DNA of 64,000 nucleotides. It comes from a virus. Taxonomy: Duplodnaviria > Caudoviricetes. Shown piece by piece: positions 1 through 64,000 of this stretch. The stretch lies in IMG/VR virus record IMGVR_UViG_3300025413_001239. One strand, written 5' to 3'. Position numbers and translations under genes: made by a program. Positions within the stretch are counted from its first letter, which is position 1; each line of letters begins with the position of its first letter. Under the pieces are notes generated by a model. That model worked only from the letters and a program-made list of their open reading frames with translations, did no database searches and was not told the DNA's origin.

Positions 1-41
1 GTAGGTCAAAAGATTTGCAAGTTCGAACCTTGTTACCCTCA
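1..41 (+). tRNA. 3' part of a tRNA cut by the window edge (isotype not determinable)
   Basis: T-arm gcaag-TTCGAAC-cttgt followed by acceptor 3' strand and ACA. Confidence 0.6.
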
Positions 42-44
42 CAA

Positions 45-126
45 AGATGATTTCAGCAAATAAATAGGATAAAAATTTACACTTAAAATGCAAATCGAAA
101 GGGTTCAAATCCCTAAAAATCATCTT
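45..126 (+). ncRNA. degenerate tRNA-Leu(TAA)-like element
   Basis: agatgat/atcatct acceptor-like stem, T-arm aggg-TTCAAAT-ccct, loop cTTAAaa on a weak stem, no proper D-arm. Confidence 0.45.
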
Positions 127-199
127 GTTTTTTATTAACATATTAAATAATAGTAGAGTTTATATTTACATTTTCATAAACTCTACTATATTTATTAAT

Positions 200-868
200 A
201 TGAGAAAAGATATTATAGAAAAAGAAAATGATGTTTTACAAATGATTGCAAATAATGACCCTAAAGCAATGATTTGTAGGTTTTTAAATTGTAGACCAGA
301 GGTTCTTGAAAAATATTTAAAATTAAAGGGTATTAAATATAGTGGTAATCGTAGAATGGTTGGTCGGAGAAATCATCCGCATAAAAAATCTGTGGATGAA
401 TATTTGGCTCAAGATAGGATATCAATACATAAATTAAGAATTAAACTTATAGAAGAGGGTATTAAAAAAAATGAGTGTGAAAATTGTAAATTAACTGAAT
501 GGTGTGGAAGTAAAATTCCTTTAGAGTTGCATCATATAGATGGAAATAAATTAAATAACGATTTAAATAACCTACAAATCTTATGTCCAAATTGCCATGC
601 GTTAACACCAAATCACGCTGGAAAAAAGAATAAAAAGAAATTTGAAGATAAAGCTATCCATAAAAGAATAAAACTTTGTAAATGCGGCAAGACAATAAAA
701 AAAACTAGTAATGAATGTCTTAGTTGTTATCATGAAAAACAACGTAAGATTAAAAATGCTAATTTAACGGAATTAATAGATAGTGTTAATAAAATTGGTT
801 ATTTAGCGACTGGTAGAAAATATGGTGTTAGTGATAACACAATTAGAAAATATATAAACAAAAAATAA
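200..868 (+). CDS. HNH homing endonuclease inside a tRNA region
   Basis: CENC...LELHHIDGNKLNNDLNNLQILCPNCH motif; ATG at 200 after a TATTTATT box. Confidence 0.85.
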   Translation: MRKDIIEKENDVLQMIANNDPKAMICRFLNCRPEVLEKYLKLKGIKYSGNRRMVGRRNHPHKKSVDEYLAQDRISIHKLRIKLIEEGIKKNECENCKLTEWCGSKIPLELHHIDGNKLNNDLNNLQILCPNCHALTPNHAGKKNKKKFEDKAIHKRIKLCKCGKTIKKTSNECLSCYHEKQRKIKNANLTELIDSVNKIGYLATGRKYGVSDNTIRKYINKK

Positions 869-1669
869 ATGTTTTACGTTATTCAAGAGAATGTCTTTAG
901 GGAAGAACATTATGATATGTTAATTGATTTAATCAAACGACATAAGTTTGAATATGATATAGTTAAATATCGACCATTTTTAAATGAGATAGTTGCACTT
1001 CCAGTTGAAAATGATGGTGAACAACAAGAAGACGTTATTTATAAAACAGACCGTAAAAATGTTTTTTGTTTCGGTGCTGTTTCAATGGCCAAAGCTGCCA
1101 CAAAGTATGGTTGGAACCCTGGTTCAATGATGAATAAAAACCATGACTATGAAGTATATGGAAAAGCATTTGGATTTGAAAACATGTTAAATGGCGAGGG
1201 TCATGTTATCAATTTTATTGATAAAATACCTATTGATAACTTTTTATTCTTCGCAAGACCAACAAGAGATACGAAGGTTTTTTCAGGACAAATATTTACA
1301 CAAGATTCTTGGAAAGAATACGTTGCTGCTGTTAGACATATCAGTGATGAAACAAAAATTCTTATTTCTCCCTTAAAACAGATTCAACAAGAAGTTAGAT
1401 GCTGGGTTATTGGTGGTAAGATAGTAACTGCAAGTTCATATAAGATAGGTACTCGTGTAGTTTATACCAACTATGATGATGAAACATTCTTTACAGACTT
1501 CGCACAAAAGATGATTGATGTATATCAACCAGCCGAAGCATTCGTTATTGATATTGCCTTGGCTAACGACAAATTGAGTGTCATTGAAATTAATAATATC
1601 AATTCAGCTGGATTTTATGATTGTAATATGGTAAAACTCATAACAGCGTTAGAAAATCATTTTAATTAA
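869..1669 (+). CDS. ATP-grasp domain protein (DUF4343/R2K-like)
   Basis: EVRCWVIGGKIVTAS...FVIDIAL...VIEINNINSAGFY ATP-grasp pattern. Confidence 0.7.
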   Translation: MFYVIQENVFREEHYDMLIDLIKRHKFEYDIVKYRPFLNEIVALPVENDGEQQEDVIYKTDRKNVFCFGAVSMAKAATKYGWNPGSMMNKNHDYEVYGKAFGFENMLNGEGHVINFIDKIPIDNFLFFARPTRDTKVFSGQIFTQDSWKEYVAAVRHISDETKILISPLKQIQQEVRCWVIGGKIVTASSYKIGTRVVYTNYDDETFFTDFAQKMIDVYQPAEAFVIDIALANDKLSVIEINNINSAGFYDCNMVKLITALENHFN

Positions 1670-1691
1670 GCTACTTTCGGGTAGCTTTTTT
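1668..1691 (+). terminator. intrinsic terminator
   Basis: aagctac-tttcgg-gtagctt followed by T-tract. Confidence 0.7.
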
Positions 1692-1724
1692 ATTTTATAG
1701 AAATATTTATATAAAAGTCGTTTA

Positions 1725-4043
1725 ATGAAATTATATAAATTATATTCCCAATTACTTAACGAGGATTTTAAATCACAAACTGTTAATTTTATCAGACAAG
1801 GATTTGAACCAGATATTGTTAAGTCATACATTGATAAATTCAAACACATACGAGATAATAAATACAAAGAAATCTTTGATGAAAATTTAAAAGTATCTGT
1901 ACCTTCAAAAGAAAGGTTAAATATTGATGCTTATAAAAATTTCCATGATTTGGAGGTTGTTGTTGATTATGTATCTGGTAAAAGAGCCGTCAATACCAAT
2001 ATGACAAAAGGCGGTAAAGAAAATATTGAAGTTGATGGAACCCCAATTTATGATGATAAAAATTATGAAGTTTATTATGCTGATACACCTAGAGCTTGTA
2101 TAAAGTATAAGGGTAAATTTCCGTATTCTTGGTGTGTTGCTAGGTCGGATTCAGCGAATATGTTTTACACTTATCGTTTTAAACCCTACGAACCAGCTTT
2201 TTATTTCATTAAGAATAAAAAGGAAACTGATAAGGAATTTAGTCTTTGGAACATGGGTAAGAATGTGTTTCAAGGTAAATTTAGTAACCCTTATCACTTT
2301 TTTGTTATTCAAGTTCCAAAAAATGCAAATATTGATGATAACAAAACACAACAGTATATTGTAACATCAGCAAATAATGATGGTGATAAACAAATGAGTT
2401 GGGATGAAATTATTGCTATAAATCCTAATTTAAATTCAATTAAAGAAGTCTTAGTACCTAAACCACTCAGTGAAGGTGAAAGAAAGAAAATTGAAAGATT
2501 TAAAAATGGTATTAATGATAAGGAATTTGCTAAGTTAACCTATGAAGAAAAAAGAGATTATCTGGATATATACCCAACAATTGGTAGACCAATAACATCA
2601 AAACAATTAAAGGAGTTACCAGATGACCTACTAAATTTATATGTTTCTTTTGGTATTGGTTTAGATGATGAAGGTTTTGAATTTATAAAACCTAAAAAAG
2701 ACATTCTTAAAAGATATGCTCAAATAAGCAAAAGAAAACTTGAAGAATACTTAAAAACAGACAATTATCAGAGAAAACAACTTAAGATGATGTATAGTGA
2801 GTTAATTGTTTTATCCGATGAAGACATTAAGAGTTATTTGGAAAGTTTAAAACCTTATGAGATAAAACAATTTATACGTTTAAATGGTGAAGATAAATTT
2901 GAATTATTAGAAAAGCATTTACCTGATAAATTTGGTGCTCAGTTTCAATCTAATAAACAGCTTATTTTAATGGCCCAGTCTGGTGATGAAGAAGCATTAA
3001 ACAAATTAGCTTCATTAATACCAGAAGATATCGAATTTGATTTTTATGGTAAGTACATAGTATTTGAATTTGACAATACTGATAGTGAAAAGTTAAAAAG
3101 AGAATTAGATAACGATACATTGGATTTTTATAGTAGACTAGATTATAACGAATGGAATAGCAGTTATAATAATGATTATTATTTTGATGATGAATCTTCC
3201 CTAAATGATACTTACGATTTTCATATTGAATCGGTGTTAAAAGATGATGAAACACTAAGAGATGATTTACTTAGAATTGGAATCCAACCAGATTTAGAGT
3301 CTGTTAAGGATTTATTAGTAACATATAAAAAAGATTCATCAATTAAAGAATACATGGAAGAAAAGTATTCAGAAGGTAGAGATAATGCTCAAGAAAAAAC
3401 ATGGGAAAAACTTAGGGATGGTATAAAATCAATAGCTTATATTGATGATTATCGTAATTATAGTGTTTATATTAATGTTGCTTCTTTTGTATTTTACTTG
3501 AACGATAATGAATTTTTAACATCGGATATTGATAATTTTATTACAAAAATGGCATATTTACTTGAAAATATAATGGAGGATAACGACCAAATTAGTTATG
3601 TTGAAAGCATGTATGATGAGGTAAATGAAGGTGGTTATGATTTTACCGTTGGTAATGAAGTAAATGAAAGAGTTAAAAGTGAGATTCAAGATGCCATATA
3701 TGAATTTACATCTCAAGATGATGAAGATGAAACAGATTATGCGAATAATTTAGATTCATCAAAAATTCATAAACTTAAAGGTGAGGTTATTAAATTATTA
3801 AATGATACACTTCGTAATCTAGGTCAATCAGAAACTGCGTCAACAATTGAAAATGACATTGTAAGAATTGATATTGATAGACAAAGATTCCATTTAGATG
3901 GTAAAGTATTTGTTAGTATAACTGACAAACAAAATAATAAAAAACATGATGGTTATGTTTATATAAAAGACTTACCAACTTACTTTAAAAATTATAAATT
4001 GTTTGAAACAATACAAAGAATAAAATCAATAATTAAGTATTAA
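1725..4043 (+). CDS. large hypothetical protein (772 aa), TATTTATA promoter class
   Basis: long ORF with acidic C-terminal half; TATTTATA just upstream. Confidence 0.8.
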   Translation: MKLYKLYSQLLNEDFKSQTVNFIRQGFEPDIVKSYIDKFKHIRDNKYKEIFDENLKVSVPSKERLNIDAYKNFHDLEVVVDYVSGKRAVNTNMTKGGKENIEVDGTPIYDDKNYEVYYADTPRACIKYKGKFPYSWCVARSDSANMFYTYRFKPYEPAFYFIKNKKETDKEFSLWNMGKNVFQGKFSNPYHFFVIQVPKNANIDDNKTQQYIVTSANNDGDKQMSWDEIIAINPNLNSIKEVLVPKPLSEGERKKIERFKNGINDKEFAKLTYEEKRDYLDIYPTIGRPITSKQLKELPDDLLNLYVSFGIGLDDEGFEFIKPKKDILKRYAQISKRKLEEYLKTDNYQRKQLKMMYSELIVLSDEDIKSYLESLKPYEIKQFIRLNGEDKFELLEKHLPDKFGAQFQSNKQLILMAQSGDEEALNKLASLIPEDIEFDFYGKYIVFEFDNTDSEKLKRELDNDTLDFYSRLDYNEWNSSYNNDYYFDDESSLNDTYDFHIESVLKDDETLRDDLLRIGIQPDLESVKDLLVTYKKDSSIKEYMEEKYSEGRDNAQEKTWEKLRDGIKSIAYIDDYRNYSVYINVASFVFYLNDNEFLTSDIDNFITKMAYLLENIMEDNDQISYVESMYDEVNEGGYDFTVGNEVNERVKSEIQDAIYEFTSQDDEDETDYANNLDSSKIHKLKGEVIKLLNDTLRNLGQSETASTIENDIVRIDIDRQRFHLDGKVFVSITDKQNNKKHDGYVYIKDLPTYFKNYKLFETIQRIKSIIKY

Positions 4044-4092
4044 AACTAGTTCTTAAAGTCACTAAAAAAAAAATTTTTTAAAAATAATTCAA

Positions 4093-4140
4093 AAAAAACT
4101 TGACAATTCAAAAACTTTTCGTATATTTGCATATATTTAT
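4093..4140 (+). promoter_or_regulatory. tandem promoter of tRNA cluster 1 (TATATTTGC plus TATTTAT boxes)
   Basis: aaaaaacttgacaattcaaaa...gtatatttgcatatatttat; the first 21 nt are identical to 51444-51464. Confidence 0.7.
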
Positions 4141-4165
4141 TAACAACAAGTAACAATTAAAAGAT

Positions 4166-4264
4166 ATGAAAAAGGCATATACATATTATCAACCGAAAAC
4201 GCAAGGGGGCAAAACTCCTAATAGGCTGGGTGTATCTTTTTCTGATGAAGATGATTGTAAGTAA
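4166..4264 (+). CDS. putative leader peptide MKKAYTYYQPKTQGGKTPNRLGVSFSDEDDCK of tRNA cluster 1
   Basis: 32-codon ORF between promoter and terminator hairpin; below the ORF-track cutoff. Confidence 0.6.
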   Translation: MKKAYTYYQPKTQGGKTPNRLGVSFSDEDDCK

Positions 4265-4284
4265 ACAATTAGTAAGATATAAGT

Positions 4285-4321
4285 AAACCCCAGTCTGATG
4301 AAAATTCAAACTGGGGTTTTT
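4285..4321 (+). terminator. attenuator-type terminator ahead of tRNA cluster 1
   Basis: aaaccccagt...actggggttt stem plus T-tract, 7 nt before the first tRNA. Confidence 0.7.
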
Positions 4322-4327
4322 AATTTT

Positions 4328-4402
4328 CGGGAAGTTCCACAGATGGCTATATGGGCTTGTTTTGGAGACAAGTGTTCGCTCGTTCGAATCGAGTTTTCCC
4401 GA
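4328..4402 (+). tRNA. tRNA-Pro(TGG)
   Basis: cttgt-ttTGGag-acaag anticodon arm; cgggaag/ttttcccg acceptor; TTCGAAT loop. Confidence 0.8.
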
Positions 4403-4451
4403 CACAGATTGGTTGGTACCGTAGACAGCAAAAATAAGGAACGGTATAAAA

Positions 4452-4539
4452 CTAAGTGTGTAGTCAATCGAAGACGACTCCCTTTGGAGCGGAGAATAGC
4501 TGTAAAAGGCTTATGCAGGTTCGAGCCCTGTCACTTAGA
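4452..4539 (+). tRNA. tRNA-Pro(TGG) with long variable arm
   Basis: ctaagtg/cacttag acceptor; ctccc-ttTGGag-cggag; T-arm gcagg-TTCGAGC-cctgt. Confidence 0.6.
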
Positions 4540-4546
4540 CTAAAAT

Positions 4547-4618
4547 TGGGTTGTGGTGTAATGGTAACTACGTGTGGTTTTGGTCCACAAGTTTGGGGTT
4601 CGAGTCCCTACAACCCAA
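4547..4618 (+). tRNA. tRNA-Gln(TTG)
   Basis: tgggttg/caaccca acceptor; tgtgg-ttTTGgt-ccaca. Confidence 0.85.
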
Positions 4619-4703
4619 CAAAGTAAAGAAGTAATTGGGTTAGCTGTTTTCCGTGGCTGGTCTGATGAAGGTTAAGTCCTTATGATTAAATAACGGATAA
4701 ATT

Positions 4704-4775
4704 GGGATAGCCAGCAGGGTTCTGAAGACAGTCTGTAAAACTGAACTTCGTGTGTTTCGAGTACACCCTATCCCA
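4704..4775 (+). tRNA. atypical tRNA-Tyr(GTA)-like
   Basis: gggatag/ctatccc acceptor; cagt-ctGTAaa-actg; irregular T-arm, short variable region. Confidence 0.55.
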
Positions 4776-4780
4776 CATTT

Positions 4781-4862
4781 GGGTCAGTCGCATAGAGGCA
4801 ATTGCCGCGGACTGTAAATCCGCTCTCTTCGGAGTTCACAGGTTCGAGTCCTGTTTGGCCCA
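4781..4862 (+). tRNA. tRNA-Tyr(GTA)
   Basis: gcgga-ctGTAaa-tccgc; long variable arm; canonical T-arm. Confidence 0.9.
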
Positions 4863-4870
4863 CAAAAAAT

Positions 4871-4941
4871 GCCTCCAAAGCATATATGGTGATGTACCTG
4901 ACTTGTAATCAGGGAAGTTGATTCGAGTTCAACTGGAGGCT
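4871..4941 (+). tRNA. tRNA-Thr(TGT)
   Basis: gcctcca/tggaggc acceptor; cctga-ctTGTaa-tcagg. Confidence 0.85.
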
Positions 4942-4962
4942 CAAGAGTCTTATATAAAAAAT

Positions 4963-5034
4963 GCGGATATAGCACAGTGGTTAGTGTTGGGGTCTTCCAA
5001 ACCTCAGACGTCAGTTCGAATCTGACTATCCGCT
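4963..5034 (+). tRNA. tRNA-Gly(TCC)
   Basis: gcggata/tatccgc acceptor; ggggt-ctTCCaa-acctc. Confidence 0.9.
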
Positions 5035-5193
5035 CATTGGCTAATTTATTTTATAAAATAAATTTGTTTTGATTATGGAAAAAAATTGACTTTTATTGTA
5101 TTTATATGTATATTTGTGACGTAAAAAAGTTTTATAAATAGTGCTTTTGAAATATCTAAGCCACACATAACAAATAAAAATTAATTAATTAAA

Positions 5194-5466
5194 ATGGATT
5201 TAAAGTCTGGTATCAGAAATCCCGAACAGTTACGGGTTGCAATTGAGATTGCTAAGTTAAATAATGAATTTTATTCTGATGCTGTATGGGCAATCCATAA
5301 GTATAAGTGGTATAATTGGTATCAGAATCTGCACATTAAAGAAAATAGTCTAGAGGATATTGAGAATACTAAAATCTTTAATCAATTAGAAACTGAATAT
5401 CCGAGTATTCATGTGGATATTGAAAAAAATATTGATTATGAGATTATTAAAGCTAGTGCAAATTAA
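5194..5466 (+). CDS. hypothetical protein
   Basis: ORF followed by hairpin aaaagacgt/acgtctttt. Confidence 0.65.
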   Translation: MDLKSGIRNPEQLRVAIEIAKLNNEFYSDAVWAIHKYKWYNWYQNLHIKENSLEDIENTKIFNQLETEYPSIHVDIEKNIDYEIIKASAN

Positions 5467-5569
5467 TTTAAGATTTAAAAAGACGTAGAAATACGTCTTT
5501 TTTTATTTAGTTGAGATTCAAAAAAAAAAAATATTTGTAAGTTTAAATTTAATTTTGTATATTTGCACT

Positions 5570-5818
5570 ATGACAAACACAATACTACTTGATTTAAATA
5601 CTGAGAGAGACCCAATGATTCTATTCAGTAAACCTATGGAGCAGGACCCCCCAACTAATAGGGAAGAGATGCATAAGATGATAATTGAAGACATTGCATT
5701 TTTATCTGAAGCATTAACGGTTATGATTAAACGTGCTGATGAAAATGGTTATTCCAATAAAGAAGCTCTTATTGAAGCTTCAATAAAAACACTTAATAGT
5801 CTTTTAATAGAAAATTAA
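5570..5818 (+). CDS. hypothetical protein
   Basis: ATG right after a TATATTTGC promoter. Confidence 0.65.
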   Translation: MTNTILLDLNTERDPMILFSKPMEQDPPTNREEMHKMIIEDIAFLSEALTVMIKRADENGYSNKEALIEASIKTLNSLLIEN

Positions 5819-5864
5819 TAATAAAGTTGTAACGATAGAAATTAATTCGTATATTTGCATCGTA

Positions 5865-6173
5865 ATGAGAAAAAGACCTTCAGATACAAATTCAGAAAAA
5901 CCGAAAGCACCAGTTAAAAAACAAGAAAGTGCTCTTGGTAAGTTACCACCAAAAAAGATGGTCATAACTAAGAATGGTATTGAAGAGGTTGATATTAAAT
6001 TGGATACAACTAGAAAATCTGACAATAAAAAATACGTAAAGGTTTTAGCTACTGAGACAAGCTTAGTATTCAAGGAAATCGGTGATAGGGTAGCTAAAAA
6101 AGAATTAAAGTGGTCGTATTATACGACTGAAAACAATATTGGTGTACATTATTATCAAATATTAAACGATTAA
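5865..6173 (+). CDS. hypothetical protein
   Basis: ORF after a TATATTTGC promoter. Confidence 0.65.
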   Translation: MRKRPSDTNSEKPKAPVKKQESALGKLPPKKMVITKNGIEEVDIKLDTTRKSDNKKYVKVLATETSLVFKEIGDRVAKKELKWSYYTTENNIGVHYYQILND

Positions 6174-6174
6174 A

Positions 6175-6570
6175 ATGAGTTTAAAGATTAAAATATCTGA
6201 AGATTTAAAAACAGCGATGAAAGAAAAGAATACAATCAAATTAGGTATTCTTAGAGTTCTTAAGGCTGAGATTGAAAGAAATGAACAATCCGCTAATGGT
6301 AAAATTGAATTACCAGATGGTGACGTTATTAAAATAGTTAAGAAACTAATTGAGGGTATAAAAGAAACTACTAAAGACCAAGTTGAAATTGATGCTTTAG
6401 ATTTGTATTTACCTAAACAAATGAATGAGGATGAAATAAAGGCCATTATTGCTCTTGTTAAACAATCTGGCATTTCACAGATGGGTGAATTCATGAAGTA
6501 CTTCAAGGTGTATCATGATGGTGAATATGATGGTAAATTATTAAGTAACCTTGTAAAAGAATCATTATAA
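6175..6570 (+). CDS. yqeY: GatB/YqeY domain protein
   Basis: MSLKIKISEDLKTAMKEK...LGILRVLKAEI...LDLYLPKQM. Confidence 0.85.
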   Translation: MSLKIKISEDLKTAMKEKNTIKLGILRVLKAEIERNEQSANGKIELPDGDVIKIVKKLIEGIKETTKDQVEIDALDLYLPKQMNEDEIKAIIALVKQSGISQMGEFMKYFKVYHDGEYDGKLLSNLVKESL

Positions 6571-6971
6571 TGGCATCATTATTACTTATCGAGATTTTCA
6601 CAATTATATTTATTCATTGGGTATCCGATTTTGTGTTACAAACAGATTGGGAAGCTAAGAATAAAAGCAAAGATGACTTAGCTTTACTGTCACATACATC
6701 AAAGTATTCGATGTGCTGGTTTATTCCAATTTTTATTTTATTTACGAAATTTGGACATAATGGTGATGTCTATTATAGGGTTAATATATCGTTCTTTTTT
6801 TGTGTTATCACACTTGTATCCCATACCATAACGGATTACTTTACATCGAGACTTAATTCTAAATTATGGGCTAAGGGTCATGTACATAACTTCTTTGTTA
6901 GTGTTGGTTGGGACCAAATTTGTCATTACGTACAACTATTTTTAACATATTACTTATTAAAAACAATTTAA
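6570..6971 (+). CDS. DUF3307-like membrane protein
   Basis: HWVSDFVLQ...HTITDY...GWDQICH motifs. Confidence 0.75.
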   Translation: MASLLLIEIFTIIFIHWVSDFVLQTDWEAKNKSKDDLALLSHTSKYSMCWFIPIFILFTKFGHNGDVYYRVNISFFFCVITLVSHTITDYFTSRLNSKLWAKGHVHNFFVSVGWDQICHYVQLFLTYYLLKTI

Positions 6972-7522
6972 TGGCAAATTCGCAAATTCACGAAACATTG
7001 GATGCAATGTTGGAAAATCCTAAAACTAAGAATTTTTTAGGTCACTTAGTTAAGAATTACTTTCCAACTTCTAACGTTCAGAAAGTCTTGAATCGTCCAA
7101 CAGGACCATTCAAGTGTGTTTTAACCAAAGAGAATTTATTCTCAGTTCAAGACATCCTTGAAGGTATTCAAACTGAGGAATACAAAAAGGACTTTAATGA
7201 GTACTTAACTCGTTTCTTGGATACTAACTTTAGTGGTGAAACACCAATGGGTAAACTAATTGGTGATAAGAAAATGGGGTTCACTGGTAAAGAAACCACA
7301 ACTTATATGTCTTTCACAGCATTACAAGAGTTTTATAACTGGGTTATAACTAAGTCTTTTGCTGGTGATAAACACATCAATTGGCTTTTAGGTGGTGTTA
7401 GAGATAATTTTTATAGCAAACCTAAACAAGTCGTTGAGAAAAAAAGCAACGTATCAACGTATACACTTGGTGAAGTTGATGCATTTAAGAAATTAAAAGC
7501 CAAGTTCGAGAATGAAAATTAA
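6971..7522 (+). CDS. hypothetical protein
   Basis: ORF; ATG overlaps the upstream stop. Confidence 0.7.
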   Translation: MANSQIHETLDAMLENPKTKNFLGHLVKNYFPTSNVQKVLNRPTGPFKCVLTKENLFSVQDILEGIQTEEYKKDFNEYLTRFLDTNFSGETPMGKLIGDKKMGFTGKETTTYMSFTALQEFYNWVITKSFAGDKHINWLLGGVRDNFYSKPKQVVEKKSNVSTYTLGEVDAFKKLKAKFENEN

Positions 7523-8123
7523 TATTGACGTTTCAGATGGTAAAAATGTATTTTTTATCAGTGATTTACACTTAGGTCATCGAAATGTTATTAAGTATGA
7601 TAATCGACCATTTGTTACGGCAAATGGTGAACCAGACTTAGATTTAATGCATGAAACAATTATAAGAAATTGGAATTCTGTGGTTGGTGAATATGATGTT
7701 GTTTTTAATCTTGGTGATTTATGTTTCGGTAGTACTCAGTTAGCTAAAGAAGTTGTCTTTAAGTTAAATGGTAGAATCCATTATATAATAGGTAATCATG
7801 ATAACTACAAGGATATACTTAATTTAAATCGTTTTGATACTGTTAGTGATTTAATTGATTTAAACATATCTGGTGGTAAAGTATCTAAAAATTTACACAT
7901 GGTACTGTGTCATTATCCAATATACTCTTGGAATCGAGCACACCATAATAGTTATCATCTTCACGGCCATTGCCATGGTAATTTGCATCATGGTGAAAAT
8001 GCTGATTATTACATCGGCAGAAGGGTTATAGATGTTGGTTGTAATCTTATAAATTATACACCAATATCATATATTGATGCTATAACAAAAATAGAAGAAA
8101 ATTGGGTTAAAAAATCTAACTAA
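7512..8123 (+). CDS. calcineurin-like metallophosphoesterase
   Basis: SDLHLGH...LGDL...GNHD...HGHCH. Confidence 0.85.
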   Translation: MKINIDVSDGKNVFFISDLHLGHRNVIKYDNRPFVTANGEPDLDLMHETIIRNWNSVVGEYDVVFNLGDLCFGSTQLAKEVVFKLNGRIHYIIGNHDNYKDILNLNRFDTVSDLIDLNISGGKVSKNLHMVLCHYPIYSWNRAHHNSYHLHGHCHGNLHHGENADYYIGRRVIDVGCNLINYTPISYIDAITKIEENWVKKSN

Positions 8124-8145
8124 TCATATTAATAATATATAAAAA

Positions 8146-9453
8146 ATGGGAAGAAGTAAACAATTAGAAAAAATAATTAGAGAAATGGGAAAAAACACAA
8201 AAGCTGCTAGGGTTTCTAATGAAATCGAAGATTACATTGGTTATGATGAATTAGTACCCGTAATTTCGGATGATGAAATTGAGGAAGATTCTGAGTATCC
8301 AACAAATGGTGAGAGTTTTTCAATAACTTTCATTGAATTTGCGATATTTAATGAATATTTTTATGAGATTTATCGTAAAAAATCTGACGCTATAACTGTT
8401 AAAAGTTATGGTCACACAGATAGTGTTGGTAGGGTTAGCTTCGGCGCACCGTTCAATGTGACCAATAGTTGGTGGTTCAATGCAAATTTAGCTGATGATA
8501 CAAATGATTATATCTTCCAAACAAAGATGTTTTTGGATGGTAACCGTACAATCATCACAGAACTTCATGTAAGCCCTAAAAACGGCCTAAGTATGAAGAA
8601 ATTAACCGAGGTTTATAAGAAAGTTAAAGGACTTGCTTTTAACAACTCTAAGTTCAAGGGTAAGTGTATTGAGGTTAAATTGTATGATGGTAACTTCAAG
8701 GGTATTGATATTATCGATATGAGTAAGTACTCAACTAATCTTATACTTAGTGAGACACAAAGAAAATTCATTGACCACTTTATCAGTAGGGTTGCCAGAG
8801 GTGGTAACGCAAGATACTTGTTGAATGGTGAACCAGGTACGGGTAAAACTGAAAGCATTCGTGAAGTGGTTCAAAAGTTGATTCCAGATGTAACGTTTAT
8901 CATACCTAAATTTAGTCAAGCTGAGGACCTTACAGTTATTCTTGAGGCTTGTGAAATATTCGATAAGGGTGTTATCATAATGGATGATATTGACTTGTAC
9001 TTGGGTTCAAGAGACAGAGGTAGTTATACAAGCCTTTTAGGTCAATTTTTATCATTCTTTGATGGTGTTAAAAAGAGAAAAATCAGTCTTTTGGCATCAA
9101 CTAATGATAAGGGTCTTGTGGATAAAGCTGCTGAAAGACCAGGTCGTTTCAACATGACCTTAGATTATACATTCCTTACGAGAGAACAAATTGAGGGTGT
9201 TTGTAAGATACATCTTCCAGCTGAGTATTGCATTGAAGAAATCTATGATGTTTTAACAAGCAACATTGATGGTAAATCCGCTAAAATAACTGGTGCGTTT
9301 ATTGCAAACCTTGCTGACAACATAAAGGAAATGTCTGAGGACAGTGATGATTGGAAGTTAGATGATACAATCTCTTTGATTAAAGAATCTTACAAGGGCT
9401 TCTACATGAGTCAAACCAATAAGAACGCTTCAATAGGGTTCAAAGTTAATTAA
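8146..9453 (+). CDS. AAA+ ATPase
   Basis: Walker A GEPGTGKT, Walker B IIMDDID, STN and RPGRF motifs. Confidence 0.85.
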   Translation: MGRSKQLEKIIREMGKNTKAARVSNEIEDYIGYDELVPVISDDEIEEDSEYPTNGESFSITFIEFAIFNEYFYEIYRKKSDAITVKSYGHTDSVGRVSFGAPFNVTNSWWFNANLADDTNDYIFQTKMFLDGNRTIITELHVSPKNGLSMKKLTEVYKKVKGLAFNNSKFKGKCIEVKLYDGNFKGIDIIDMSKYSTNLILSETQRKFIDHFISRVARGGNARYLLNGEPGTGKTESIREVVQKLIPDVTFIIPKFSQAEDLTVILEACEIFDKGVIIMDDIDLYLGSRDRGSYTSLLGQFLSFFDGVKKRKISLLASTNDKGLVDKAAERPGRFNMTLDYTFLTREQIEGVCKIHLPAEYCIEEIYDVLTSNIDGKSAKITGAFIANLADNIKEMSEDSDDWKLDDTISLIKESYKGFYMSQTNKNASIGFKVN

Positions 9454-9521
9454 ATAAATAAATAAATAAAAAATATCGAGGAAACAATTGCTTTCTTCGA
9501 TATTTTTTTGTATATTTGCGT

Positions 9522-9923
9522 ATGCCAATTTATAATAAACCAGCCCCAGCTAGACTTAAACGACTTGAAGAATCTGATTATATTACAATAAAAGGTGAGC
9601 AAAAAGACATAACTGTTGTAACTAAGCAAGAAACTAGGTCTGTAATTAAGGAGTTAATCGAAAAGGAATGCGGCCCTGCTCTAATCAAGGCTACAAGTAA
9701 TGTATTATCAACATTTGATACAATGATTGGTAATAATATAAAGCCTGAACTGAATGAGAAATTTGCCGTAATGCAACGAGATGTTGTTGCTTATATTGAT
9801 TTTAAGATTGATTTATTATCACAAAAGATATGTGATATGTTAACAACTAGGAAGTTTAATGAGGAAGTGGATAAAAAGGTGAAGGAAAAATTAGAAAAAT
9901 TAAAAATGAGTGGTAGATTTTAA
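9522..9923 (+). CDS. hypothetical protein
   Basis: ORF after a TATATTTGC promoter. Confidence 0.65.
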   Translation: MPIYNKPAPARLKRLEESDYITIKGEQKDITVVTKQETRSVIKELIEKECGPALIKATSNVLSTFDTMIGNNIKPELNEKFAVMQRDVVAYIDFKIDLLSQKICDMLTTRKFNEEVDKKVKEKLEKLKMSGRF

Positions 9924-9989
9924 ATTATAAAAAATATAGCTGTTTACAGGTCCTACTGAAGTTATTAAAGAAATACTAAAAAAAGAAAT

Positions 9990-10349
9990 ATGAGTGTTAT
10001 AAAATTTGAGTTAAATGATAACCATGTTAAGTTGCTTAGACAACTTAAATGGTCTACTTCTACTGACAATAAGACTATTGTTAGTGTTGAGGATATTAAT
10101 GAACCGTTGTTGTTCAACGAGAATAACGTTTACGAAGCGGTTGATTTGATATTGAATGGTGCACCAGCTAATTTGGACCCAATGAATACTTTTGATGCGC
10201 CAGTATATACCCCAGAGCAAATAGCTGAATGGGATAAGTTATTATCTGAATTACCTATGGCTTTGGATATTATTCTTTATAATGGTAATTTCAATTTGGG
10301 TATTTACAAAACTAAATTCCACATAAGAGATTGGAAACTAATAAATTAA
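9990..10349 (+). CDS. hypothetical protein
   Basis: ORF track. Confidence 0.65.
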   Translation: MSVIKFELNDNHVKLLRQLKWSTSTDNKTIVSVEDINEPLLFNENNVYEAVDLILNGAPANLDPMNTFDAPVYTPEQIAEWDKLLSELPMALDIILYNGNFNLGIYKTKFHIRDWKLIN

Positions 10350-10356
10350 TAAAAAA

Positions 10357-11964
10357 ATGAAATTTAAAGATTTAACGGAAGAGAATAAAAAGTTACTAAA
10401 AGACTCTTACTTCAATAGAGCAAAATTGGGCTTAACTGTTGAAAAATTAGCCTCTAATTTGGGTAGTCAACTAAGTGTATCAGAAAGAACAATACGTAAG
10501 TGGTTTTCTGAAAAACTTGATTTAAAAGAAAAAGTTGATATTGAATCTGAGCAATATGAGTTAGCTAAAAAGAAAAAAGCTGATAAAACAAAAAAACGTT
10601 TTATTATAACATGGGCCCAAAACAACACGCCAATTCATACTAAGTTTCTTAATAATGTTAAAGCTTATGCTAACCACATCGATGCTGACATTCATGTGAT
10701 TGCTGGTAGGTATAAAAACCCCACATCTGTATTTTCAGATAAGAATGAAGATGTTTGGGCTGATGAGGTTTTACCATACTTAGATGCTAACAGACATGAT
10801 ATTCACAAGTACTTATCAATTATGTCTGACATAAAGATTCAACCAACCGCTACCAATCCAATGACTGGATTACAAGGTATGTCTGGAATCAATTCTTGTG
10901 TGTTTGGTAGTCCTAAAGTGCAAATGGAAATGATACCTGTATTAGAGGGTAAGAAACCTAAAATGATGCTTACCACTGGTTCTTGTACGCTTATGAACTA
11001 TACCGATTCCAAATCTGGTAAAAAAGGTGAATTTCATCATACAATTGGTTTTGTGGTTGTTGAGATTAAAGATAATGATAATGATACATTCTTTATCAGA
11101 CAAGTAACCGCACATGATAAAACTGGTTCATTTACTGATTTATTTTATAGGGTTGATAATTGTGAAATTAGTAAAGTTGAATCAATATCAGCTGCTGTTT
11201 TAGGTGATTTACACTACGGCCACCATGACCAACAAGTCTTAGATAAAACATTTGAAATGCTAAGCGTTTTAAAACCTAAGCATGTTATTCTACACGATGT
11301 CTTCGATGGTGATTCTATAAGTCATCACCAAATGAAAGACCCATTCATTCAATTTGGTAAAGAAGTAAATGGAACTAATTCTCTTGAAAAAGAAATTAAT
11401 TCAATGATTGAAGGGTTAAAGCCTTTTGAAAAGTATGAGAATGTGGTTATTGTTAGAAGCAATCACGATGACTTCCTTGACCGATGGTTAAAGAATGAAG
11501 ATTGGAAAAAACAACCAACAAGCAAAAATTCCATATTGTATATGGAATATAGTGCGATGCTTTTAAGACAATACTCTAAAGACCCTAATAATGTTAAGGG
11601 TGTAATCCCAGAGATTATTAATAAGTCTTACCCTAAATTTAAAACCCTTGGTCGCCGTGAATCATATACGGTTAACAATTGGGAGTTGGGTCAACACGGC
11701 GATGTTGGTGCTAGTGGTTCCAGAGGTTCTTTGCTTCAATTTAGGAAATTAAATACTAAAATTGTTGTTGGTCACTATCATTCCCCAGGTCGTAAAGACG
11801 GTGCCTTAGCGGTTGGTACCTCAACAAATCTAAGGGTTGGATATAATTTAGGACCTAGCTCTTGGTTACAATCACACGTATTAATCCATGAAGATGGAAA
11901 AGCACAGCATATTAATTTTATTCAAGATAAGGACGGTAATATTGGTTTCACAACTCTAGTTTAG
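10357..11964 (+). CDS. HTH-like N-terminus plus calcineurin-like phosphoesterase-fold protein
   Basis: GDLHYGH, HDVFD, SNHD, QHGD, GHYH motifs; ends at TAG. Confidence 0.7.
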   Translation: MKFKDLTEENKKLLKDSYFNRAKLGLTVEKLASNLGSQLSVSERTIRKWFSEKLDLKEKVDIESEQYELAKKKKADKTKKRFIITWAQNNTPIHTKFLNNVKAYANHIDADIHVIAGRYKNPTSVFSDKNEDVWADEVLPYLDANRHDIHKYLSIMSDIKIQPTATNPMTGLQGMSGINSCVFGSPKVQMEMIPVLEGKKPKMMLTTGSCTLMNYTDSKSGKKGEFHHTIGFVVVEIKDNDNDTFFIRQVTAHDKTGSFTDLFYRVDNCEISKVESISAAVLGDLHYGHHDQQVLDKTFEMLSVLKPKHVILHDVFDGDSISHHQMKDPFIQFGKEVNGTNSLEKEINSMIEGLKPFEKYENVVIVRSNHDDFLDRWLKNEDWKKQPTSKNSILYMEYSAMLLRQYSKDPNNVKGVIPEIINKSYPKFKTLGRRESYTVNNWELGQHGDVGASGSRGSLLQFRKLNTKIVVGHYHSPGRKDGALAVGTSTNLRVGYNLGPSSWLQSHVLIHEDGKAQHINFIQDKDGNIGFTTLV

Positions 11965-12000
11965 ATAAAACACTATTAATATTATCGTTATATTTTATTA

Positions 12001-12225
12001 CAATTACCACCATTAAAGAACTTTATATTACCAAGAGGCGATGAAAAGGTTACTTTGATACATGTTTGTAGGACAATTTCACGCAGAGCAGAAATTGCTT
12101 GTATAGAAGCTGAAGCAAACCCAATAATTACAAAGTACCTTAACAGGTTAAGTGATTACTTTTTCGTATTATCAAGGTTTTATTTACATGAGGGTAATAT
12201 GGATGAAAAAATTTGGAAAAATTAA
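12001..12225 (+). pseudogene. pduO: C-terminal remnant of PduO-type cobalamin adenosyltransferase
   Basis: manual translation LPPLKNFILPRG...HVCRTISRRAE...YLNRLSDYFFVLSR; in-frame TAA at 11977, no 5' half. Confidence 0.7.
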
Positions 12226-12229
12226 AATT

Positions 12230-12571
12230 ATGAGTGAAGAATTAATAAGTTACGGAGAGTTTTTAGAAATAGCCAAAAAACTTGATATTAAATACGGTCA
12301 GGTAGTATCTGCTGAACGTATTGCAAAAAGTGATAAATTATTAAAATTGGTTGTTATTTTTGGTTCGGAAGAAGCTGACAAAAAAGTTGTTGTTACTAAT
12401 TTAGGTGAAAATTTTGAACCTTCAGCATTTGAAGGTTTAGTTTTACCATTTGTGATGAACTTAGTACCGTCTAAGATGATGGGTGTTACCAGTGAGGCTA
12501 TGATTATGGTACCTAAAATTGGTGATGTTATCGAATTAAATAACTATTCATTAGGTTCAAAATTGTTATAA
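12230..12571 (+). CDS. tRNA-binding OB-fold protein (Trbp111/CsaA/MetG C-terminal type)
   Basis: LDIKYGQVVSAERIAKSDKLLKL...NLVPSKMMGVTSEAMI. Confidence 0.85.
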   Translation: MSEELISYGEFLEIAKKLDIKYGQVVSAERIAKSDKLLKLVVIFGSEEADKKVVVTNLGENFEPSAFEGLVLPFVMNLVPSKMMGVTSEAMIMVPKIGDVIELNNYSLGSKLL

Positions 12572-12572
12572 A

Positions 12573-13013
12573 ATGAGAAAAACCGCTGGTATATTTTTGG
12601 TAAAGAATGATGGTACTATTTTAGTTGGTCACCCTACAAACCATAAAAATGATTTCTTTAGCATCCCTAAAGGTGGTGTTGACGAAGGTGAAAGATTATT
12701 AGATGCTGCAATAAGAGAAACTTATGAAGAATCTAATATTGATGTTTCTGATTATACATTTATTTGGACTTTAAATCCAAGAATGCATAAGAATAATAAA
12801 AAGATTTTCTACCCTTATGTTTTACTTGAGAAGGAAAATCAATACGTTTTTGATGAGTTTGAAATTAAATGTAATTCAAATGTTACTATCGATGACTTTG
12901 AAATTCCAGAGATGGATTCGTTTAAGTGGTTAACATTCGATGAGGCTAGGACTCATTTAAATCAAACACAAGTTGATTGTATTGATGAGGTTGAAAAATT
13001 ATTTAACGCATAA
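12573..13013 (+). CDS. NUDIX hydrolase
   Basis: [25 protein letters not shown] Nudix box. Confidence 0.85.
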
Positions 13014-13261
13014 TGTGGTATATTTATATAGTTGAGTGTGAAAAAGATGGGACACTCTATACTGGTATAACTACAGATGTAAATAGACGCATTTCAGAGC
13101 ATAACTCTGGCAAGGGGGCTAAATACACTAGAACTAGAACACCAGTCGTTTTAAGAGCCTTATTTGAGGCTAATAATCGAAGCGAAGCTTCAAAAGAAGA
13201 ATATAGAATTAAAAAACTTACAAAAATTGAAAAATTGAAACTATGCGACATAAAACAATAG
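13013..13261 (+). CDS. small GIY-YIG nuclease (UPF0213/YhbQ-like)
   Basis: WYIYIVEC...[26 protein letters not shown]. Confidence 0.85.
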
Positions 13262-13464
13262 ACTTAGGTGAATACATAATAGAAATTGATTTTAATCCAG
13301 AGAATAATGATTTAGACATAAGCGTATTCGATGCTTTGGGTGAAATAATTGAATCAATGAATATTAGTGACGATGATGATGATGATGATGATGATGATTA
13401 TGACGATGATGGTGATGATAAATCATTTAGTGGTCCATTAAATATTTCTTTTAATCTTAATTAA
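13243..13464 (+). CDS. small acidic protein with poly-Asp tract
   Basis: GAT-rich run at about 13368-13418. Confidence 0.6.
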
Positions 13465-13490
13465 TTTAAATAAAGTTATATATTTGCAAA

Positions 13491-13814
13491 ATGTTTGATG
13501 TATTAAGAACAAGAAAGGGTAAATTGAAAGATAGAATTGAGTCTGAATTGGTTAAATCAAATCCAGATATTGATAATATCTTAGTCTATATTGATGATTA
13601 CGAAACATCAAACCTTGAAACAATTAAAAAATTAAAAAGAGCTAAGAAATTAGAGCTCAATAAAATAAACGGGGCTCTTAAACAAACAATATTTTTTCAT
13701 GGCCCTATAACAAAAGAACTAATTAGTTCCGCATCTAAGCGTATATATGGTAGTCTATTGGACTCAGAAAAAGAAAGTGTTATAAAAAGAATAATAAAAT
13801 GGATAAGAAAGTAA
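13491..13814 (+). CDS. hypothetical protein
   Basis: ORF after a TATATTTGC promoter. Confidence 0.65.
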   Translation: MFDVLRTRKGKLKDRIESELVKSNPDIDNILVYIDDYETSNLETIKKLKRAKKLELNKINGALKQTIFFHGPITKELISSASKRIYGSLLDSEKESVIKRIIKWIRK

Positions 13815-14353
13815 TTAAAAAAGTTTTAAGAGAATCAGTGGGTGATAAAATAACGAGATTAGCCGTCTTCGATTTTGACGGAACGTTATTGGATACACCA
13901 TTACCAACCGATGAAAATAAAGAAATTTATAAGGAAAAAACAGGTGAGGATTGGCCTAGTAAGGGTTGGTGGAGTAGACCAGAAACTCTTAATCAAGATA
14001 TTTTTGATATTCCAGTTATTAAAGATGTTATTTCTGATTATAAAAAGGAAAAAGCTACACCTAACACTATGGTTATTATGCTAACTGGTAGAATACAAAA
14101 ATTATCTAGTTATGTTGAAGCTGTTTTGGCATCTAAGGGTCTTAAATTTGATGGTTATTTTTATAACACTGGTGGTAGTACTTTGGATAACAAAATCCAT
14201 ACAATGGAATCCATATTAAAACAACATCCAACAATCAATCAAATAAATTGTTGGGACGATAGGTTAGAACACATTCCACACTTTCAAGCTTGGGGTGATA
14301 ACCTTAAAGGTGTTGATTTTGAAATAACAATAGTTGAAAGCGGACATCATTAA
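13799..14353 (+). CDS. HAD-superfamily phosphatase (Swiss-Army-Knife RNA-repair-like HAD)
   Basis: FDFDGTL, MLTGR, K, WDDR motifs. Confidence 0.7.
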   Translation: MDKKVIKKVLRESVGDKITRLAVFDFDGTLLDTPLPTDENKEIYKEKTGEDWPSKGWWSRPETLNQDIFDIPVIKDVISDYKKEKATPNTMVIMLTGRIQKLSSYVEAVLASKGLKFDGYFYNTGGSTLDNKIHTMESILKQHPTINQINCWDDRLEHIPHFQAWGDNLKGVDFEITIVESGHH

Positions 14354-14410
14354 ACCCACACTTGTGGGTTTTTTGTTGTATGTGTGAAAATAAAATAGTA
14401 TATTTGCGGT

Positions 14411-16360
14411 ATGATTAAAATAAATGATGTGATAGAAGGAAAAATAAGCGTTAACCATAGTGGTTCCGCTTATTTGGTTAGTGAGCAATCACCAAAGGAT
14501 ATTTATGTTCATAAAAACAATATTAATAAAGCATTTCATTTGGATGTTGTTAAGATTAAAATAGTTAATGGTCGTGGTCGTGAACTTGAAGGTGTCGTTA
14601 CTGAGATAGTTAAAAGATTCAGAGACGAATTTGTTGGTAGTATTCAAATATCAAAAAAACATGCATTCTTTATACCAGATAGTAACAAGATGCCGATAGA
14701 TTTCTTTATACCTCTAACAAAATTAAAAGGTGCTAAAGATGCTCAAAAAGTTGTTGTTAAATTAACATCTTGGAAAGATAACAGTAAAAACCCTAATGGT
14801 GAAGTTATAAAGATTCTAGGTGAAGCTGGTGATAATGAAGTAGAAATTCACTCAATACTCCATGAGTATGATTTACCCTATGACTTTGAACCTGACATTT
14901 TGGCTGAAGCTGAGGCGATATCGAGTGAGATAAGACAGTCTGACATAGATGCTCGTAGAGATATGAGGGATGTACTTACTTTTACAATTGACCCAGTAGA
15001 TGCCAAGGATTTCGATGATGCTTTATCAGTACAATGGGTTAATGGTCAACTTGAAGTTGGTGTTCATATTGCCGATGTATCACATTATTTAAGACCAGAT
15101 ACGGACTTAGATAAAGAAGCTTATCGTAGAGGTACCAGTGTTTACTTAGTTGATAGAGTTGTACCAATGCTTCCAGAAAGGCTTTCTAATGGCTTATGTA
15201 GTCTTAGACCACATGAAGAGAAGTTGTGTTTTTCAGCGATATTTACGCTTGACCAAAATGCAACAATTGTAAATGAATGGTTTGGAAGAACAATTATTAA
15301 TTCTGACCATAGGTTTACATATGAAGGAGCCCAAGAAATAATTGAAGGTAAACCACATTTCTATGAGTCTGATGAACTTGATGTTAATGGTGGATATGTT
15401 AAAACGCTTGGTGGTATGATAAAAGATGCGGTATTAGCTCTTGATAAGTATGCTAAAAAGCTTAGAAAGCAAAGACTTGGTGAAGGTTCAATTACTTTCG
15501 ATAAGCAAGAAATAAGATTCAAATTGGATGAAAACAACAAGCCAGTTGACCTTATATTCAAGATAGCTAAAGACTCAAATCAATTGATTGAAGAATTCAT
15601 GCTTTTAGCGAATAGAAGGGTTGCTTATTTGTTAAATCACAATGATTACCCAGATATCAATCGTGTGCATGAGGAACCAAGTCAAGAAAAGCTTTTAGCA
15701 TTAAAGCAATTTATTAAGCAATTTGGTTATGATATTAAGGTAAATACACCTGAGGAAATAACTTTATCACTTAACAAATTACTTGCTAGTGTTAAGGGTA
15801 AAGCTGAAGAAAACATAGTTTCTAACCTTGTGGTTAGGTCAATGCAGAAAGCGGCTTATTCTACAAAGAACTTAGGTCATTATGGTCTTGGATTTGAAGA
15901 TTACGCTCATTTCACCAGTCCAATTAGAAGATATCCAGACGTAATGGTGCACAGACTTCTAGGACGCTATTTAGAGGCTAAAGCAGCCCCTAAATTAGAT
16001 AAGTTGGAGTCAAGGTGCCAATACTTATCTGAACGTGAAAGAAAGGCTCAAAAAGCTGAAAGAGATAGCATCAAGTATATGCAATGCATATATATGAGTG
16101 AAAGAATTGGTAATGTTTATAAAGGACTTATCACTTCGGTTACTGATTATGGTATGTTTATAACAATTTGTGAAAATAATTGTGAGGTATTGGTAAAATT
16201 AACATCAATCAATGGAACTTGGTTGGTGGATTTAAAAAAATATCAAATAGTTGAATTTGACACTAAAGAAAAAATAAGATTAGGTGATTATGTTCATGTA
16301 GTTATTACTAAAGTTGATGTTGAAAAAAAGAATATTGATGCATCAATTATGCTTCTCTAA
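14411..16360 (+). CDS. rnr: ribonuclease R
   Basis: TIDPVDAKDFDDALS, HFTSPIRRYPD, CSD and S1 domains. Confidence 0.95.
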   Translation: MIKINDVIEGKISVNHSGSAYLVSEQSPKDIYVHKNNINKAFHLDVVKIKIVNGRGRELEGVVTEIVKRFRDEFVGSIQISKKHAFFIPDSNKMPIDFFIPLTKLKGAKDAQKVVVKLTSWKDNSKNPNGEVIKILGEAGDNEVEIHSILHEYDLPYDFEPDILAEAEAISSEIRQSDIDARRDMRDVLTFTIDPVDAKDFDDALSVQWVNGQLEVGVHIADVSHYLRPDTDLDKEAYRRGTSVYLVDRVVPMLPERLSNGLCSLRPHEEKLCFSAIFTLDQNATIVNEWFGRTIINSDHRFTYEGAQEIIEGKPHFYESDELDVNGGYVKTLGGMIKDAVLALDKYAKKLRKQRLGEGSITFDKQEIRFKLDENNKPVDLIFKIAKDSNQLIEEFMLLANRRVAYLLNHNDYPDINRVHEEPSQEKLLALKQFIKQFGYDIKVNTPEEITLSLNKLLASVKGKAEENIVSNLVVRSMQKAAYSTKNLGHYGLGFEDYAHFTSPIRRYPDVMVHRLLGRYLEAKAAPKLDKLESRCQYLSERERKAQKAERDSIKYMQCIYMSERIGNVYKGLITSVTDYGMFITICENNCEVLVKLTSINGTWLVDLKKYQIVEFDTKEKIRLGDYVHVVITKVDVEKKNIDASIMLL

Positions 16361-17048
16361 ACCCTTTAGACAAATTATCATACCACCATAACGGTTGTAA
16401 ATTGGATAATGCATTTACAATCTTTATATCCGTATTTTTATCGAATGTTGAAACTGGTTTAATATGGTCGATGTGCCATTCACCATAATTATCCCAAGTC
16501 ATATCTTCAGTAAATAACTTTTCAATATGATTTTTTAACTCTAAAGCTGAATAACCAAGTATATCAACTGTATTTTTCTCTTTCTTTTTATTAAATCTTC
16601 TTAATACAGATTTCAATGAACTTCTCCAAGCTCTTATATGTGGATTTTTTAAATCATATTGTTTTTTATATTCAGCAATTTTTTCTTTGTTGTTTTGTCT
16701 ATATTCTTTTTGGTATTCCAATATATGTGATTTATTTTTTACATAATCTTCTTTTTTTAGCCTCTTAATTATTTCAGGATTTGAATCTCTATAGTTTTTA
16801 CGATTAGTACTAATAATATTTCGATTAAGCTTATAATATTCTAGATTTGTTTTTTTAATGCTATCAGATTCTTTCAAATATTTAATTTTTGATTTTTCAC
16901 TTAATCTTTCTTTGTTTTTTTTATAAAAATTTTGTTTATCGATACTTATACAATTTTTACAAATTTTTTTATAACCATCAATAAAATTTTTATTTTTGTG
17001 AAATTCACAAAAATCTTTTTTTTTATTACATTTTACACATTTTTTCAT
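16347..17048 (-). CDS. HNH-family homing endonuclease, paralog 1
   Basis: N-terminal CxxC, MTWDNYGEWHIDHIKP...NLQPLW. Confidence 0.85.
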   Translation of the reverse strand: MKKCVKCNKKKDFCEFHKNKNFIDGYKKICKNCISIDKQNFYKKNKERLSEKSKIKYLKESDSIKKTNLEYYKLNRNIISTNRKNYRDSNPEIIKRLKKEDYVKNKSHILEYQKEYRQNNKEKIAEYKKQYDLKNPHIRAWRSSLKSVLRRFNKKKEKNTVDILGYSALELKNHIEKLFTEDMTWDNYGEWHIDHIKPVSTFDKNTDIKIVNALSNLQPLWWYDNLSKGFREA

Positions 17049-17127
17049 AATTACTTTTATTATAAATATCACCTAAAATGAAAAAGTTCGGTGTTTTTAT
17101 TGAAATTATTTGTGAAAACCATTTTTT

Positions 17128-17340
17128 TATGGTATATTTGTTGAAGTATCAGAAAATAAATCTGAAGGTTTAATTAAACTAACAGATATTTCTGGTGATA
17201 CTTATAGTGTCGATATGAAGAATTATTGTGTTAGAGGTTTTAACACTGGTCGAGTATTAAGACTTGGGGATGAGGTTTTTATTAGTGTTGTAAGTGTTGA
17301 CATTGAGAAAAAAAATATTAACTTTGCACTTATAAATTAA
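17128..17340 (+). pseudogene. orphan RNase R S1-domain fragment (displaced 3' end of rnr)
   Basis: manual translation YGIFVEVSENKSEGLIKLTDI...RLGDEVFISVVSVDIEKKNINFALIN*, co-linear with the current rnr C-terminus. Confidence 0.75.
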
Positions 17341-17345
17341 AGATT

Positions 17346-17651
17346 ATGATAGATTTTAAAACGAACATTTTAGTTTGTGATTGCAACAGTGCTGAACATC
17401 AATTATTAGTTAGATACTTTGAAGATGATACTGATGGTGAAGTGTATGTTGAAACACACTTAACAAAAAAGCCACTTTTAGAAAGGCTAATTTACGGTAT
17501 CAAGTATATCTTCGGTTATCAATCAAGATTTGGTGCTTTTGATGAGGTTGTATTAGGTCCTCAGCACATAAACAGCTTACAATCTGTAATTGACCATTTA
17601 AAGAAAATTGAGGGTGAGAAATTACAAACCGATATGTTTAATGACAGATGA
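17346..17651 (+). CDS. hypothetical protein
   Basis: ORF track. Confidence 0.65.
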   Translation: MIDFKTNILVCDCNSAEHQLLVRYFEDDTDGEVYVETHLTKKPLLERLIYGIKYIFGYQSRFGAFDEVVLGPQHINSLQSVIDHLKKIEGEKLQTDMFNDR

Positions 17652-18081
17652 GATTCTAATAAATAATTTTTTAACCAGACATTATGATGTAATCATTAAT
17701 AATGGTGAATTTTGTTTTCGGGATAAGTCATCAAAACAAACCCTTAAAATCGGTGAGCTTTCAATAGTATTTTCTAAAATTTTCAGTTATGATAAAACTG
17801 ATGATTTAAAAAAACCGATGGAGATTGCTAAACTTTGGTTAGAAAGCAAGAGAATTGAATTAACTAAAATTATTAACGGTTATTTAGCCGATTATAAAGT
17901 TATATTAAATAAATCTGATTGGGAAGTTAGAGATAAAGAAAATAATTTAGTAACAAATGAAACAATAATGAAATTAGCTACTAACGGTTCTATTGGTATG
18001 TTTTACGTATCAATATTTGAAGAATGGTTAGATAATGAAATACTTATTGTTTCGTTAAAATTAATGGATGAATATGATTAA
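17641..18081 (+). CDS. hypothetical protein
   Basis: ORF track, start adjusted to ATG. Confidence 0.6.
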   Translation: MTDEILINNFLTRHYDVIINNGEFCFRDKSSKQTLKIGELSIVFSKIFSYDKTDDLKKPMEIAKLWLESKRIELTKIINGYLADYKVILNKSDWEVRDKENNLVTNETIMKLATNGSIGMFYVSIFEEWLDNEILIVSLKLMDEYD

Positions 18082-18778
18082 ACTTATTTTTATAAGCGAT
18101 ACTCATGGTAAGCATCGTGATTTAGATAATGATTTAAAGGCCTTAGGTTATGATAATGAAACAATTATTATACATGCTGGTGACTGCACTAATACTGGTA
18201 AATCATATGAGTTGGTAAACTTTTTGGGTTGGTTTGGTGATTTACCTTATAAACATAAGGTTTTTATTGCTGGTAACCATGATTTTTGTTTTGAGTCGAG
18301 TACTTCAAGTCCAAATGTATATCCTAACATTTCACAAGAATTTAAAGATAAGGGTATTACATATCTAATGGATGAAATGGTTGAAATTGAAGGTTTAAAA
18401 ATATATGGTAGTCCTTGGCAACCAGAATTTTATGATTGGGCGTTTAATGTAAAGCGTGGTGAAGCCATTGCGCAAAAATGGGTTAAAATACCAGAGGATT
18501 TAGATGTGCTTATTACGCATGGTGGTCCATATGGTATTTTAGATTATACCTATACTGGAGTTAGGGTTGGTTGTGAAGAACTTTATAAAAAAGTGATGAA
18601 GGTTCGTCCAAAGATACATGCATTCGGACACATACATTATGCTTATGGTTATAAAGAATTTGATGGAATGTCATTCATTAATGCTGCTAGTTTAGGTGAA
18701 AATTATGAATATCAAAACAAACCAATAATGTTAATATTAGATGATGATAAAAATATAATTGATATAAAAGTAAATTAA
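18068..18778 (+). CDS. metallophosphoesterase (MPPED-like)
   Basis: SDTH, HAGD, AGNHD, THG, GHIH motifs. Confidence 0.85.
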   Translation: MNMIKLIFISDTHGKHRDLDNDLKALGYDNETIIIHAGDCTNTGKSYELVNFLGWFGDLPYKHKVFIAGNHDFCFESSTSSPNVYPNISQEFKDKGITYLMDEMVEIEGLKIYGSPWQPEFYDWAFNVKRGEAIAQKWVKIPEDLDVLITHGGPYGILDYTYTGVRVGCEELYKKVMKVRPKIHAFGHIHYAYGYKEFDGMSFINAASLGENYEYQNKPIMLILDDDKNIIDIKVN

Positions 18779-18829
18779 TTTGATTTTTAATCAAATTATT
18801 TTGTATATTTGCACATCAATTTAATTATT

Positions 18830-19267
18830 ATGAACATTATTAACAAGAAAAAGGACGCATATTTTGAGTATGAAATACTTGATAAATTTACTGCTGGTAT
18901 CGTTTTAATGGGTACTGAGGTAAAGTCAATCAGAGAATCTAAAGTTTCAATCTCTGAAGCTTATTGTACAATTATTAACGGTGAAATTTTTATACTGGGT
19001 ATGCACATTTCTGATTATAAGAAAATAAAGCATACCAATCATGCACCATTACGCAATCGTAAACTTCTTTTGAATAGAAAGGAAATTGATAAATTATCCA
19101 AATCAATCAAAGAAAAGGGTTTAACAATTGTTCCATTATGTGTTTTTATATCTGATACTGGGTTAATTAAGATTGAAATCGGTTTAGGTAGAGGTAAAAA
19201 AGTCTACGATAAAAGAAACAGTATAAAAGAAAAAGACCAAAAAAGAAGTTTGGAACGAAATTATTAA
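18830..19267 (+). CDS. smpB: SsrA-binding protein
   Basis: AGIVLMGTEVKSIR...RKLLLNRKEI...GKKVYDKR. Confidence 0.95.
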   Translation: MNIINKKKDAYFEYEILDKFTAGIVLMGTEVKSIRESKVSISEAYCTIINGEIFILGMHISDYKKIKHTNHAPLRNRKLLLNRKEIDKLSKSIKEKGLTIVPLCVFISDTGLIKIEIGLGRGKKVYDKRNSIKEKDQKRSLERNY

Positions 19268-19324
19268 AATAAATTTGGTTAATAACTTTTTTACCCTTAC
19301 ATTTGCATAAAATTTATAATAACT

Positions 19325-20173
19325 ATGAAAGTATTTAGAATACAAGACAAGATTACGTCTAGAGAAACTGGTACATTTAAGCAATACTTAAATGACATTG
19401 CAAACATTAAGCCATTTACACCTTCTGAAGAAGAAGCATGCGCAAAAATGGCTGCTATGGGTGATAAAGCGGCTATTGACGAGTTGGTAACACGTAATTT
19501 AAGATTTGTAGTAACAGTTGCTAAGCAATACGAAACATCAACCATAAGCCTAGAGGATTTGGTTAATGAGGGTAATATTGGATTAATACTTGCCGCTGAG
19601 AAGTATAATTTAACCATGGGCTTTAAGTTTATCACTTACGGTGTATTCTGGATTAGAAAACTAATCTTGGAATATCTATCCAATCATAGCAAATTAATCA
19701 GGCTACCAACCAATAAAATTTCTAACATTAGCAAATTAACACAAAAGGTTAATGCGTTAGAACAAAGCCTAGGTCGTGAGGTTGATATTACTGAAGTAAA
19801 CTATGCTTCTGATTCAGACCTATCTGATGAAGATATTTTAGAACTTCAAAGAATATCAAATATTAGTTTTGAATCATTTGATTCACCATTAGATGGTGAT
19901 GAAGTTGGTTCTCGTTATGATTTTATTGCTAATACTAACGAAAAAACAACTGACCACATTGTGCTTGATACAGACTTAAAGAATCAAATTAATGATATAT
20001 TAAATATTCTTAAGCCTAGGGATAAAAAGGTTATGATTTCTTTGTTTGGTTTAGATGGTTCAAATCCATTAACCCTAAAAGAAGTTAGTGAAGATGTTGG
20101 GTTAACTAGTGAGATGGTTAGAAAAATTAAGGAAAGCAGTCTTGTTAAACTTAGAAATAAGTTTACGTTATAG
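19325..20173 (+). CDS. sigma70-family RNA polymerase sigma factor (regions 1.2-4)
   Basis: NLRFVVTVAKQY, DLVNEGNIGLILAAEKY, FITYGVFWIR, TLKEVSEDVGLTSEMVRKI. Confidence 0.9.
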   Translation: MKVFRIQDKITSRETGTFKQYLNDIANIKPFTPSEEEACAKMAAMGDKAAIDELVTRNLRFVVTVAKQYETSTISLEDLVNEGNIGLILAAEKYNLTMGFKFITYGVFWIRKLILEYLSNHSKLIRLPTNKISNISKLTQKVNALEQSLGREVDITEVNYASDSDLSDEDILELQRISNISFESFDSPLDGDEVGSRYDFIANTNEKTTDHIVLDTDLKNQINDILNILKPRDKKVMISLFGLDGSNPLTLKEVSEDVGLTSEMVRKIKESSLVKLRNKFTL

Positions 20174-20750
20174 GGTTATGTACACAATATTTCTTTATGT
20201 CTCGATTAACCTTAGAACATAATGGTTGTAAATTAGAATAGTGGTTTAATCGAAGTAATTCAATTTCATTAATCGCTGAGTCTAAGGGTATTATATGGTC
20301 AATATCCCAACCATAATTTAATTCACCATTATATAACCCACGATTATTCCAATTCATCCATGGTTCAAATTTTGATTCTAAATATAATTTAAAATCATCG
20401 TAAGAGCATCCAAGTATTTTTTCTGTTTTTGATAATTTTTTAAAATTATTATGTCTTAATGAGTTTCCGATTAAATTTCTTATATTAGTTTTTAATTTGA
20501 ATAAGGTATCATTATTACGTTTTACCTTATAATATTCGTTAAGTTTATTTTTATTTTCCTTAGCCCATTTTTTTGAGCTATCTAAGATTTTATCTTTATT
20601 TGTTTCGTAATACGCTTTTTTACTTTCTTTAATTTTATCTCGATTGTTCTCTAAGTATTTTCTTCTTTTTTCTTTATTAGCTGCTTGATATGCTTTATCA
20701 TAAATTCGTTTAGCCTCTTTTTTTTCCTCTAATGTTAATTCTTTTTTCAT
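20163..20750 (-). CDS. HNH-family homing endonuclease, paralog 2
   Basis: WMNWNNRG...WDIDHIIP...NHYSNLQPLCS. Confidence 0.85.
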   Translation of the reverse strand: MKKELTLEEKKEAKRIYDKAYQAANKEKRRKYLENNRDKIKESKKAYYETNKDKILDSSKKWAKENKNKLNEYYKVKRNNDTLFKLKTNIRNLIGNSLRHNNFKKLSKTEKILGCSYDDFKLYLESKFEPWMNWNNRGLYNGELNYGWDIDHIIPLDSAINEIELLRLNHYSNLQPLCSKVNRDIKKYCVHNPIT

Positions 20751-20818
20751 AATATTCCTTTATTATAAATATTATGAAATGTACGAAAAAATAAAATATT
20801 TATTGTTTTGTACACAAT
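20179..20818. mobile_element. HNH cassette flanked by 10-bp direct repeat TGTACACAAT
   Basis: repeat at 20179-20188 and 20809-20818; removing the cassette restores a hairpin terminator. Confidence 0.65.
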
Positions 20819-20886
20819 TGTGTACATAACCCCTTATTTTTTATTTTTTTTTATCTATCGCTGATATTTATTAATAAAGATATTTT

Positions 20887-21261
20887 ATGGATAAAAAGGA
20901 AATTAAAATAAAATTAAAAGAAGGTATTACCGCATATTTACAATTGGTCGAAGCTAATAAGAAATCTGAAAAATCAGAGAAAAAAGAAAAATCTGATAAT
21001 AAGGATGGTCCTCAAAAAGGAACCAAAAGTAAATCTGGTAAAAAAGAATACGCTGACGTACAAAGGTCATTTAAAAAACTAGGTGGACCTAGCATGGTTG
21101 ACATCATGATTATGACTGGTATTCCAGATGACGACAAAGGTACTAACCGTTCCTTATTTAGAAAGAAAGTCTTACAAAAAAAGAACAAAGATACTGGTTC
21201 ATACTATCAGTTTGATGATGAAGAACTAGCAAAGGTTAGGGCAGCAATAGATTCTCAATAA
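20887..21261 (+). CDS. hypothetical protein, TATTTAT promoter class
   Basis: ORF; terminator-like hairpin near 21297-21326. Confidence 0.7.
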   Translation: MDKKEIKIKLKEGITAYLQLVEANKKSEKSEKKEKSDNKDGPQKGTKSKSGKKEYADVQRSFKKLGGPSMVDIMIMTGIPDDDKGTNRSLFRKKVLQKKNKDTGSYYQFDDEELAKVRAAIDSQ

Positions 21262-21390
21262 GCACAAGAAACCTTGAAACTTATAGACATACAAATAAAA
21301 TCCTCACAAATTGTGGGGATTTTTCATTTTAACCTGCGAATATACGAAAAATACTTTAAATAAAAAAACCCCATTTCTGAGGTTTTAAAT

Positions 21391-21711
21391 TTATTCGGTT
21401 GGTTTAGTTGTAGTATCTGTTGTAGTATCGGTTTGTGTATCTGGTTTTGTAGTATCTGGAGCATTTTTAGTTAAGCCCTTTATACTAAATTTATCAACTG
21501 TATCGGCACCAATACCCACTATTGCTAATAAAAGAACAGCATTAACAATAACATCTTCTAATTTTAGGTCTGATTTATAACAATTTATAAATAAAATAAT
21601 ACAAAGTGTTAAAGCGCAAATTAAACCAACAACTGGTTTAATTGAAGTTGAACCTCTTTCGTCACGAAATAAATCCTGCAACCAAGATATAAAACCCATT
21701 TTTTCTTTCAT
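21391..21711 (-). CDS. two-TM membrane protein, holin-like, with DTT-rich tail
   Basis: two hydrophobic helices; tail DTTKPDTQTDTTTDTTT. Confidence 0.55.
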   Translation of the reverse strand: MKEKMGFISWLQDLFRDERGSTSIKPVVGLICALTLCIILFINCYKSDLKLEDVIVNAVLLLAIVGIGADTVDKFSIKGLTKNAPDTTKPDTQTDTTTDTTTKPTE

Positions 21712-21783
21712 ATAACTAATTTAATAATAAATATCAAAGTATTTAAAAAAAACTTTTGGTAATTTGAAAACTATTCGTATATT

Positions 21784-22602
21784 TTATATTATATCACGTT
21801 TAACCCACCTATTAACATAACTACATAACGGCTTGAGGTTTGTATAATGGTTTAATTTAACCACATCCTCTTCTGTTATAGCAGTTGTTACAGGAATGAT
21901 ATGGTCAATATCCCATGTCTTATTCGGTTCAAATAAACCGTCTTTAGGGTTACCGTAATTATCCCAATTCATCCATGATTCCCATTGAGATTCTAAGTGA
22001 AGTTTAAATTCATCAAATGAACATCCAAGTATTTTTTCTGATTTAAGTGATTTTTTAAAGCCTTTATTTTTAATTGACGAGCGAATTAATTGCCTAATAT
22101 TAGTTTTTATTCGGAAGAGTGGTTCTGTTTGTTTACGTTCCCTATTTCTAGCATTACGTTTATCCTTATCACCCTTAAATTTTTCTTTATTAGCCTGATA
22201 ATACGTTTTATTGTAAGCGGCTCTTTCTTCGGGTGTTTTTGATTTTTTTACTTTAGGTAATTTATTTAATTTAACTAAACTACGTTGTTCTTTTAATCTT
22301 TGATTACGTTTTATTTTATTTTCTTCTTTACTGCTATATATTTTATTTATGCTCGATATTTTAGATTTATTAACTTCTCGATATTCCTTGGCTTTTTTTG
22401 TTATCTTTTCTTTATTAGCCTCACGGTAATTTTTTTGTAATTCAATTAATTTAACTTTGTTAGCTTCACACCAAGCTTTTCGTTGTTCAGCTATTTTTTC
22501 TTTATTAGCTTTACGCCATTGTTTTTGCTGTTCAGCTAATTTTTCTTTGTTAGCTTCACGCCAAGCTTTTCGTTGTTCAGCTATTTTTTCTTGTTTTGTC
22601 AT
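21784..22602 (-). CDS. HNH-family homing endonuclease, paralog 3, with 15-aa N-terminal repeats
   Basis: EKIAEQRKAWxEANK repeats (identical 32 nt at 22471 and 22561); WDIDHIIP...NHYTNLKPLCS. Confidence 0.85.
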   Translation of the reverse strand: MTKQEKIAEQRKAWREANKEKLAEQQKQWRKANKEKIAEQRKAWCEANKVKLIELQKNYREANKEKITKKAKEYREVNKSKISSINKIYSSKEENKIKRNQRLKEQRSLVKLNKLPKVKKSKTPEERAAYNKTYYQANKEKFKGDKDKRNARNRERKQTEPLFRIKTNIRQLIRSSIKNKGFKKSLKSEKILGCSFDEFKLHLESQWESWMNWDNYGNPKDGLFEPNKTWDIDHIIPVTTAITEEDVVKLNHYTNLKPLCSYVNRWVKRDII

Positions 22603-22696
22603 AAAATAAATTTGTTTGTTTCGTTATTAAGTATTACATTTGCACTCTATTAATAAATATCACGAAAAAATAAAAAAGTTATCTAAAACAAATTTT

Positions 22697-23305
22697 ATGT
22701 TAGAGGAATTAGTAAAAAAAGAACTTGAGTTTGACTTAATCAAAGTTTTAAATGTGATTGAAAGTGATGAAGACCTTGATGAAATATTTAGGGATGGTAG
22801 ATTTACCACACCATATAATATGCTATATACTATGGCATCACAAAATGCTTTACCTGAGGAAATGCTTGAAAGAGCAACTGGTATCTTTGAACACATAATA
22901 CTTAAAAATCAAAAGCCTAAAATGGCTTATTGTAAATTTTTAAGAGAAAAAACAAAAACTGAAGTTTTAGATACGGCTGTTATCAACGAACCATTAGTTG
23001 AATCCGTAGAAACAACACCAGAAGAGACTTCAGAAGAAGAAGAAGACAAATCTAAATACAAGTTACCAAAGCATTATGGTAAAGAGCGTATCTTAAAGGA
23101 CATTGAAGAAAACAATGGTAAAACTGAGTTAGATACTGCGATGCTTGCTTTGAATGACTTTAGAAACATCTATGCAAAATTAAAGAATCGTTGCATTAAG
23201 GATAAACTTAGAGGTACAAGTATTCTAACTCAAGCTGATTGCAGGGATATTGTTGCTGTTCTTAGAATAGTTGAAAACAAATTGGGTCACATCGCAAAAA
23301 AATAA
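22697..23305 (+). CDS. hypothetical protein
   Basis: ORF track, start adjusted. Confidence 0.7.
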   Translation: MLEELVKKELEFDLIKVLNVIESDEDLDEIFRDGRFTTPYNMLYTMASQNALPEEMLERATGIFEHIILKNQKPKMAYCKFLREKTKTEVLDTAVINEPLVESVETTPEETSEEEEDKSKYKLPKHYGKERILKDIEENNGKTELDTAMLALNDFRNIYAKLKNRCIKDKLRGTSILTQADCRDIVAVLRIVENKLGHIAKK

Positions 23306-23307
23306 AT

Positions 23308-23643
23308 ATGGAATTAGTCAAGGAATTATTCGATGTTTTTAGTCGTATCAGTGCTGAAACAAAAGTTAAAACAGCTGAGCATTCGGCGATTGATTCAGAA
23401 CTTAGTCAATGTTATCACAAGATTGAAGGTATGAAATTAGACCATGTTGCTAAGTCACATAATGCCATCAAGGAACTACAAGATGTGCTTAGAAGACGTA
23501 GACGGATAAAACACGAAGCATCGACATTACAGATAATGCATACTAATCTAGCACCATCAATGCAAAATCTTAGTGATAAACTAAAAGCATCTAAAGCTAA
23601 GCAGGAAAAGCTGTTAACGGACCTAGAAAAAAATTCCTATTAA
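23308..23643 (+). CDS. coiled-coil hypothetical protein
   Basis: ORF track. Confidence 0.7.
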   Translation: MELVKELFDVFSRISAETKVKTAEHSAIDSELSQCYHKIEGMKLDHVAKSHNAIKELQDVLRRRRRIKHEASTLQIMHTNLAPSMQNLSDKLKASKAKQEKLLTDLEKNSY

Positions 23644-23693
23644 AATTGTGAATATTCAAGTATTTTACATATATTTGCATTAAATTTATAATT

Positions 23694-24041
23694 ATGAAAG
23701 AAAATAAAGGTTTAGAGTTAGCAGAAAAATTAACGGATTATGTTAATACGTTTTCAATGAGTGAAAAGACTAAGGACTTCATCGAGGGTTTTAATCGTCA
23801 ACACAGAACACTTCAACAATCTTCATTTAGATTGATACTCTCCTTGATTGAGAATATCGCCAGTGATGATTTTCGTGTTGATGGTCGTAATGAGGCTAGT
23901 AAAAAAGTTGCGAAGATGCTTCTAAGCGGTTTTCAAGCGGAATATCATAAGGAGCTTATAGCTACTGGCATTTCTGAGGAAGCTGCCAAGAAGTACATCG
24001 GTCCAGATTTCAAACCAAGTAAACACTTACCATTCATATGA
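23694..24041 (+). CDS. hypothetical protein
   Basis: ORF after a TATATTTGC promoter. Confidence 0.7.
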   Translation: MKENKGLELAEKLTDYVNTFSMSEKTKDFIEGFNRQHRTLQQSSFRLILSLIENIASDDFRVDGRNEASKKVAKMLLSGFQAEYHKELIATGISEEAAKKYIGPDFKPSKHLPFI

Positions 24042-24146
24042 TAACAGTTATTTTAGTATTCATGTTTTCACATATAACCTATGCTGAAACACTTAATGAT
24101 AAATCACTTATCCCTAAAATCTTAAGGGGTAAATAAAACTTATAGT

Positions 24147-24512
24147 ATGCTAATAAAAGAAAAAAAAGTCACTGAAGATGATTTTTATGATAAGTATCGA
24201 CCTATCAAAAATCACTTAGACCCTGATGCTGGTTGGGATGGGTGTTTATATGAGACATTTTCGGATGAATTGGAATATTGTTTTGAGTTATCTAAAAAAG
24301 AAAATAGAGTATGGACAATACTTGAATGTGATGATATTGAACATGAGGCCGATGATGAATTAGATGATATTTTTGATGAAAATCAAGATGATGATTATGA
24401 ACCAACGTGTTTTGTTATTGTCTCTGGATTTCATTATGTTAATCGTATTGGATTCTTTGTTACTGAAATACCTTATGAAGATAATGAAGATATTTATATT
24501 AAATTAACATAA
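24147..24512 (+). CDS. acidic hypothetical protein
   Basis: ORF track. Confidence 0.65.
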   Translation: MLIKEKKVTEDDFYDKYRPIKNHLDPDAGWDGCLYETFSDELEYCFELSKKENRVWTILECDDIEHEADDELDDIFDENQDDDYEPTCFVIVSGFHYVNRIGFFVTEIPYEDNEDIYIKLT

Positions 24513-24853
24513 TGAAAAATACACTCATTGGTTGTATATATGGTCTCATCGCTCAATTCCTAACATTTATTCAACTACAAGGTAACGTAAAATATCATCT
24601 ATATGAGAAATACCCATTTTGGACGTTAGCTTTAAGTATACCAATAAGCTGGTTATATATTCAATCAGTCGATTACTTAGTTAAGAGCTTTAATGGTGAG
24701 ATTTTTCCTAGTCGCTTTATTGGTTTTAGTATAGGTATGATTGTTTTCACTTCGATGGCGTTAATATTATTTAAAGAACCAATTACATTAAAGACATTTA
24801 TTTGTATGGTTTTATCATTTGGAATATTTGCAATTCAACTTTTTATTAAATAA
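24512..24853 (+). CDS. small multi-TM membrane protein (SMR/EamA-like)
   Basis: about 4 hydrophobic helices in 113 aa. Confidence 0.55.
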   Translation: MKNTLIGCIYGLIAQFLTFIQLQGNVKYHLYEKYPFWTLALSIPISWLYIQSVDYLVKSFNGEIFPSRFIGFSIGMIVFTSMALILFKEPITLKTFICMVLSFGIFAIQLFIK

Positions 24854-24854
24854 A

Positions 24855-25103
24855 TTTTCTATAACCAAAGGATTAATCATTCCAGAGGATATGATGAGAA
24901 CAATCATCACATATGATTATAGAAATAAAATGGATGTTGTATCTGGTGAAAGAATCCGTGATGAATTGTATAAGTGTTTAAAATATAACACAATTGATAC
25001 ATTAGATTACTTGGGTGATTTCCCTAAATTGAGAAACTATATATTCACAAGGGTTAAAGCAGATAACAATCCATTATGGCTTGAACCAACATTTAAATTA
25101 TAA
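24855..25103 (+). pseudogene. C-terminal remnant of a second tRNA nucleotidyltransferase
   Basis: VVSGERIRDELYKCL matches the ISGERIRDEFIKGI motif of the full CCA enzyme at 46129; no catalytic N-terminal domain. Confidence 0.6.
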
Positions 25104-25104
25104 T

Positions 25105-25527
25105 ATGGGAAAGATGTTAGATGATTTAAAAAAGAAATTGGAACATCCAGAAGTGATAGAACGAATGAAAAAACATTATAAAGATATTCAGGATAAAAAA
25201 GAAAGGAATATTAAACGTGCTCGTTTATTCTTTAATGATGAAAAATCATTTGAAACTTTCTTATTAAAATTAATTGATAAACATGACCAAAGATGGGAAG
25301 ATGTTTGTTATAATAATGGTTATCAACCACATCCTTGGAATTTGATGTATGGAGTATTGTATATCGTACAACGTGGTGGGGATGAGGTTATGCCAGTTGA
25401 TGATTTAACAAGGAACTTTTCAAGTTTATTAATGAAGTATAATGATTTTACATTTGCTTGGACATTTGGTCAGGGAACTTGTATTTCAATATTTGATAAA
25501 AATAATGAATTAATTTATAGAACATAA
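25105..25527 (+). CDS. hypothetical protein
   Basis: ORF track, start adjusted. Confidence 0.65.
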   Translation: MGKMLDDLKKKLEHPEVIERMKKHYKDIQDKKERNIKRARLFFNDEKSFETFLLKLIDKHDQRWEDVCYNNGYQPHPWNLMYGVLYIVQRGGDEVMPVDDLTRNFSSLLMKYNDFTFAWTFGQGTCISIFDKNNELIYRT

Positions 25528-25755
25528 GTAAACAAATTAGTAAAGAACCTTGGAATACTACATATTTTTCACTTTTTTAATATATTCTTAAACAATATAA
25601 AATTTTAAAAAATAACATTAGAATGTCCTAAGCTTTTAATTTTTTAATTAATTCATTAGTTAATGTTATTGATATTATTTTTTTCATATCTTTATTATAA
25701 TAAAAATATTTTGCAAAGTCAATTAAATTATTTATCTTTGTTTAAATTTAAAATT

Positions 25756-26694
25756 ATGAATAGAATTGGGTATTGTTGTATTTCACTTGGGATAAACATA
25801 AACCGTAGTAAAAAAAATCATATTACAGTTAATCGTGGTATGGTTAAGAAAACATTTATCGAAAAAGGAATTAAATATGCATCAGAATTGGCATACTTAA
25901 ACTTATGTGATTTACTGGAAATTTTAAAATACAACGTAAGAAAAAATATATATGTTTATCGGTTATCTAGTGACCTATTTCCTTGGATGTCAGAATACCA
26001 ATTACAAGATTTACCGAATATCAAATCAATCAAGAGTAAGTTGATAGAAATCGGTAATTTTATTAAAAAATATGATATTAGAACAGGGGCGCACCCAGGC
26101 CCGTTTAACGTTTTAGCAAGTGAAAATCAATCAGTTGTTACTAAGACAATATTTGAATTGAATCAACATGCTGAACTTATGGACTTGATGGGACTGGATA
26201 AATCACACTATTACCCTATCAATATTCATATCAATACAACTAAGCCAACTAGAGAATTGGCAGCTGCGCGTTTCGTTGAGAATTTTAAGCTTTTGTCTGA
26301 TTCATGTAAGGCTAGGCTTACTGTTGAGAATGATGATAGTCCTAATCAGTATTCAGTTAAAATACTACATGACTTAGTGCATGTTCAAACTGGCATACCG
26401 ATTGTATTTGACCAACATCATTTCAATTATGGTCAACAGGACCAAACTATGGAAGATGCGTTAAAATTAGCACATTCTACTTGGACTGTGAAGCCATTGA
26501 CACACATGAGTTCTTCTAAGACCTTAGAGGATTCTAAGGGTGTAGCAACAGCACACGCTGATTACATATATGAAAAAATCCAAACTTTTGGTTTGGATTT
26601 TGATATTGAGATTGAGGCTAAAGCTAAAGACTTAGCCGTATTGAAATACATCAATGAGTTTACTTCAAAGTTAGAAGATACTTTAGTTGATTAA
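25756..26694 (+). CDS. uvsE: UV-damage endonuclease
   Basis: RIGYCC, YRLSSDLFPW, HPGPFNVLAS, VENDD, FDQHH, IEAKAKDLA. Confidence 0.9.
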   Translation: MNRIGYCCISLGININRSKKNHITVNRGMVKKTFIEKGIKYASELAYLNLCDLLEILKYNVRKNIYVYRLSSDLFPWMSEYQLQDLPNIKSIKSKLIEIGNFIKKYDIRTGAHPGPFNVLASENQSVVTKTIFELNQHAELMDLMGLDKSHYYPINIHINTTKPTRELAAARFVENFKLLSDSCKARLTVENDDSPNQYSVKILHDLVHVQTGIPIVFDQHHFNYGQQDQTMEDALKLAHSTWTVKPLTHMSSSKTLEDSKGVATAHADYIYEKIQTFGLDFDIEIEAKAKDLAVLKYINEFTSKLEDTLVD

Positions 26695-26697
26695 CAC

Positions 26698-27465
26698 TTA
26701 ATTTTTGATTCTACCGTGAACCCATCCATTTTGTATATAGTTTTCTAATTGAGACACATTAATTTTTTTGAATATATTAAGTGATAAGTTAGAGACCCAT
26801 CTAAATTGTTTTGCTTGATTAGCTATATTTTTTTTATGTATGTCTGTTTTACTTTTACCCTTTAACCCTTCACTAATTTTATCTGACCAATCTATTTTTC
26901 TACCTTTATTCGCCTTTGTTATTTTATTTTTGGTTTCTTCTGAAACTATTTTTCCAATATGCGATTTAGAAATTTTAGCTTTGGTTTCTTCACTTAATTT
27001 ATTATTCCCATTATTTATCCTAGTCTCAGCTGCACGTTTAAACTTGTCTCTATCAATAACATTAATTTTTTTACCTGTTTTTGTTTTTGAAATTTTTTTA
27101 TATATTTCGCTTTTTTCTTCATCTGTTTTTTTAGCTTTTGTTTTTAAAATTTTTTCGTATATCTTACTTTTTTCTTCTTTTGTTTTTCCTGCCATTGAAT
27201 TTCCACCATCACCACCTGTATGGATATTGTAAAAGTCATCCGATTCAACGGCTGAGTAGATTTTAATAAAATATTTTTCTTTTTCGTTTAAATCGTTAAT
27301 ATTAGTACACGTCTCAAGAATTTCTTTTTTAAAATTTTCTTTTCCGTATTTTTTGATAGCTTTTTTAAGTAAAACCCCAGAACCTAAATATTCTGGGTTA
27401 TTTTTACTGTCTTTTCCAATATATTTTTTATTATTTAATAGATTCGTTGTTAAGTATATTATCAT
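26698..27465 (-). CDS. GIY-YIG homing endonuclease with NUMOD3 repeats
   Basis: IIYLTTNLLNNKKYIGK...YLGSG; SEETKAKIS repeats. Confidence 0.85.
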   Translation of the reverse strand: MIIYLTTNLLNNKKYIGKDSKNNPEYLGSGVLLKKAIKKYGKENFKKEILETCTNINDLNEKEKYFIKIYSAVESDDFYNIHTGGDGGNSMAGKTKEEKSKIYEKILKTKAKKTDEEKSEIYKKISKTKTGKKINVIDRDKFKRAAETRINNGNNKLSEETKAKISKSHIGKIVSEETKNKITKANKGRKIDWSDKISEGLKGKSKTDIHKKNIANQAKQFRWVSNLSLNIFKKINVSQLENYIQNGWVHGRIKN

Positions 27466-27607
27466 TTTTGTTTATTTTAGTTATTTCATCACTTATAAAA
27501 TTTCTAATTTTTTGGCTCATATTTATTGAGTGTTTTTCACAAATCTTTCGATATTCATTATACATCGATTCATTAATTTTAATTAATATTGTTTTATTTT
27601 TTTTCAT
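27431..27607 (-). CDS. ribbon-helix-helix-like DNA-binding protein
   Basis: manual translation MKKNKTILIKINESMYNEYRKICEKHSINMSQKIRNFI...; overlaps the GIY-YIG start. Confidence 0.6.
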   Translation of the reverse strand: MKKNKTILIKINESMYNEYRKICEKHSINMSQKIRNFISDEITKINKNDNILNNESIK

Positions 27608-27694
27608 GGTATATATCTTTATATATAAATATATATTAAAAACAAAAAAGACACATAATTTATGTGTCTTAAAAAAAATAATTTCATTAAACCT

Positions 27695-28066
27695 TTATTT
27701 TAATGATAAAAGATAACGCAACTTATTTACACTACCTAAAATTTCATCACGGATATTAAGAAGGTCAGAATCTTCTTCTGGTGAAAGTTGATTATTTAAA
27801 TCAATTAAGAAATCTATTATTGTTTTTATAAATATATTTATATCTAAGTCTTTTAGATTAAATAAATCAATAGTTGCTTTCTCACCAGAGAACTCAAAAC
27901 GACCTTTTTTACCCATACTAACTTCAACAAATTCATCAATATTCTCACCTAAGCTCTTATAGATTTTATCGTATGTTTTGTGTCTGGAATATGTTATTGT
28001 TTGCCAATGATAAATTTTAAATTGATTTTGAATTTGCATCAGCATTAACACTATATCTTCTTTCAT
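27695..28066 (-). CDS. ferritin-like four-helix protein (DUF5856-like)
   Basis: YHWQT...HKTYDKIY...IDEFVE...NIRDEIL pattern. Confidence 0.65.
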   Translation of the reverse strand: MKEDIVLMLMQIQNQFKIYHWQTITYSRHKTYDKIYKSLGENIDEFVEVSMGKKGRFEFSGEKATIDLFNLKDLDINIFIKTIIDFLIDLNNQLSPEEDSDLLNIRDEILGSVNKLRYLLSLK

Positions 28067-28138
28067 AATAGAACTTTATTTATAAATATTCGAATTTTTA
28101 ATAAAAAATAACGTATATTTGCGTTTAAATAATAAGAT

Positions 28139-28423
28139 ATGGATTATAACTTAAAAGAAGATAACGTTACAGTAAAATCATCAACGGTGATTAAATTATC
28201 TGAGTACTTAACATTAACAACTAAAGATGAAACTTTTGATTTAAGGGTTGATATTTTGGCTGATTTTGAAAATATACCCATAAAATATCATGAGGTGTTT
28301 TTAAACATGCTCACAGCAAAGTACTTGAATAAGGTATCCTTTAGTGATAACCCATTCAGTGTTTGTCAATTAAATAAAAAAAGAAAATGGTGGAACTTTT
28401 TTAGAAAATTCCCAAAAAAATAA
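28139..28423 (+). CDS. hypothetical protein
   Basis: ORF after a TATATTTGC promoter. Confidence 0.6.
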   Translation: MDYNLKEDNVTVKSSTVIKLSEYLTLTTKDETFDLRVDILADFENIPIKYHEVFLNMLTAKYLNKVSFSDNPFSVCQLNKKRKWWNFFRKFPKK

Positions 28424-28452
28424 AATTATTTTTCACAATTAAAATATAAAAA

Positions 28453-28632
28453 ATGCCTTCAGAAAAAAGTTTAAAATTGACCGCAAGTATAATATCTATA
28501 CTATTATTAGTTTATTTGGTTTTCTTTCACATTGGTTTATTGTTGGTGATTATTGGGATTTCATTTCTTATAGTTATCGGAGTTTTACTCTTATTGAAAA
28601 AATTTAAAAACTTATTAGGTGATGGAGATTAA
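28453..28632 (+). CDS. small hydrophobic membrane protein
   Basis: 59-aa ORF with two hydrophobic stretches (manual). Confidence 0.45.
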   Translation: MPSEKSLKLTASIISILLLVYLVFFHIGLLLVIIGISFLIVIGVLLLLKKFKNLLGDGD

Positions 28633-28711
28633 TAACGAATTATTTGAGAAAGCCCTTATATTTGCAGCGAAAAAGCATAAGGGTCAAAAAAGATTTGCAA
28701 GTTTAAAATAA
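28622..28711 (+). pseudogene. N-terminal remnant of a RelA/SpoT (Mesh1-like) HD hydrolase
   Basis: MEINNELFEKALIFAAKKHKGQKR then runs into the promoter of tRNA-Phe. Confidence 0.5.
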
Positions 28712-28735
28712 AAGTTGTATATTTGCATTTCTTAT

Positions 28736-28807
28736 GGTGAGGTAGCTCAGTAGTAGAGCACAATTTTGAAAAGATTGGTGTCGGTAGTGCGAATCTGCCC
28801 CTCACCA
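28736..28807 (+). tRNA. tRNA-Phe(GAA)
   Basis: ggtgagg/cctcacc acceptor; caatt-ttGAAaa-gattg; T-loop TGCGAAT; own promoter. Confidence 0.75.
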
Positions 28808-28811
28808 CACG

Positions 28812-28835
28812 ATATCGGGATATTCCGAAAAAGTC
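28812..28835 (+). repeat. 24-nt 5'UTR motif, copy 1 (ATATCGGGATATTCCGAAAAAGTC)
   Basis: identical copy at 31171-31194; contains tcgg-gatatt-ccga hairpin. Confidence 0.8.
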
Positions 28836-28871
28836 ACGTCAATATTGACACGTAATTAAATACTTAATTTT

Positions 28872-29525
28872 ATGAGTTTAAAAGATTTGTTCATTGTTAA
28901 TGATGAAAACGCATCAAAACAAGCTGAACCTAAACAAGCAACATCGTTTCCAACTAGTGCGCCAGTTACAAGTTTTCCAACATCTGCACCAGCTTTCACA
29001 CCGCAAGTTAAAGATGAACATCTAAACAAATTTGTTGAGCAGTATCAATCAACTTTTGATGCCCTTAACCAAGCTGGATATGATTTTTATGAATTTTTCA
29101 ATGCCATCATTAAGACAAATGGTGTAGATAATCTACAAATGTATCAAATGGCTTTAAGTATGGCTACAGCCATGGATGCCAGTATTACTAAGGAAAAATT
29201 GGTATCTCAAGCGGATTATTACCTTAATGAACTTAATAAAGTTTATAATCAGTATGTTAGTGATGGGAACACCAAAAAATCTAATTTGGTTAATCAGAAA
29301 GAGTCTGAAAAACAATCATTAACAAATGACTTAGCCTCACTTAATCAACAATTGTTATCTATTCAATCTCAAATTAGTGAGAAACAATCAGCTTTATCTA
29401 GCATTGAGGATAAATACTCACCACTTATTGCTGAAGTTGGTAGTAAGTTACTGGCTAATGATTCAGCAAAAAATGACCTTGTAAATAAGATTTCTAAGGT
29501 AAAAAATAATCTTTCACAAATTTAA
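28872..29525 (+). CDS. coiled-coil protein of the OmpA/ABC module
   Basis: ORF with long heptad region. Confidence 0.75.
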   Translation: MSLKDLFIVNDENASKQAEPKQATSFPTSAPVTSFPTSAPAFTPQVKDEHLNKFVEQYQSTFDALNQAGYDFYEFFNAIIKTNGVDNLQMYQMALSMATAMDASITKEKLVSQADYYLNELNKVYNQYVSDGNTKKSNLVNQKESEKQSLTNDLASLNQQLLSIQSQISEKQSALSSIEDKYSPLIAEVGSKLLANDSAKNDLVNKISKVKNNLSQI

Positions 29526-29577
29526 TTTGTTAGTTTAAAATAACTATCGTATCTTTGCGCAAATAAAAGTAAATAAC

Positions 29578-30717
29578 ATGCAAACACAAACTACAACAGC
29601 GACATCAACGCTACAGGCAAATTTGATGCAATTGCCGATTCTTCAACACTTTGATTCAAATCAACTTGTTACTAGTGTGGATTCTTATCGTAAGGGTGAA
29701 AAGCCAATCAGTGGAATTTTAAAGCTATTGGCCCTTTTAGGTATTGGTTATGGCTTGTATCTAGCTATTACAACGATAATCCCACAATTCGTATTGGCTT
29801 TAGGTGTAATAGCCTATTATGGTACCATTGGTGCTGCAATTCTTTTTGGTATTGTTTTAACCCCTTGGATTTTTGGTAAAATGAGACAGCTAAGCAAATT
29901 CTTAGCTAAGAACCTTATTCAAAGTGACCCATTTGGTGAATTAGCTACTCAAAAGCAAAAGATGATTCAAAACCAACAAGTGTTTAGAATTTCTAAGTCT
30001 AAAATTGATGCTCTTAAGAATGATATGCAGGTTGAAGCTAAGAAATCTGAGGATGATGCTAATAAACTTCAATCACAAGTTGTTAGTTTACAAGCTAAAT
30101 GTTCAGCTCTTAAGACTAAACTAGATGATATGGTCAAGACTGGTGGTGCTGAGGCTAGAAATTCTGATGAATATGTAAATGGTCAATCTGATTTGATGAA
30201 AATGCTTGCTGACAGCCAACGTATGTCAAATAAACTTACCCAAAGCAAAGACTTTATTCAAAAGTATGGTACTCGTGCTGCGGTTATGAAGAAAATGGGT
30301 CAAAAATTAGTGATGGTTGAAGCTAGTATGGACATCAAAATAGCTGATTTCGATGCCACTGTTGAAATGCTTAAAAAGGATTATGATTTTGCTCAAAAAT
30401 CTCGTGCTGCTACTGATGCTGCTAAATCCGCTATGCTATTCGATAAATCTTGGGAATTGGATTATGCGTTGGATGTTGTTACAGCTACAATCGCTTCTGA
30501 TATTGCCATTACAAGTGGTAACCTTAGAGACATCGATAATCTTACAAGTAAGTATTCAATGGATTCTGACGAGTTGTACGCTAACCTTAACACTTTAGCT
30601 GATAATATCAAGGCTGGAAAAGACGATGTGCCAAGTGCTAAGCAATACAATAACGCTGATTATCAGTTCAGTGCTAGTGATAAACTTGGTTCTCAAGGTT
30701 TAACTGATATGTTCTAA
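29578..30717 (+). CDS. 2-TM plus long coiled-coil protein (PspA/IM30-like architecture)
   Basis: N-terminal TM helices and a long helical domain. Confidence 0.6.
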   Translation: MQTQTTTATSTLQANLMQLPILQHFDSNQLVTSVDSYRKGEKPISGILKLLALLGIGYGLYLAITTIIPQFVLALGVIAYYGTIGAAILFGIVLTPWIFGKMRQLSKFLAKNLIQSDPFGELATQKQKMIQNQQVFRISKSKIDALKNDMQVEAKKSEDDANKLQSQVVSLQAKCSALKTKLDDMVKTGGAEARNSDEYVNGQSDLMKMLADSQRMSNKLTQSKDFIQKYGTRAAVMKKMGQKLVMVEASMDIKIADFDATVEMLKKDYDFAQKSRAATDAAKSAMLFDKSWELDYALDVVTATIASDIAITSGNLRDIDNLTSKYSMDSDELYANLNTLADNIKAGKDDVPSAKQYNNADYQFSASDKLGSQGLTDMF

Positions 30718-30736
30718 AAAAAAGTTGTAAAATATT

Positions 30737-30758
30737 TGGTGGAATGAAAGTTCCACCA
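30737..30758. promoter_or_regulatory. palindromic operator-like site TGGTGGAA-N6-TTCCACCA within a promoter
   Basis: perfect 8-bp arms; near copy at 31129-31150. Confidence 0.55.
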
Positions 30759-30784
30759 TATATTTGCATCATAAAAATAAAAAA

Positions 30785-31120
30785 ATGACAAAAGAAACAG
30801 TTGAAGTTAGTGTTGAATTTATTAAGCAAGCTTTTAAGGCTGCTTGTGATGGTTGGAAAGAAAAATTGCTCAATGAATTTCCAGATTTGGATTTATATGG
30901 TGGTCCTAAAAAGGGTGATTTACGTAAAGCTACAACTAGCTCATTAGTAGTCTATGTAACTAGAAATTCATTTGGTAATAGTTTTTCTGGTATTGTGGTA
31001 ATTCCTGATGAGGAAAATAACTACCCAATTGGATATGTGAGTAAAGAATGGAGTGCGTCTAAATCCCAAATTTATGATGGTAAACCAATAGATGTCGCAG
31101 GAATTTTGGGGATTAAATAA
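30785..31120 (+). CDS. hypothetical protein
   Basis: ORF after promoter. Confidence 0.6.
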   Translation: MTKETVEVSVEFIKQAFKAACDGWKEKLLNEFPDLDLYGGPKKGDLRKATTSSLVVYVTRNSFGNSFSGIVVIPDEENNYPIGYVSKEWSASKSQIYDGKPIDVAGILGIK

Positions 31121-31170
31121 AAAAAATTTGGTGGATTAAAATATTCACCATATATTTGCATCATTAATAA

Positions 31171-31194
31171 ATATCGGGATATTCCGAAAAAGTC
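31171..31194 (+). repeat. 24-nt 5'UTR motif, copy 2
   Basis: identical to 28812-28835. Confidence 0.8.
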
Positions 31195-31212
31195 GTTAAA
31201 AAAAAGTAAAAA

Positions 31213-33030
31213 ATGGGTAGTATTTTGAAAGTCAAGAATTTGACAACATTAGCAGAAGGTGTAATCGTATTCGTAGGATTGGCCGTAATTTTAACAGGTG
31301 TTTATTTCTTTGCGCCAGGTCTTCGAGTTTCGGGGTCAAAAGTCCTAAGTGGATTAAAGATTGGAAGTGAAAACATCGACAACGCTGGGGTAGCGGAGAA
31401 GATTAGTTTACCTTCAAAAGATGTATCAACAAAAGTAACAAGCAAGCCACTTAAGCGTATTGCTGAGTATGGTTGGAACGCAAACGCTGGTATGATTGTA
31501 GCAAATGGTGGTCCTCGTACAACTAAGGGTTCTATTTTAGAAGGTCTTGGTGAAAATATCGAAATCGTTAAGATTGACGGTGTATCAGATTTGCGTAACA
31601 TGCAAGTAAGCTTTGTAGAAGAACTTAATTCAGGTAACGAAAATCCAGTAGGTGAAAAATCAGCGTTTGCTGTATCTATTATGGGTGATGGTGCCGTATT
31701 TTATGCAACCACACTTCAAGCAGAATTGGATAATAAATTTGGTAATGGTAAGTATCATGCACAAATAATTGGTGGTTATGGTTTATCATTTGGTGAGGAT
31801 AAAGTTATCGGTCCAAGAATTTGGAAGGATAATCCTAAATCAATGGAAGGTGCTGTACTTAGTTCTGTAATCGGTGACGGTGACTGGGTTATTGCAATTA
31901 ACTATTGCTTCGCAAACGGTTTAAAGGTTAATACAGATGCAACAACTTACGATGCACACGCCGTAAACTTTTTACCTAGTGAAAATGATGATTACATTAA
32001 TTCTGTTAAGGAACTTATTAAATCTCAAAAAAGTGGTTATACCGTATCATTGAAAGAAGTAGTTGATGGCAAATTGACAGGTAAAACTGTAAATAGAAAA
32101 ATTGACGGTGCTACTACATGGACCCCAGGTGACAAATTGGCATTCGAGAGTCTTTCTGGATTCACTGATGTAGTTTCTACTAGAGATTTCAATAACCAAA
32201 TGTGTGCTGTAATGGTAACCATTAAGGAATATGCGCTTAAGCATGACAAAGAAGTGTCGAACATACTTAAAGCGGCATATGAAGGTGGTAATCAAATCAA
32301 GACAAGTGATGAATGGTTACATGCGGCTTCTGATGCGGTAGCTAAGACATACAACTTTGAAAATGGTAAGTACTGGTACGACATGTTTAAGGGTCAAAAA
32401 GGTACTAAAGAAGGTCTTGATTATAGTGTTGGTGGTAGTAAGGTGTTTAACTATGCTGATGCTTTGCAATACTTTGGTATCTCTGATGGTGTTAATCGTT
32501 ATAAATCAGTATATGACCAAATCTCTAAATACTTAGTTGAGTTAAATCCATGTGATTTCAATAAGACATGTAAATCTGGTCCATTAGCTTATGATGATGC
32601 TGTTAATTTGTACTTCTTGAAGTCTATTAATGATGTTCATACAGGTAAAAAGGATAGTGTTAGTTATGCTGAAAATAAGACAACTGTAATGGCTGATGGT
32701 AACTGGAAGATAAACTTTGCAACTGGTAGTTCAACTATTAGTGAATCATCTTCAAAGGACTTAGAAACAATTTACAACTTATTAATTCAAGCTGAAAATA
32801 CTAAACTTAAGATTATTGGCCACACCGATAATGTAGGAAATCCAGATGCTAATTTGACATTGTCTAAGGGTCGTGCAAATTCAGTAGCACAATACTTGAA
32901 AGATAAAGGGGTTCCATCTGAAAGGTTCCAATTAGTGGATGGTGCTGGTGATACACAACCTGTAGCTGATAATAGCACCGCTGCTGGTAAAAGTAAGAAT
33001 CGCAGGACTGAAATTCAATTATTAAAATAA
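31213..33030 (+). CDS. membrane-anchored substrate-binding-like protein with C-terminal OmpA peptidoglycan-binding domain
   Basis: N-terminal TM; INFATGS, IGHTDNVG, NLTLSKGRANSV, NRRTEI. Confidence 0.85.
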   Translation: MGSILKVKNLTTLAEGVIVFVGLAVILTGVYFFAPGLRVSGSKVLSGLKIGSENIDNAGVAEKISLPSKDVSTKVTSKPLKRIAEYGWNANAGMIVANGGPRTTKGSILEGLGENIEIVKIDGVSDLRNMQVSFVEELNSGNENPVGEKSAFAVSIMGDGAVFYATTLQAELDNKFGNGKYHAQIIGGYGLSFGEDKVIGPRIWKDNPKSMEGAVLSSVIGDGDWVIAINYCFANGLKVNTDATTYDAHAVNFLPSENDDYINSVKELIKSQKSGYTVSLKEVVDGKLTGKTVNRKIDGATTWTPGDKLAFESLSGFTDVVSTRDFNNQMCAVMVTIKEYALKHDKEVSNILKAAYEGGNQIKTSDEWLHAASDAVAKTYNFENGKYWYDMFKGQKGTKEGLDYSVGGSKVFNYADALQYFGISDGVNRYKSVYDQISKYLVELNPCDFNKTCKSGPLAYDDAVNLYFLKSINDVHTGKKDSVSYAENKTTVMADGNWKINFATGSSTISESSSKDLETIYNLLIQAENTKLKIIGHTDNVGNPDANLTLSKGRANSVAQYLKDKGVPSERFQLVDGAGDTQPVADNSTAAGKSKNRRTEIQLLK

Positions 33031-33067
33031 TTTAATCAGTTAATAAGTTAAAAAATAAGGTTAACCT

Positions 33068-33736
33068 TTAAAGGTTAACCTTATTTCTTTTTATATGTCT
33101 ATTGTAATAACTACACAGTGGTTGAAGATTACTATAATACCATAGTCTAATAAGTGTCTCTTCATCCTCAGCTAAACTTGTTGGAATTATATGGTCAATA
33201 TCCCAACCATAATTTAATTCACCATTGTATAGGCCATAGTTATCCCAATTCATCCATGATTCCCATTTAGATTCAATAAATAATTTAAATTGTTCACTTG
33301 AACATCCTAATATATCTATAGTTCTATTTTTCTTACTGAAATTATTGGTCTTAAATATTTTTTTTAAATTTGTTCTAATGTTTTCTTTTAATGCGAAAAA
33401 TCTATCTGAATGATATTTCTTTTTTCTTTTGATTGTTTCATTCTTATTAATTTTTTCTTTATTTTGTTTATAATATGTTTTACGTTTCTCTTTAATAATT
33501 TCCGAATTTTCTATATAATAAACTTTACGCTTCTGGCTAATAGTCTTTTTATTTTCAATATACCTTTTTTTTCTGTATTTGCTTATTTTTTCATCGTTTA
33601 AAATCGCTGTTTTTTTACTTCGTTCTATTGAGCATATTTTACAATCATTACGCCTACCATCAACAGCATCAAGTCTTTTATAAAAGTCGGTTAATGGTTT
33701 TTCAGTACCACATTTATTACATATTTTTGTTTCCAT
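33068..33736 (-). CDS. HNH-family homing endonuclease, paralog 4
   Basis: CNKC...WDIDHIIP...NLQPLCS; stop lies in a 34-bp palindrome (33053-33086). Confidence 0.85.
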   Translation of the reverse strand: METKICNKCGTEKPLTDFYKRLDAVDGRRNDCKICSIERSKKTAILNDEKISKYRKKRYIENKKTISQKRKVYYIENSEIIKEKRKTYYKQNKEKINKNETIKRKKKYHSDRFFALKENIRTNLKKIFKTNNFSKKNRTIDILGCSSEQFKLFIESKWESWMNWDNYGLYNGELNYGWDIDHIIPTSLAEDEETLIRLWYYSNLQPLCSYYNRHIKRNKVNL

Positions 33737-33738
33737 AA

Positions 33739-33906
33739 TTAAAATATTTTATCTATAGTCTTATTTTTTAATAAATCATCATAAATTAATTTCTCAATAT
33801 ATGCAGATTTATTTGGTTTAATTTTACCAATTAAGGTATCTAGTTCACGGTTTAATGTTACAGTAACCCGTACTTTTTTTTCTTCAGTTTTTAATTTTTT
33901 TCTCAT
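33739..33906 (-). CDS. ribbon-helix-helix-like DNA-binding protein
   Basis: KKVRVTVTLNRELDTLI...NKSAYIEKLI. Confidence 0.65.
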   Translation of the reverse strand: MRKKLKTEEKKVRVTVTLNRELDTLIGKIKPNKSAYIEKLIYDDLLKNKTIDKIF

Positions 33907-34136
33907 ACTAATAAATATCTTGAAATAATAAAAAGTATGAATTTTTATTTGTATCATTAAAATAATTTTCGTACATTTACATAAACACCTTATTTATAAG
34001 TAGTCGAAATTACTCTATTAAAGTAATTCACTTAAGTATAAAATTTAAAGGAGACTGTAATGGTCTCCTTTTTTTTTAACAAAAATAAATTTGTTGGTAT
34101 CAAATTAAGTTATATATTTGCATTAAATTAAAAAAT

Positions 34137-34340
34137 ATGGAATTTACATTCGCAAACAACAGTCAGACATCAGTTTCTGTTTTTACAGTAGATGCACATT
34201 TACCGTTTTGTTTTTCAGTTAAGCAACAAACCAAAACAAAACGTGGTACTAGAATAAATACAGCTTATTGTGGCTTAGATAAAGAAGCTGCGATAAAATT
34301 TGCTAACAAGATTCTAGAATTAGCAAAAGAAATTAAATAA
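34137..34340 (+). CDS. hypothetical protein
   Basis: ORF after a TATATTTGC promoter. Confidence 0.55.
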   Translation: MEFTFANNSQTSVSVFTVDAHLPFCFSVKQQTKTKRGTRINTAYCGLDKEAAIKFANKILELAKEIK

Positions 34341-34358
34341 TCAGTAAAAAAAGTAATA

Positions 34359-35132
34359 ATGAATAAAGTATTTAAGCCATTTGAGTTTATATCAGAAACC
34401 ACAAAGCGAACTATCATGCTTGGGTTTATCGGGTTAGTATTAGGGTTTTGGGTGGTAATGTCGGCAACATCAACAACTCATCTATTTCCCTCAGTTAAGC
34501 AAGTATTCGCAGGATTCTCAGACTTGTATGCTGATGGACTTGTGGTCCATGTATTTAGCTCATTAGGGCTGTTTTTAAAGGCTACACTCATCTCAATCAT
34601 AGTTTCTCTCATTCTTTGTTATTCTGCCCCAATTTCGGCTCTTAGACCCATAGCGGTATTTGTTTCTAAGCTAAGGTATTTACCATTAACAGGTATATCA
34701 TTTTATATTGCAATTTTGGTTCATGAAGCTAGGTCTGTTCAAGTCTGGATTCTAGTTGTGTTTATGACAACATTCCTCACAACTAGTCTTTTACAAATGC
34801 TTACTGATATTCCCGAAGAAGAATTAGACCATGCAAGAACACTTGGTTGCAGCCGATGGGAAATATTACTTGAGGTAGTTATAAAAGGTAGATTAGACTA
34901 TGTATTTGAAATGGTAAGACAAAATTTAGCTATGATTTGGATGCTTCTTGTATCAATTGAGAGTATACTTGCATCAGCTGGTGGTATCGGGTTTCTTATC
35001 AAAAATAATGACAAGTTAGGTGATAACGGCAAAGTAATTGCTTTGCAAATTATCATAATAGCAATTGGTGTTTTTTTAGATTTCACATTAACAAAACTAC
35101 GTAAATTAATCTTCAGATACTCAAATTTTTAA
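34359..35132 (+). CDS. ABC transporter permease (NitT/TauT/SsuC-like)
   Basis: 6 TM; IPEEELDHARTLG EAA-like loop; LASAGGIGFLI. Confidence 0.85.
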   Translation: MNKVFKPFEFISETTKRTIMLGFIGLVLGFWVVMSATSTTHLFPSVKQVFAGFSDLYADGLVVHVFSSLGLFLKATLISIIVSLILCYSAPISALRPIAVFVSKLRYLPLTGISFYIAILVHEARSVQVWILVVFMTTFLTTSLLQMLTDIPEEELDHARTLGCSRWEILLEVVIKGRLDYVFEMVRQNLAMIWMLLVSIESILASAGGIGFLIKNNDKLGDNGKVIALQIIIIAIGVFLDFTLTKLRKLIFRYSNF

Positions 35133-35134
35133 AA

Positions 35135-35974
35135 ATGAATTATACATCAACCGATACAATTTTATACCTTGATAAGGTTAGCGTGGGTTATAAAGATAAA
35201 AATGACCACAGCAAAGTAAATATGATACTTAAAGACGTATCATTGGAAGAAAAAGACATTCACCGTGAAGGTCATTCAGCTACTGGTCAAACAATAGCCT
35301 TTATTGGTCGTTCAGGTCGTGGTAAATCAACACTTTTTAAGGCCTTAACTGGTCTGTTGAAACCTACAAGTGGTAAAGTACTTATCATGGATGGTAACCC
35401 TAATATTCATAATTCAGCTAAAGAAGTTGCTGAGGGCGATGTTGGATTTGTTGACCAGAAGTATACGCTTTTTCGTCATAAAACTCTCACCCAGATTCTA
35501 CATTATGCGATGCGCAAGATAAACAAGACCAAACAAGAAAAGGATGCTATTATTGATAGTTATTTAGCTGATTGGGGTCTTGCTGAACATAAGGATAAGT
35601 ACCCTTGTGAACTATCAGGTGGTCAAAGGCAACGTACAGCGATACTTGAACAGATGCTTACATCTAAGCACTTTATCGTGTTGGATGAACCAGCATCGGG
35701 ACTTGATGTTTACGCAATCGAAAAGATGAAATCGTCATTTAATAAAATTTTATCTGATGATGAATTGAATACTATTATCTTTAGCACTCACGACATTAAA
35801 TTAGCCGTTGAAATGGCTGATAGTATTTATGTAATTGGTCGTCCAGAAGGTGTGGAATACAGTACTATTTTAAGACATTTTGATTTAAAACAAATGGGTA
35901 TTGCTTGGCAAGAGTATGGAAATGCTCATAGACAATTAACTCAAGATATTAAAAGTTTATTACTTAATTCTTAA
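35135..35974 (+). CDS. ABC transporter ATP-binding protein
   Basis: GRSGRGKST, LSGGQRQR, VLDEP, H-loop STHD. Confidence 0.9.
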   Translation: MNYTSTDTILYLDKVSVGYKDKNDHSKVNMILKDVSLEEKDIHREGHSATGQTIAFIGRSGRGKSTLFKALTGLLKPTSGKVLIMDGNPNIHNSAKEVAEGDVGFVDQKYTLFRHKTLTQILHYAMRKINKTKQEKDAIIDSYLADWGLAEHKDKYPCELSGGQRQRTAILEQMLTSKHFIVLDEPASGLDVYAIEKMKSSFNKILSDDELNTIIFSTHDIKLAVEMADSIYVIGRPEGVEYSTILRHFDLKQMGIAWQEYGNAHRQLTQDIKSLLLNS

Positions 35975-36762
35975 TTATCACGTTTGATATTACGATTGTG
36001 ATAACTACAAAGTGGTTGAAGATTGGAGTAATGATTTAATTTAATTACTTCGTCTTCAACTTTTGTTGTTTTAAGAGGTGTAATATGGTCAATATCCCAA
36101 CCATAGTTTTCAGTTCCGTTATAAAGTCCATAGTTATCCCAATTCATCCATGGTTCAAATAACCCCTCAAGATGCTGTTTAAACTCTTCAAATGTGCAAC
36201 CTAATATTTCGTATGTCTTAGATTTTTTTGTATAACCACCGTTTTTTATACTAACATTTATTCTATGTCGAATAGCATCTTTAGCTCGATAAAAAGGGTC
36301 TTTACGTTTTTCTATCAGTGATAGTTTTTCACGTTTTCTAACTTTATCCCAGTTATTTTTTCTATACTCTTTTTGTCTAATTTTTATACGTTCTTTATTT
36401 GCTTCGTAATAAGCTTTTAGTTTTTCTTTATTCTTTTGCGTATATTCGAAAGATTTTTGTTTTATCTTATCTTTATTCGCTTCTCGATATTTAAGTTTAA
36501 TTACTTTACTTTGTTCTTTAATACGGTCATTATTTTTCTGATACCATTGTTTTTTATATTCTTTTAGTTTATCAGAATTTAATTTAGCGTATTCTTTTTT
36601 TGTTACTGCGTATTTATCAAAGTTTTTTAAATATTCGGTGTGTTTCTTTTCTTTTTCACAAGACTTACAATAAGACCTTAATTTATTCTTAGTTTTATTG
36701 TATATTGTAAAACCAGATAATTGAATATCTAATTGGCATATACTACAAACTTTACTTTCCAT
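35971..36762 (-). CDS. HNH-family homing endonuclease, paralog 5
   Basis: CSIC...WDIDHITP...NHYSNLQPLCS; stop overlaps the ABC ATPase stop. Confidence 0.85.
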   Translation of the reverse strand: MESKVCSICQLDIQLSGFTIYNKTKNKLRSYCKSCEKEKKHTEYLKNFDKYAVTKKEYAKLNSDKLKEYKKQWYQKNNDRIKEQSKVIKLKYREANKDKIKQKSFEYTQKNKEKLKAYYEANKERIKIRQKEYRKNNWDKVRKREKLSLIEKRKDPFYRAKDAIRHRINVSIKNGGYTKKSKTYEILGCTFEEFKQHLEGLFEPWMNWDNYGLYNGTENYGWDIDHITPLKTTKVEDEVIKLNHYSNLQPLCSYHNRNIKRDN

Positions 36763-36910
36763 CTGACTTAAATTTATTGAAATATTCAACTAATAACCAG
36801 TTGATTAGTTTTGATTTGTTCTCTTGGTTTAATAATTGATAATTTTCCTCAGAAATACTAATACTCAGTTTTTTCTTTTTGTTCTCAGTAGACTTTTGTT
36901 TTCTTCCCAT
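36752..36910 (-). CDS. ribbon-helix-helix-like DNA-binding protein
   Basis: manual translation MGRKQKSTENKKKKLSISISEENYQLLNQENKSKLINWLLVEYF...; overlaps the HNH start. Confidence 0.6.
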   Translation of the reverse strand: MGRKQKSTENKKKKLSISISEENYQLLNQENKSKLINWLLVEYFNKFKSDGK

Positions 36911-37186
36911 AATTGTGATGTTTATATATAATAAATATCACGAGTTTTCTGAAAAATTCGTATTGTTACGAATTTTATTTTTAAAATGTTCGGTAAGTAA
37001 TGAATCAATTAGTTTAGATTTATTAAATTTACCCTCATCTAATTTTTTAAGAATTTCTTGGTCTAAGGCAATGCTAATTTTTTTTGGGTTATTTTTCATA
37101 AAAATAAATATAATAAATTATTTGTCTAAGTCAATTAATGTTCGTATATTTGCATCCTAATCAATATTTATATAAAAAAAAAAGAA

Positions 37187-37354
37187 ATGAAAAGAGTTTT
37201 ATCAGCATTAGCGTTAGTCGCTTTAGTAACTTTGGCAGCTTGTGGTTCGGGAACCAGCCAAAATGACACAACAAATGACACTTTGTCATCTGTAGGACCT
37301 GATACGTCTTATGGTATAACAATTGATACTACCAAGTTAGATTCTACTAAGTAG
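37187..37354 (+). CDS. small lipoprotein (55 aa)
   Basis: MKRVLSALALVALVTLAA-C lipobox; Thr/Asp-rich tail (manual). Confidence 0.75.
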   Translation: MKRVLSALALVALVTLAACGSGTSQNDTTNDTLSSVGPDTSYGITIDTTKLDSTK

Positions 37355-37437
37355 AGTTAATAAGTGTTTCAAGCTAAGTGAATTACGGGTGTTCTTTTGA
37401 ACACCCAAAATTTACACCCGAATTAAAAATTAATGTT

Positions 37438-37872
37438 ATGGATTTATTTGATGATTTATTTAATGATTTTTTTAAGAATCGTAAACCGATTAAAAAAGTT
37501 GATGATAAGCCATTCATAAGTGAATTAAAAAGTCTTATGAATGCATTAAGTGATTTTAAAACCTTCGACCCAGAAGAAGGTGAAGAAATCCAAAATAAAT
37601 TGGGTGAACCAGATGAGGTTCAAAAATTTGTTGAAAATGACATGCACTTCACCAGATTAATCTGGAATACACCACATGGTAAATTCATTAAGGTTCTTGT
37701 TACAAATGACCCAGATTCTTTTGAATTACCAACATATGATAAGGAACCTAAATCTCTTCAAGAACAACTTGATGAAGCGGTTGAAGCTGAGAATTTTGAA
37801 TTAGCTATCAAATTAAGGGACCAAATCAACGGTACAAAAAAAGTTAAAAGAACTAGGAAAAAAGTTGAATAA
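37438..37872 (+). CDS. UvrB/UvrC-motif (UVR) domain protein
   Basis: LQEQLDEAVEAENFELAIKLRDQI. Confidence 0.75.
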   Translation: MDLFDDLFNDFFKNRKPIKKVDDKPFISELKSLMNALSDFKTFDPEEGEEIQNKLGEPDEVQKFVENDMHFTRLIWNTPHGKFIKVLVTNDPDSFELPTYDKEPKSLQEQLDEAVEAENFELAIKLRDQINGTKKVKRTRKKVE

Positions 37873-37934
37873 AAATTTGTTAGTTTGAAATAACTAACGT
37901 ATATTTGCAGAGTAATTAAAAACAAAGCAAATTT

Positions 37935-38005
37935 GGTTCTATAGCTCAACGGCAGAGCTGGACTCTCTAAAAGTCTTGATGTTGGTTCGATTCCGACTAG
38001 AATCA
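37935..38005 (+). tRNA. amber-suppressor tRNA (anticodon CTA)
   Basis: ggttcta/tagaatc acceptor; agct D-stem; ggact-ctCTAaa-agtct; gttgg-TTCGATT-ccgac; own TATATTTGC promoter. Confidence 0.85.
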
Positions 38006-38053
38006 CACTTTACATTTTTTAACAATTATTGTATATTTATAAAAAAAAGAAAT

Positions 38054-38410
38054 ATGACACATTAGGTATCTAACACTGAGAAATTAAGAGTAATCACAAG
38101 AAGAGACTTGAGTTTAGGGTATCAAGCAACAATGGCATGTCATGCTGCAATAGACTTTCAGCACGAACATATAGCTGAGTCGATACAATGGCACAAGTCA
38201 TCTAATTATTTAGCCATTTTAACTGTTAAAGACGAACAAGAACTTATTGACTTAATGGTCAAAGTTAGTCTTAGAGGTATTAAGTATACCATTTTCCGTG
38301 AACCAGATTTAGAGAATCAAATTACAGCTGTGGCTTTAGAAGCTACAAATGCTAGTAAAAAAGTAACAAGTTCTTTACCATTACTTGGAAAGGAGGTAAG
38401 TTATGTATAA
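38054..38410 (+). CDS. Pth2-like peptidyl-tRNA hydrolase with in-frame TAG at codon 4
   Basis: ATG ACA CAT TAG GTA...KLRVITRRDLSLGYQATMACHAA...FREPDLENQITAVAL...SLPLL. Confidence 0.75.
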
Positions 38411-38753
38411 TTTACTAGAAAACGAAACTTGTAGTTTACAGGGTTGTTTAGCTGATAAAGCTTATGCTATTGTTGATTTATCAACGAAAAGGGTTCATAG
38501 AATAAGTTTCAGCAAATCATTATTAGAGCATATTATAGACACAACCGATAGTCCTTTTGTTGTAAAAGAGGTAACATTTGTTTTAGGTCGAAAATTGTTA
38601 AGTGGTGAAACTAGTTTAACGGGTATATATGCCTTGGTTAAGAGTAAAAATAATTGGACATTACGAATTTCTTTATTTAAAGATATTGCAAACTATCTTT
38701 GTGATTTTGAAACTAGAAGTCTTAGAGAGTGTATAATAACAAAAATTAATTAA
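38403..38753 (+). CDS. hypothetical protein
   Basis: ORF overlapping the Pth stop. Confidence 0.65.
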   Translation: MYNLLENETCSLQGCLADKAYAIVDLSTKRVHRISFSKSLLEHIIDTTDSPFVVKEVTFVLGRKLLSGETSLTGIYALVKSKNNWTLRISLFKDIANYLCDFETRSLRECIITKIN

Positions 38754-38757
38754 TAAA

Positions 38758-38965
38758 GCGCCTTTAGTTTAACTGGATAAAATATCCGAGTCGAATCGGA
38801 AGTGGTGTTGGCTTTTTAAGGTTGTGAAAGCTAGATTGAAACGTCAAAGGGAGGTTGCAACAGTACCGATGATTAGTAAACTAGTTAGTAATGGTAAACG
38901 GGCTAAAAAACGTATTTAGTCTCTTAACTGGTCAAACGGTGGGGGTTCGAATCCTTCAGGGTGCT
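38758..38965 (+). ncRNA. tRNA-Arg-like RNA with about 130-nt insertion in the variable region
   Basis: gcgcctt/agggtgc acceptor, D-arm, tccga/tcgga stem with 6-nt loop, T-arm ggggg-TTCGAAT-ccttc about 140 nt later. Confidence 0.55.
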
Positions 38966-39082
38966 CATTAAATAACAAATTAAAAATAGAAAAATATGAG
39001 ATAGGTAATCAGGGGTCCAACATGACTTTAAATTTTATAAAAAAAACATCAACAATAACAAAAAAAATAAAATTTAAAGAAA

Positions 39083-39382
39083 ATGAGTAAGATTAGTCAC
39101 AACCCAACAACAATGATAAAGAGCAAGTTCTCTAACGAAGTGCATAAATTAATTTTAGGCCCTAACATGGGTACAAAAACACGTGATAGGTGGCGTTTAC
39201 CTAAAAAGAAATTAACTGATGCTGAAAAGCTTGAGTTGTTTGATAAGATAGTGGAAGCGCATAATTCATGCACAGCTGAGTTAACAGCTTATCAATATGA
39301 TAGGCGAGAAAAGAAAAGAATCAAAAAAGCACGTATTGCTCGTGGCTGGGTGCCAAAAGTTAAGACAAAAAAAGTAGCATAA
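39083..39382 (+). CDS. basic hypothetical protein
   Basis: ORF followed by terminator hairpin. Confidence 0.65.
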   Translation: MSKISHNPTTMIKSKFSNEVHKLILGPNMGTKTRDRWRLPKKKLTDAEKLELFDKIVEAHNSCTAELTAYQYDRREKKRIKKARIARGWVPKVKTKKVA

Positions 39383-39471
39383 ATTAAAGGGAGAAGAAAT
39401 TCTCCTTTTTTATTTGGTAGTGTTAAGTAAATACCATATATTTGCATTTTATTAAACATAAAATTATACGC

Positions 39472-41442
39472 ATGAAAAATTTACTTACATTGATTTGCTT
39501 ATTAGTAACATTTCAATTAATCGCACAAGACACAATTAAGTCAAAGACTCTAGAACCAATACAAATTACTTGTGTTAGGGCTGATAAGAAAATCCCAGTA
39601 ACACAAAAAACGCTCTCCGATTCGGCTATTCAAGCGAATTATCAGGGTCAAGAAATACCTATGTTGTTAGGTTCTCAAACATCAATTTACACGAATTGTG
39701 ATGGTGGTCATAACGCTGGTTATAGTTACTTTAGCATCAGGGGTATTGACCAAACAAGAATAAACATAACTCTTAATGGTGTTCCATTGAATGAAGGTGA
39801 AGACATGGCTTGTTATACGTCTAATTATCCAAGTTTTACCAGCGCAATTCAATCTATGCAAATTCAACGTGGTGTGGGTACATCATCTAACGGCGCATCA
39901 TCCTTCGGTGGCTCATTGAACTTTCAAAGCAAGGATGGCCTTATTAAGGGTACTGATATTCAAATAGGTGGTGGTTCATTTAATACATCAAGATTTGACA
40001 TATCCACATCCACAGGTTTATCCAAACACAAATTAGCCTTATTCGCTAATATTGGTGGTATACAAACTGATGGCTTTAGAGATAATTCAGGTTGTAAGGG
40101 TGGTTCCGCTTTTGTGAGTCTTGGTTACTTCGGGAAGTCTAGTATTACAAAACTTAACCTATTAACAGGAATATCACAAAACAAACAAGCTTGGATGGGT
40201 TCAAGTGATTCAGCATTAGCAGCTAATTATCGTGATAACCCAAGAGGTGGTGATAATATGGATAATTTCAATCAAACGAATGTTCAATTGCAGAACATAA
40301 CAATGTTTAATACACGGTTTAAATTAACCAGCACTGCGTTTTATAATTACTTAGATGGTCACTATAATGTGTTTAACTTAAAGGATATACCAGTTAATAA
40401 TTATTTTGCATACGAAAGCCAGTATTCACGATGGATTGGTGCGGTAACTCAATTAGATTATAACTATGGTGATTTTAAGGTTACTTCAAGCCTTTCAGCC
40501 AGTACTTATACGAGGTTCCATAATGGTTATGAGATTTACGATACAACACTTACTGAATATCCCTATACTAATAGTGGTAAAAAGAATGATGCAAATGCAT
40601 TCATAAAGTTTAGTTATGACACTAAAAGAGTCTTGTATTATATCGACTTACAAGAAAGATTTGTTGATTATAAGTACTCTGGTGATACAAGTGTTTATCA
40701 AAGCTGGAAGTTCTTTAACCCAAAGGCTGGTGTTAAGTTCTTCATAAACAAGAGTTTGGATGTGTATTGGAGCGTAGGTTTATCTCATAGAGAACCAACA
40801 CACTCAATAATGCTTAATGGTTGGTTGTACTTAAACTCTTATAATCCGATTACAATAGTTAAGCCTGAGGAAGTAATTGATAATGAAATAGGTGTAAATT
40901 ACACGTCAAGTAAACTAAAATTACAAGCTAATGTTTATGTAATGAAATTTACGAATGAAATGATAGCTGCTGGGCCGATGGGTAATAACAGTCTTCCTAT
41001 TATGATGAATGTTCCTAATAGTCTAAGATATGGCTTCGAATTTGATTGTACTTATAAAGTAAATAAGTCGTTTACTTATGATATTAATTCAACATTATCT
41101 AATGGTCAGTTTAAAGTTGATAGCGGTACGTATAGCTACTTATTTAATCCAAATTTTATGTTTAAGCATTCGATTAACTATACACATAATAAGTTATTTG
41201 TAAGCCTTAATCAAGCATATATTTCAAGAGTTTACATTGATAAGGCTAATCAATTTACTTTGCCAATATCATCTACAATCGGTTTGAATCTTGGATATAC
41301 CTTTGGTCGTTATCAAGTATCAATTCAGGGTAACAATTTAACAGGTGAGAAGACTTATAGCAATGGTTCAGTTACTGGTGTTAGGTATAGAATACCTAAC
41401 GCTTTACAAAATTACTTCATAACCCTTAAAATACACTTATGA
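39472..41442 (+). CDS. TonB-dependent receptor
   Basis: signal peptide, plug motifs (SIRG, RINITLNGVPLN, IQRGVGTSSNG..SFGGSLN), beta-barrel, C-terminal YFITLKIHL. Confidence 0.9.
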   Translation: MKNLLTLICLLVTFQLIAQDTIKSKTLEPIQITCVRADKKIPVTQKTLSDSAIQANYQGQEIPMLLGSQTSIYTNCDGGHNAGYSYFSIRGIDQTRINITLNGVPLNEGEDMACYTSNYPSFTSAIQSMQIQRGVGTSSNGASSFGGSLNFQSKDGLIKGTDIQIGGGSFNTSRFDISTSTGLSKHKLALFANIGGIQTDGFRDNSGCKGGSAFVSLGYFGKSSITKLNLLTGISQNKQAWMGSSDSALAANYRDNPRGGDNMDNFNQTNVQLQNITMFNTRFKLTSTAFYNYLDGHYNVFNLKDIPVNNYFAYESQYSRWIGAVTQLDYNYGDFKVTSSLSASTYTRFHNGYEIYDTTLTEYPYTNSGKKNDANAFIKFSYDTKRVLYYIDLQERFVDYKYSGDTSVYQSWKFFNPKAGVKFFINKSLDVYWSVGLSHREPTHSIMLNGWLYLNSYNPITIVKPEEVIDNEIGVNYTSSKLKLQANVYVMKFTNEMIAAGPMGNNSLPIMMNVPNSLRYGFEFDCTYKVNKSFTYDINSTLSNGQFKVDSGTYSYLFNPNFMFKHSINYTHNKLFVSLNQAYISRVYIDKANQFTLPISSTIGLNLGYTFGRYQVSIQGNNLTGEKTYSNGSVTGVRYRIPNALQNYFITLKIHL

Positions 41443-41981
41443 TAGAGTTTATTGGTGCTTTATTCACGCTTTTATCAGCATATTATACTGTAAAAGAAAA
41501 GGTCATTTGTTGGCCGTTAGCGATAGCATCAACGATTATCTACATATATTTACTATATATTGAGAAATTGTATGGTCAGGTATTTGTCGATATATTAACG
41601 TTATTTCAATGCGCTTACGGTTGGTATTATTGGGATAAAACTGATAATAAGCAGCCTGAAAGACTTAAACCCATTAAGTTTGTTAGAGATATATTTCTTT
41701 TAGTTCTAATATCTAGTATTACAATATACTACATAAGAACATATACTAATAATCCACAACCAGTATCGGATATTACGTCAACATACTTAGCACTTTTAGC
41801 TAATTGGTATTTAGCTAAGAAGTTTATTGATGGGTTTTATGTTTGGGTTATAGCCGATATAATACTAGCGTATATGTTTTATTATCAACATATGTATTGG
41901 TCAATGGGTTTATTTATTATTTTAATAGGGTTCGCCCTTCAAGGTCAATTCGCATGGCAAAAGAGTTTAAAAACGGACTAG
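41439..41981 (+). CDS. pnuC: PnuC-family nicotinamide riboside transporter
   Basis: multi-TM; LYGQ...YGWYYW, ANWYLAKK, WVIAD. Confidence 0.85.
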   Translation: MIEFIGALFTLLSAYYTVKEKVICWPLAIASTIIYIYLLYIEKLYGQVFVDILTLFQCAYGWYYWDKTDNKQPERLKPIKFVRDIFLLVLISSITIYYIRTYTNNPQPVSDITSTYLALLANWYLAKKFIDGFYVWVIADIILAYMFYYQHMYWSMGLFIILIGFALQGQFAWQKSLKTD

Positions 41982-42955
41982 TACTTGGGAAATGTTTTCC
42001 ATTTCACTTAGGACATAAATATCTTATTGATTCAGCAATTAAGCAATGTGATACGGTTCACGTTATGGTTTGTTCACTTAAACGTGAAAATATAGCTGGT
42101 GAATTACGTTATGAATGGGTTAAAGAAACATATATGAATAACCCTAGTGTGAATGTTATTCATTGTGATGATGAAAATCCTCAACATCCACCAGAATGTG
42201 CTAGTGTTGATGAATTTTATAATAAGTATTGGGTACCGACTGTATACAAGCATGTTAAGGAACTGGATGTTGTATTTACTTCTGAGGATTACGGTGATGA
42301 ATTTGCCAGTTACTTAGGTGTTAAGCATGTGCTTGTTGATAAAGCTAGAACAGCTTATCCTGTATCTGGAACTTCGGTTAGAGAGAATCCTTATGCAAAT
42401 TGGGATTTAATACCTGATAATGTTAAAAAATACTTTATTAAAAAGATTGTTATTTTAGGTCCTGAATCTGTTGGTAAATCAACGATGGTTAAAAAGTTGG
42501 CTGAGCATTTGGGTTGTAAGTATATCGATGAGTTCGGTAGGACTTATACTGAATTAACTGGAACTGATAATCTTCAAATATTTGATTTTGAAGCGATAGC
42601 TCATTGGCATAATCATCATATTGAAAAGGCTGAAATTGATAAGTACTTAATAATTGATACAGAAGCGATTACAACTAAGATATTTGCTGAAATGTACTTA
42701 GGTAAACGTGAAAGTGAATCTAAATTCATAGATGAAATCATAAGTGAGCAACATTTCGATTTATACTTAGTGCTAAACGTTGATGTTCCTTGGGTTGATG
42801 ATGGTACAAGAGACTTTCCAGAGGGTCGTGAAGAGCATCTAAACACTATTATCTCTAATTTAGAGGAAAGAGGTTTAGAATACAAGCTTATTAGCGGTGA
42901 TAATTACGATGAAAGATTTGAAAAAGCCTTAGAAGAAGTTAAAAAGTTGGGATGA
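41954..42955 (+). CDS. nadR: NadR-like NMN adenylyltransferase / ribosylnicotinamide kinase
   Basis: GKCFPFHLGH HxGH motif; GPESVGKST Walker A; DVPWVDDGTR. Confidence 0.9.
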   Translation: MAKEFKNGLVLGKCFPFHLGHKYLIDSAIKQCDTVHVMVCSLKRENIAGELRYEWVKETYMNNPSVNVIHCDDENPQHPPECASVDEFYNKYWVPTVYKHVKELDVVFTSEDYGDEFASYLGVKHVLVDKARTAYPVSGTSVRENPYANWDLIPDNVKKYFIKKIVILGPESVGKSTMVKKLAEHLGCKYIDEFGRTYTELTGTDNLQIFDFEAIAHWHNHHIEKAEIDKYLIIDTEAITTKIFAEMYLGKRESESKFIDEIISEQHFDLYLVLNVDVPWVDDGTRDFPEGREEHLNTIISNLEERGLEYKLISGDNYDERFEKALEEVKKLG

Positions 42956-42958
42956 CAT

Positions 42959-44194
42959 TTAAATAACAATTAAATCGTTATTTATTTGATTACGGACATT
43001 ATTGTTCATAATCACACTAGTGTAATCCAGTGGCTTTGTCATTGAAGCAAGGTGATTGTCGTAATATCTTTTCATTATGTTGATAGCTGAGTTTAAATCT
43101 CTATCTATTTCGACATTATCACTTAGTTTAACAGTTCTATCCTTTAACTCAACTTTATCTTTAAATAGCTTACCAGTAAGACTATTCAATTGAGTGGTGT
43201 ATTTTTCATCAATCTTAATTAAATCACATTGTTTATTTTGTGACTTATACTTAAGAAATTCTAAGAACATATTAATATTAGATTCATTAAATGATTTTCT
43301 AATACCCTTTTTATTCTTATTTACTCCTTCTGTTGACATAAGGGTTTTTACTGTTAAATCGCCAACTACAATTGTTTTGTAGTTCATATTCACTAATTTT
43401 TTACTCTGAATATGTAGAGTTTGTTTAATTTGACTATTCTTCTTATTATATAGTTTTCTTTTAACTTTATTTAATTTATTAAAGGATTTACTATTCTTTT
43501 GTTTTTTGCTTAACTTAGACTTAATCTTATTAATCTGTTTACCGAAGTACTGATTAATCCTCTTTGATTTATTTTTAAGAATAACAACGGTACCATTGTT
43601 ATCCACACCAGTACCTAAATTCTTTAGACCTAAATCAATAGCGAGTACTCTTGATTTAATTATTAAATCATCTGAGTAGTTTATTTTATCATCGACAACA
43701 ATATCACAAAGCCACTTATTATTAATAAATTTGACTCTAATTTCTTTAATATTTAATTCAGATAAGTTTGTTAAATGACTTGAATATTTAAAATTAATTT
43801 TATTTATTGAAATTATACTATTTTCTTTGAATATCCAACCATTTAGGTTAAAAACTAATGTATGATACTTTCCGAGTTCTTTTGTCTTTGGTGGTCTAGC
43901 TGTATTATCTTTTTTAATAAGTGTGAAGAAAGATTGGTATGATTGAAATATTTCAGCTGCCACAACTTGTGCTGCTTTTGCATTAAATTGTTTCCAAGAT
44001 TCCTTGGTTGAATATTTCAATGGTGGAATGAGGTTAATTAAATCAAACTTTGAGTATACCTTTTTAGTTGATTCATAGTGTTTTTGCTGAATATCAATAA
44101 GAGTGTTCCAAATATCCATACGAATATCAGACAACTGTTTTAGTTGAGATACCTGTTCTGTTGTTGGGTGTAACCTTATTGAGTATGTTTTCAT
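42959..44194 (-). mobile_element. tnpB: IS200/IS605-type TnpB RNA-guided nuclease without TnpA, rearranged-RuvC type
   Basis: KTYSIRLHPT; AIDLG; VVGDL; IDEKYTTQ; DRDLNSAINI. Confidence 0.85.
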
Positions 44195-44308
44195 TTAATA
44201 TATAATTAACTTTATTCTCTGTTATATATTATAAATATCAGGTAAAAATAAAAAAGACAATAAATTTCGAAAAAAGTTGGGATATTTATAATAAATATCT
44301 TAACAAAT

Positions 44309-45169
44309 ATGATTTCAAATATAAGAAAAATTTTAAGGGAAAACGTTGATAAAACGATAACTTGTCAGAAGTGTGGTTGGCATTGGAAAGAGTCTGAATC
44401 TTCAAAAGAAGAGATGTATAAGTGCCATAAGTGTGGCCATGATAATAAACTACCAAGACCATTTGTTGACCCAAACCAATTATCATTATTTGAATCGTTA
44501 AGGTCTAAAGTACTTAACAAAAAGCCTCTAAATGAAAAACTCTTATTAAAGAGTTGGGATGAATATGCTAAACTAGTAACCAAAGCATACGCTGAGGCAC
44601 CAGAATACGAATCAGATGCTGTAAGGCATTGGAACGCTCTTAATCAATCCAATTATACACTATTTAAAAGGCTTTTAAGTAAAATCAATGTACTTTTTGT
44701 TACGGTAGATAAATCTAAAGTTGGTGGTGTGAATATTCTTGGTAGAAACTATAAGATAATATATCAAGCTGGCGAACCATACGCAACTCAAAGTGAAATG
44801 AAAGCTGATTTACAAAAAACAGGGACACTTAAAATTAATATAGATTATTCTGACCATCCTATTTTTTCTGTTGAAGATAATATAGTATTTAGAACAGTAC
44901 ATGATTATATTGTTCATATCTTAGGTAATAAACAATTTGGTGCACAAGGTGAAATAGCTTCATATAATTTACACGCTAAATTAGTACCTAGAGAAGCTAT
45001 ACCAGCCATATTTACAGAGGTTGTTGGTCAAGCATGTACTAGGGTTGTAACTGGTAGTTTCCCAGTACAAAAAATTGCAATTCTTAAAGGTTTCGATTAT
45101 CTAAATATTGGTAAAGTTGAAGACTATGAAATAAAAAATAAAGAATTAGATTTGACTAATCCAAAATAA
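44309..45169 (+). CDS. hypothetical protein with Zn-ribbon and FRTVHDYIVH motif, TATTTATA promoter class
   Basis: CQKC/CHKC; conserved-looking HD-H segment. Confidence 0.7.
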   Translation: MISNIRKILRENVDKTITCQKCGWHWKESESSKEEMYKCHKCGHDNKLPRPFVDPNQLSLFESLRSKVLNKKPLNEKLLLKSWDEYAKLVTKAYAEAPEYESDAVRHWNALNQSNYTLFKRLLSKINVLFVTVDKSKVGGVNILGRNYKIIYQAGEPYATQSEMKADLQKTGTLKINIDYSDHPIFSVEDNIVFRTVHDYIVHILGNKQFGAQGEIASYNLHAKLVPREAIPAIFTEVVGQACTRVVTGSFPVQKIAILKGFDYLNIGKVEDYEIKNKELDLTNPK

Positions 45170-45260
45170 AGTCATATATTTGCAGCATGAAACAGTTTAT
45201 AAAGGATAGAGTTGAAGATACTTTTCGTATATTTCGATATATTTATTATAAAAGAAAAAT

Positions 45261-46124
45261 ATGCGAACATTTTGGAAGACTGAAGAAGTTGAATTATTAA
45301 AAGAATTGTATGAAAATCAAGGTTTGTCGATAAGTGAATTGTATCCGATTTTTAGTTTGAGATTTAATAGAACTTTAGATAGTGTTAAAGTTAAAATGGG
45401 TAAACTTAAACTAAAACATACTAAAGAACAAATAGCTAAATTAAAATCAAGGTTGAATTCTGGTGAATTAAATGGGATGTACAATAAAACATCTGCAATG
45501 AAGGGGTTAACTAAAGAAAATTCTGAAATTGTTAGATTAAAATCAGAAAAAACGTCTAAAACTAGAATAGAAATGTATAAAAAAGGATTATTACCAGATG
45601 TATCTGGGGAAAATAATCCAATGTTCGGGGCAACTCCTTGGTCGAAAGGTAAAACAAAATTTAATGATATTAGATTATATAATATTGGGATTAAAAGTTC
45701 AATTAGTAAAAAAGAATTGTGGTTAAAGAAAACTAATGAGGAAAAAGAAATCATAATAAGAAGATTAAATGATGCTATGATTCAAGTTAGGAAACCAACT
45801 AAAATTGAATTAAAAATGGTCGATTATTTAAGTAAATTAGATATTGAATTTATTAAAAATTTTAGAATAAAGAATTTTTTAGTTGATTTTTATTTACCTA
45901 ATAATAATTTAGTTATTGAATGTGACGGTGATTATTGGCATGCAAATCCATTAATTTATGAAGGAAAAGAGTTAGATAAGATTCAACTAAAAAATCGTAA
46001 CAGAGATAGAAAAAAGGAAGAAATGTTAATAAAATCCAACATTAATCTTGTTCGTTTTTGGGAATTTGATATTAAAAATCATTTTGAAAGTGTTGAACAG
46101 AAATTATTAACAATGTTAAAATAA
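45261..46124 (+). CDS. DUF559/Vsr-like (PD-(D/E)XK) putative homing endonuclease with NUMOD3 motif
   Basis: SGENNPMFG; VDFYLP...IECDGDYWH...RFWE. Confidence 0.8.
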   Translation: MRTFWKTEEVELLKELYENQGLSISELYPIFSLRFNRTLDSVKVKMGKLKLKHTKEQIAKLKSRLNSGELNGMYNKTSAMKGLTKENSEIVRLKSEKTSKTRIEMYKKGLLPDVSGENNPMFGATPWSKGKTKFNDIRLYNIGIKSSISKKELWLKKTNEEKEIIIRRLNDAMIQVRKPTKIELKMVDYLSKLDIEFIKNFRIKNFLVDFYLPNNNLVIECDGDYWHANPLIYEGKELDKIQLKNRNRDRKKEEMLIKSNINLVRFWEFDIKNHFESVEQKLLTMLK

Positions 46125-46128
46125 ATAT

Positions 46129-47271
46129 ATGATAGATAAAATTGGTATTAGATATACGTTTAAGATTTCGGTACCACTAGATGTTTTAAAGATAAAAGAA
46201 GTTTTTACTAAGAATGGTCATCAACTATTTCTAGTTGGTGGTTGTATTCGTGATACCATATTAAATGTAACACCTAAAGATTTTGATTTAGTTACAAATG
46301 TTTCGCCAGAAGAGGTTATTAGAATTTTAAAGCATGAAAAGTTTGTTACAACAATATTAGAAACTGGAAAATCATTTGGTGTTATTAATGTTATAACTAG
46401 CGATAATGAATTTGAAATTGCTACGATGCGCAATGATGTGTTTAGTGATACACCAAATGGGAGGCATCCAGACCGTGTTATCTTTGGTGATATTTTTACT
46501 GATTGTATGCGAAGGGATTATACCATGAATGCGCTTTTTTATGACTTAGATACTAATGAAATAATTGACTTCGTTAATGGTGTTAATGATATTGAAAAAT
46601 CTTTAATTAAGGCGGTTGGGAATCCAGAAGAAAGATTTAAAGAAGATAAATTACGCAAACTTAGGGGCGTTAGGCTGGCGGCCAGATTTGGCTCTGAATT
46701 GGACCCTGAGATTGATGCCGCATTAAAAAGAGATGCCAGTCTGGAAGGTATATCTGGTGAAAGAATCAGAGATGAGTTTATAAAGGGTATCAAATCAGCT
46801 AAGTCAGTTGTTAAATTCTTGGAAATGCTTGATAGGTATCATTTATTTAATTGGATATTTAAGGGCTTACATGTAAATAAAGACTTTATTGAGGATAGAA
46901 ATGTTGTAGTTCTTATTGCTATTTTATTAAAGGGTAACAACATAGGTGTTATAGCTAAGCAATTGAACAATCTTAAGTATTCTGTTGATGAGATTAAATC
47001 AATCACATTCTTATTGAGTTTATTGCATTTAACACCTGAGACAGCAGTTGCTTTAAAGAGACAACAAAAGAACGCTTACACATCAAATCATCAAATAATT
47101 GATTTTGCTAACCGTGAAGGTTTAAATACAAGATTGATACATGCGTTTTTAAATTTTGAGTTGACCGTTACTGGCGAAGAAGTTATGCAAAAGTTCAATT
47201 TGAAGCAAGGCAAAGAGTTAGGTGATATGATAAATAAATTGGAATTGGATAATTTTAAAAAAAGTTTGTAA
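46129..47271 (+). CDS. cca: CCA-adding tRNA nucleotidyltransferase
   Basis: LVGGCIRD, KDFDLVT, RRDYTMNA, EDKLRKLRGVR, SGERIRDE. Confidence 0.9.
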   Translation: MIDKIGIRYTFKISVPLDVLKIKEVFTKNGHQLFLVGGCIRDTILNVTPKDFDLVTNVSPEEVIRILKHEKFVTTILETGKSFGVINVITSDNEFEIATMRNDVFSDTPNGRHPDRVIFGDIFTDCMRRDYTMNALFYDLDTNEIIDFVNGVNDIEKSLIKAVGNPEERFKEDKLRKLRGVRLAARFGSELDPEIDAALKRDASLEGISGERIRDEFIKGIKSAKSVVKFLEMLDRYHLFNWIFKGLHVNKDFIEDRNVVVLIAILLKGNNIGVIAKQLNNLKYSVDEIKSITFLLSLLHLTPETAVALKRQQKNAYTSNHQIIDFANREGLNTRLIHAFLNFELTVTGEEVMQKFNLKQGKELGDMINKLELDNFKKSL

Positions 47272-47345
47272 AAAAGTTGTTTATTCAAAATAAGTTCGTA
47301 TATTTGCATTATAATTATAATTTTTAAATTTAAAAAGGTAAAAAG

Positions 47346-47570
47346 ATGAAGACAATCACGTTAGAACCGAGTACTAACACTCACACAATGACAGATGTTT
47401 TGGAATCAACAGCAATTGATACAAGCATCCTTAAGTTAAAAACAAACAAAAAGAGCAAGGTGGTTCACGGCGAACACGGCACTTTGGGTATCGAAAGCGA
47501 ACACGTAATCAAATACGTTCAGCAAGAACTTAACCCGATTACCAAGAAGTTGCAAAACGCTTGGGACTAA
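47346..47570 (+). CDS. hypothetical protein
   Basis: ORF between promoter and terminator. Confidence 0.7.
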   Translation: MKTITLEPSTNTHTMTDVLESTAIDTSILKLKTNKKSKVVHGEHGTLGIESEHVIKYVQQELNPITKKLQNAWD

Positions 47571-47696
47571 AAAATTTAGAAAAGAGAAAGCCAAAAACTT
47601 TCTCTTTTTTATTTTAAAAAAAAATTTGTTCGTTTCAAAAAAAGCTGTATATTTGCATTCTAAATAATTTATTAATAATTAAAAAAAAAAAAGACA

Positions 47697-48455
47697 ATGA
47701 AATTAATTTGGAGAGAGTTTAATTTTAATTCAGTTTATTACGACACTGAAAAAAAAGAAATGGTTAGTTGTACAACAGCTGAATTTCTTAGGTACTTAAA
47801 GGGTGTTTATACCAATAAGGAGCGATTCATTAATCGTTTCATTGATAGGCACAAAGCAACAATGGTAGAATATGACTTGAAGGGTCATAGTGAGCCAGAT
47901 TACAATATCTGCATTGAGTTCTTTGATAAGTTGGTAGCTGATTACGATGCTGCGAAACCATTCACTTTCAAGGAATCATTCGAGTTGGAAAACAAAGAGT
48001 TTCAAGCATTGGTATTCTCTTCAATTGATATTACCGATATGATTTCTCAATTGGGTGCTAAGAGAATTAAGACTGATGGTATTGAGTTGGACCAAAATAT
48101 CTATGATGATGATGGTAACCTTCTTGGTAAAGAAAAGAGGTCTAATATCTACGAGGTTCACGAAGTTGATGGTGAGAAATTGGGCTTGGAAGAAAAGTTG
48201 TATGTTGTTAAGTGCTGGTGTACAACAACAGATAAGGAACATTGGTTGTGGATTGATGATAAATACAAAGACGACCCATTAACAGCGATTGCCTCAACGT
48301 TCATGGTGCACGAAAATGTTATCCCACATATTAAGTGCTTAAAAAGACAAGGTGATGTTCTTTTGGCTGAAATGACTAAGGAAGTTACACCTGAGGGTGA
48401 GATTGTTTCTTTGACAAAAGACCAATACTTCTCTTTGTTAGCAGCACAAGCTTAA
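47697..48455 (+). CDS. hypothetical protein
   Basis: ORF between promoter and terminator. Confidence 0.75.
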   Translation: MKLIWREFNFNSVYYDTEKKEMVSCTTAEFLRYLKGVYTNKERFINRFIDRHKATMVEYDLKGHSEPDYNICIEFFDKLVADYDAAKPFTFKESFELENKEFQALVFSSIDITDMISQLGAKRIKTDGIELDQNIYDDDGNLLGKEKRSNIYEVHEVDGEKLGLEEKLYVVKCWCTTTDKEHWLWIDDKYKDDPLTAIASTFMVHENVIPHIKCLKRQGDVLLAEMTKEVTPEGEIVSLTKDQYFSLLAAQA

Positions 48456-48511
48456 AGTTTATTTTTTAATTTATAAAGGAGAGGGCAACCTCTCTTTTTT
48501 ATTATAACTAT

Positions 48512-48820
48512 ATGAATCAATTAAACGAAAAAAGTCAACCACATGGCTTATGGGTTGAATATTATAAAGACGGTAAAATACGTAGTGAGCATAATTGGTT
48601 AAATAGTGACCGACATGGTGTTTGTAAGGACTATCATGAAAATGGTGTCCTGTTTATTGATGCTGTGTATAAAAATGGCAAAAGAGTTACTTGGTCTAGA
48701 TATTTCGAAAATGGTAGTCTAGAAGTCTTTGAGCTTTATGATAAAATGGGTTTATGTTATATGAAATTTTTTAATCACAGTGGTGATATAAACCAACGTT
48801 TTCATCGTTTTTTACTTTAA
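48512..48820 (+). CDS. MORN-variant repeat protein (YwqK-like)
   Basis: HGLWVEYYKDGKI...YHENG...YFENG repeats. Confidence 0.7.
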   Translation: MNQLNEKSQPHGLWVEYYKDGKIRSEHNWLNSDRHGVCKDYHENGVLFIDAVYKNGKRVTWSRYFENGSLEVFELYDKMGLCYMKFFNHSGDINQRFHRFLL

Positions 48821-48855
48821 CATTATTTGCATATATTTATTAGAAAAATAAATAT

Positions 48856-49206
48856 ATGGCAAAATATCTTGTAATTTTTAGTGATAATCACGGTGAAGAA
48901 TTTGATGTTAATGGCTTTAGACTTATGACTGAAAAAGAAGCTGATAAGTTTGAGGATTTAGCGAATAACATTAATTTTGAATTTCATTATTACGCAAACT
49001 CAGAGTCTTTATCTTATTCAAATGGTGAAGACTTCTTATCCAGAATTGAATTTAAGCAAGTATCTAACGAAGAGTACGAAAAACTTGATAAGTTATTTGG
49101 TGGTCAATTTGGAATCTTTATTGGTGAAGAGTACTTAAATATGGTTCTTAAAGGTGAATCAGATGATAACGATGAAGAAAACGATGATTATAATGACAAT
49201 TGGTGA
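48856..49206 (+). CDS. hypothetical protein
   Basis: ORF after a TATTTAT box. Confidence 0.65.
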   Translation: MAKYLVIFSDNHGEEFDVNGFRLMTEKEADKFEDLANNINFEFHYYANSESLSYSNGEDFLSRIEFKQVSNEEYEKLDKLFGGQFGIFIGEEYLNMVLKGESDDNDEENDDYNDNW

Positions 49207-49275
49207 AAAACTTTAAAAAAGATTTGTCTAATTCAAAATAACCACGTATATTTGCACTTCAAATAGCTAATAAAG

Positions 49276-50568
49276 ATGAAGTGTATTAAAACAAGGAAAA
49301 TTCAGTTGTTGCCATTAGGTGATTTTAATGAAACCTACAAATACGTTAATAATTTAAGTTCAGGCTTAGCGTCACTCGGTAATGAAATGATAAGGAGACA
49401 TGTTTTATCATTTTATGAAATGGACGTACTAAAAGATTCAACTCCAGATGCTAAAACTAGAACTAATCTAATGAAGGAAAAATACGGAATGTCACTCCAA
49501 AATATGGGTTATGATGTTTCAAAAAAGTATTCAGCCACAATTCCTTCGAATATTCGCACAACATTTAATCAAAAGGTCTTTAAAAAAATAAAAGACAGTT
49601 ATTTTGGTATTTCAATAAATAAAGAATCTATACCATCATTCAGAAAAGACTCAATGGCAATTCCATTTAGTTATGATAATAATATCAGTTTGAACGAATT
49701 TGGGGTGTATGATTTTAAATTCTTTAATAATGTCAATTTTAAATTAAACTTTGGACGTGATAGGTCTAATAATAAAGTTATCATTGACAGAATTTTATCT
49801 AATGAATATAAGCCATTATCTTCACATATAAAAATTGATAAGAAAAAAATATTCTTAGATTTAACATATTCTTTTGACTCAGATGAAAATGTTAACATAT
49901 CTAAAGATAAAATTGTTGGTGTTGATTTAGGTATAAATAGACCTATGACAATTGCTAGGGAAGATGGTACTTATGCAAAACAAATAGAAATCGGTGGTAA
50001 GATTCAATACTCTAGATTATCAATTCAAAAACAAAGAAGAAGCTTACAAAGTGCTTTAAGGCATTCATCTGGTGGTCATGGTACTGGTAAAAAAATAGCT
50101 AAATTAAAATCATTAAAAGATTATGAACATAATTTCATGAAAACCACTAATGATACACTAAGTCGTGAATTAATAAAATATTGCGTTAATGAAGGTGTTG
50201 GTGTAATTAAATTAGAAAATCTAACTGGTATAACAGAAAATGCTAATAATTTTCTTAAGTCTTGGTCTTATTATCAATTACAACAAATGATTGAGTATAA
50301 AGCTGCTGAATTTGGAATTACAGTATTATATGTTAATCCTAGATATACCTCTCAAACTTGTCCAACTTGTGGCAATATTGATAAAACTCAAAGAGATTCA
50401 AAGGATAAAACAAAATTTGCTTGTTCAAATGAAATTTGTTCTGATATTAATATAAATAAAGATGCTGATATTATTGGTGCCTTTAATATCTCAAAAAGAG
50501 ATGGTGTTATCGCTTCTAAAAAAATATTACAAGAAAAAAGTGATAAAAAGTTGTTAGTTTCAGAATAA
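49276..50568 (+). CDS. cas12f: type V-F Cas12f-like RNA-guided nuclease (430 aa)
   Basis: RuvC D217 (GVDLG), E314 (KLENL), D398 (DADI); CPTC zinc finger; GGHG and W-YYQLQQMIEYKA motifs resemble AsCas12f1; abuts tracr and array. Confidence 0.85.
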   Translation: MKCIKTRKIQLLPLGDFNETYKYVNNLSSGLASLGNEMIRRHVLSFYEMDVLKDSTPDAKTRTNLMKEKYGMSLQNMGYDVSKKYSATIPSNIRTTFNQKVFKKIKDSYFGISINKESIPSFRKDSMAIPFSYDNNISLNEFGVYDFKFFNNVNFKLNFGRDRSNNKVIIDRILSNEYKPLSSHIKIDKKKIFLDLTYSFDSDENVNISKDKIVGVDLGINRPMTIAREDGTYAKQIEIGGKIQYSRLSIQKQRRSLQSALRHSSGGHGTGKKIAKLKSLKDYEHNFMKTTNDTLSRELIKYCVNEGVGVIKLENLTGITENANNFLKSWSYYQLQQMIEYKAAEFGITVLYVNPRYTSQTCPTCGNIDKTQRDSKDKTKFACSNEICSDININKDADIIGAFNISKRDGVIASKKILQEKSDKKLLVSE

Positions 50569-50589
50569 GTTCGTATATTTGCATAAATA

Positions 50590-50750
50590 AAAAAAGTTCT
50601 TTTACATATTGAGCCTAACGGCTGGGCTGGTTGTTCAGCCTTAAGGTGAATCCACGAATAAACGTGGTGATACTCTAGAGTATTGGAGGAAACTCACTCA
50701 CCAAATACCTTTAAATATAGGGTTTATAATGTCGTTAATGGTATAAACAA
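50590..50750 (+). ncRNA. putative tracrRNA (boundaries approximate)
   Basis: own promoter at about 50572-50583; anti-repeat 50705-50733 complementary to the repeat; GTTGTT near 50630 complementary to the repeat 3' AACAAC. Confidence 0.7.
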
Positions 50751-50769
50751 TTAAGAAATGCGCTATTCA

Positions 50770-51398
50770 GGTGTTAATGACCCTAATTTGAAAGGTATAA
50801 ACAACTAACGCTTGCAATGCAGTTCAGGTAGTGTTGGTGTTAATGACCCTAATTTGAAAGGTATAAACAACAGTATTATATAATTGTTGTTGCATTTGAT
50901 GGTGTTAATGACCCTAATTTGAAAGGTATAAACAACAGAGGTGTTCTAGCTTGACTTCACTAATATGGTGTTAATGACCCTAATTTGAAAGGTATAAACA
51001 ACGGACTGGCATCGTTAATGGTTGCTGGTCACGGTGTTAATGACCCTAATTTGAAAGGTATAAACAACAAAACTTTAATAGACCACTCTTAGGGTCTAGG
51101 TGTTAATAACCCTAATTTGAAAGGTATAAACAACCATAATATTATTTTTAATTCACCGCAATGTGGTGTTAATGACCCTAATTTGAAAGGTATAAACAAC
51201 GGGTTGAGTTAACTGGTCTGTTATTGTCATGGTGTTAATGACCCTAATTTGAAAGGTATAAACAACGAAACTGAACGTTTACTAAAAGACAAAGAAGGTG
51301 TTAATGACCCTAATTTGAAAGGTATAAACAACGAGACTGAACATTTACTAAAAGACAAGGAAGGTGTTAATGACCCTAATTTGAAAGGTATAAACAAC
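50770..51398 (+). CRISPR. CRISPR array: 10 x 36-bp repeat GGTGTTAATGACCCTAATTTGAAAGGTATAAACAAC, 9 spacers (8 x 30 nt, 1 x 29 nt)
   Basis: repeats start at 50770, 50836, 50901, 50967, 51033, 51099 (one G>A), 51165, 51231, 51297, 51363. Confidence 0.98.
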
Positions 51399-51443
51399 TT
51401 CGTCACTCAGGTACGTATTTAATTTTTTTTAAAGTTTTTAGTG

Positions 51444-51531
51444 AAAAAACTTGACAATTCAAAATAAGTTTGTATATTTGCATTGTAATTAAAAAATTTT
51501 ACACTTTTTAAAAAAGTGACATATTTATAAC
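51444..51531 (+). promoter_or_regulatory. promoter of tRNA cluster 2 (TATATTTGC and TATTTATA boxes)
   Basis: 21-nt identity with 4093-4113. Confidence 0.7.
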
Positions 51532-51559
51532 AAAAGGGAAACCCATAAACAAAAAGATA

Positions 51560-51643
51560 ATGATAAACGTTAACAACATATTTAATTTTAATTTTGAAGC
51601 AGCTGAGGCAGATTTTAGCCATCAGAGGGTTGAGGTATTGTAG
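51560..51643 (+). CDS. putative leader peptide MINVNNIFNFNFEAAEADFSHQRVEVL* (TAG) of tRNA cluster 2
   Basis: 27-codon ORF between promoter and terminator. Confidence 0.6.
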   Translation: MINVNNIFNFNFEAAEADFSHQRVEVL

Positions 51644-51672
51644 TTAACGAATCGAAAGAAACATATTAAACG

Positions 51673-51703
51673 AAAGCCCTTAACCAAAAGTTAAGGGTTT
51701 TTT
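51673..51703 (+). terminator. attenuator-type terminator ahead of tRNA cluster 2
   Basis: aaagcccttaac-caaaa-gttaagggtttt plus T-tract, about 10 nt before tRNA-Asp. Confidence 0.75.
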
Positions 51704-51712
51704 ATTTATATT

Positions 51713-51783
51713 CGAGGTGTAGTTTAGTGGTAAAATGCCGCACTGTCTATGCGGTGTCACGATTTCGATTATCGTCATCTCGG
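51713..51783 (+). tRNA. tRNA-Asp(GTC)
   Basis: cgaggtg/catctcg acceptor; ccgca-ctGTCta-tgcgg. Confidence 0.85.
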
Positions 51784-51785
51784 CA

Positions 51786-51870
51786 CGGAAAAAATTCCTA
51801 GGGATAGGAACTATCTTGATAAAGATAAGTACTGCACGAATCATAATAAGTTCGAATCTTAATTTTCCGC
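51786..51870 (+). tRNA. atypical tRNA-Ile(GAT)-like
   Basis: cggaaaa/ttttccg acceptor; tatc-ttGATaaa-gata (8-nt loop); TTCGAAT loop. Confidence 0.5.
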
Positions 51871-51910
51871 AACGGAGAATCACAACTCTAAAAAAAATGT
51901 GAAACTGGAG

Positions 51911-51983
51911 GGGGGGTCATGTACCAAGGCTGGCGAGAAATACTTGCAATATTTCTGGAAGATTTCAATTATCTTACTCTCCA
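51911..51983 (+). tRNA. tRNA-Ala(TGC)
   Basis: aaata-ctTGCaa-tattt; acceptor ggggggt/actctcc with G3.U70. Confidence 0.75.
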
Positions 51984-52046
51984 CAGGTGTCACTGATATA
52001 CTGACCGAGCATGGGGATTAGTAATAATCCCTAGTATATCTAATAA

Positions 52047-52121
52047 GGTGCCGTAGCTGAGATGGTTTAGCGGTTGGTTGAAGCCCAGCGACTTACAAGG
52101 GTTCGATTCCCTTCGGTACCA
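52047..52121 (+). tRNA. tRNA-Phe(GAA)
   Basis: ggtgccg/cggtacc acceptor; gttgg-ttGAAgc-ccagc. Confidence 0.85.
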
Positions 52122-52178
52122 GATAGTCAATGTTAATCCACCTGCACGTTGGTGATTATCGCACACTAGGAATAGTGA

Positions 52179-52586
52179 CTAAGTGATTAACAAAGTTCTT
52201 TGATTTATGATATTAGCAATAATATCAAGAAATTTTTTAGATGTATTTATTTTGAATTTTTGTTGAAATGATGTATCAATAATACATAAATCAATTTTAT
52301 TTTCAATACATGATTTAAATTTATTCTGGTCATTTATTTGTGTCTGGTTTAATTTATTAATACCGAAAATCGGTTCATAATGAAATATTCCATTCAATTC
52401 AAATGCTAAATTAAGTGACGGAATGTAGATGTCTAATTCAGAACCGATTGCATCCTTCTTATTATAGTCTATTTGTAGATTAGGGTAAAGAATTGTTAAT
52501 TGTTCTTCAAGATATATTTCGAGTTTAGAGCGTCTTGTGCCAGTTGTTTTATGTTTATTATAATTGTGAGTAAATTGAATAAAAAT
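52179..52586 (-). pseudogene. 5'-truncated PD-(D/E)XK/DUF559-like endonuclease inside tRNA cluster 2
   Basis: ELDIYIPSLNLAFELNGIFHY; no start codon outside tRNA-Glu. Confidence 0.55.
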
Positions 52587-52672
52587 GCTATGGTCGACTA
52601 GTGGCTCAGGTCGCATCCCTTTCAAGGATGTGGGGAGAAATCCCCTCACGGGTTCGAATCCCGTCCATAGTA
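52587..52672 (+). tRNA. tRNA-Glu(TTC) with long variable arm
   Basis: gctatgg/ccatagt acceptor; catcc-ctTTCaa-ggatg; gggga-gaaa-tcccc extra arm. Confidence 0.8.
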
Positions 52673-52994
52673 CAAATGTTTTAGTTATGATTAAGCGAAC
52701 AATTAGTGGTAGTTTTACTAATATGGTAAAACCTGACCCAAGTGTTATGAAAGATAGTGATTTTGATTTGTTATCGTTCTGATAGAACACTGGTTGTATT
52801 CACAATATGTAAGAGCGCATATACCAATTGCTGCTTTATGGGACAGAAAAGTTGAGGGGAAAGTTCGATTCTTTCGAAGGACACATTATTAACAAGTTAA
52901 AAAAAATGAGCGCAATGAAACAGCTGGACGCAATGTCACCAATCAGATAAGAGAAGAAAGAAAGGTTCTGATTGGTACGAGACAAACACGAAAA

Positions 52995-53387
52995 TTGAAG
53001 AAATATTCTGATAACTTCAATACAATTTTTACTTTCTTTCTAAAGTCTTATAGGAGTGGTATATTAACATTTAGTGGTGTTGATGTTCCTGTTCATTATG
53101 ACATAAATGGTCCTGAGGGTAAATTCACATTCCGAAAATTTGAGAATGGTGATTACGTTAAGGACATTATTACTTCATGTCACCCAAATATTATTAAGGG
53201 TGTAATAATTGCAAAAAAAAGTTGGGGGTTACACATAAAATTATGGAGCGAAGGTATTGCTGATTGGTGCTTTACCGAAGAAGAAATCCTGAAGCAATTC
53301 AGCGATAAGGGTATTCTTATTCCTGAACCTCTTTTAAACGACTTCAAGAATCACGTAAATAAGGCTAAACAAAAAAGATATGAATAA
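52995..53387 (+). CDS. hypothetical protein
   Basis: ORF track (TTG start). Confidence 0.6.
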   Translation: MKKYSDNFNTIFTFFLKSYRSGILTFSGVDVPVHYDINGPEGKFTFRKFENGDYVKDIITSCHPNIIKGVIIAKKSWGLHIKLWSEGIADWCFTEEEILKQFSDKGILIPEPLLNDFKNHVNKAKQKRYE

Positions 53388-53438
53388 TATTTGGTAATAT
53401 CAAATAAAATCGTATATTTGCACTCTAAATTATAACAC

Positions 53439-53684
53439 ATGAAATTAATACACATTGTTGAAACGATTGATGAAAAAGTATCATCAATATTGTCTTTTCC
53501 TGTTAAGGATGAATCAAAAGAAAAAGAAGTTGAAGAAGAAGTAAACGCTAAGTTTATTGAACTTATCAATCAATTTCAGTACCCAGCAACACTATCAGAG
53601 GATAGTGAAAAGCACTGGATACAACAAAAAATCTATCATCATAAAAATCATCTTCGTTTAGAAATCTCTTCATCACAAATATAA
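53439..53684 (+). CDS. hypothetical protein
   Basis: ORF after promoter. Confidence 0.6.
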   Translation: MKLIHIVETIDEKVSSILSFPVKDESKEKEVEEEVNAKFIELINQFQYPATLSEDSEKHWIQQKIYHHKNHLRLEISSSQI

Positions 53685-53694
53685 ATTATAAAAT

Positions 53695-54258
53695 ATGATA
53701 CATACAATTGCCCATTTATTAGGTATTAAACTTGAAGGTTCTGAGTGTTCCGCCGAGATTGAAAAGAAAGTTGTTGAACAACTGGAGAAAGTTCCTTACA
53801 TTCAATACCCGACAGCTTTCCATACGGTAGACATCATTGCTACTCGTCAAGGTGAATCTGGTTTTGAATTGCTATTAGGTCGTAAACACAAATCCACTGA
53901 ATGGGTTTTCATTGGTGGTTTTGTTGAACCAAAACAAACAGCTGAAAGTGCTGCCTTGCGTGAATTACACGAAAAAACTAATATCCTTATCGAGAATGAA
54001 TCAAGACTGGTTTATTTAGGTTCTCATTTCATTGATGATGCAAGATACAAGGATTCTTGTCATAAGATTTCAACCAGCCTATTTACAATTCAATTAACCG
54101 ATGAAGAAGCTGCGCAAGCTAAAGGTGGTGACGATATTTCAGAAACCAAATGGCTTAAATTGGGTGAAATTGAAGTTAACTTAAAAGAACATCATAGAGT
54201 TTTGCTTTATAAGTTTTTAATTAGTACTTCAAAATGGCATCATTCACATAATCTTTAA
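53695..54258 (+). CDS. Nudix (ADP-ribose pyrophosphatase-like) domain of NadM-Nudix type
   Basis: QYPTAFHTVDII...LLLGRK...GGFVEP...RELHEKT...AKGGDDISETKW. Confidence 0.75.
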   Translation: MIHTIAHLLGIKLEGSECSAEIEKKVVEQLEKVPYIQYPTAFHTVDIIATRQGESGFELLLGRKHKSTEWVFIGGFVEPKQTAESAALRELHEKTNILIENESRLVYLGSHFIDDARYKDSCHKISTSLFTIQLTDEEAAQAKGGDDISETKWLKLGEIEVNLKEHHRVLLYKFLISTSKWHHSHNL

Positions 54259-54316
54259 AAAAAAGATTTGTTAGTTCCAAATTAATTCGTATATTTGTAT
54301 TCTAAAAAAAAAAATT

Positions 54317-54832
54317 ATGAACCCTGTTTGGCATTCTGAGTCATCCGTTAGACACTTTGGTGGAAAATTAGAGGATTATTTAAAAATTCATGAAAAAATG
54401 GATTGTCATAAAGCATATGTTTCTGATAATCGTGCGAGAGTACTTACACATACAATGTTTTGGGTTATCGAAGTTATGATACCAATATTTGGTTCGTATA
54501 TAACCCTTGAAAGTGGTAGAAAAGTCTCTGTAAAGGATATATGTGAGCGACACATCCTAGAGGACTTTAAGATGAAATTTATCCCAACGCCACAAGATTT
54601 CATCCAAGAAATGGACTTCAAGTCTTGGATGCAAAATGGTAACGGTGTTTGTCCATCGGCTGCAAAGCTTTATAAGGAATTAGTTCCAGAAGAAATTAAA
54701 TCTGAGGAAGTTAAGCCTGAGAAACCTGAGATTAGAGTAGGTCGGCCATTTAGACCACTTCCAATGATTTTGGATGGTACTAAGCGTAATCGTGGTGGTC
54801 GTAGTGGTTATGAAAGTAAAATTTTAGATTAA
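54317..54832 (+). CDS. hypothetical protein (DUF6915-like)
   Basis: MNPVWHSESSVRHFGG...HEKMD...HILED. Confidence 0.65.
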   Translation: MNPVWHSESSVRHFGGKLEDYLKIHEKMDCHKAYVSDNRARVLTHTMFWVIEVMIPIFGSYITLESGRKVSVKDICERHILEDFKMKFIPTPQDFIQEMDFKSWMQNGNGVCPSAAKLYKELVPEEIKSEEVKPEKPEIRVGRPFRPLPMILDGTKRNRGGRSGYESKILD

Positions 54833-54833
54833 T

Positions 54834-55142
54834 ATGACAATAAAAGAAAGATTCTCACCAGAGAACACGGAAGCCAAGCTCAGGGCTAAAATTGAGAAAA
54901 AATTCGGCAAAGAACACAATATCAAAACGGCTATCTTCAAGGCTGTTAGTGAGTACAATGACGAATACGATAACTACAACCCAATTCTTATCTTAATTGA
55001 TAAGGACTTTAATGAGGTTGACCATAACATTCAAGTTTTGGATTTATGTCCCGATATGGAAGACCAAGGTATTTTCGATGAAGAAAATAATTACGATTCA
55101 TGGGAAACGTTATCAGTTGAGGATTTAACCATTAAATTTTAA
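54834..55142 (+). CDS. hypothetical protein
   Basis: ORF track. Confidence 0.65.
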   Translation: MTIKERFSPENTEAKLRAKIEKKFGKEHNIKTAIFKAVSEYNDEYDNYNPILILIDKDFNEVDHNIQVLDLCPDMEDQGIFDEENNYDSWETLSVEDLTIKF

Positions 55143-55487
55143 TAAACATTTAACTCCATTTACTTTTTTTGTGTTTATTGTATATTTATAGTACATCAAT
55201 TTACAATGGATGAATTAGTTAAAAAATTTATAGGGGATAAATATAGGACTACTATTGACTTTGTATCTGTTATAGAATACCCAACATTAATTAATTATTC
55301 AAATTGGTAATTATGACCCCCACCTCTATCTACACCTTCATCGCAAAGCGTGACGGGATACCAACTAGCGAGGCACTGATGCAAATGCAATTAGACCGCT
55401 ATAAAAGATTAATAAAACACCCCCGTAGTGATAAGCATAAGACTTATTTAAGAGAGGGTATTTATAACACAAAAAAAGCATTAGGAA

Positions 55488-55685
55488 ATGTCTAACATGA
55501 AACATTGTATGTTCGAAAATACATACGCAGACTTGAAAGATAGTCTTGAAAAAATGGACAATAACCACTACGATGATTTGTCAGAAACAGAACAAAAGTA
55601 TTTTAAGTTATTGGTGAAACTTTGTACTAACATAAGCGAAGGTTATCAAGAGCAAGTTAATAAACTTTTAAAACAAAAGAAATGA
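55488..55685 (+). CDS. hypothetical protein
   Basis: MSNMKHCMFENTYADL; start of an overlapping small-ORF chain. Confidence 0.6.
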   Translation: MSNMKHCMFENTYADLKDSLEKMDNNHYDDLSETEQKYFKLLVKLCTNISEGYQEQVNKLLKQKK

Positions 55686-55930
55686 CAAAAGAACAAATTG
55701 AGCAAGTAATACAAGACACGTTTACTCAGTTTAAGGGTAGTGATAGGGGTGCTAGGGTTCTAGCTTGTAGGCAAATATTCGAAACTTACTACACCCCACT
55801 AGAGGCAAGCCATAGGGACTTGGTGGAAGTGTTGGAAGGTATTAAAGATGCGCTTTCAACAATAGGAGTATCAGTTCCACCTACTACGCAATCAGTATTA
55901 TCTAACGCTAAAAAGTTAATCAATGAATAA
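55682..55930 (+). CDS. hypothetical protein
   Basis: overlapping ATGA junction. Confidence 0.6.
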   Translation: MTKEQIEQVIQDTFTQFKGSDRGARVLACRQIFETYYTPLEASHRDLVEVLEGIKDALSTIGVSVPPTTQSVLSNAKKLINE

Positions 55931-56117
55931 CGGCGATGAAGTAGAAATATTAAAAGGACAATTTAAAGGTGTTATCGGGAAGATAATTAATGATGATATG
56001 TTTATATGTTTATATGTTCTTGTTGTGGACAGAAACCTTTATCAGCGCAAATAGAAATAAATTCAGAAACTCAAATATTCGTATGGAATAGATATTTGGA
56101 TATTAAAAAATTAATCA

Positions 56118-56462
56118 ATGAAACAGAATAAAGAAACCCCCACAATCGCTGAAATGAGCGAAGTAGTGGCGAAATATATGGGATGGGAAAAGAAGAAAAT
56201 AAGTAGACAACAATATGTTTGGGAGTTAAATGATTTCTTTCAGTGTTATGTTGGTGAAGAAAACTTTGATAAAGATTGGAACAGGCTTCACGAAGTTTGG
56301 GAGAAGGTGAGGGAAGAACCACAAGAATTATGGGACGGTGGTAGAATACAAAGTTCTATATTATGGGAAACTCCCCTCGAAACCCTCACAGCCCTATACA
56401 ACTGCATAATATTTATTAATCAATTAAAACAACAAGCAAATGGAAAACATTCTAACATTTAA
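56118..56462 (+). CDS. hypothetical protein
   Basis: ORF track. Confidence 0.6.
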   Translation: MKQNKETPTIAEMSEVVAKYMGWEKKKISRQQYVWELNDFFQCYVGEENFDKDWNRLHEVWEKVREEPQELWDGGRIQSSILWETPLETLTALYNCIIFINQLKQQANGKHSNI

Positions 56463-56787
56463 AGATGATGTCACTTTTAATAGTGAACAAGTTTATTCAG
56501 TATGCCTTAGAGGTGCGAGACTGTATGACAAAAATAAACCTATGGTTATCTGGACTAAAGATAATTATAAGTTAGTTGATACACCTATTAGAATTGACCC
56601 CACTTGCACAGCTACAATAGTTTCACAAAATCATTACAAGTTTGATGATTTACGAGATACTGATTACATAGATAATTATAATATTTCAGCACGATTTTTT
56701 GATGGTTTATTAATAGCTATGGAAAATATTTATAAGGATTTTTCACCTAGAGAGATAGTAACTATTTTAAGATTTAAAATTAACTAA
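56440..56787 (+). CDS. hypothetical protein
   Basis: ORF track. Confidence 0.6.
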   Translation: MENILTFKDDVTFNSEQVYSVCLRGARLYDKNKPMVIWTKDNYKLVDTPIRIDPTCTATIVSQNHYKFDDLRDTDYIDNYNISARFFDGLLIAMENIYKDFSPREIVTILRFKIN

Positions 56788-56789
56788 TA

Positions 56790-57287
56790 ATGCAAACAAA
56801 GACATTTAGTGTGAAGGATGGTACACTTAGACTAGAGAACAACAATATTAATCTTCATTTTGACGGGAAAGATAAAACCACATTACCGTTAGCAAGCACA
56901 GATAGAAGTAAAATTGATTTACCTTTATATATCCTCCCCTCCACCCTTATCCGCAAGCCAAAGACTGATGAGGAATTGGCAGGGGAAAAGTATCCATATT
57001 TACCTTTTCAGATAGGGATTAATCCAAAGGACAGTAAACCTATTATTGGCGATTACCATTTAGAACATAGGCAACATTTCCTCCATGGTCTTAAGGCTAG
57101 AGGTGGTGAGTTTCATTTGACAAGGGAGCAAGTTAATGAAATTTATAGAATGGGTTTTGATGATAGGCATATTGATTTTAGTAACTTTATCTCCTCACTC
57201 ACTCTCCCTATCTACCCTCACACAATCACAGTAGAACACGATGAAGAAAAATATTTATGGGAAACTTTAATACCTAGTTATGAATAA
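56790..57287 (+). CDS. hypothetical protein
   Basis: ORF track. Confidence 0.6.
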   Translation: MQTKTFSVKDGTLRLENNNINLHFDGKDKTTLPLASTDRSKIDLPLYILPSTLIRKPKTDEELAGEKYPYLPFQIGINPKDSKPIIGDYHLEHRQHFLHGLKARGGEFHLTREQVNEIYRMGFDDRHIDFSNFISSLTLPIYPHTITVEHDEEKYLWETLIPSYE

Positions 57288-57555
57288 CACACCACACACC
57301 CAACTTCCCGAAAACTTGATAGTAATTGATAGGGAATTATTGGAGAATGAAATAGAACGTACAAAAAGCGGTATTTATGATGCACACTTGGTATTAAAGT
57401 CTATTAGGGATAAGTCCTACCCTCTCACACCGATATTGGAGGATGCTTGGAGTAAAAGCTATCAGCGTTCTTTAGAAAATACTACATCTACAACTTGCCA
57501 ACAACACGATTTGGAAGAATATTCTTCACAACCAATAACACTTAAAAAGAAATAG
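57280..57555 (+). CDS. hypothetical protein
   Basis: ORF track; ends at TAG. Confidence 0.6.
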   Translation: MNNTPHTQLPENLIVIDRELLENEIERTKSGIYDAHLVLKSIRDKSYPLTPILEDAWSKSYQRSLENTTSTTCQQHDLEEYSSQPITLKKK

Positions 57556-57556
57556 T

Positions 57557-57892
57557 ATGACAAACTTAAATCTTACTCTTAAAGGTAAATGGTTCGATAT
57601 GATATTATCGGGCGAAAAGAAAGAAGAGTATAGGGAGGTTAAGGATTATTGGGAAACTAGATTAATAGTACCACACGAATCAGAAGATGGCGAATTTGAG
57701 CCACACTTTGTATTATTCAAAGAATTTAACACTATCACCTTCACTCATGGATATGCTAAAAACGCCCGTAAAATGATAGTAGAGTGTAAAGGTATTGATA
57801 TAGGTTCTGCACGTCCCGAATGGTCGGATAATTGGCAAGTAGATGTATTTATAATAAAACTTGGCAATATCATTAAAACTGAAAATATATGA
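57557..57892 (+). CDS. ASCH/PUA-like domain protein
   Basis: LTLKGKWFDMILSGEKKEEYRE. Confidence 0.7.
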   Translation: MTNLNLTLKGKWFDMILSGEKKEEYREVKDYWETRLIVPHESEDGEFEPHFVLFKEFNTITFTHGYAKNARKMIVECKGIDIGSARPEWSDNWQVDVFIIKLGNIIKTENI

Positions 57893-58302
57893 GCAACTTA
57901 AATTTAATGGTAGGGGATTGGGTGATATTCAATACTAATAGTAACCCTATAAAAGTTACGGTTGATACATTGATAGATATTGAAAAGTATAAATATGTAG
58001 AAAATAAACCTTATGATTATGTTGGCATCTTCCTTTCGCCAGAAGTGATGGAGAAGATTGAAAATATATCTAAAAATGAAAATAGAGGTAGTAGATACGG
58101 TTTTTTAGATGGATACTATAACATAGATAGAGATACTGATTTAGTTGCTATTTTTGAAGATGATGGTTTATTATACATTTATACTTACGAATATTCACAC
58201 GAGCAATTTCAATTAGTTTGTACTTTCCAATACCTCCACCAACTCCAGCAACTAATACGATTATTCACAGGTAAAGAAATAGAAGTAAAATGGGAAAAGT
58301 AA
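57889..58302 (+). CDS. hypothetical protein
   Basis: LMVGDWV...YLHQLQQLIRLFTGKEI pattern. Confidence 0.6.
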   Translation: MSNLNLMVGDWVIFNTNSNPIKVTVDTLIDIEKYKYVENKPYDYVGIFLSPEVMEKIENISKNENRGSRYGFLDGYYNIDRDTDLVAIFEDDGLLYIYTYEYSHEQFQLVCTFQYLHQLQQLIRLFTGKEIEVKWEK

Positions 58303-58514
58303 GAAATTCTGATATAAGGCAATTTAATGCTTTAAAACAATGGTTAAGATATAGAGTAGACTTAAAGGCACATCTATCTATGTCACGCCTCAAACGAGTA
58401 GTGAAGGGTAGGCATTGGCGAAAGAATAGAAGGACTAAAATTTACAATCATTTTAAAGATTATTATAAATGTTACGCATGGAACAAACAATCGAACAACA
58501 AGCAGAAACGATAG
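58290..58514 (+). CDS. basic hypothetical protein
   Basis: ORF track. Confidence 0.5.
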   Translation: MGKVRNSDIRQFNALKQWLRYRVDLKAHLSMSRLKRVVKGRHWRKNRRTKIYNHFKDYYKCYAWNKQSNNKQKR

Positions 58515-58720
58515 TAGATAAGTATAAAAACTTATTAAAGACATCGGATTTACAAACTTGCTACACGGGAGATTTAGAAGATGAAACAAAGGTAACTGCC
58601 ATCCAATGCGCTATCACAGAAGTAAAGGCGTGTATAGAAACGGCGAATGATAGTATTGCATTTAAACAAACTAAACGTGATAGGCTTAATGATATTTTAG
58701 TACACTTAAAACAAATGTAA
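58478..58720 (+). CDS. hypothetical protein
   Basis: ORF track, start adjusted. Confidence 0.55.
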   Translation: MEQTIEQQAETIVDKYKNLLKTSDLQTCYTGDLEDETKVTAIQCAITEVKACIETANDSIAFKQTKRDRLNDILVHLKQM

Positions 58721-58721
58721 A

Positions 58722-59009
58722 ATGTATATAGAACTAACAAAAAGCGGTAATAAACATTTTCTATCTGTTATGGCAGATACTCCTATTGGTGACTTAGAAG
58801 CCACTTGCTTATTTCATGAAGAAATAAACGAGAGTAAGTATAGGGGTGTTTTGAACTTATCTAATGTTATTGACAAAGAAAGTTTTATATTAAAATCACA
58901 AGAGTTCGGAAATGGCAATATCGAAATTGGTTGTTTTAAGGACAATATACCCTTATTTGATGATTTCGAAGGGTTCAAAAAATACTTTGTAAACAAATTT
59001 CATAAGTAA
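58722..59009 (+). CDS. hypothetical protein
   Basis: ORF track. Confidence 0.55.
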   Translation: MYIELTKSGNKHFLSVMADTPIGDLEATCLFHEEINESKYRGVLNLSNVIDKESFILKSQEFGNGNIEIGCFKDNIPLFDDFEGFKKYFVNKFHK

Positions 59010-59533
59010 TGAGTAGTCTATTAAAAGATAAAAGAGCGATAGGTGTAATCATCGCTAGAATGCAGGTTCCGTATTTAACGGAATCACATAAGGCCACTAT
59101 TCAAACAGTATTTGATAGGCACACAAGGGTTGTAATTTTTTTAGGGGTTAACAATGACGGAATGACTGAAAAGAATCCGTTTCCCTTTGATTTCAGAAAG
59201 GAAATGATTAAACAAACGTTTCCTGATAACGACTTCAATATCATACCGCTACCAGATAATCCAGATAGTAATGCTGCTTGGGTTAAGCAATTAGATACGT
59301 TTACTCGTGCGTTTTTAACGCTTGATGAAACTGCGGTATTGTATGGTGGTCGTGATAGCTTTATCCCTTGGTATAAACTGGATAATGGTATCTATGATTG
59401 TGTTGAGTTGGCACCTAATGATTACGATTCTGGTACCGATTTAAGACTATTAGAGTCTATCAAATTACCTAAGTACACACGAGAATCAGCACAAGCTATT
59501 CTTTGGGCTATCAGAGTATCTAGCAAACGCTAG
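59009..59533 (+). CDS. NadM-like NMN adenylyltransferase domain
   Basis: IGVIIARMQVPYLTESH...NPFPFDFRKEMI...LYGGRDSF...SGTDLR. Confidence 0.75.
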   Translation: MSSLLKDKRAIGVIIARMQVPYLTESHKATIQTVFDRHTRVVIFLGVNNDGMTEKNPFPFDFRKEMIKQTFPDNDFNIIPLPDNPDSNAAWVKQLDTFTRAFLTLDETAVLYGGRDSFIPWYKLDNGIYDCVELAPNDYDSGTDLRLLESIKLPKYTRESAQAILWAIRVSSKR

Positions 59534-59581
59534 TTCATGGTAATTACCATTGGGTGAACTCCAACACACGCATACAACGAC

Positions 59582-60109
59582 TTAAGCAATAAACTTAAAT
59601 GAATTAACACGATTTAGCCATCCCTTAAGGAATTTACCTTGTGCTGGGTGGTGTGCAACGATGTCATTATAATACTTGGTCCTAGATGCTTTGATTTTAT
59701 CAAATAATTCGCTTTGATTAGCCTTATTGATAGCTTCAACACTTTTAGGTCCAAATACACCATCAGCAGTTATACCAAGGCATTGTTGCGTTTTGATAGC
59801 AGCAGTACCCACACCACAGTTATAAGCAAAATCTACAATCATTTCTGTAATTGATTGGTTAGTAATTGAATCCCCACGAAGTCTATCCCAGTAATGTGCC
59901 TTAGCGATGCTCATAGCATCTTCAGCTGTAATAAGTTTAAGGTCATCAACATCAATGTCACCATCACCGTCTTTATCATAACCCTTAGCTTTCCATTCGG
60001 AAAGAATCACACCATACTTAGTCTCTTTTCCATTGTCGCCAGGTACACATTCGAATGAACTTCCCTCAAATTGTACTAATTTAGGAAAATATTTTTTAAA
60101 ATCACTCAT
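59582..60109 (-). CDS. glycoside hydrolase family 108 endolysin with PG-binding domain
   Basis: FEG...DNGKETKYGV...DFAYNCGVG...DGVFGPKS...FLKGWLNRV. Confidence 0.9.
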   Translation of the reverse strand: MSDFKKYFPKLVQFEGSSFECVPGDNGKETKYGVILSEWKAKGYDKDGDGDIDVDDLKLITAEDAMSIAKAHYWDRLRGDSITNQSITEMIVDFAYNCGVGTAAIKTQQCLGITADGVFGPKSVEAINKANQSELFDKIKASRTKYYNDIVAHHPAQGKFLKGWLNRVNSFKFIA

Positions 60110-61196
60110 TTTCTATATATTTAAATTTTTTATTATAAACACTATTTCTTTCACCTTTACATACCTTACAAATACTAGCTTCTTTTAAATTTAAGATATT
60201 AGCCGCATCCCTTATTGTATTAAATATCTGAATTATATTATTTTCATCATCTATTAATGCAATTTTTTTTCTTTTTGGTATTTTTGGTTTAGCACGTTCT
60301 TTATTGGCCCAATATTTATCCCTACCAATTTTTAATTTTTCAAGAGTTTCCTCTGTTTTTGGAACACCTTTATGTTTCTTACTAAGATTTTTAAGATGTT
60401 CTTTTCTTTTTTCAGTCATGATATATTCTTTTTTTATTTTAACTGGTTTTTCTTTTTTTAATCTGTAACCCTTGACAACATAATGAATTTCATTATTTAA
60501 ATTTTTTAAATTTAAATAATCGTCTTTACTAATATATTTCCAATCATAACCCATACCATTTATAGATTGCTTAGATAAATAACGTGTTATCGCACTTTCA
60601 CTAATATTTGTAAGTTTAATTGCCTCAGAAATTGATTGAAAAACATATATAACTCTATCATCTTTAAGTTGTGCAATACATCTACTAGTTGTATTATCTA
60701 TACCTTTAGGTGTGATTTTACCCTTGTTAGATAAACTAATTTTTAACTTTGTTTCTTGACTTAATATTCTACCCTTAGCTGATGGTGGTTTAAATCCAGA
60801 TTTTTTATGAGCTTCACTAATTTTTCGTTTAGCTTCTTCAGTATGTTTATACCCCTTATTCGCAACACTAATTTTTAATTTTATTTCATTGGTCAATTTA
60901 CTAGATTTTCCACCCTCTAAAATATTTAACATTTTATAACCTAAATCCTTATAGTGTTTGATATAATATATCTCGTATTCGTCAAATATACTCTGTTCAA
61001 TATTTAAGGGTAATTCTAGTATTATTTCAAAATTATGTGCATCAAACCCATATTTTTTAATTGAATTATATATTGCTGGTTGTTTTATTGTTTGTAATCT
61101 CCTGTAATTTGATTTTCTTTTAACAAGATTTCTAGTTTGTCCAATGTAAATTTTATTACTTGGCGATGTTATTTTGTAAATATAAGCTTTATTCAT
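60102..61196 (-). CDS. GIY-YIG homing endonuclease with NUMOD3/NUMOD1 domains
   Basis: YIYKITSPSNKIYIGQT; HTEEAKRKIS; FNTIRDAANILN. Confidence 0.85.
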   Translation of the reverse strand: MNKAYIYKITSPSNKIYIGQTRNLVKRKSNYRRLQTIKQPAIYNSIKKYGFDAHNFEIILELPLNIEQSIFDEYEIYYIKHYKDLGYKMLNILEGGKSSKLTNEIKLKISVANKGYKHTEEAKRKISEAHKKSGFKPPSAKGRILSQETKLKISLSNKGKITPKGIDNTTSRCIAQLKDDRVIYVFQSISEAIKLTNISESAITRYLSKQSINGMGYDWKYISKDDYLNLKNLNNEIHYVVKGYRLKKEKPVKIKKEYIMTEKRKEHLKNLSKKHKGVPKTEETLEKLKIGRDKYWANKERAKPKIPKRKKIALIDDENNIIQIFNTIRDAANILNLKEASICKVCKGERNSVYNKKFKYIENE

Positions 61197-61346
61197 AATG
61201 TTCTTTATTATAAATATCATAAGATTATATAATGTACAGTCAAAAAATAAAATCTATATAAATATTTTTTAAAAATTGCCATTTTAGTTGGTTCTAGGGT
61301 TGTTCTAAATTTTAATTAAATTATTAATTATTGGTAAATGTTTTAT

Positions 61347-61418
61347 TTAAGGGACACATTCAAATGAACTTCCTTCCCATTTAACGAGAGTGGGAAAATA
61401 CTTGTTAAAATTTGCCAT
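61347..61418 (-). pseudogene. orphan 5' end of the endolysin (MANFNKYFPTLVKWEGSSFECVP*)
   Basis: 17/23 aa identical to the current endolysin N-terminus; TATTTATA box upstream. Confidence 0.8.
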
Positions 61419-61646
61419 AATAACTATTTTATTATAAATATTTGATAAATTCAAAAAGGTTTCGTATATTTGCAAAAAATTACTTATTATGAATTTAGCA
61501 TCTGATTCTTTGTTACTTAATGCGCTTATGAATTCGATGTCAGGACAATCGAATAAATCACCGAAAGGTAATGACCCAACTAAATGGTTTTGGATTGGGA
61601 TTGGTATTGCTGTTGTAATAATTTTATTAACGCATAAAAAATAGAT

Positions 61647-62168
61647 ATGTTTAAAATTAATAGATTTTTTAGAAAGATTTGGAATTTGATTAGATGGTTT
61701 CCAATTATTTGGAAAGATGAAGATTTTGATGATTACTTTATATTTCAAATACTTAAGTTTAAATTAAAAAACCAATCTGAGTATATTGGTTATCATGATA
61801 GACACTTATCAGCAAAACGTGATGCTGAGAAAATGATGTTATGTGTTAAACTTATTGAAAGGGTTCAAGATGAATGGTATGGTGTTGAATATATGAGTTA
61901 TCATAATCCTCAATTTAATTGGATTGATTCAGTATCACATCCAGATTCATATGAATTGGATATTGTCGATGACCCTAATGATAATTTTGATGAATACTTT
62001 AAGAAGTATCCGTTAATTTATAAAAAAGTTATTAACGACCCTAAGCCAATTTTTGGTAATGATTCTAGATTTCGTATCGCTATGAATATAGCACATATAA
62101 ACGAAGAAAGAGCACATAAGTTATTATTCAATATTCTGCAAAGTGATATTCGTAAATGGTGGGATTAA
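61647..62168 (+). CDS. hypothetical protein
   Basis: ORF track. Confidence 0.7.
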   Translation: MFKINRFFRKIWNLIRWFPIIWKDEDFDDYFIFQILKFKLKNQSEYIGYHDRHLSAKRDAEKMMLCVKLIERVQDEWYGVEYMSYHNPQFNWIDSVSHPDSYELDIVDDPNDNFDEYFKKYPLIYKKVINDPKPIFGNDSRFRIAMNIAHINEERAHKLLFNILQSDIRKWWD

Positions 62169-62305
62169 AATTTAAAGGATGATTTTTAGATTGCTTTCTA
62201 AATTAATTGATTTAACATCACATATTGTTAATCTAGCAATAAAACTCAGATGGTGGGGCTTAGTTAATAAGCTTGTCAATTTTAAGAAAAAAAACATAGC
62301 AGCTA

Positions 62306-62707
62306 ATGCTAGAAAATTTGTTAAAACACATGAATAAGTTAAACGCTGATGGTGAAAGAGATGGCTATTGGGAGGAAACCACCGAATTTGGTTCTTTTGA
62401 TAAAAAGTGGTATATAAACGGTAAACTTGATGGTTTATTTGAGCAGTATTTCAGTAATGGTCAATTACGTTTTAGAATATTTTTTAAAGATGGTTTACGA
62501 CATGGTCCGTATGAAGAATATTGGAATAATGGTCAATTAGATAATCGTGGTACCCGTAAAAATGGTAACCTTCATGGTTTTTGTGAGTCTTATTGGTCTG
62601 ATGGTGAAGTTTATTTTAAGGGGTTTTTTAAAGATGGTGTCGAGTTTGGTTTTTTCGTTGAGGGGTTTGATTCATCAGACAAAATTTTTAACGTATTTTA
62701 TTTATAA
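62306..62707 (+). CDS. MORN-variant repeat protein (YwqK-like)
   Basis: KLDGLFEQYFSNGQL...HGPYEEYWNNGQL repeats. Confidence 0.7.
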   Translation: MLENLLKHMNKLNADGERDGYWEETTEFGSFDKKWYINGKLDGLFEQYFSNGQLRFRIFFKDGLRHGPYEEYWNNGQLDNRGTRKNGNLHGFCESYWSDGEVYFKGFFKDGVEFGFFVEGFDSSDKIFNVFYL

Positions 62708-62718
62708 AAAATTATATT

Positions 62719-63072
62719 ATGGGTGATATTGAATGTGGTAATTGTGATATTTGTAAAAAAGAAAATGTTGTTGGTATTGAAAGAACTTATTTTAGATATG
62801 AAGGTGTAAAGTGTGAATGTCATGGTAACTATCATTTTGAACTTGTTAGGCATTGTCCCACTTGCACCCCAAAAGAACCTGTTGAAACTAAAATTCACAT
62901 AAGGACAAGTTTACTAAGTAAAATTTCAATTGAAAAGAAAAAAGCTATGCGAAATGATGCTACAGCTATTTTCGAATTAAATAAAGGTTTTACATCTCAA
63001 ACAGATGACAACGCAATGAAAGCAGCATTAGATATGGCGGCGCATGTATTGTCATTAACCACAGATGTATAA
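62719..63072 (+). CDS. hypothetical Cys-rich protein
   Basis: CDIC, CECH, CPTC. Confidence 0.6.
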   Translation: MGDIECGNCDICKKENVVGIERTYFRYEGVKCECHGNYHFELVRHCPTCTPKEPVETKIHIRTSLLSKISIEKKKAMRNDATAIFELNKGFTSQTDDNAMKAALDMAAHVLSLTTDV

Positions 63073-63191
63073 TTTTATAAAAAAAATAGGTGCTGGCTTG
63101 GCTGGTGGCGATTGGAATAGAATTAAAGTAATCATCCAGACTGAATTAAAGGATATGGATGTAACAGTTGTAATTTATAAACCGCAATAAA

Positions 63192-63407
63192 ATGGCAAAG
63201 ACAACAATAACAACGACAATTGAGTTAACTACTGAACAATTAACGAGCCTGATTAAGGGCTATTTTAAGGATAAGAAGGGCCTCGATGTAACAAAGGTTA
63301 CCTATAAGGTATCTGACACATCTGATGACCGTTTTGGTGGTTATCCTTCGTATAATCTAACTAAGATTGAAATAATCAATGAGGTTAACGAAGATACTAT
63401 AATTTAG
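63192..63407 (+). CDS. hypothetical protein
   Basis: ORF track. Confidence 0.6.
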   Translation: MAKTTITTTIELTTEQLTSLIKGYFKDKKGLDVTKVTYKVSDTSDDRFGGYPSYNLTKIEIINEVNEDTII

Positions 63408-63455
63408 TTTTGGTGGATTAAATAAAATCCCTTACATTTGCTGAAAATAAAAATA

Positions 63456-64000
63456 ATGGAAAAGTATATAACAGCAATGTTCGCTTACCCATCTGGTAGT
63501 GGACTTCATATTGGGCATTGGTATAATTATGCCATTGTGGATTCATATTGCAAAGTACAAAAATACAAGGGTAATCAAGTGTTTCAACCGTTTGGTTGGG
63601 ATTCATTTGGTCTTCCTGCTGAGAACTACGCTAAAAAAGTTGGTCGTAACCCTAAAGAGGTTACGGAAGAAAATATTGTTTCGTTTGAAAATGAGATGAA
63701 ACGAATGAATACTTCATTCGATATTAAGTTCTCAACACATTCTGAGGAGTATCAAGAGCGCACTCAATGGCTTTTTAATAAGCTTAAAGAACATGGCCTT
63801 GCATATAAGGCTAAACGTGCGCAATGTTATTGCCCATCGTGTGAAACTGTTCTTGCAAATGAACAAGTTAAGAATACTAAAGTAGTGTCTGGTCTTCCTG
63901 ACGATGGCAACTGTGAACGTTGTAATACAAAAGTTACTGTCGTTGAAAAAGAACAATGGTTCTTTAAGATAACAGCTTATGCTGACCGTCTTATTGAAGG
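63456..64000 (+). CDS. leuS: leucyl-tRNA synthetase-like protein, 5' part (runs off the window)
   Basis: manual translation MEKYITAMFAYPSGSGLHIGHWYNY...GWDSFGLPAENYA...CPSCETVLANEQV...EQWFFKITAYADRL. Confidence 0.85.
   Translation, partial: MEKYITAMFAYPSGSGLHIGHWYNYAIVDSYCKVQKYKGNQVFQPFGWDSFGLPAENYAKKVGRNPKEVTEENIVSFENEMKRMNTSFDIKFSTHSEEYQERTQWLFNKLKEHGLAYKAKRAQCYCPSCETVLANEQVKNTKVVSGLPDDGNCERCNTKVTVVEKEQWFFKITAYADRLIE

What the first reader, a model, noticed from the sequence alone, without database searches (positions are those of the whole stretch)
4093..5034. Leader-peptide attenuator on tRNA cluster 1 whose codons match the tRNAs it controls
Seen: promoter, then a 32-aa ORF MKKAYTYYQPKTQGGKTP... 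(4166-4264), then a strong hairpin with T-tract (4285-4321), then tRNAs Pro, Pro, Gln, Tyr, Tyr, Thr, Gly. 12 of codons 5-18 specify Tyr/Thr/Gln/Pro/Gly. Leader segment aggctggg (4223-4230) can pair with the terminator 5' arm cccagtct (4289-4296), 8 bp with one G.U, as an antiterminator. Established: this is the layout of ribosome-mediated amino-acid attenuators. Inference: the phage senses shortage of exactly these charged tRNAs and then transcribes its own copies. I know of no described tRNA operon regulated this way.
Basis: partly seen in the sequence, partly recalled or inferred. Interest (0 to 1): 0.9.

Follow-up and report, generated by a model that had tools for sequence, protein, structure and literature searches.

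The report
Leader-peptide attenuators gating phage tRNA operons
A large uncultured phage places a tiny translated "test" gene and a switchable transcription stop in front of its tRNA gene clusters. Each test gene is spelled in the amino acids whose tRNAs follow, so the phage probably makes those tRNAs only when ribosomes decode their codons slowly, a control I could not find described for tRNA genes.

Summary
A Bacteroidota-type promoter (4100-4129) is followed by a 32-codon ORF (4166-4264), a -16 kcal/mol hairpin with a T-tract (4285-4327), and tRNA-Pro at 4328.

- **Codon match.** 12 of codons 5-18 are Tyr/Thr/Gln/Pro/Gly and the other two are Lys. This is the most extreme of 422 ORFs in the window.
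- **Second unit.** A near-identical promoter at 51451 drives a leader with the core FNFNFEAAEADF, a terminator, then tRNAs Asp, Ala, Phe and Glu.
- **Relatives.** Scans with the promoter motif recovered about 30 related units in viral and metagenomic contigs. They fall into four classes: PQYTGK, DEFA, CVL and WSHINR(M). Each leader matches its own downstream tRNA set, and the four sets together cover all 20 amino acids.
- **Terminator geometry.** Every unit has a terminator 21-32 nt after the stop codon.
- **Antiterminator.** In classes A-C a segment just after the regulatory codons pairs with the terminator's 5' arm, with compensatory changes between lineages.

No RNA data could be obtained. 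I found no published description. Other readers of this scan have noted the same design on other DNA and elsewhere in this genome. I class it as a new variant of leader-peptide attenuation.

The parts
4100..4129 (+). Promoter of tRNA operon 1 (upstream TTGACA element, 16-nt spacer, -7 box TATATTTG)
   Evidence: The same roughly 45-nt promoter recurs at 51451 and in front of tRNA operons in about 30 related contigs. TAnnTTTG is the Bacteroidota -7 consensus (my own knowledge).
4166..4264 (+). Leader ORF, 32 codons, A-rich upstream region without a Shine-Dalgarno sequence
   Evidence: The ORF is kept open in all class-A relatives. pN/pS is 0.22 over the first 24 codons in one subclade.
4178..4219 (+). 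Regulatory codon run YTYYQPKTQGGKTP (codons 5-18)
   Evidence: Read. It is the top scorer of 422 ORFs. Binomial p for residues 2-20 is 3.7e-6 against the window's amino-acid background.
4223..4230 (+). Candidate antiterminator 5' strand (aggctggg), pairs with 4289-4296
   Evidence: RNAduplex -15.5 kcal/mol, p=0.04 against shuffled leaders. In the class-A alignment 93% of cells pair and 2 pairs show compensatory changes, against 18-55% for slid controls.
4285..4327 (+). Intrinsic terminator: hairpin 4285-4319 plus T-tract, directly abutting tRNA-Pro
   Evidence: -15.8 to -16.1 kcal/mol. Terminator pairs are 95.6% conserved in class A. RNAalifold recovers it as the consensus structure.
4328..4403 (+). 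tRNA-Pro (UGG)
   Evidence: ARAGORN. Not reported by Rfam tRNA at E<=1.
4452..4540 (+). Atypical tRNA-like RNA (9-nt anticodon loop CUUUGGAGC, long extra arm). ARAGORN calls it Pro(tgg) here, and Pro(tgg) or Ser(gga) in relatives
   Evidence: (20.9 bits, below threshold).
4547..4619 (+). tRNA-Gln (UUG)
4704..4776 (+). tRNA-Tyr-like cloverleaf (loop CUGUAAA) with a degenerate D arm; unconfirmed
   Evidence: Fold. Not called by ARAGORN or Rfam.
4781..4863 (+). tRNA-Tyr (GUA)
4871..4942 (+). tRNA-Thr (UGU)
4963..5035 (+). tRNA-Gly (UCC)
51451..51480 (+). Promoter of the second unit, near-identical to 4100-4129
51560..51643 (+). Second leader ORF, 27 codons, core FNFNFEAAEADF
51628..51635 (+). Candidate antiterminator strand GGTTGAGG, pairs with CCTTAACC at 51678-51685
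   Evidence: -12.4 kcal/mol, p=0.01. Compensatory differences to the L061 and L014b lineages were read.
51672..51705 (+). Intrinsic terminator of the second unit (hairpin plus T-tract)
51713..52673 (+). tRNA operon 2: Asp(GUC) 51713-51784, Ala(UGC) 51911-51984, Phe(GAA) 52047-52121, Glu(UUC) 52587-52673
   Evidence: Ala is found only with ARAGORN's relaxed threshold.

Best explanation
These are ribosome-mediated (leader-peptide) transcription attenuators placed in front of phage tRNA operons.

Proposed sequence of events:
1. Transcription starts about 7 nt after the -7 box, near 4136 (inferred).
2. The 32-codon leader is translated while RNA polymerase moves on.
3. If ribosomes decode the Tyr/Thr/Gln/Pro/Gly(/Lys) run (4178-4219) quickly, they run on to the stop codon at 4262-4264. 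There they sit between, or on top of, the antiterminator strand and the terminator. The hairpin 4285-4319 with its T-tract forms, and transcription ends just before tRNA-Pro.
4. If decoding of those codons is slow because the charged cognate tRNAs are scarce, the ribosome stalls upstream of 4223-4230. That segment pairs with the 5' arm of the terminator (4289-4296) before the 3' arm is made. Polymerase reads through and the phage's own Pro, Gln, Tyr, Thr and Gly tRNAs are produced. RNase P would then cut off the leader.
5. Supply of those tRNAs restores fast decoding and shuts the operon down again, giving negative feedback.

The unit at 51451-52673 does the same for Asp/Ala/Phe/Glu.

Shown here: the anatomy, the leader-tRNA correspondence across four classes, the conservation of the terminator, and the conserved, co-varying antiterminator pairing.

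Inferred: that the leader is translated, the direction of the switch, and the physiological trigger. Candidate triggers are host tRNA loss during infection or through tRNA-cleaving defence, or simple homeostasis.
For: 1. Anatomy is confirmed at the stated coordinates.
2. The leader is the most extreme of 422 ORFs in the window.
3. A second unit in the window has the same promoter and a different leader that matches a different tRNA set.
4. The promoter motif retrieved related contigs. The selected leader units are 10 class A, 6 class B, 8 class C and 6 class D; two further units turned up in L077 and L088.
5. The fraction of leader residues in the cognate tRNA set is 0.69/0.42/0.46/0.69. Against non-cognate sets it is 0.04-0.37, and background is 0.32/0.22/0.15/0.29. 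Per-leader binomial p ranges from 1e-2 to 3.5e-10.
6. In the most divergent class-A leader (a TARA contig) residues 2-24 are all K/T/Y/Q/P/G, and the operon holds exactly Pro, Lys, Gly, Gln, Tyr and Thr tRNAs.
7. Every unit has a -12 to -17 kcal/mol hairpin plus T-tract. The stop-to-hairpin gap is 21-32 nt. The hairpin-to-first-tRNA gap is 6-20 nt in all but two of the 24 class A-C units (45 and 54 nt), which leaves little or no room for a promoter.
8. No -7 box lies on the + strand between 4130 and 5058.
9. The best partner of the terminator 5' arm lies just 3' of the regulatory run in all class A-C units, with per-unit shuffle p of 0.003-0.17.
10. Class A keeps 93% of antiterminator cells paired with 2 compensatory pairs.
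11. Classes B and C use different sequences per lineage that remain complementary: GGTTGAGG/CCTTAACC, GGTCGAG/CTCGACC, AAGGTCA/TGACCTT; ACTGGG/CCCAGT, GGCTGGG/CCCAGCC, ATGGGT/ACCCAT.
12. Cognate leader-arm duplexes are stronger than non-cognate ones: -12.4 against -9.7 kcal/mol, within-class permutation p about 1e-4.
13. In the ribosome-position scan the terminator arm is sequestered (P 0.6-0.85) while the A site is inside the regulatory run. It is free (P 0.03-0.3) once the ribosome has passed the run. This holds in all four classes.
14. The frame is kept open, and third-position changes dominate in class A (pN/pS 0.22). Replacements in the core stay within the cognate set, for example V/L/C swaps in class C and E/D/N/A swaps in class B.
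Against: - There is no transcript, 3'-end or ribosome-profiling evidence.
- The antiterminator evidence is moderate, not decisive. Shuffled leaders also sequester the arm fairly often (mean P 0.45-0.6 against 0.56-0.85 observed; single-unit p 0.02-0.5). Relatedness of the sequences inflates the permutation tests.
- Class D shows no significant antiterminator duplex.
- In the window's leader 1 the antiterminator strand ends about 30 nt before the end of the stop codon. A terminating ribosome therefore does not cover it and could only act as a wedge.
- A trp-like 1:2 'protector' helix is not supported (72% paired against 60-62% for slid controls).
- By strict wobble only 9 of the 14 core codons are read by tRNAs of the window's own operon. 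AAA x2 and GGC have no cognate there, and ACT and CCT need four-way U34 reading.
- Two of the listed tRNAs are atypical or unconfirmed.
- A sensor of charged tRNA also responds to amino-acid starvation, when making more tRNA would not help.
Confidence: 0.78

Rival explanations
1. The leader is translated and senses decoding speed, but the output is not classical antitermination. It could be, for example, transcript stability or RNase processing of the tRNA precursor, or a reversed logic in which fast translation favours read-through.
For: The antiterminator is only moderately supported and is weak in class D. In class A a ribosome at the stop codon does not cover the antiterminator strand (distances).
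Against: The leader ORF always stops 21-32 nt before the hairpin. A ribosome therefore cannot melt the terminator as in pyrBI-type coupling. The antiterminator position is conserved and the pairing co-varies in classes A-C. The ribosome-position scan gives the classical polarity in all classes.
Confidence: 0.12
2. The small ORFs are ordinary small protein genes (class C looks like a signal peptide) with their own terminators. On this view the tRNAs are expressed by leaky read-through, and the compositional match has no regulatory meaning.
For: The class C core ILVLCLCVLVL, preceded by MKK, resembles a signal peptide. Leader peptides are conserved within each class.
Against: Four classes with quite different compositions each match their own tRNA set. 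Substitutions preserve set membership rather than residue identity or order. The peptides are 24-34 aa, and two neighbouring small ORFs that were scanned against Pfam had no match; the leader peptides themselves were not scanned against any protein family library. Most terminators abut the first tRNA by 6-20 nt, and the whole unit shares one dedicated promoter.
Confidence: 0.05
3. A ribosome-independent RNA sensor (T-box-like), in which the codon run binds tRNA anticodons directly.
For: The layout is leader plus terminator/antiterminator, and the codon-like triplets are cognate to the tRNAs.
Against: There is no T-box or other riboswitch match. The start codon, in-frame stop and open frame are conserved, with synonymous third-position variation. 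Many different codons are present rather than one specifier. The leaders share no conserved structured core.
Confidence: 0.03
4. A chance ORF next to a chance hairpin.
For: Short ORFs and A/T-rich hairpins are common in AT-rich DNA.
Against: The ORF is the top of 422 in the window. The design recurs in about 30 units and four classes with matched composition.
Confidence: 0.01

Closest known systems
Multivalent leader-peptide attenuators of enterobacterial amino-acid operons (thrL: Thr+Ile; ilvL of ilvGMEDA: Ile/Leu/Val; also hisL, leuL, trpL, pheL)
   Same: A short translated leader holds a run of regulatory codons. An intrinsic terminator lies before the first gene. An alternative pairing uses the terminator's 5' arm and is freed by a ribosome stalled on the run. 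Several amino acids are sensed in a single leader.
   Different: The controlled genes here are tRNA genes, not biosynthetic enzymes. The leader lists five to seven amino acids, often with several synonymous codons each. The system is encoded by a phage with a Bacteroidota-type promoter. There is no sequence match to the Rfam leader families. No conserved 1:2 protector helix was found.
pheST (phenylalanyl-tRNA synthetase) operon attenuator of E. coli
   Same: A leader peptide with cognate codons senses charged tRNA and controls a component of the translation apparatus itself, giving a feedback loop on decoding capacity (my own knowledge).
   Different: It controls a synthetase for one amino acid, not the tRNAs. 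It is cellular, not viral.
T-box riboswitches
   Same: Both regulate a terminator/antiterminator choice according to tRNA charging status.
   Different: T-boxes bind uncharged tRNA directly without translation, have a conserved T-box sequence and a single specifier codon, and control synthetase and amino-acid genes. No T-box match was found here.
Phage tRNA clusters as currently described (T4 tRNA region; T5-like and huge-phage tRNA arrays; tRNAs that counter anticodon nucleases, PARIS or retrons)
   Same: They are arrays of phage tRNA genes thought to replace or supplement host tRNAs (PMC10264068, PMC11464382, PMC11555353, PMC7162821).
   Different: Of these papers I text-searched only PMC10264068 and PMC7162821, and neither contains 'attenuat' or 'leader'. 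On-demand control by leader peptides was not found in any of the literature searches.

Membership tests
Leader-peptide (ribosome-mediated) transcription attenuators | Short ORF in the 5' leader with a run of codons cognate to what the operon supplies | tested here: met
   12/14 codons by amino acid (14/14 with Lys). Top of 422 ORFs. Four classes match their own tRNA sets.
Leader-peptide (ribosome-mediated) transcription attenuators | Intrinsic terminator between the leader ORF and the first controlled gene, with no promoter in between | tested here: met
   Hairpin of -16 kcal/mol plus T-tract ends at 4327 and the tRNA starts at 4328. No -7 box on the + strand between 4130 and 5058. The same holds in all 30 units.
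Leader-peptide (ribosome-mediated) transcription attenuators | Alternative antiterminator helix that shares the terminator's 5' arm and is available only when the ribosome stalls on the regulatory codons | tested here: inconclusive
   Pairing is present and positionally conserved in classes A-C, with compensatory changes and the expected switch in the ribosome scan. However, the shuffled controls are only weakly lower and class D is not significant.
Leader-peptide (ribosome-mediated) transcription attenuators | Leader is translated; read-through rises when the cognate charged tRNA is limiting | not testable with these tools
The only indirect support is the conserved open frame and pN/pS of 0.22.
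Leader-peptide (ribosome-mediated) transcription attenuators | Controlled genes are amino-acid biosynthesis, transport or synthetase genes | tested here: not met
   The downstream genes are tRNAs. This is the point of difference.
Rfam leader families (His_leader, Thr_leader, Leu_leader, Trp_leader and others) | Match to the family covariance model | tested here: not met
   No such hit at gathering score in the window, nor at E<=1 in 3900-5300. The only hit there is a weak L10_leader match (E=0.24) that rests on the terminator.
T-box riboswitch | Stem I with a specifier loop and the conserved T-box sequence (Rfam RF00230) | tested here: not met
   No hit.
pyrBI-type coupling attenuator | Leader ORF runs through the terminator, so that a closely following ribosome blocks the hairpin | tested here: not met
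   The stop codon lies 21-32 nt upstream of the hairpin in all units.

The most novel reading that the evidence does not exclude
The phage family carries a complete tRNA-supply homeostat. Four multivalent attenuators (PQYTGK, DEFA, CVL, WSHINRM) together monitor the decoding of all 20 amino acids. Each switches on only the matching phage tRNA operon. This would let the phage replace host tRNAs on demand, for instance when the host's tRNAs are degraded during takeover or cut by anticodon-nuclease defence systems. It would be the first case of tRNA genes regulated by ribosome stalling on their own codons.
Probability: 0.55. Interest if true: 0.92.

Novelty: new variant of a known kind. Interest (0 to 1): 0.85.

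Why it matters
Why phages carry tRNAs, and when they use them, has been debated for decades. Proposed roles include codon compensation, replacement of degraded host tRNAs, and escape from tRNA-cleaving immunity (PMC10264068, PMC11464382, PMC11555353).

A leader-peptide switch written in the codons of the tRNAs it controls would show that the phage measures decoding speed itself and answers with the matching tRNAs. That makes the 'replacement on demand' idea directly testable with reporter fusions.

It would also extend ribosome-mediated attenuation from amino-acid metabolism to tRNA genes and to viruses. It offers compact, codon-specific sensors of tRNA availability. It gives a simple sequence signature (promoter, matched mini-ORF, terminator, tRNAs) for annotating such operons in large phage genomes.

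Tried and rejected
- **DNA similarity to known phages** found only tRNA matches.
- **The upstream 772-aa protein** has one relative, in a 595-kb uncultured phage, but that locus has no tRNAs. It gave no IMG/VR relatives.
- **Rfam** gave no leader, riboswitch or T-box family. A weak L10_leader hit (E=0.24) rests on the terminator only and was rejected.
- **A trp-like 1:2 protector helix** in class A is not supported: 72% paired against 60-62% for slid controls. RNAalifold recovers only the terminator and a small GGGGG/CUCCU hairpin.
- **Shuffled-leader control.** 'Probability that the terminator arm is paired upstream' against shuffled leaders proved a weak discriminator, so I do not lean on it.
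- **Column-wise covariation for classes B and C** could not be counted on the MAFFT alignments, because lineages are offset by one column. The pairings were read lineage by lineage instead.
- **Met-tRNA promoters** in relatives show no leader ORF or terminator, so not every tRNA promoter in these phages is attenuated.
- **The genome-contig scan** found no host chromosomal use of the motif. It found only two more phage-like units, on contigs binned to unlikely organisms.
- **Eight literature searches and look-ups** found no description of leader-peptide control of tRNA genes.
Full report
**1. The observation**

- A promoter-like site has TTGACA at 4100-4105 and TATATTTG at 4122-4129. TAnnTTTG is the -7 consensus of Bacteroidota promoters (my own knowledge).
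- After an A-rich stretch without a Shine-Dalgarno sequence, an ATG at 4166 opens a 32-codon frame ending at 4264.
- Codons 5-18 (4178-4219) encode YTYYQPKTQGGKTP. Twelve of the fourteen are Tyr/Thr/Gln/Pro/Gly and two are Lys.
- A hairpin with arms CCCCAGT at 4288-4294 and ACTGGGG at 4310-4316 (about -16 kcal/mol) is followed by TTTTTAATTTT, and tRNA-Pro starts at 4328.
- The 8-bp pairing aggctggg (4223-4230) with cccagtct (4289-4296), with one G.U, is correct.

As a test against chance, I scored all 422 ATG-ORFs of at least 20 aa in six frames of the window. This ORF is the single highest scorer for the P/Q/Y/T/G set. Only one of 24,151 14-residue windows reaches 12.

The tRNA list needs two corrections.

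- The second 'Pro' (4452-4540) is an atypical tRNA-like RNA with a 9-nt loop and a long extra arm, below the Rfam threshold.
- The first 'Tyr' (about 4704-4776) is a cloverleaf-like fold with loop CUGUAAA that neither ARAGORN nor Rfam calls.

**2. A second unit in the same window**

The pattern TTGAC-N-TATATTTG occurs four times in the window against 0.1 expected. The copy at 51451 is almost identical to the one at 4100 over about 35 nt.

It is followed by:

- a 27-codon ORF (51560-51643) with the core FNFNFEAAEADF;
- a 13-bp hairpin plus T-tract (51672-51705);
- tRNA-Asp, tRNA-Ala(UGC) (found with a relaxed ARAGORN threshold), tRNA-Phe and tRNA-Glu.

The two leaders share the promoter but not the sequence, and each is rich in the amino acids of its own tRNA cluster.

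Single tRNA genes at 28736 and 37935 have a -7 box directly upstream and no leader.

**3. Relatives**

No whole genome is held. The upstream 772-aa protein has only one distant relative, in a 595-kb uncultured phage without synteny. I therefore searched public collections with the promoter motif and with the conserved string that follows it.

Most hits lie in front of tRNA arrays. After removing duplicates there are about 30 units in four classes.

| Class | Leader core | Downstream tRNAs |
|---|---|---|
| A (window unit 1 and 9 others) | Y/T/Q/P/K/G-rich | Pro, Gln, Tyr, Thr, Gly, Lys |
| B (window unit 2 and 5 others, plus L077) | F/D/E/A-rich | Asp, Phe, Glu, Ala (Met in one unit) |
| C (8 units) | such as ILVLCLCVLVL | Cys, Val, Leu |
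| D (6 units, plus L088) | such as NSISWRRNSRSN | Trp, Ser, His, Ile, Asn, Arg, Met |

Together the four sets cover all 20 amino acids.

The fraction of leader residues that belong to the cognate tRNA set is 0.69, 0.42, 0.46 and 0.69 for classes A to D. Background is 0.32, 0.22, 0.15 and 0.29, and non-cognate sets give 0.04-0.37. For residues 2-20 the binomial p of single leaders ranges from 1e-2 to 3.5e-10.

In the most divergent class-A leader, from a TARA ocean contig, residues 2-24 all fall in K/T/Y/Q/P/G. Its operon holds exactly Pro, Lys, Gly, Gln, Tyr and Thr tRNAs.

**4. Terminator and antiterminator**

Every unit has a hairpin of -12 to -17 kcal/mol followed by a T-tract. The gap from stop codon to hairpin is always 21-32 nt. 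In all but two of the class A-C units (45 and 54 nt) the first tRNA starts 6-20 nt after the hairpin, which leaves little or no room for a separate promoter. In class D a conserved 56-58-aa ORF with no Pfam match lies between the terminator and the tRNAs.

The strongest partner of the terminator's 5' arm within the leader lies just after the regulatory run in all class A-C units.

- Per-unit p against dinucleotide shuffles is 0.003-0.17. It is 0.04 for window unit 1 and 0.01 for window unit 2.
- In the class-A alignment 93% of antiterminator cells are paired, with compensatory changes in two pairs. Slid controls give 18-55%. The terminator itself scores 95.6%.
- In classes B and C the lineages use different sequences that stay complementary:
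  - Class B: GGTTGAGG/CCTTAACC, GGTCGAG/CTCGACC, AAGGTCA/TGACCTT.
  - Class C: ACTGGG/CCCAGT, GGCTGGG/CCCAGCC, ATGGGT/ACCCAT.
- Cognate leader-arm duplexes are on average stronger than non-cognate ones: -12.4 against -9.7 kcal/mol, with within-class permutation p about 1e-4. Relatedness inflates this figure.

I also ran a simple ribosome-position scan. The RNA was folded from 13 nt after the A-site codon up to the start of the 3' arm.

- While the A site is anywhere in the regulatory run, the terminator arm is sequestered with P 0.6-0.85.
- Once the ribosome has passed the run, P falls to 0.03-0.3.
- The switch point coincides with the end of the run in all four classes.

There are weaknesses.

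- Shuffled leaders also sequester the arm fairly often.
- Class D has no significant duplex.
- In class A the antiterminator ends about 30 nt before the end of the stop codon, so a terminating ribosome separates the two strands rather than covering one. In classes B and C it ends 7-14 nt before the end of the stop codon and would be covered.
- A trp-like 1:2 helix is not supported.

**5. Evidence that the frame is read**

- All units keep an ATG-to-stop frame of 24-34 codons in AT-rich DNA.
- In one class-A subclade the first 24 codons give pS 0.345 and pN 0.076, a ratio of 0.22.
- Where residues change in the core they mostly stay in the cognate set: V/L/C swaps in class C, E/D/N/A swaps in class B, and I/N/H/S/R rearrangements in class D.
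- This pattern fits selection on which tRNAs are called for, rather than on a peptide's structure.

**6. Mechanism**

The best-supported reading is classical ribosome-mediated attenuation applied to tRNA operons.

- Fast decoding of the run lets the ribosome reach the stop codon. The terminator forms and transcription ends before the tRNAs.
- Slow decoding stalls the ribosome upstream of the antiterminator strand. That strand captures the terminator's 5' arm, and polymerase reads into the tRNA genes.
- The new tRNAs then restore fast decoding, which is negative feedback.

A pyrBI-type mechanism is excluded by geometry, because the ORF ends well before the hairpin. A T-box-like mechanism is unlikely: there is no Rfam match, and the frame is conserved with synonymous variation.

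By strict wobble the window's own operon reads 9 of the 14 core codons. Counting U34 four-way reading of ACT and CCT raises this to 11. Lys codons and GGC have no cognate in this window, although relatives carry Lys and Gly(gcc) tRNAs in the same operon.

**7. Context**

The window also encodes the following:

- an RNase R/II-like nuclease (14411-16360);
- a CCA-adding enzyme (46129-47271);
- a suppressor tRNA (37935-38006);
- two TnpB-like genes;
- a TonB-dependent receptor plug protein;
- an OmpA-domain protein.

Related contigs are classed as viral, and one of them is 160 kb at 45% estimated completeness. This is a large phage with a translation-oriented gene set and Bacteroidota-type promoters.

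**8. Novelty**

Eight literature searches and look-ups found no description of leader-peptide control of tRNA genes. They included the eLife paper on phage tRNAs and anticodon nucleases and the Nature paper on huge phages.

Other readers and follow-up agents of this scan have noted the same design on other genomes. First readers have also noted it on this genome, including class C and D units just upstream of this window. I reached my reading before those look-ups. I tested the four-class pattern on my own loci, but I could not read the DNA outside the window.

The mechanism type is known; the target (tRNA genes), the 'checklist' leaders and the viral setting are new. I therefore class it as a new variant of a known kind and score interest at 0.85.

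Noticed in passing
window 4452-4540; also L004, L026, L038: An 89-90-nt tRNA-like RNA with a 9-nt anticodon loop (CUUUGGAGC) and a long extra arm is conserved as the second gene of class-A operons. ARAGORN calls it Pro(tgg) or Ser(gga), and Rfam tRNA scores it below threshold. Its function is unknown.
   Followed up: partly
window 37935-38070: A tRNA with anticodon CUA (amber suppressor) has its own -7 box promoter. About 48 nt downstream an ORF begins ATG ACA CAT TAG, so it has an in-frame TAG at codon 4.
   Followed up: no
L016 2430-3100, L017, L041, L039 (minus strand, first promoter): The same tRNA-operon promoter drives a 650-900-nt GC-richer, apparently non-coding region. The copies share the string TAAACTATTCAAAAGGTAGCAAG. 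There is no Rfam match at gathering score.
   Followed up: partly
L006 4154-4340, L064, L035, L059, L058: Promoters in front of tRNA-Met genes carry 180-420-nt leaders with no mini-ORF or terminator. They do carry a conserved element containing TCAGCAAA. Not all tRNA promoters of these phages are attenuated.
   Followed up: partly
L005 2891-3058, L006, L030, L035, L029: In class D a conserved 56-58-aa ORF (starting MSE..RYKKLG) lies between the terminator and tRNA-Trp, so it is co-regulated with the tRNAs. It has no Pfam match.
   Followed up: partly
window 14411-16360, 46129-47271, 42959-44194 (-), 49276-50568, 39442-41442: Genes for an RNase R/II-like exoribonuclease, a CCA-adding enzyme, two TnpB/IS605 OrfB-like proteins and a TonB-dependent receptor plug protein lie on the same phage fragment.
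   Followed up: partly
L077 (contig binned as Methanobacterium sp.), L088 (binned as Gammaproteobacteria): Class B and class D attenuator-tRNA units with the phage promoter occur on contigs assigned to unlikely organisms. These are probably mis-binned phage contigs.
   Followed up: no
L005 2601 and 2689; L029 158 and 236; L030 1965 and 2055; L004 418 and 519: Many units carry a second -7 box promoter copy 80-100 nt upstream of the main one, giving tandem promoters.
   Followed up: no
window 4201-4215: A small hairpin GGGGG/CUCCU inside the regulatory run (codons GGG GGC AAA ACT CCT) is the only other element in the class-A consensus fold. It could be a pause hairpin.
   Followed up: no

Follow-up and report, generated by a model that had tools for sequence, protein, structure and literature searches.

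Why would a phage that ends some of its genes with TAG encode a tRNA carrying the matching CUA anticodon, and place it directly upstream of a peptidyl-tRNA hydrolase-like (Pth2-like) gene whose own reading frame is interrupted by TAG at the fourth codon? This arrangement occurs in the 64,000-nucleotide stretch of viral DNA analysed here, which we call the window. The initial annotation interpreted it as a switch that makes production of the enzyme depend on read-through of UAG, and also raised the possibility of an early step toward TAG recoding.

A tRNA(CUA) and an amber-interrupted Pth2-like gene

The window has a G+C content of 30.6% and 11 tRNA genes, and its + strand is densely packed with coding sequence. 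A 160-kb IMG/VR viral contig (G1; CheckV completeness 45%, with 54 matches to the Rfam tRNA model) is syntenic with the window over about 60 kb. Because close homologs of the Pth2-like gene reside on contigs of 353-429 kb, the source of the window is likely to be a phage of about 350 kb. The features relevant to this question are as follows.

37900..37907, + strand: promoter-like box TATATTTG, 27 nt 5' of the tRNA (from motif counts; putative promoter function)
37935..38006, + strand: amber suppressor-type elongator tRNA, anticodon CUA at 37967-37969 (ARAGORN, Rfam RF00005)
38032..38039, + strand: another promoter-like box (TATATTTA), in the gap that separates the tRNA from the Pth2-like gene, 22 nt before ATG 38054 (putative function)
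38054..38410, + strand: Pth2-like gene of 118 codons, with ATG at 38054, in-frame TAG at 38063-38065 (codon 4) and TAA at 38408-38410 (translation, Pfam PF01981, AF2, Foldseek)
38108..38110, + strand: TTG taken as the start by ORF callers (residue 19; 100-codon ORF), located after strand b1 and K10, R16 and D18
38403..38753, + strand: 116-codon ORF whose first 8 nt overlap the end of the Pth2-like gene (ORF list)
38996..39025, + strand: second amber mini-ORF, ATG AGA TAG GTA ATC AGG GGT CCA ACA TGA (M-R-amber-V-I-R-G-P-T; from conservation)

The tRNA(CUA) predicted by ARAGORN is 72 nt in length and scores 61.5 bits against the Rfam RF00005 model, for which the cut-off is 29. Its cloverleaf is canonical, as the initial annotation had described, with a 7-bp acceptor stem, GG in the D loop and a T loop of TTCGATT. 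The anticodon loop of 7 nt (c-t-CTA-a-a) carries U33 and a purine at position 37, and this loop is identical in the suppressor tRNAs of G1 and of two other relatives (G2 and G3). CCA is not encoded in the tRNA gene, and a gene for a CCA-adding enzyme is present in the window at 46129-47271.

Two other identities for this tRNA were considered and rejected. An initiator-type tRNA that reads UAG as a start codon is inconsistent with the paired 1:72 position and with an anticodon stem that lacks the three G-C pairs. Likewise, tRNA-Pyl is characterized by a short D loop without GG, a 6-bp anticodon stem and a 3-nt variable loop, whereas the D loop of the window tRNA is ordinary and contains GG, and its anticodon stem is 5 bp long; the 'Pyl' label assigned by ARAGORN reflects the anticodon only. 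The nearest paralogs of the suppressor tRNAs vary from phage to phage (Gln, Lys, Arg or Leu tRNAs, at 64-78% identity), and their acceptor stems are not conserved. Database proteins that start with 'MTHQ' were rejected as evidence for glutamine insertion, as these entries arise from calling the TAG under code 15 and their Q is an artefact of gene calling.

Candidate transcription signals are present before both genes. The TATATTTG box occurs 28 times on the + strand of the window versus 3 times on the - strand, with 18 of the 28 + strand copies located no more than 60 nt upstream of an ATG ORF and several others preceding tRNA genes. This box fits the -7 box of Bacteroidota promoters (TAnnTTTG). 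Similarly, most of the 41 distinct sequence contexts collected from relatives (see below) have a conserved TATATTTAT-type box some 20-25 nt before the ATG. Considering the promoter-like box together with the presence of relatives among Flavobacterium and Tenacibaculum phages, the host of this phage is probably a Bacteroidota bacterium.

The ATG of the Pth2-like gene is separated from the end of the tRNA by an A-rich, unstructured leader and lies 48 nt downstream of it. Translation from this ATG yields ATG-ACA-CAT-TAG in the same frame as the ORF that terminates at 38410, and the match of this reading frame to the Pfam PTH2 family (PF01981; 31.3 bits versus a cut-off of 23, with residues 11-110 aligned to positions 3-114 of the 115-position profile) bears out the earlier proposal that the frame continues past the TAG into a Pth2 domain. 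A PDB profile search with the protein returned 2zv3 at E = 1e-7, as well as 1rzw/3erj, 1wn2 and 1q7s, with an alignment that begins at K10, the equivalent of residue 2 of MJ0051. An AF2 model (39 homologs) has a mean pLDDT of 91.1 and a pTM of 0.84, although the pLDDT values at the N-terminus are below 50 for residues 1-3 and average 60 across the first ten. The top 13 Foldseek matches to this model are all members of the Pth2 family (Pth2, Bit1 and the homolog Ta0108), with TM values of 0.70-0.76.

Five residues that are invariant in the Pth2-like proteins (K10, R16, D18, H30 and T91) correspond to conserved positions in MJ0051. The phage clade lacks the G-K-G-K loop found in canonical Pth2, and its invariant Glu83 falls opposite the Asp of the RDAG motif in the alignment. 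The phage protein represents a divergent Pth2-like clade for which 'peptidyl-tRNA hydrolase' may be the wrong activity. The initial annotation had also placed the conserved first strand of the domain upstream of the TTG at which the listed ORF begins. This placement is confirmed by the model, in which strand b1 comprises residues 11-16, and Lys10, Arg16 and Asp18 likewise precede residue 19. TTG 38108 is probably not the real start. An RNA structure 3' of the TAG that might stimulate read-through was not found (MFE -9 kcal/mol, z-score 0.25 versus shuffled sequences).

The neighbouring ORF at 38403-38753 may be translationally coupled to the Pth2-like gene. This ORF is not conserved among relatives, and a tblastx comparison with G1 gave no match for it. 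Neither it nor the ORF at 39083-39382 has a Pfam, PHROG or Atlas match.

Conservation of the TAG codon and its linkage to tRNA(CTA)

The initial annotation had proposed examining whether the TAG is conserved among homologs and linked to a CTA tRNA. Scanning IMG/VR with a profile identified 57 homologous loci, with a readable N-terminus in 56, that encode proteins 49-79% identical to the window protein and that represent 41 distinct nucleotide contexts from independent assemblies. An ATG followed by 1-6 sense codons and then TAG is present at every one of the 56 readable loci, a uniformity that excludes chance, and neither TAA nor TGA takes the place of TAG at any locus. In these genomes TAA is by far the usual stop (about 76-84% of ORFs), yet it is never used at this site.

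The sequences surrounding the TAG differ in their constraints. The leader codons preceding it vary freely (MTH, MK, MT, MN, MKDT, MKKPFYY and others), whereas in all 56 loci the TAG is followed by an Ile, Val, Leu or Thr codon and then by the conserved K-L-(R/I/V)-V strand. Overall, the protein is strongly conserved on both sides of the TAG. The codon immediately after the TAG is ATT, ATA, ATC, GTA, GTT, CTT or ACG, none of which is a common start codon. Furthermore, G1 has no ATG, GTG or TTG within the 114 codons that follow the TAG, and the first such codon in G3 is located 75 codons in. Initiation downstream of the TAG is not conserved among the relatives. Of the 41 gated ambers, 40 have a purine at +4, compared with 62 of the 118 TAG codons that genuinely terminate genes (p = 1.3e-8, Fisher's test); this bias may be no more than a consequence of the conserved Ile/Val residue.

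In 49 of the 57 loci, a tRNA(CTA) gene resides within 3 kb of the Pth2-like gene; most often the two share a strand and the tRNA precedes the Pth2-like gene by 40-130 nt. A more distant subgroup instead has the tRNA about 0.7-1 kb downstream of the Pth2-like gene. Eight loci lack a tRNA(CTA) in their 3-kb flanks, and five of these are cut by contig ends. No CTA tRNA is present in the flanks examined for L054 and L074, nor in the complete genome G5, which carries a tRNA with the UUA (ochre-type) anticodon. By established wobble rules, UAG can also be decoded by a UUA-anticodon tRNA. Both parts of the module have been duplicated together in G2, where two tRNA(CTA) genes accompany two amber-containing Pth2-like genes. 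Four relatives (G2, G3, G5 and G6) encode an RF1-like protein of 173-198 residues 1-4 kb upstream of the module, and in G4 such a protein is encoded about 11 kb away; the copies from G2 and G3 carry PPT and GGQ motifs. This RF1-like protein was not found in the window or in G1.

The same arrangement is evident beyond the IMG/VR relatives. In the cultured Tenacibaculum phage pT24 (234.7 kb, four annotated tRNAs), the codons ATG AAA TAG ATA lead into a Pth2-like domain, the annotated CDS begins downstream of the TAG, and 2.6 kb upstream there is an annotated tRNA-Sup. In the Mycobacterium phages Catera (ATG TAG GTG) and Myrna (GTG TAG GTG), the amber codon stands directly before the annotated GTG start, with a tRNA(CTA) 130-250 nt downstream that is annotated under another name in both records. 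The huge metagenomic phages LR756500 (462 kb) and LR756501 (735 kb) encode proteins beginning with MK-amber-I and MS-amber-I, respectively, and a tRNA(CTA) is near both. LR756501 also has a second internal TAG. Cellular homologs without the amber codon are essentially nonexistent, as a search of 185,579 prokaryotic species genomes yielded two matches. The closer of these is a 6.7-kb MAG contig with MK-TAG-I and a CTA tRNA. The pairing of tRNA and TAG is old, spanning phages of Bacteroidota, phages of Actinobacteria and the largest known phages.

The second amber mini-ORF, which had also been noted at 38996, is present and likewise conserved. Its nine-codon pattern, M-x-amber-[V/I/T]-[I/S]-R-G-P-T-stop, is found in seven distinct sequences from relatives (including G1, G2, L025, L027, L028 and L006), where it forms the best-conserved island of an otherwise divergent intergenic region. 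Among the R-G-P-T codons, all four third positions vary but none of the eight first and second positions do. If four variable sites were distributed at random among these 12 positions, all would be third positions in about 1 of 495 cases. This apparent coding signature past the TAG provides a second, independent hint of UAG read-through in these phages. No read-through RNA structure was found in the mini-ORF region (z = -0.81). The mini-ORF may encode a leader peptide that acts on the 99-codon gene starting at 39083.

Genetic code of the phages and candidate explanations for the TAG

The view that the genome is not globally recoded, as the initial annotation had held, is well supported. TAG terminates the ORFs at 11964, 20173 and 59533, and the Pth2-like gene is the sole TAG-interrupted gene in the window. 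ORFs of at least 100 amino acids cover 88.6% of the window under code 11. When ORFs of at least 100 codons were assembled with TAG as a sense codon, every other TAG in them could be explained by a short flank next to a normal start, by an antisense position relative to real genes or tRNA genes, or by use of another frame. For example, a candidate second amber gene at 47-868 was rejected because its HNH endonuclease starts at ATG 200, and the upstream TAG is non-coding and adjacent to tRNA-like remnants.

Similar results were obtained with two complete relatives, G3 (368,549 bp, 62 tRNAs including one CTA) and G5 (353,143 bp with terminal repeats, 60 tRNAs). We counted adjacent in-frame ORFs that merge when TAG is read as sense, and used TGA-as-sense merges as a control. 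There are four TAG merges in G3 and three in G5, versus one and two TGA merges, respectively. One of the four in G3 is the tRNA-plus-Pth2 region itself, and no other sizeable amber-interrupted gene is present in either genome. TAG serves as the stop codon for about 8-12% of scored ORFs (7 of 92 in the window). Genuine TAG stops are not followed by an excess of backup stops, as the median read-through extension is 4.5-9.5 codons compared with 6-7.5 for TAA; strong suppression would therefore carry a cost. Global or blockwise recoding of TAG was rejected based on these ORF statistics (window, G1, G2, G3 and G5) and the TGA-as-sense control. By these measures, the phages have standard-code genomes in which the suppressor tRNA has essentially one protein client.

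We consider it likely that the tRNA(CUA) and the Pth2-like gene constitute a conserved two-part module in which the full-length protein is made only when the phage tRNA decodes UAG. The earlier proposal of a suppressor-gated switch is strengthened by retention of the TAG in every homolog, by linkage to the CTA tRNA and by the lack of a conserved downstream start. In this proposed mechanism, ribosomes would start at ATG 38054 and reach UAG at codon 4. Action of RF1 at this codon would yield only a tripeptide, whereas decoding by charged phage tRNA(CUA), presumed to compete with RF1, would yield the complete 118-residue protein with the Pth2 fold. Enzyme output would then both depend on and report the activity of tRNA(CUA). 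Because the amber codon resides in a disordered N-terminal tail, the identity of the inserted residue should hardly matter and the abortive products would be tiny.

Three other explanations for the TAG itself were weighed against this gating mechanism. The ATG-x-x-TAG segment might be a regulatory uORF or minigene, with the enzyme initiated separately (through re-initiation or at the codon that follows the TAG) and the tRNA(CUA) serving another purpose. Such an arrangement is compatible with Catera and Myrna, in which initiation at the annotated GTG directly after the TAG could bypass the amber codon (with good Shine-Dalgarno spacing in Myrna), and with the ATT that follows the TAG in most Bacteroidota-type loci, as this is a rare but known start codon. 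We nevertheless consider it quite unlikely, since 10 of the 41 contexts have GTA, GTT, CTT or ACG at this position, which are not start codons, and a uORF in AT-rich genomes would be expected to end mostly in TAA. This explanation also leaves the tight linkage and co-duplication with tRNA(CTA) unaccounted for. Incipient or partial recoding to code 15, as in crAss-like and Lak phages, would make this amber codon one of several drifting into the genome. Low G+C content, rare TAG stops and a suppressor tRNA match the starting state proposed for recoded phages (bioRxiv 10.1101/2021.08.26.457843), and gene callers did choose code 15 on short contigs. However, complete relatives without another sizeable amber gene, TAG merges close in number to the TGA control and the continued use of TAG as a terminator all argue against this scenario. 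The codon is fixed in position among proteins with as little as 49% identity and across host phyla, which indicates that it is old and selected. The suggestion of an early step toward recoding is not upheld, and we judge it very improbable. Finally, the TAG could be a nonsense mutation or sequencing error in a dead or truncated gene that produces at most a TTG-start fragment, and ORF callers indeed report only the 100-codon TTG ORF. This reading is barely credible for a codon present in all readable loci from independent assemblies, with conserved protein sequence on either side, and the TTG product would lack strand b1, K10, R16 and D18.

If gating by the suppressor tRNA is indeed the function of the TAG, its purpose could be feed-forward compensation for the effects of suppression, a timer, or a brake on the phage's own tRNA. 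The feedback rationale of the initial annotation, in which suppression and drop-off would generate peptidyl-tRNA, is speculative. We favor a purpose in which a tRNA-recycling or tRNA-deacylating activity would be coupled to the level of amber suppression, acting as feed-forward compensation or as a brake. A specific version is a self-limiting homeostat, wherein the Pth2-like enzyme would deacylate its own gating tRNA or hydrolyse the peptidyl form. An increase in suppression would then raise the level of an enzyme that reduces it, and in this way shield phage genes that end in TAG. The exclusive pairing of one tRNA with essentially one protein client, the divergent Pth2 active-site loop, the RF1-like protein (PPT, GGQ) upstream of the module in relatives, and the lack of extra backup stops in TAG-ended phage genes are all consistent with this model. 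However, a feed-forward or timer role fits the same data equally well, and we consider the homeostat itself fairly unlikely. A broader conjecture, which we regard as possible if on balance doubtful, is a self-referential circuit in which the suppressor tRNA would license a Pth2-derived enzyme whose target is either this tRNA itself or what suppression produces. This circuit, the amber-gated R-G-P-T leader, a tRNA-like RNA with a G3.U70 acceptor and the mini RF1-like protein of relatives would form a 'termination-control island'. If true, such an island would set the strength of UAG read-through in the infected cell.

Comparison with known systems

Phages that have recoded TAG to Gln (code 15; crAss-like, Lak, Agate and Jade phages) depend on suppressor tRNAs for the expression of many late genes (bioRxiv 10.1101/2021.08.26.457843, PMC9523058). 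[quoted passage not shown] However, many structural and lysis genes are recoded in those phages, and their coding density increases under code 15. In contrast, the window phage uses the standard code with TAG as a terminator, and the apparent targets adjoining its tRNA are one protein client and a nine-codon mini-ORF. No hydrolase is mentioned in the report on recoded phages (bioRxiv 10.1101/2021.08.26.457843).

Suppressor tRNAs turn up regularly in phages with the standard code, and for two such phages the authors sought targets. None were found for the two CUA tRNAs of Xanthomonas jumbo phage XacN1 (PMC5852040), nor for the tRNA(CUA) of Stenotrophomonas phage Summit (PMC9022506). Those searches addressed C-terminal extensions past annotated stops, whereas the putative target in the window is an N-terminal amber codon upstream of the annotated start. 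We considered the canonical Pth2 of XacN1 (ORF295) as a target of its suppressor tRNAs and rejected it, because this gene has no amber codon. If the 'termination-control island' conjectured above is real, the orphan suppressor tRNAs of standard-code jumbo phages would gain their first identified clients.

PTH2 has been listed among the ribosome-rescue factors of jumbo phages by Iyer et al. 2021 (PMC7824862), a paper in which neither suppressor tRNAs nor an amber codon in the PTH2 gene is mentioned. The window protein shares a common fold with Pth2 proteins (PF01981; 2zv3, 3erj, 1wn2, 1xty and human Bit1 1q7s), and the K, R-x-D-L, H-A and T-A-V-A positions align. It differs from canonical Pth2 in belonging to a clade that is almost exclusive to phages, lacks G-K-G-K and carries Glu in place of the RDAG Asp.

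Two additional systems share features with this locus. The bar-type minigenes of phage lambda are ORFs of 2-4 codons with strong initiation regions that release short peptidyl-tRNAs and create a dependence on Pth in E. coli. ATG-ACA-CAT-TAG and ATG-AGA-TAG have the same form, but the window mini-ORF is in frame and continuous with a hydrolase-like gene, and it ends in the TAG codon that the adjacent tRNA is predicted to read. In the pyrrolysine system, tRNA-Pyl with a CUA anticodon decodes in-frame UAG codons in methylamine methyltransferase genes. Like the window phage, this system has a dedicated tRNA(CUA) near the genes that need UAG decoding while UAG remains a stop codon elsewhere, although the D loop and anticodon stem of the window tRNA are of the ordinary type, as described above.

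The module brings together two components of translation in a single compact circuit and looks like a natural, portable switch for UAG-dependent expression. Its amber codon is hidden by annotation, because gene callers start downstream of the TAG and systematically truncate these genes, or select code 15 on short contigs. The module is directly testable in cultured phages, such as pT24 with its Tenacibaculum host and the Bxz1-like phages of Mycobacterium smegmatis. In the open-access full-text literature, we found no published description of the pairing between a tRNA(CUA) and a Pth2 amber codon. Translation that depends on a suppressor tRNA is already known from the systems compared here. The new part is a dedicated and ancient one-tRNA-one-gene module in standard-code phages, which supplies a conserved target for their suppressor tRNAs.

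RF1-like gene and variants of the amber/suppressor pairing

An RF1-like protein of 173-198 residues is encoded in the related phages G2, G3, G4, G5 and G6, and both copies that were read (G2 and G3) carry a PPT (PxT-type) motif together with GGQ. In G2, G3, G5 and G6 this gene precedes the tRNA(CUA)/Pth2-like module by 1-4 kb, and in G4 the two are separated by ~11 kb. A tblastn search of the window and of G1, a 160-kb contig syntenic with it, found no copy of the RF1-like gene.

The complete 353-kb genome of G5 retains the amber in its Pth2-like gene and is without tRNA(CTA); an ochre-type tRNA is located 37 kb away. In LR756501.1, from a 735-kb phage, the reading frame of the Pth2-like gene contains a second TAG, ~40 codons in, and a pair of tRNA(CTA) genes resides side by side 2.1 kb downstream of the gene.

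G2 37011-37529 (within locus L018): RF1-like protein gene
G3 225489-226043 (within locus L090): RF1-like protein gene
G5 188241-188313 (within locus L111): tRNA, anticodon TTA
LR756501.1 (locus L124) about 3001-3315: Pth2-like gene

tRNA-like genes and CCA addition

Downstream of the module, the window holds an RNA that resembles a tRNA: its acceptor stem is intact and contains G3.U70, D and T arms are both present, the 'anticodon' loop has 6 nt, and there is a ~140-nt insert. Neither ARAGORN (introns allowed) nor Rfam calls this element. At the equivalent position in G1, ARAGORN reports an odd tRNA of ordinary length with a 'ggaa' anticodon, and the sequence immediately 3' of that tRNA is conserved.

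ARAGORN also reports tRNA-like genes with 'anticodons' of 2 nt or 4 nt (6-nt or 8-nt loops) in loci L022, L039 and L055 of relatives and in G3. Several odd-loop genes lie directly 3' of the Pth2-like gene, at the site occupied by tRNA-Cys in other relatives.

The window additionally encodes a CCA-adding enzyme, in which a PolyA_pol head domain is combined with an RNA-binding domain; this fits a suppressor tRNA gene that lacks an encoded CCA.

Window 38758-38965: tRNA-like RNA
Window 46129-47271: CCA-adding enzyme gene
L022 3690-3762; L039 3598-3667; L055 2512-2584: tRNA-like genes, odd anticodon length
G3 49566, 281534, 287024, 298254: tRNA-like genes, odd anticodon length

Mobile elements and other cargo

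A TnpB/IS605 OrfB-type gene (OrfB_IS605, Cas12f1-like TNB and HTH domains) is inserted between phage genes on the opposite strand, and G1 has no match to it at that position. The HNH/endonuclease VII-type genes are probably homing endonucleases. The three minus-strand genes are mutually related and all match a single G1 region (68.4-69.1 kb), and the plus-strand gene adjoins tRNA-like fragments; window positions 1-45 look like a tRNA 3' end. An apparent phage-borne NAD-salvage and uptake cluster comprises genes for a TonB-dependent receptor (Plug domain), an NMN transporter of the PnuC type and a protein resembling NadR, which combines Citrate_ly_lig and AAA_28 domains; ABC-transporter genes lie upstream.

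200-868, + strand: HNH/endonuclease VII-type gene
20163-20750, 33068-33736, 35971-36789, - strand: HNH/endonuclease VII-type genes
34359-35974: ABC-transporter permease and ATPase genes
39442-42955: apparent NAD-salvage and uptake cluster
42959-44194, - strand: TnpB/IS605 OrfB-type gene

Comparison with XacN1

Xanthomonas phage XacN1, a standard-code jumbo phage, has two CUA tRNAs, for which its authors looked for targets and found none. The amber is absent from ORF295 and also from the second, divergent Pth2-like domain that forms the C-terminal part of ORF364. ORF295 is a canonical Pth2 with a normal ATG start.

XacN1 (locus L126) 8043-8459, - strand: ORF295, canonical Pth2

Follow-up and report, generated by a model that had tools for sequence, protein, structure and literature searches.

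A TonB receptor–PnuC–NadR operon of T4-like jumbo phages, probably host-derived and probably scavenging an NAD+ precursor

The closest described system is NARP3, an anti-defence pathway published in Science Advances in August 2026 that consists of a PnuC-like protein and a NadR enzyme lacking the HTH domain (PMC13464706). NARP3 imports nicotinamide riboside (NR), restores NAD+ and rescues phages from Sir2-HerA; in Escherichia phage TrudiRoth the genes are Bas30_87 (PnuC-like) and Bas30_86 (NadR), with structures in PDB 9X6H/9X6F, and an outer-membrane component is not mentioned in that study (PMC13464706). TonB receptors have been noticed in huge phages as well: ‘SusC’ was annotated in Mar_Mega_1 and LR745206 (PMC9723777), and Lak phages encode a 22-stranded TonB receptor that is transcribed in gut communities, with a passing remark in the same preprint on NMN-transport genes near TonB receptors of huge phages (bioRxiv 10.64898/2026.10.24.761521). 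The earlier interpretations of these receptors were carbohydrate uptake or a remodelling of the receptor landscape, whereas the locus described here ties them to NAD salvage. It is this link of the receptor to NAD salvage that is novel, as both the PnuC-NadR pair and the huge-phage TonB receptors were already known. In case of Haemophilus influenzae, NR is also imported by PnuC and trapped by the ribosylnicotinamide kinase (RNK) and NMN adenylyltransferase (NMNAT) activities of NadR, but the outer-membrane step there relies on the porin OmpP2 together with periplasmic NadN and e(P4) and involves no TonB-dependent transporter (TBDT); periplasmic NAD is processed to NR ahead of PnuC (NadN/e(P4)-PnuC-NadR route).

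The DNA analysed here is a stretch of 64,000 nucleotides (the window; IMG/VR record IMGVR_UViG_3300025413_001239), in which three co-oriented, overlapping genes on the + strand follow each other in the order TBDT, pnuC, nadR at positions 39472-42955. The locus comprises the following features:

39386..39409, + strand, terminator-like hairpin, 10-bp stem followed by a T run
39413..39444, + strand, Bacteroidota-type promoter, TTTG (-33), N20 spacer, TATATTTG (-7)
39472..41442, + strand, TonB-dependent outer-membrane transporter, 656 aa (PF07715 plug, 9e-11)
41439..41981, + strand, PnuC-family inner-membrane transporter, 180 aa (PF04973, 7.6e-33)
41954..42955, + strand, NadR-type bifunctional enzyme without HTH, 333 aa (TIGR01526, 5.5e-70)
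42959..44194, - strand, TnpB-like gene (IS605 OrfB and Cas12f1-like TNB; Pfam)

The TBDT and PnuC genes overlap by 4 nt (ATGA), the PnuC and NadR genes by 28 nt. The hairpin lies directly downstream of a 99-aa gene (39083-39382), which it ends, and the operon is thus insulated against upstream transcription. The promoter-like site reads TTTG-N20-TAtaTTTG, the -7 consensus of Bacteroidota-type promoters being TAnnTTTG, and it ends 28 nt 5' of the receptor ATG at 39472. Such sites occur 26 times in the window, compared to 4.7 expected, a number that none of 100 shuffles reached, and nearly all of them precede + strand genes; in the window scan, the next + strand site after 39444 was found only at 45151. 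The sequence-only reading had described three overlapping genes under one promoter, and this description holds, with all three genes on the + strand and a single Bacteroidota-type site upstream. The assignment of the proteins as TonB-dependent transporter, PnuC and bifunctional NadR is likewise borne out by profile and structure matches.

The receptor most likely starts at the ATG at 39472; the length of 666 aa that had been given before counts from a TTG at 39442 and needs to be corrected to 656 aa. Behind a signal peptide (MKNLL...IAQ|D) come the strand-like, TonB-box-like motif LEPIQITCVRAD, the plug, and a barrel with ~22 strands (DSSP). The motif is conserved among the copies of phages and bacteria alike, and pLDDT of the AF2 model is low in that region; the model has a pLDDT of 77 overall and of 80-92 in the barrel, with low confidence in the plug. 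The best Foldseek match is PqqU (9c4o, TM 0.83 over 668 columns), and the profile of the receptor family matches PqqU/YncD with an E-value of 9e-12 over nearly the whole length. The likeness to PqqU/YncD (PDB 9c4o, 6v81), the E. coli PQQ transporter, is that of a compact TBDT of ~650-700 aa of the small-cofactor scavenger kind, but the sequence identity is ~15%, and gene context and presumed ligand differ. TBDTs of the SusC/RagA type have ~1000 aa, an N-terminal extension and a downstream gene for a SusD lipoprotein. A SusC assignment was rejected, as the receptor has only 656 aa and is followed by pnuC instead of susD; among its NCBIfam hits, the SusC/RagA model was absent.

As TBDTs frequently serve as phage receptors, the receptor could in principle mainly remodel the host surface, either for superinfection exclusion or as a decoy, and the adjacent pnuC and nadR would then be the relic of a captured operon. 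Surface remodelling has been offered for beta-barrel proteins of huge phages (bioRxiv 10.64898/2026.10.24.761521). We regard it as very unlikely here, since the translational coupling to pnuC has been retained, both the plug and the TonB-box-like motif are conserved with invariant columns, the trio is intact in phage copies as far apart as 39% identity, and dN/dS relative to close phage relatives is 0.075 (about 0.08) over the full receptor length, which indicates that the receptor is under purifying selection. The corresponding values are 0.11 for NadR and 0.19-0.30 for PnuC.

The PnuC protein scores 62.2 bits with the nicotinamide-riboside PnuC equivalog model TIGR01528 (cut-off 42.45), and a 17-sequence profile of its family matches Neisseria mucosa PnuC (4QTN, 1.4e-21, residues 45-231), whereas a phmmer search of the PDB with the single sequence gave no match. 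Its gene stops with TAG. Recoding of TAG, to which a tRNA with the anticodon CTA had pointed, was considered and dismissed, as TAG readthrough adds little ORF length in the window and the TAG stop of pnuC coincides with the position where homologues end. NadR most likely starts at the ATG at 41954 (333 aa, N-terminus MAKEFKNGLVLGKCFPFHLGH); an alternative TTG start at 41843 would result in 370 aa. The N-terminal NMNAT domain contains the motifs GKCFPFHLGH (HxGH) and SGTSVRENP (SGTxxR), and the C-terminal RNK domain the Walker A motif GPESVGKST. With NF005988, NadR scores 201.8 bits (cut-off 201) in an alignment that begins at model position 62, past the HTH, and its matches in the PDB include NadR 8x7f (8.6e-48), the NARP3 enzyme Bas30_86 (9x6f, 4.1e-39) and H. 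influenzae NadR (1lw7, 2.3e-36).

The PnuC family also includes carriers of thiamine (PnuT) and riboflavin (PnuX), and Bacteroides combines a TonB receptor with PnuT. As PF04973 is blind to these subfamilies, an uptake of thiamine or of another vitamin by an OMthi-PnuT type system, which the sequence-only reading had named as its alternative, had to be weighed. In the window, no TPP riboswitch was detected at the gathering score, nor at E<=5 in the region 38600-39600, riboswitches of other types were likewise not seen there, and neither a TPP nor any other riboswitch was found upstream of 10 bacterial homologues. In at least 50 loci, the enzyme encoded alongside is NadR or RNK and never thiamine pyrophosphokinase, and the PnuC score lies above the nicotinamide-riboside cut-off. 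With no TPP riboswitch, no thiamine kinase and no SusD, the thiamine and SusC readings both fail. We therefore hold thiamine uptake to be extremely improbable, and NR is favoured over it by the gene linkage, the NadR/RNK partner and the lack of the riboswitch.

That the DNA belongs to a phage, as assumed from the beginning, is confirmed by PHROG hits, 11 tRNAs, homing endonucleases, an endolysin and the synteny of the flanks with phage contigs. Outside the cassette, the window is syntenic with IMG/VR contigs (ABC transporter, PTH2, cassette, CCA enzyme), and these relatives include complete T4-like jumbo phages of ~360 kb, one of which (G003; 362 kb, terminal repeats, 100% complete) encodes the T4 Gp23 capsid protein (3e-62). 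Terminase_6N was not detected in two fragmentary IMG/VR records; Gp23 is present in the complete relatives. With regard to GC3, the cassette does not differ from other phage genes, which together with the flanking synteny with several phage contigs excludes contamination or misassembly. The carrier is a T4-like jumbo phage lineage of Bacteroidota-type hosts and of freshwater type. Two complete cassette-carrying phages encode neither TonB nor ExbB, and the receptor would therefore need the TonB complex of the host. The full scavenging route that had been claimed is for this reason not self-sufficient.

The same order of the three genes was found in 34 of 80 bacterial loci with the receptor family, mostly from Bacteroidota, and PnuC or NadR/RNK is encoded within 6 kb of the receptor in 56 of these 80; in Gemmatimonadota, the loci combine the receptor and PnuC with an RNK-only protein. 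On the viral side, 19 of 29 IMG/VR contigs with the receptor family contain the colinear trio, as do LR745206, LR756502 and LR756501, published huge phages with genomes of 634, 642 and 735 kb in which the receptor gene is followed by pnuC and nadR. As 34 bacterial loci, 19 IMG/VR viral contigs and three deposited huge phages share this order, it lies far outside what chance would produce. The huge-phage receptors belong to the same protein family as that of the window, with 40% identity for LR745206 and 26-28% for the Lak phages; in the latter, an RNK-like gene and pnuC lie ~6 kb downstream of the receptor and not adjacent to it as in the window. A receptor phylogeny, which the sequence-only reading had proposed as a check, placed 16 phage receptors in one clade with support 100, and most phage receptors, including that of the window, fall within a phage-specific clade. 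Identities between the bacterial receptors and the phage receptor of the window are 30-40%. While the bacterial operons consist of the same three families, the phage copies differ from them in mostly forming their own clade, in their phage-like GC3 and in their conserved position in phage genomes. Our literature search found no paper on a bacterial TBDT-PnuC-NadR operon.

From these data, the cassette is probably a host-derived three-gene operon for the scavenging of an NAD+ precursor that has long been kept in T4-like jumbo phages of Bacteroidota-type hosts. Judged from the gene content, it would most likely import NR across both host membranes and convert it to NAD+, a function that most likely corresponds to the NARP3 pathway extended by an outer-membrane step. 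With NARP3 it shares the adjacent, co-oriented phage genes for a PnuC-family protein and an RNK-NMNAT NadR without HTH; it differs in opening with a translationally coupled TBDT gene, in being carried by a T4-like jumbo phage of Bacteroidota-type hosts and not by phages of Enterobacteriaceae, and in its probable derivation from a bacterial three-gene operon. NARP2 consists of NadV (nicotinamide phosphoribosyltransferase) and a bifunctional NMNAT-Nudix protein, and NadV was not found within the window. The claim that the system is distinct from NARP1/NARP2 is correct for the PnuC-NadR pair, but the pair as such has been described already and is NARP3 (PMC13464706).

The following course of events is inferred with respect to the substrate, the need for host TonB, the time of expression and the gain for the phage. 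Early in infection, one transcript would be made from the Bacteroidota-type promoter. The receptor would be exported by Sec, inserted into the outer membrane of the host and energized by host TonB-ExbBD, permitting it to bind a pyridine nucleoside, likeliest NR, at low outside concentration. PnuC would then move NR through the inner membrane, and the RNK domain of NadR would trap it by phosphorylation to NMN, which the NMNAT domain would convert to NAD+. The resulting larger NAD+ pool of the infected cell could counter NAD+-depleting defences as in case of NARP3, and could also supply the NAD+ users of the phage itself. It must be kept in mind that an outer-membrane barrel would have to be synthesized and inserted inside one infection cycle.

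NR has a mass of 255 Da and should fit through porins, so the need for a dedicated receptor is not obvious. The receptor might instead import a larger precursor such as NMN or NAD+, from which host periplasmic nucleotidases would generate NR for PnuC. What TBDTs import is typically too big for porins or too rare to be obtained through them, NAD+ has 663 Da, and the periplasmic processing of NAD to NR in Haemophilus is a precedent; yet a nucleotidase gene was not found beside the cassette within the window, and TBDTs for small cofactors do exist, as PqqU, the best structural match, imports the 330-Da PQQ. We thus consider a larger precursor rather unlikely. As for NR or NMN, it is a tentative proposal, with the scales tipped slightly against it, that this receptor family would be the first one dedicated to bringing an NAD+ precursor across the outer membrane, and that the jumbo phages have long possessed a diverged copy for NARP3-type rebuilding of NAD+ at the trace amounts of precursor present in guts and natural waters. 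If so, counter-defence would start at the outer membrane, with the TonB motor being borrowed from the host.

The anti-defence role of the operon we can only infer. NAD+-depleting defences yield nicotinamide and ADP-ribose but not NR, and a rescue would consequently hinge on NR from outside the cell, of which lake water may contain little. Alternatively, with an unchanged pathway, the benefit may be general metabolic support instead of counter-defence, in view of a long jumbo infection and of phage enzymes that use up NAD+, e.g. ADP-ribosyltransferases and ligases, and this is a possibility to be taken seriously, even if not the one that we prefer. Outside the cassette, the window encodes a NadM-type Nudix protein (53695-54258; 2qjo match, 4e-6) and a separate NMNAT-like protein (59009-59533; 1f9a match, 2e-4), pointing to other NAD routes, so that the cassette may serve the general supply; NAPRTase-family genes occur in related huge phages, with the LR756501 copy ~2 kb from the cassette. 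NAD synthesis genes are common in Bacteroidota jumbo phages, and pnuC was found in 68 of 174 ‘NAD-jumbo phages’ (PMC11662467). On the other hand, NARP3 does rescue phages from Sir2-HerA (PMC13464706), and both roles are compatible.

NAD+-precursor scavenging would reinterpret the TonB receptors of the largest known phages (634-735 kb genomes, Lak), which formerly were seen as SusC or as surface-remodelling proteins, and it would widen the concept of NARP3, so far one of enterobacterial phages, to include jumbo phages and uptake at the outer membrane. The receptor family, which is widespread in Bacteroidota and Gemmatimonadota and uncharacterised, gains a concrete, testable class of ligands. 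If confirmed, phage NAD+ salvage would require vitamin B3 ribosides from the surroundings as well as the TonB system of the host, and the success of these phages would be tied to the micronutrient supply in lakes and guts.

Two observations concern the surroundings of the cassette. The best ‘bacterial’ match is a contig of a ‘Deltaproteobacteria MAG’ (L003, GC 0.32), but it is placed inside the phage clade; this contig has only the cassette in common with the phage loci, and it may be a mis-binned phage or the result of a phage-to-bacterium transfer. Right behind the nadR stop, the TnpB-like gene is a mobile insertion outside the system, and two syntenic relatives, L001 and L095, lack the region ~42970-44307.

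The cassette is compactly organized on the + strand, where a hairpin and a promoter are followed by three closely packed genes, namely that of the TonB-dependent transporter (the receptor), pnuC and nadR:

from 39386, +, terminator-like hairpin closing off the small gene before the cassette
39413-39444, +, Bacteroidota-type promoter by sequence pattern (TTTG, 20 nt, TATATTTG)
39472-41442, +, receptor gene (gene 1), 656 aa counted from ATG
41439-41981, +, pnuC (gene 2), 180 aa
ATG 41954 to 42955, +, nadR (gene 3), 333 aa

The start of pnuC lies within the stop of the receptor gene (ATGA), and nadR overlaps pnuC by 28 nt. The coordinates that the sequence-only reading had given for the three genes are correct; its receptor length of 666 aa arises from an upstream TTG, and a length of 370 aa for NadR is likewise counted from an upstream TTG codon. 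The promoter pattern occurs at 26 sites in the window (4.7 expected), nearly always before + strand genes, and an extended consensus, TTTGnnaGTTTnAAAtaA...cGTATATTTG (Bacteroidota -33/-7 type), recurs before such genes, examples among the 26 sites being 28694-28725, 37876-37907, 49223-49254 and 54267-54297.

The gene 1 product has a signal peptide, a Plug domain and a strand-like motif at the expected position of the TonB box, and its family profile matches the TonB-dependent transporters PqqU/YncD across nearly the full length. Its AlphaFold2 model, a confident barrel of ~22 strands with a less confident plug, superposes on PqqU with a TM of 0.83. Gene 2 encodes a PnuC-family carrier that clears the NCBI nicotinamide-riboside (NR) PnuC equivalog cut-off, the family profile matching the solved Neisseria PnuC at 1.4e-21. 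Gene 3 encodes a NadR-type enzyme without HTH that contains both catalytic domains with their motifs and matches solved NadR proteins at 1e-36 to 1e-48, among them Bas30_86 of the published phage pathway NARP3.

As no member of the receptor family has a known ligand, the argument for its function rests on gene linkage. Among 80 bacterial loci with the closest receptor homologues (30-40% identity), a PnuC or NadR/ribosylnicotinamide kinase (RNK) gene lies within 6 kb of the receptor in 56, and 34 have the exact order receptor-PnuC-NadR; in Gemmatimonadota loci, the partner is PnuC with an RNK-only protein. In viruses, 29 IMG/VR contigs carry the receptor family, and 19 of these, up to 483 kb in size, have the colinear trio. 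It is also found in three huge phages with deposited genomes, LR745206 (634 kb), LR756502 (642 kb) and LR756501 (735 kb); in Lak phages, an RNK-like gene and pnuC follow the receptor at a distance of ~6 kb downstream. Thiamine uptake had been considered as an alternative, but there is no TPP or other riboswitch upstream of the receptor in the window or in 10 bacterial loci, and its neighbours include no thiamine kinase; a SusD gene is likewise absent. These arrangements are read most economically if the receptor serves as outer-membrane gate through which NR, or a similar compound such as NMN, would reach PnuC and NadR; ligand, TonB dependence, expression timing and benefit are all points that we infer.

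The separate pieces of such a route are already known. NARP3, described in August 2026, is a phage PnuC-NadR pair that takes up NR, builds NAD+ and rescues phages facing Sir2-HerA (PMC13464706); that paper names no outer-membrane component, whereas the window cassette has a receptor gene in addition. A 2024 survey found pnuC and nadR, without a receptor, in jumbo phages of Bacteroidota (PMC11662467), and in 2021 megaphage TonB-dependent receptors were recorded as 'SusC' for carbohydrate uptake (PMC9723777). An October 2026 preprint describes 22-stranded proteins, transcribed in Lak phages, as possible superinfection-exclusion factors, and notes NMN-transport genes near such barrels but develops no pathway from them (bioRxiv 10.64898/2026.10.24.761521). 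What is added here is the explicit three-step route, the bacterial operon origin and a phage-specific receptor clade.

In the maximum-likelihood tree of phage and bacterial receptors, which the sequence-only reading had suggested as a check, 16 phage receptors, among them that of the window and those of the two complete 360-kb phages, group in one clade (support 100), whose sister group consists of operon-linked receptors from Bacteroidota and Gemmatimonadota. The receptor of the 735-kb phage belongs to a second phage clade, and those of Lak phages stand apart from both. The phage copies therefore go back to a few captures, after which they descended vertically for a long time. How closely bacterial loci resemble each of the three phage proteins is correlated (rho 0.51-0.64, values that shared ancestry inflates), which fits a capture of the cassette as a block. 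All three genes are under purifying selection in the window's lineage, with dN/dS at 0.075 (receptor), 0.11 (NadR) and 0.19-0.30 (PnuC) and dS near saturation. Retention of the TonB-box-like motif speaks for a functional transporter and against a relic or mere surface decoy. Neither of two complete cassette-bearing phages encodes TonB or ExbB, so that the receptor would have to use the energising complex of the host. LR756501.1, the largest deposited phage, encodes a protein that matches the TonB C-terminal domain (4.9e-23) and, ~2 kb from its cassette, has a NAPRTase-family gene (loci listed at 470226-470459 (-) and 430260-430955 (-)). One locus binned as a Deltaproteobacteria MAG (JAJFLM010000305.1, cassette 263-3743, contig GC 0.32) nests in the phage clade, where its neighbour is the complete 362-kb phage, but has no flanking genes in common with the phage loci; either a phage contig was mis-binned here or the cassette passed from a phage to a bacterium.

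A T4-like jumbo-phage lineage of freshwater type has long carried the cassette. The window contains 11 tRNA genes, homing endonucleases, an endolysin and many PHROG matches, and its synteny with viral contigs of IMG/VR, as well as with metagenome contigs of lake type, extends well beyond the cassette, with the common order ABC transporter, PTH2, cassette, CCA-adding enzyme. The receptor protein is on record from a 343 kb contig and its 83-90% relatives from contigs of 355-379 kb; one syntenic relative (362 kb, terminal repeats, rated 100% complete) encodes a T4-type Gp23 capsid protein (3e-62). As the phage markers and flanking synteny are accompanied by a GC3 of 0.22-0.28 in the three genes, the same as in other phage genes, contamination is excluded as source of the cassette. 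The host is probably a Bacteroidota, judging from the promoter pattern and the bacterial relatives of the receptor, which are mostly Bacteroidota.

Does the cassette act in counter-defence? NAD+-depleting defences release nicotinamide and ADP-ribose, not NR, and any NAD+ rescue therefore depends on external NR; as an argument rather than as evidence, a high-affinity receptor would be most useful under NR scarcity. A role in general NAD+ supply has to be taken seriously as an alternative to dedicated counter-defence, as the window adds a NadM-type Nudix gene (53695-54258, +; best PDB match NMNAT/Nudix 2qjo, 4e-6) and an archaeal-type NMNAT-like gene (59009-59533, +; 1f9a 2e-4, NCBIfam NMNAT 1e-7), and relatives add NAPRTase-family genes. 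The two window genes amount to another NAD salvage module, split over separate genes, in which the window shows no NadV. By its gene content, the phage evidently invests in NAD+ metabolism via several routes.

Other cell-like genes of the window encode a 605-aa OmpA-family protein, an ABC transporter (nitrate/taurine/sulfonate-like permease and ATPase), RNase R, a sigma-70-type factor, PTH2 peptidyl-tRNA hydrolase and a CCA-adding enzyme (as listed, 31213-33030, 34359-35974, 14411-16360, 19325-20173, 38108-38410 and 46129-47271). A TnpB-like gene (OrfB_IS605 and Cas12f1-like TNB; 42959-44194, -) lies 4 nt past the nadR stop, and as the stretch from ~42970 to 44307 is missing in two syntenic loci (L001, L095) and at least partly present in a third (L094), it is a mobile insertion of recent date; another TnpB-like gene (49276-50568, +) follows 5 kb downstream. 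Several phage relatives carry 0.5-1.6 kb of additional DNA between pnuC and nadR, with all three genes intact (L001 10327-10967, with two small ORFs; L094 9659-10602; also L109, L111, L113 and L115). At 37935-38006 (+), ARAGORN and Rfam call a tRNA whose anticodon, CTA, reads TAG; the stop-codon statistics show no indication that TAG is recoded in the window, and PnuC stops at TAG in the same place as its homologues. At 38760-38970 (+), tRNA-like 5' and 3' ends (acceptor stem, GGTTCGAATCC T-arm) lie ~130 nt apart in an element that neither ARAGORN nor Rfam calls and that may be an interrupted or unusual tRNA.
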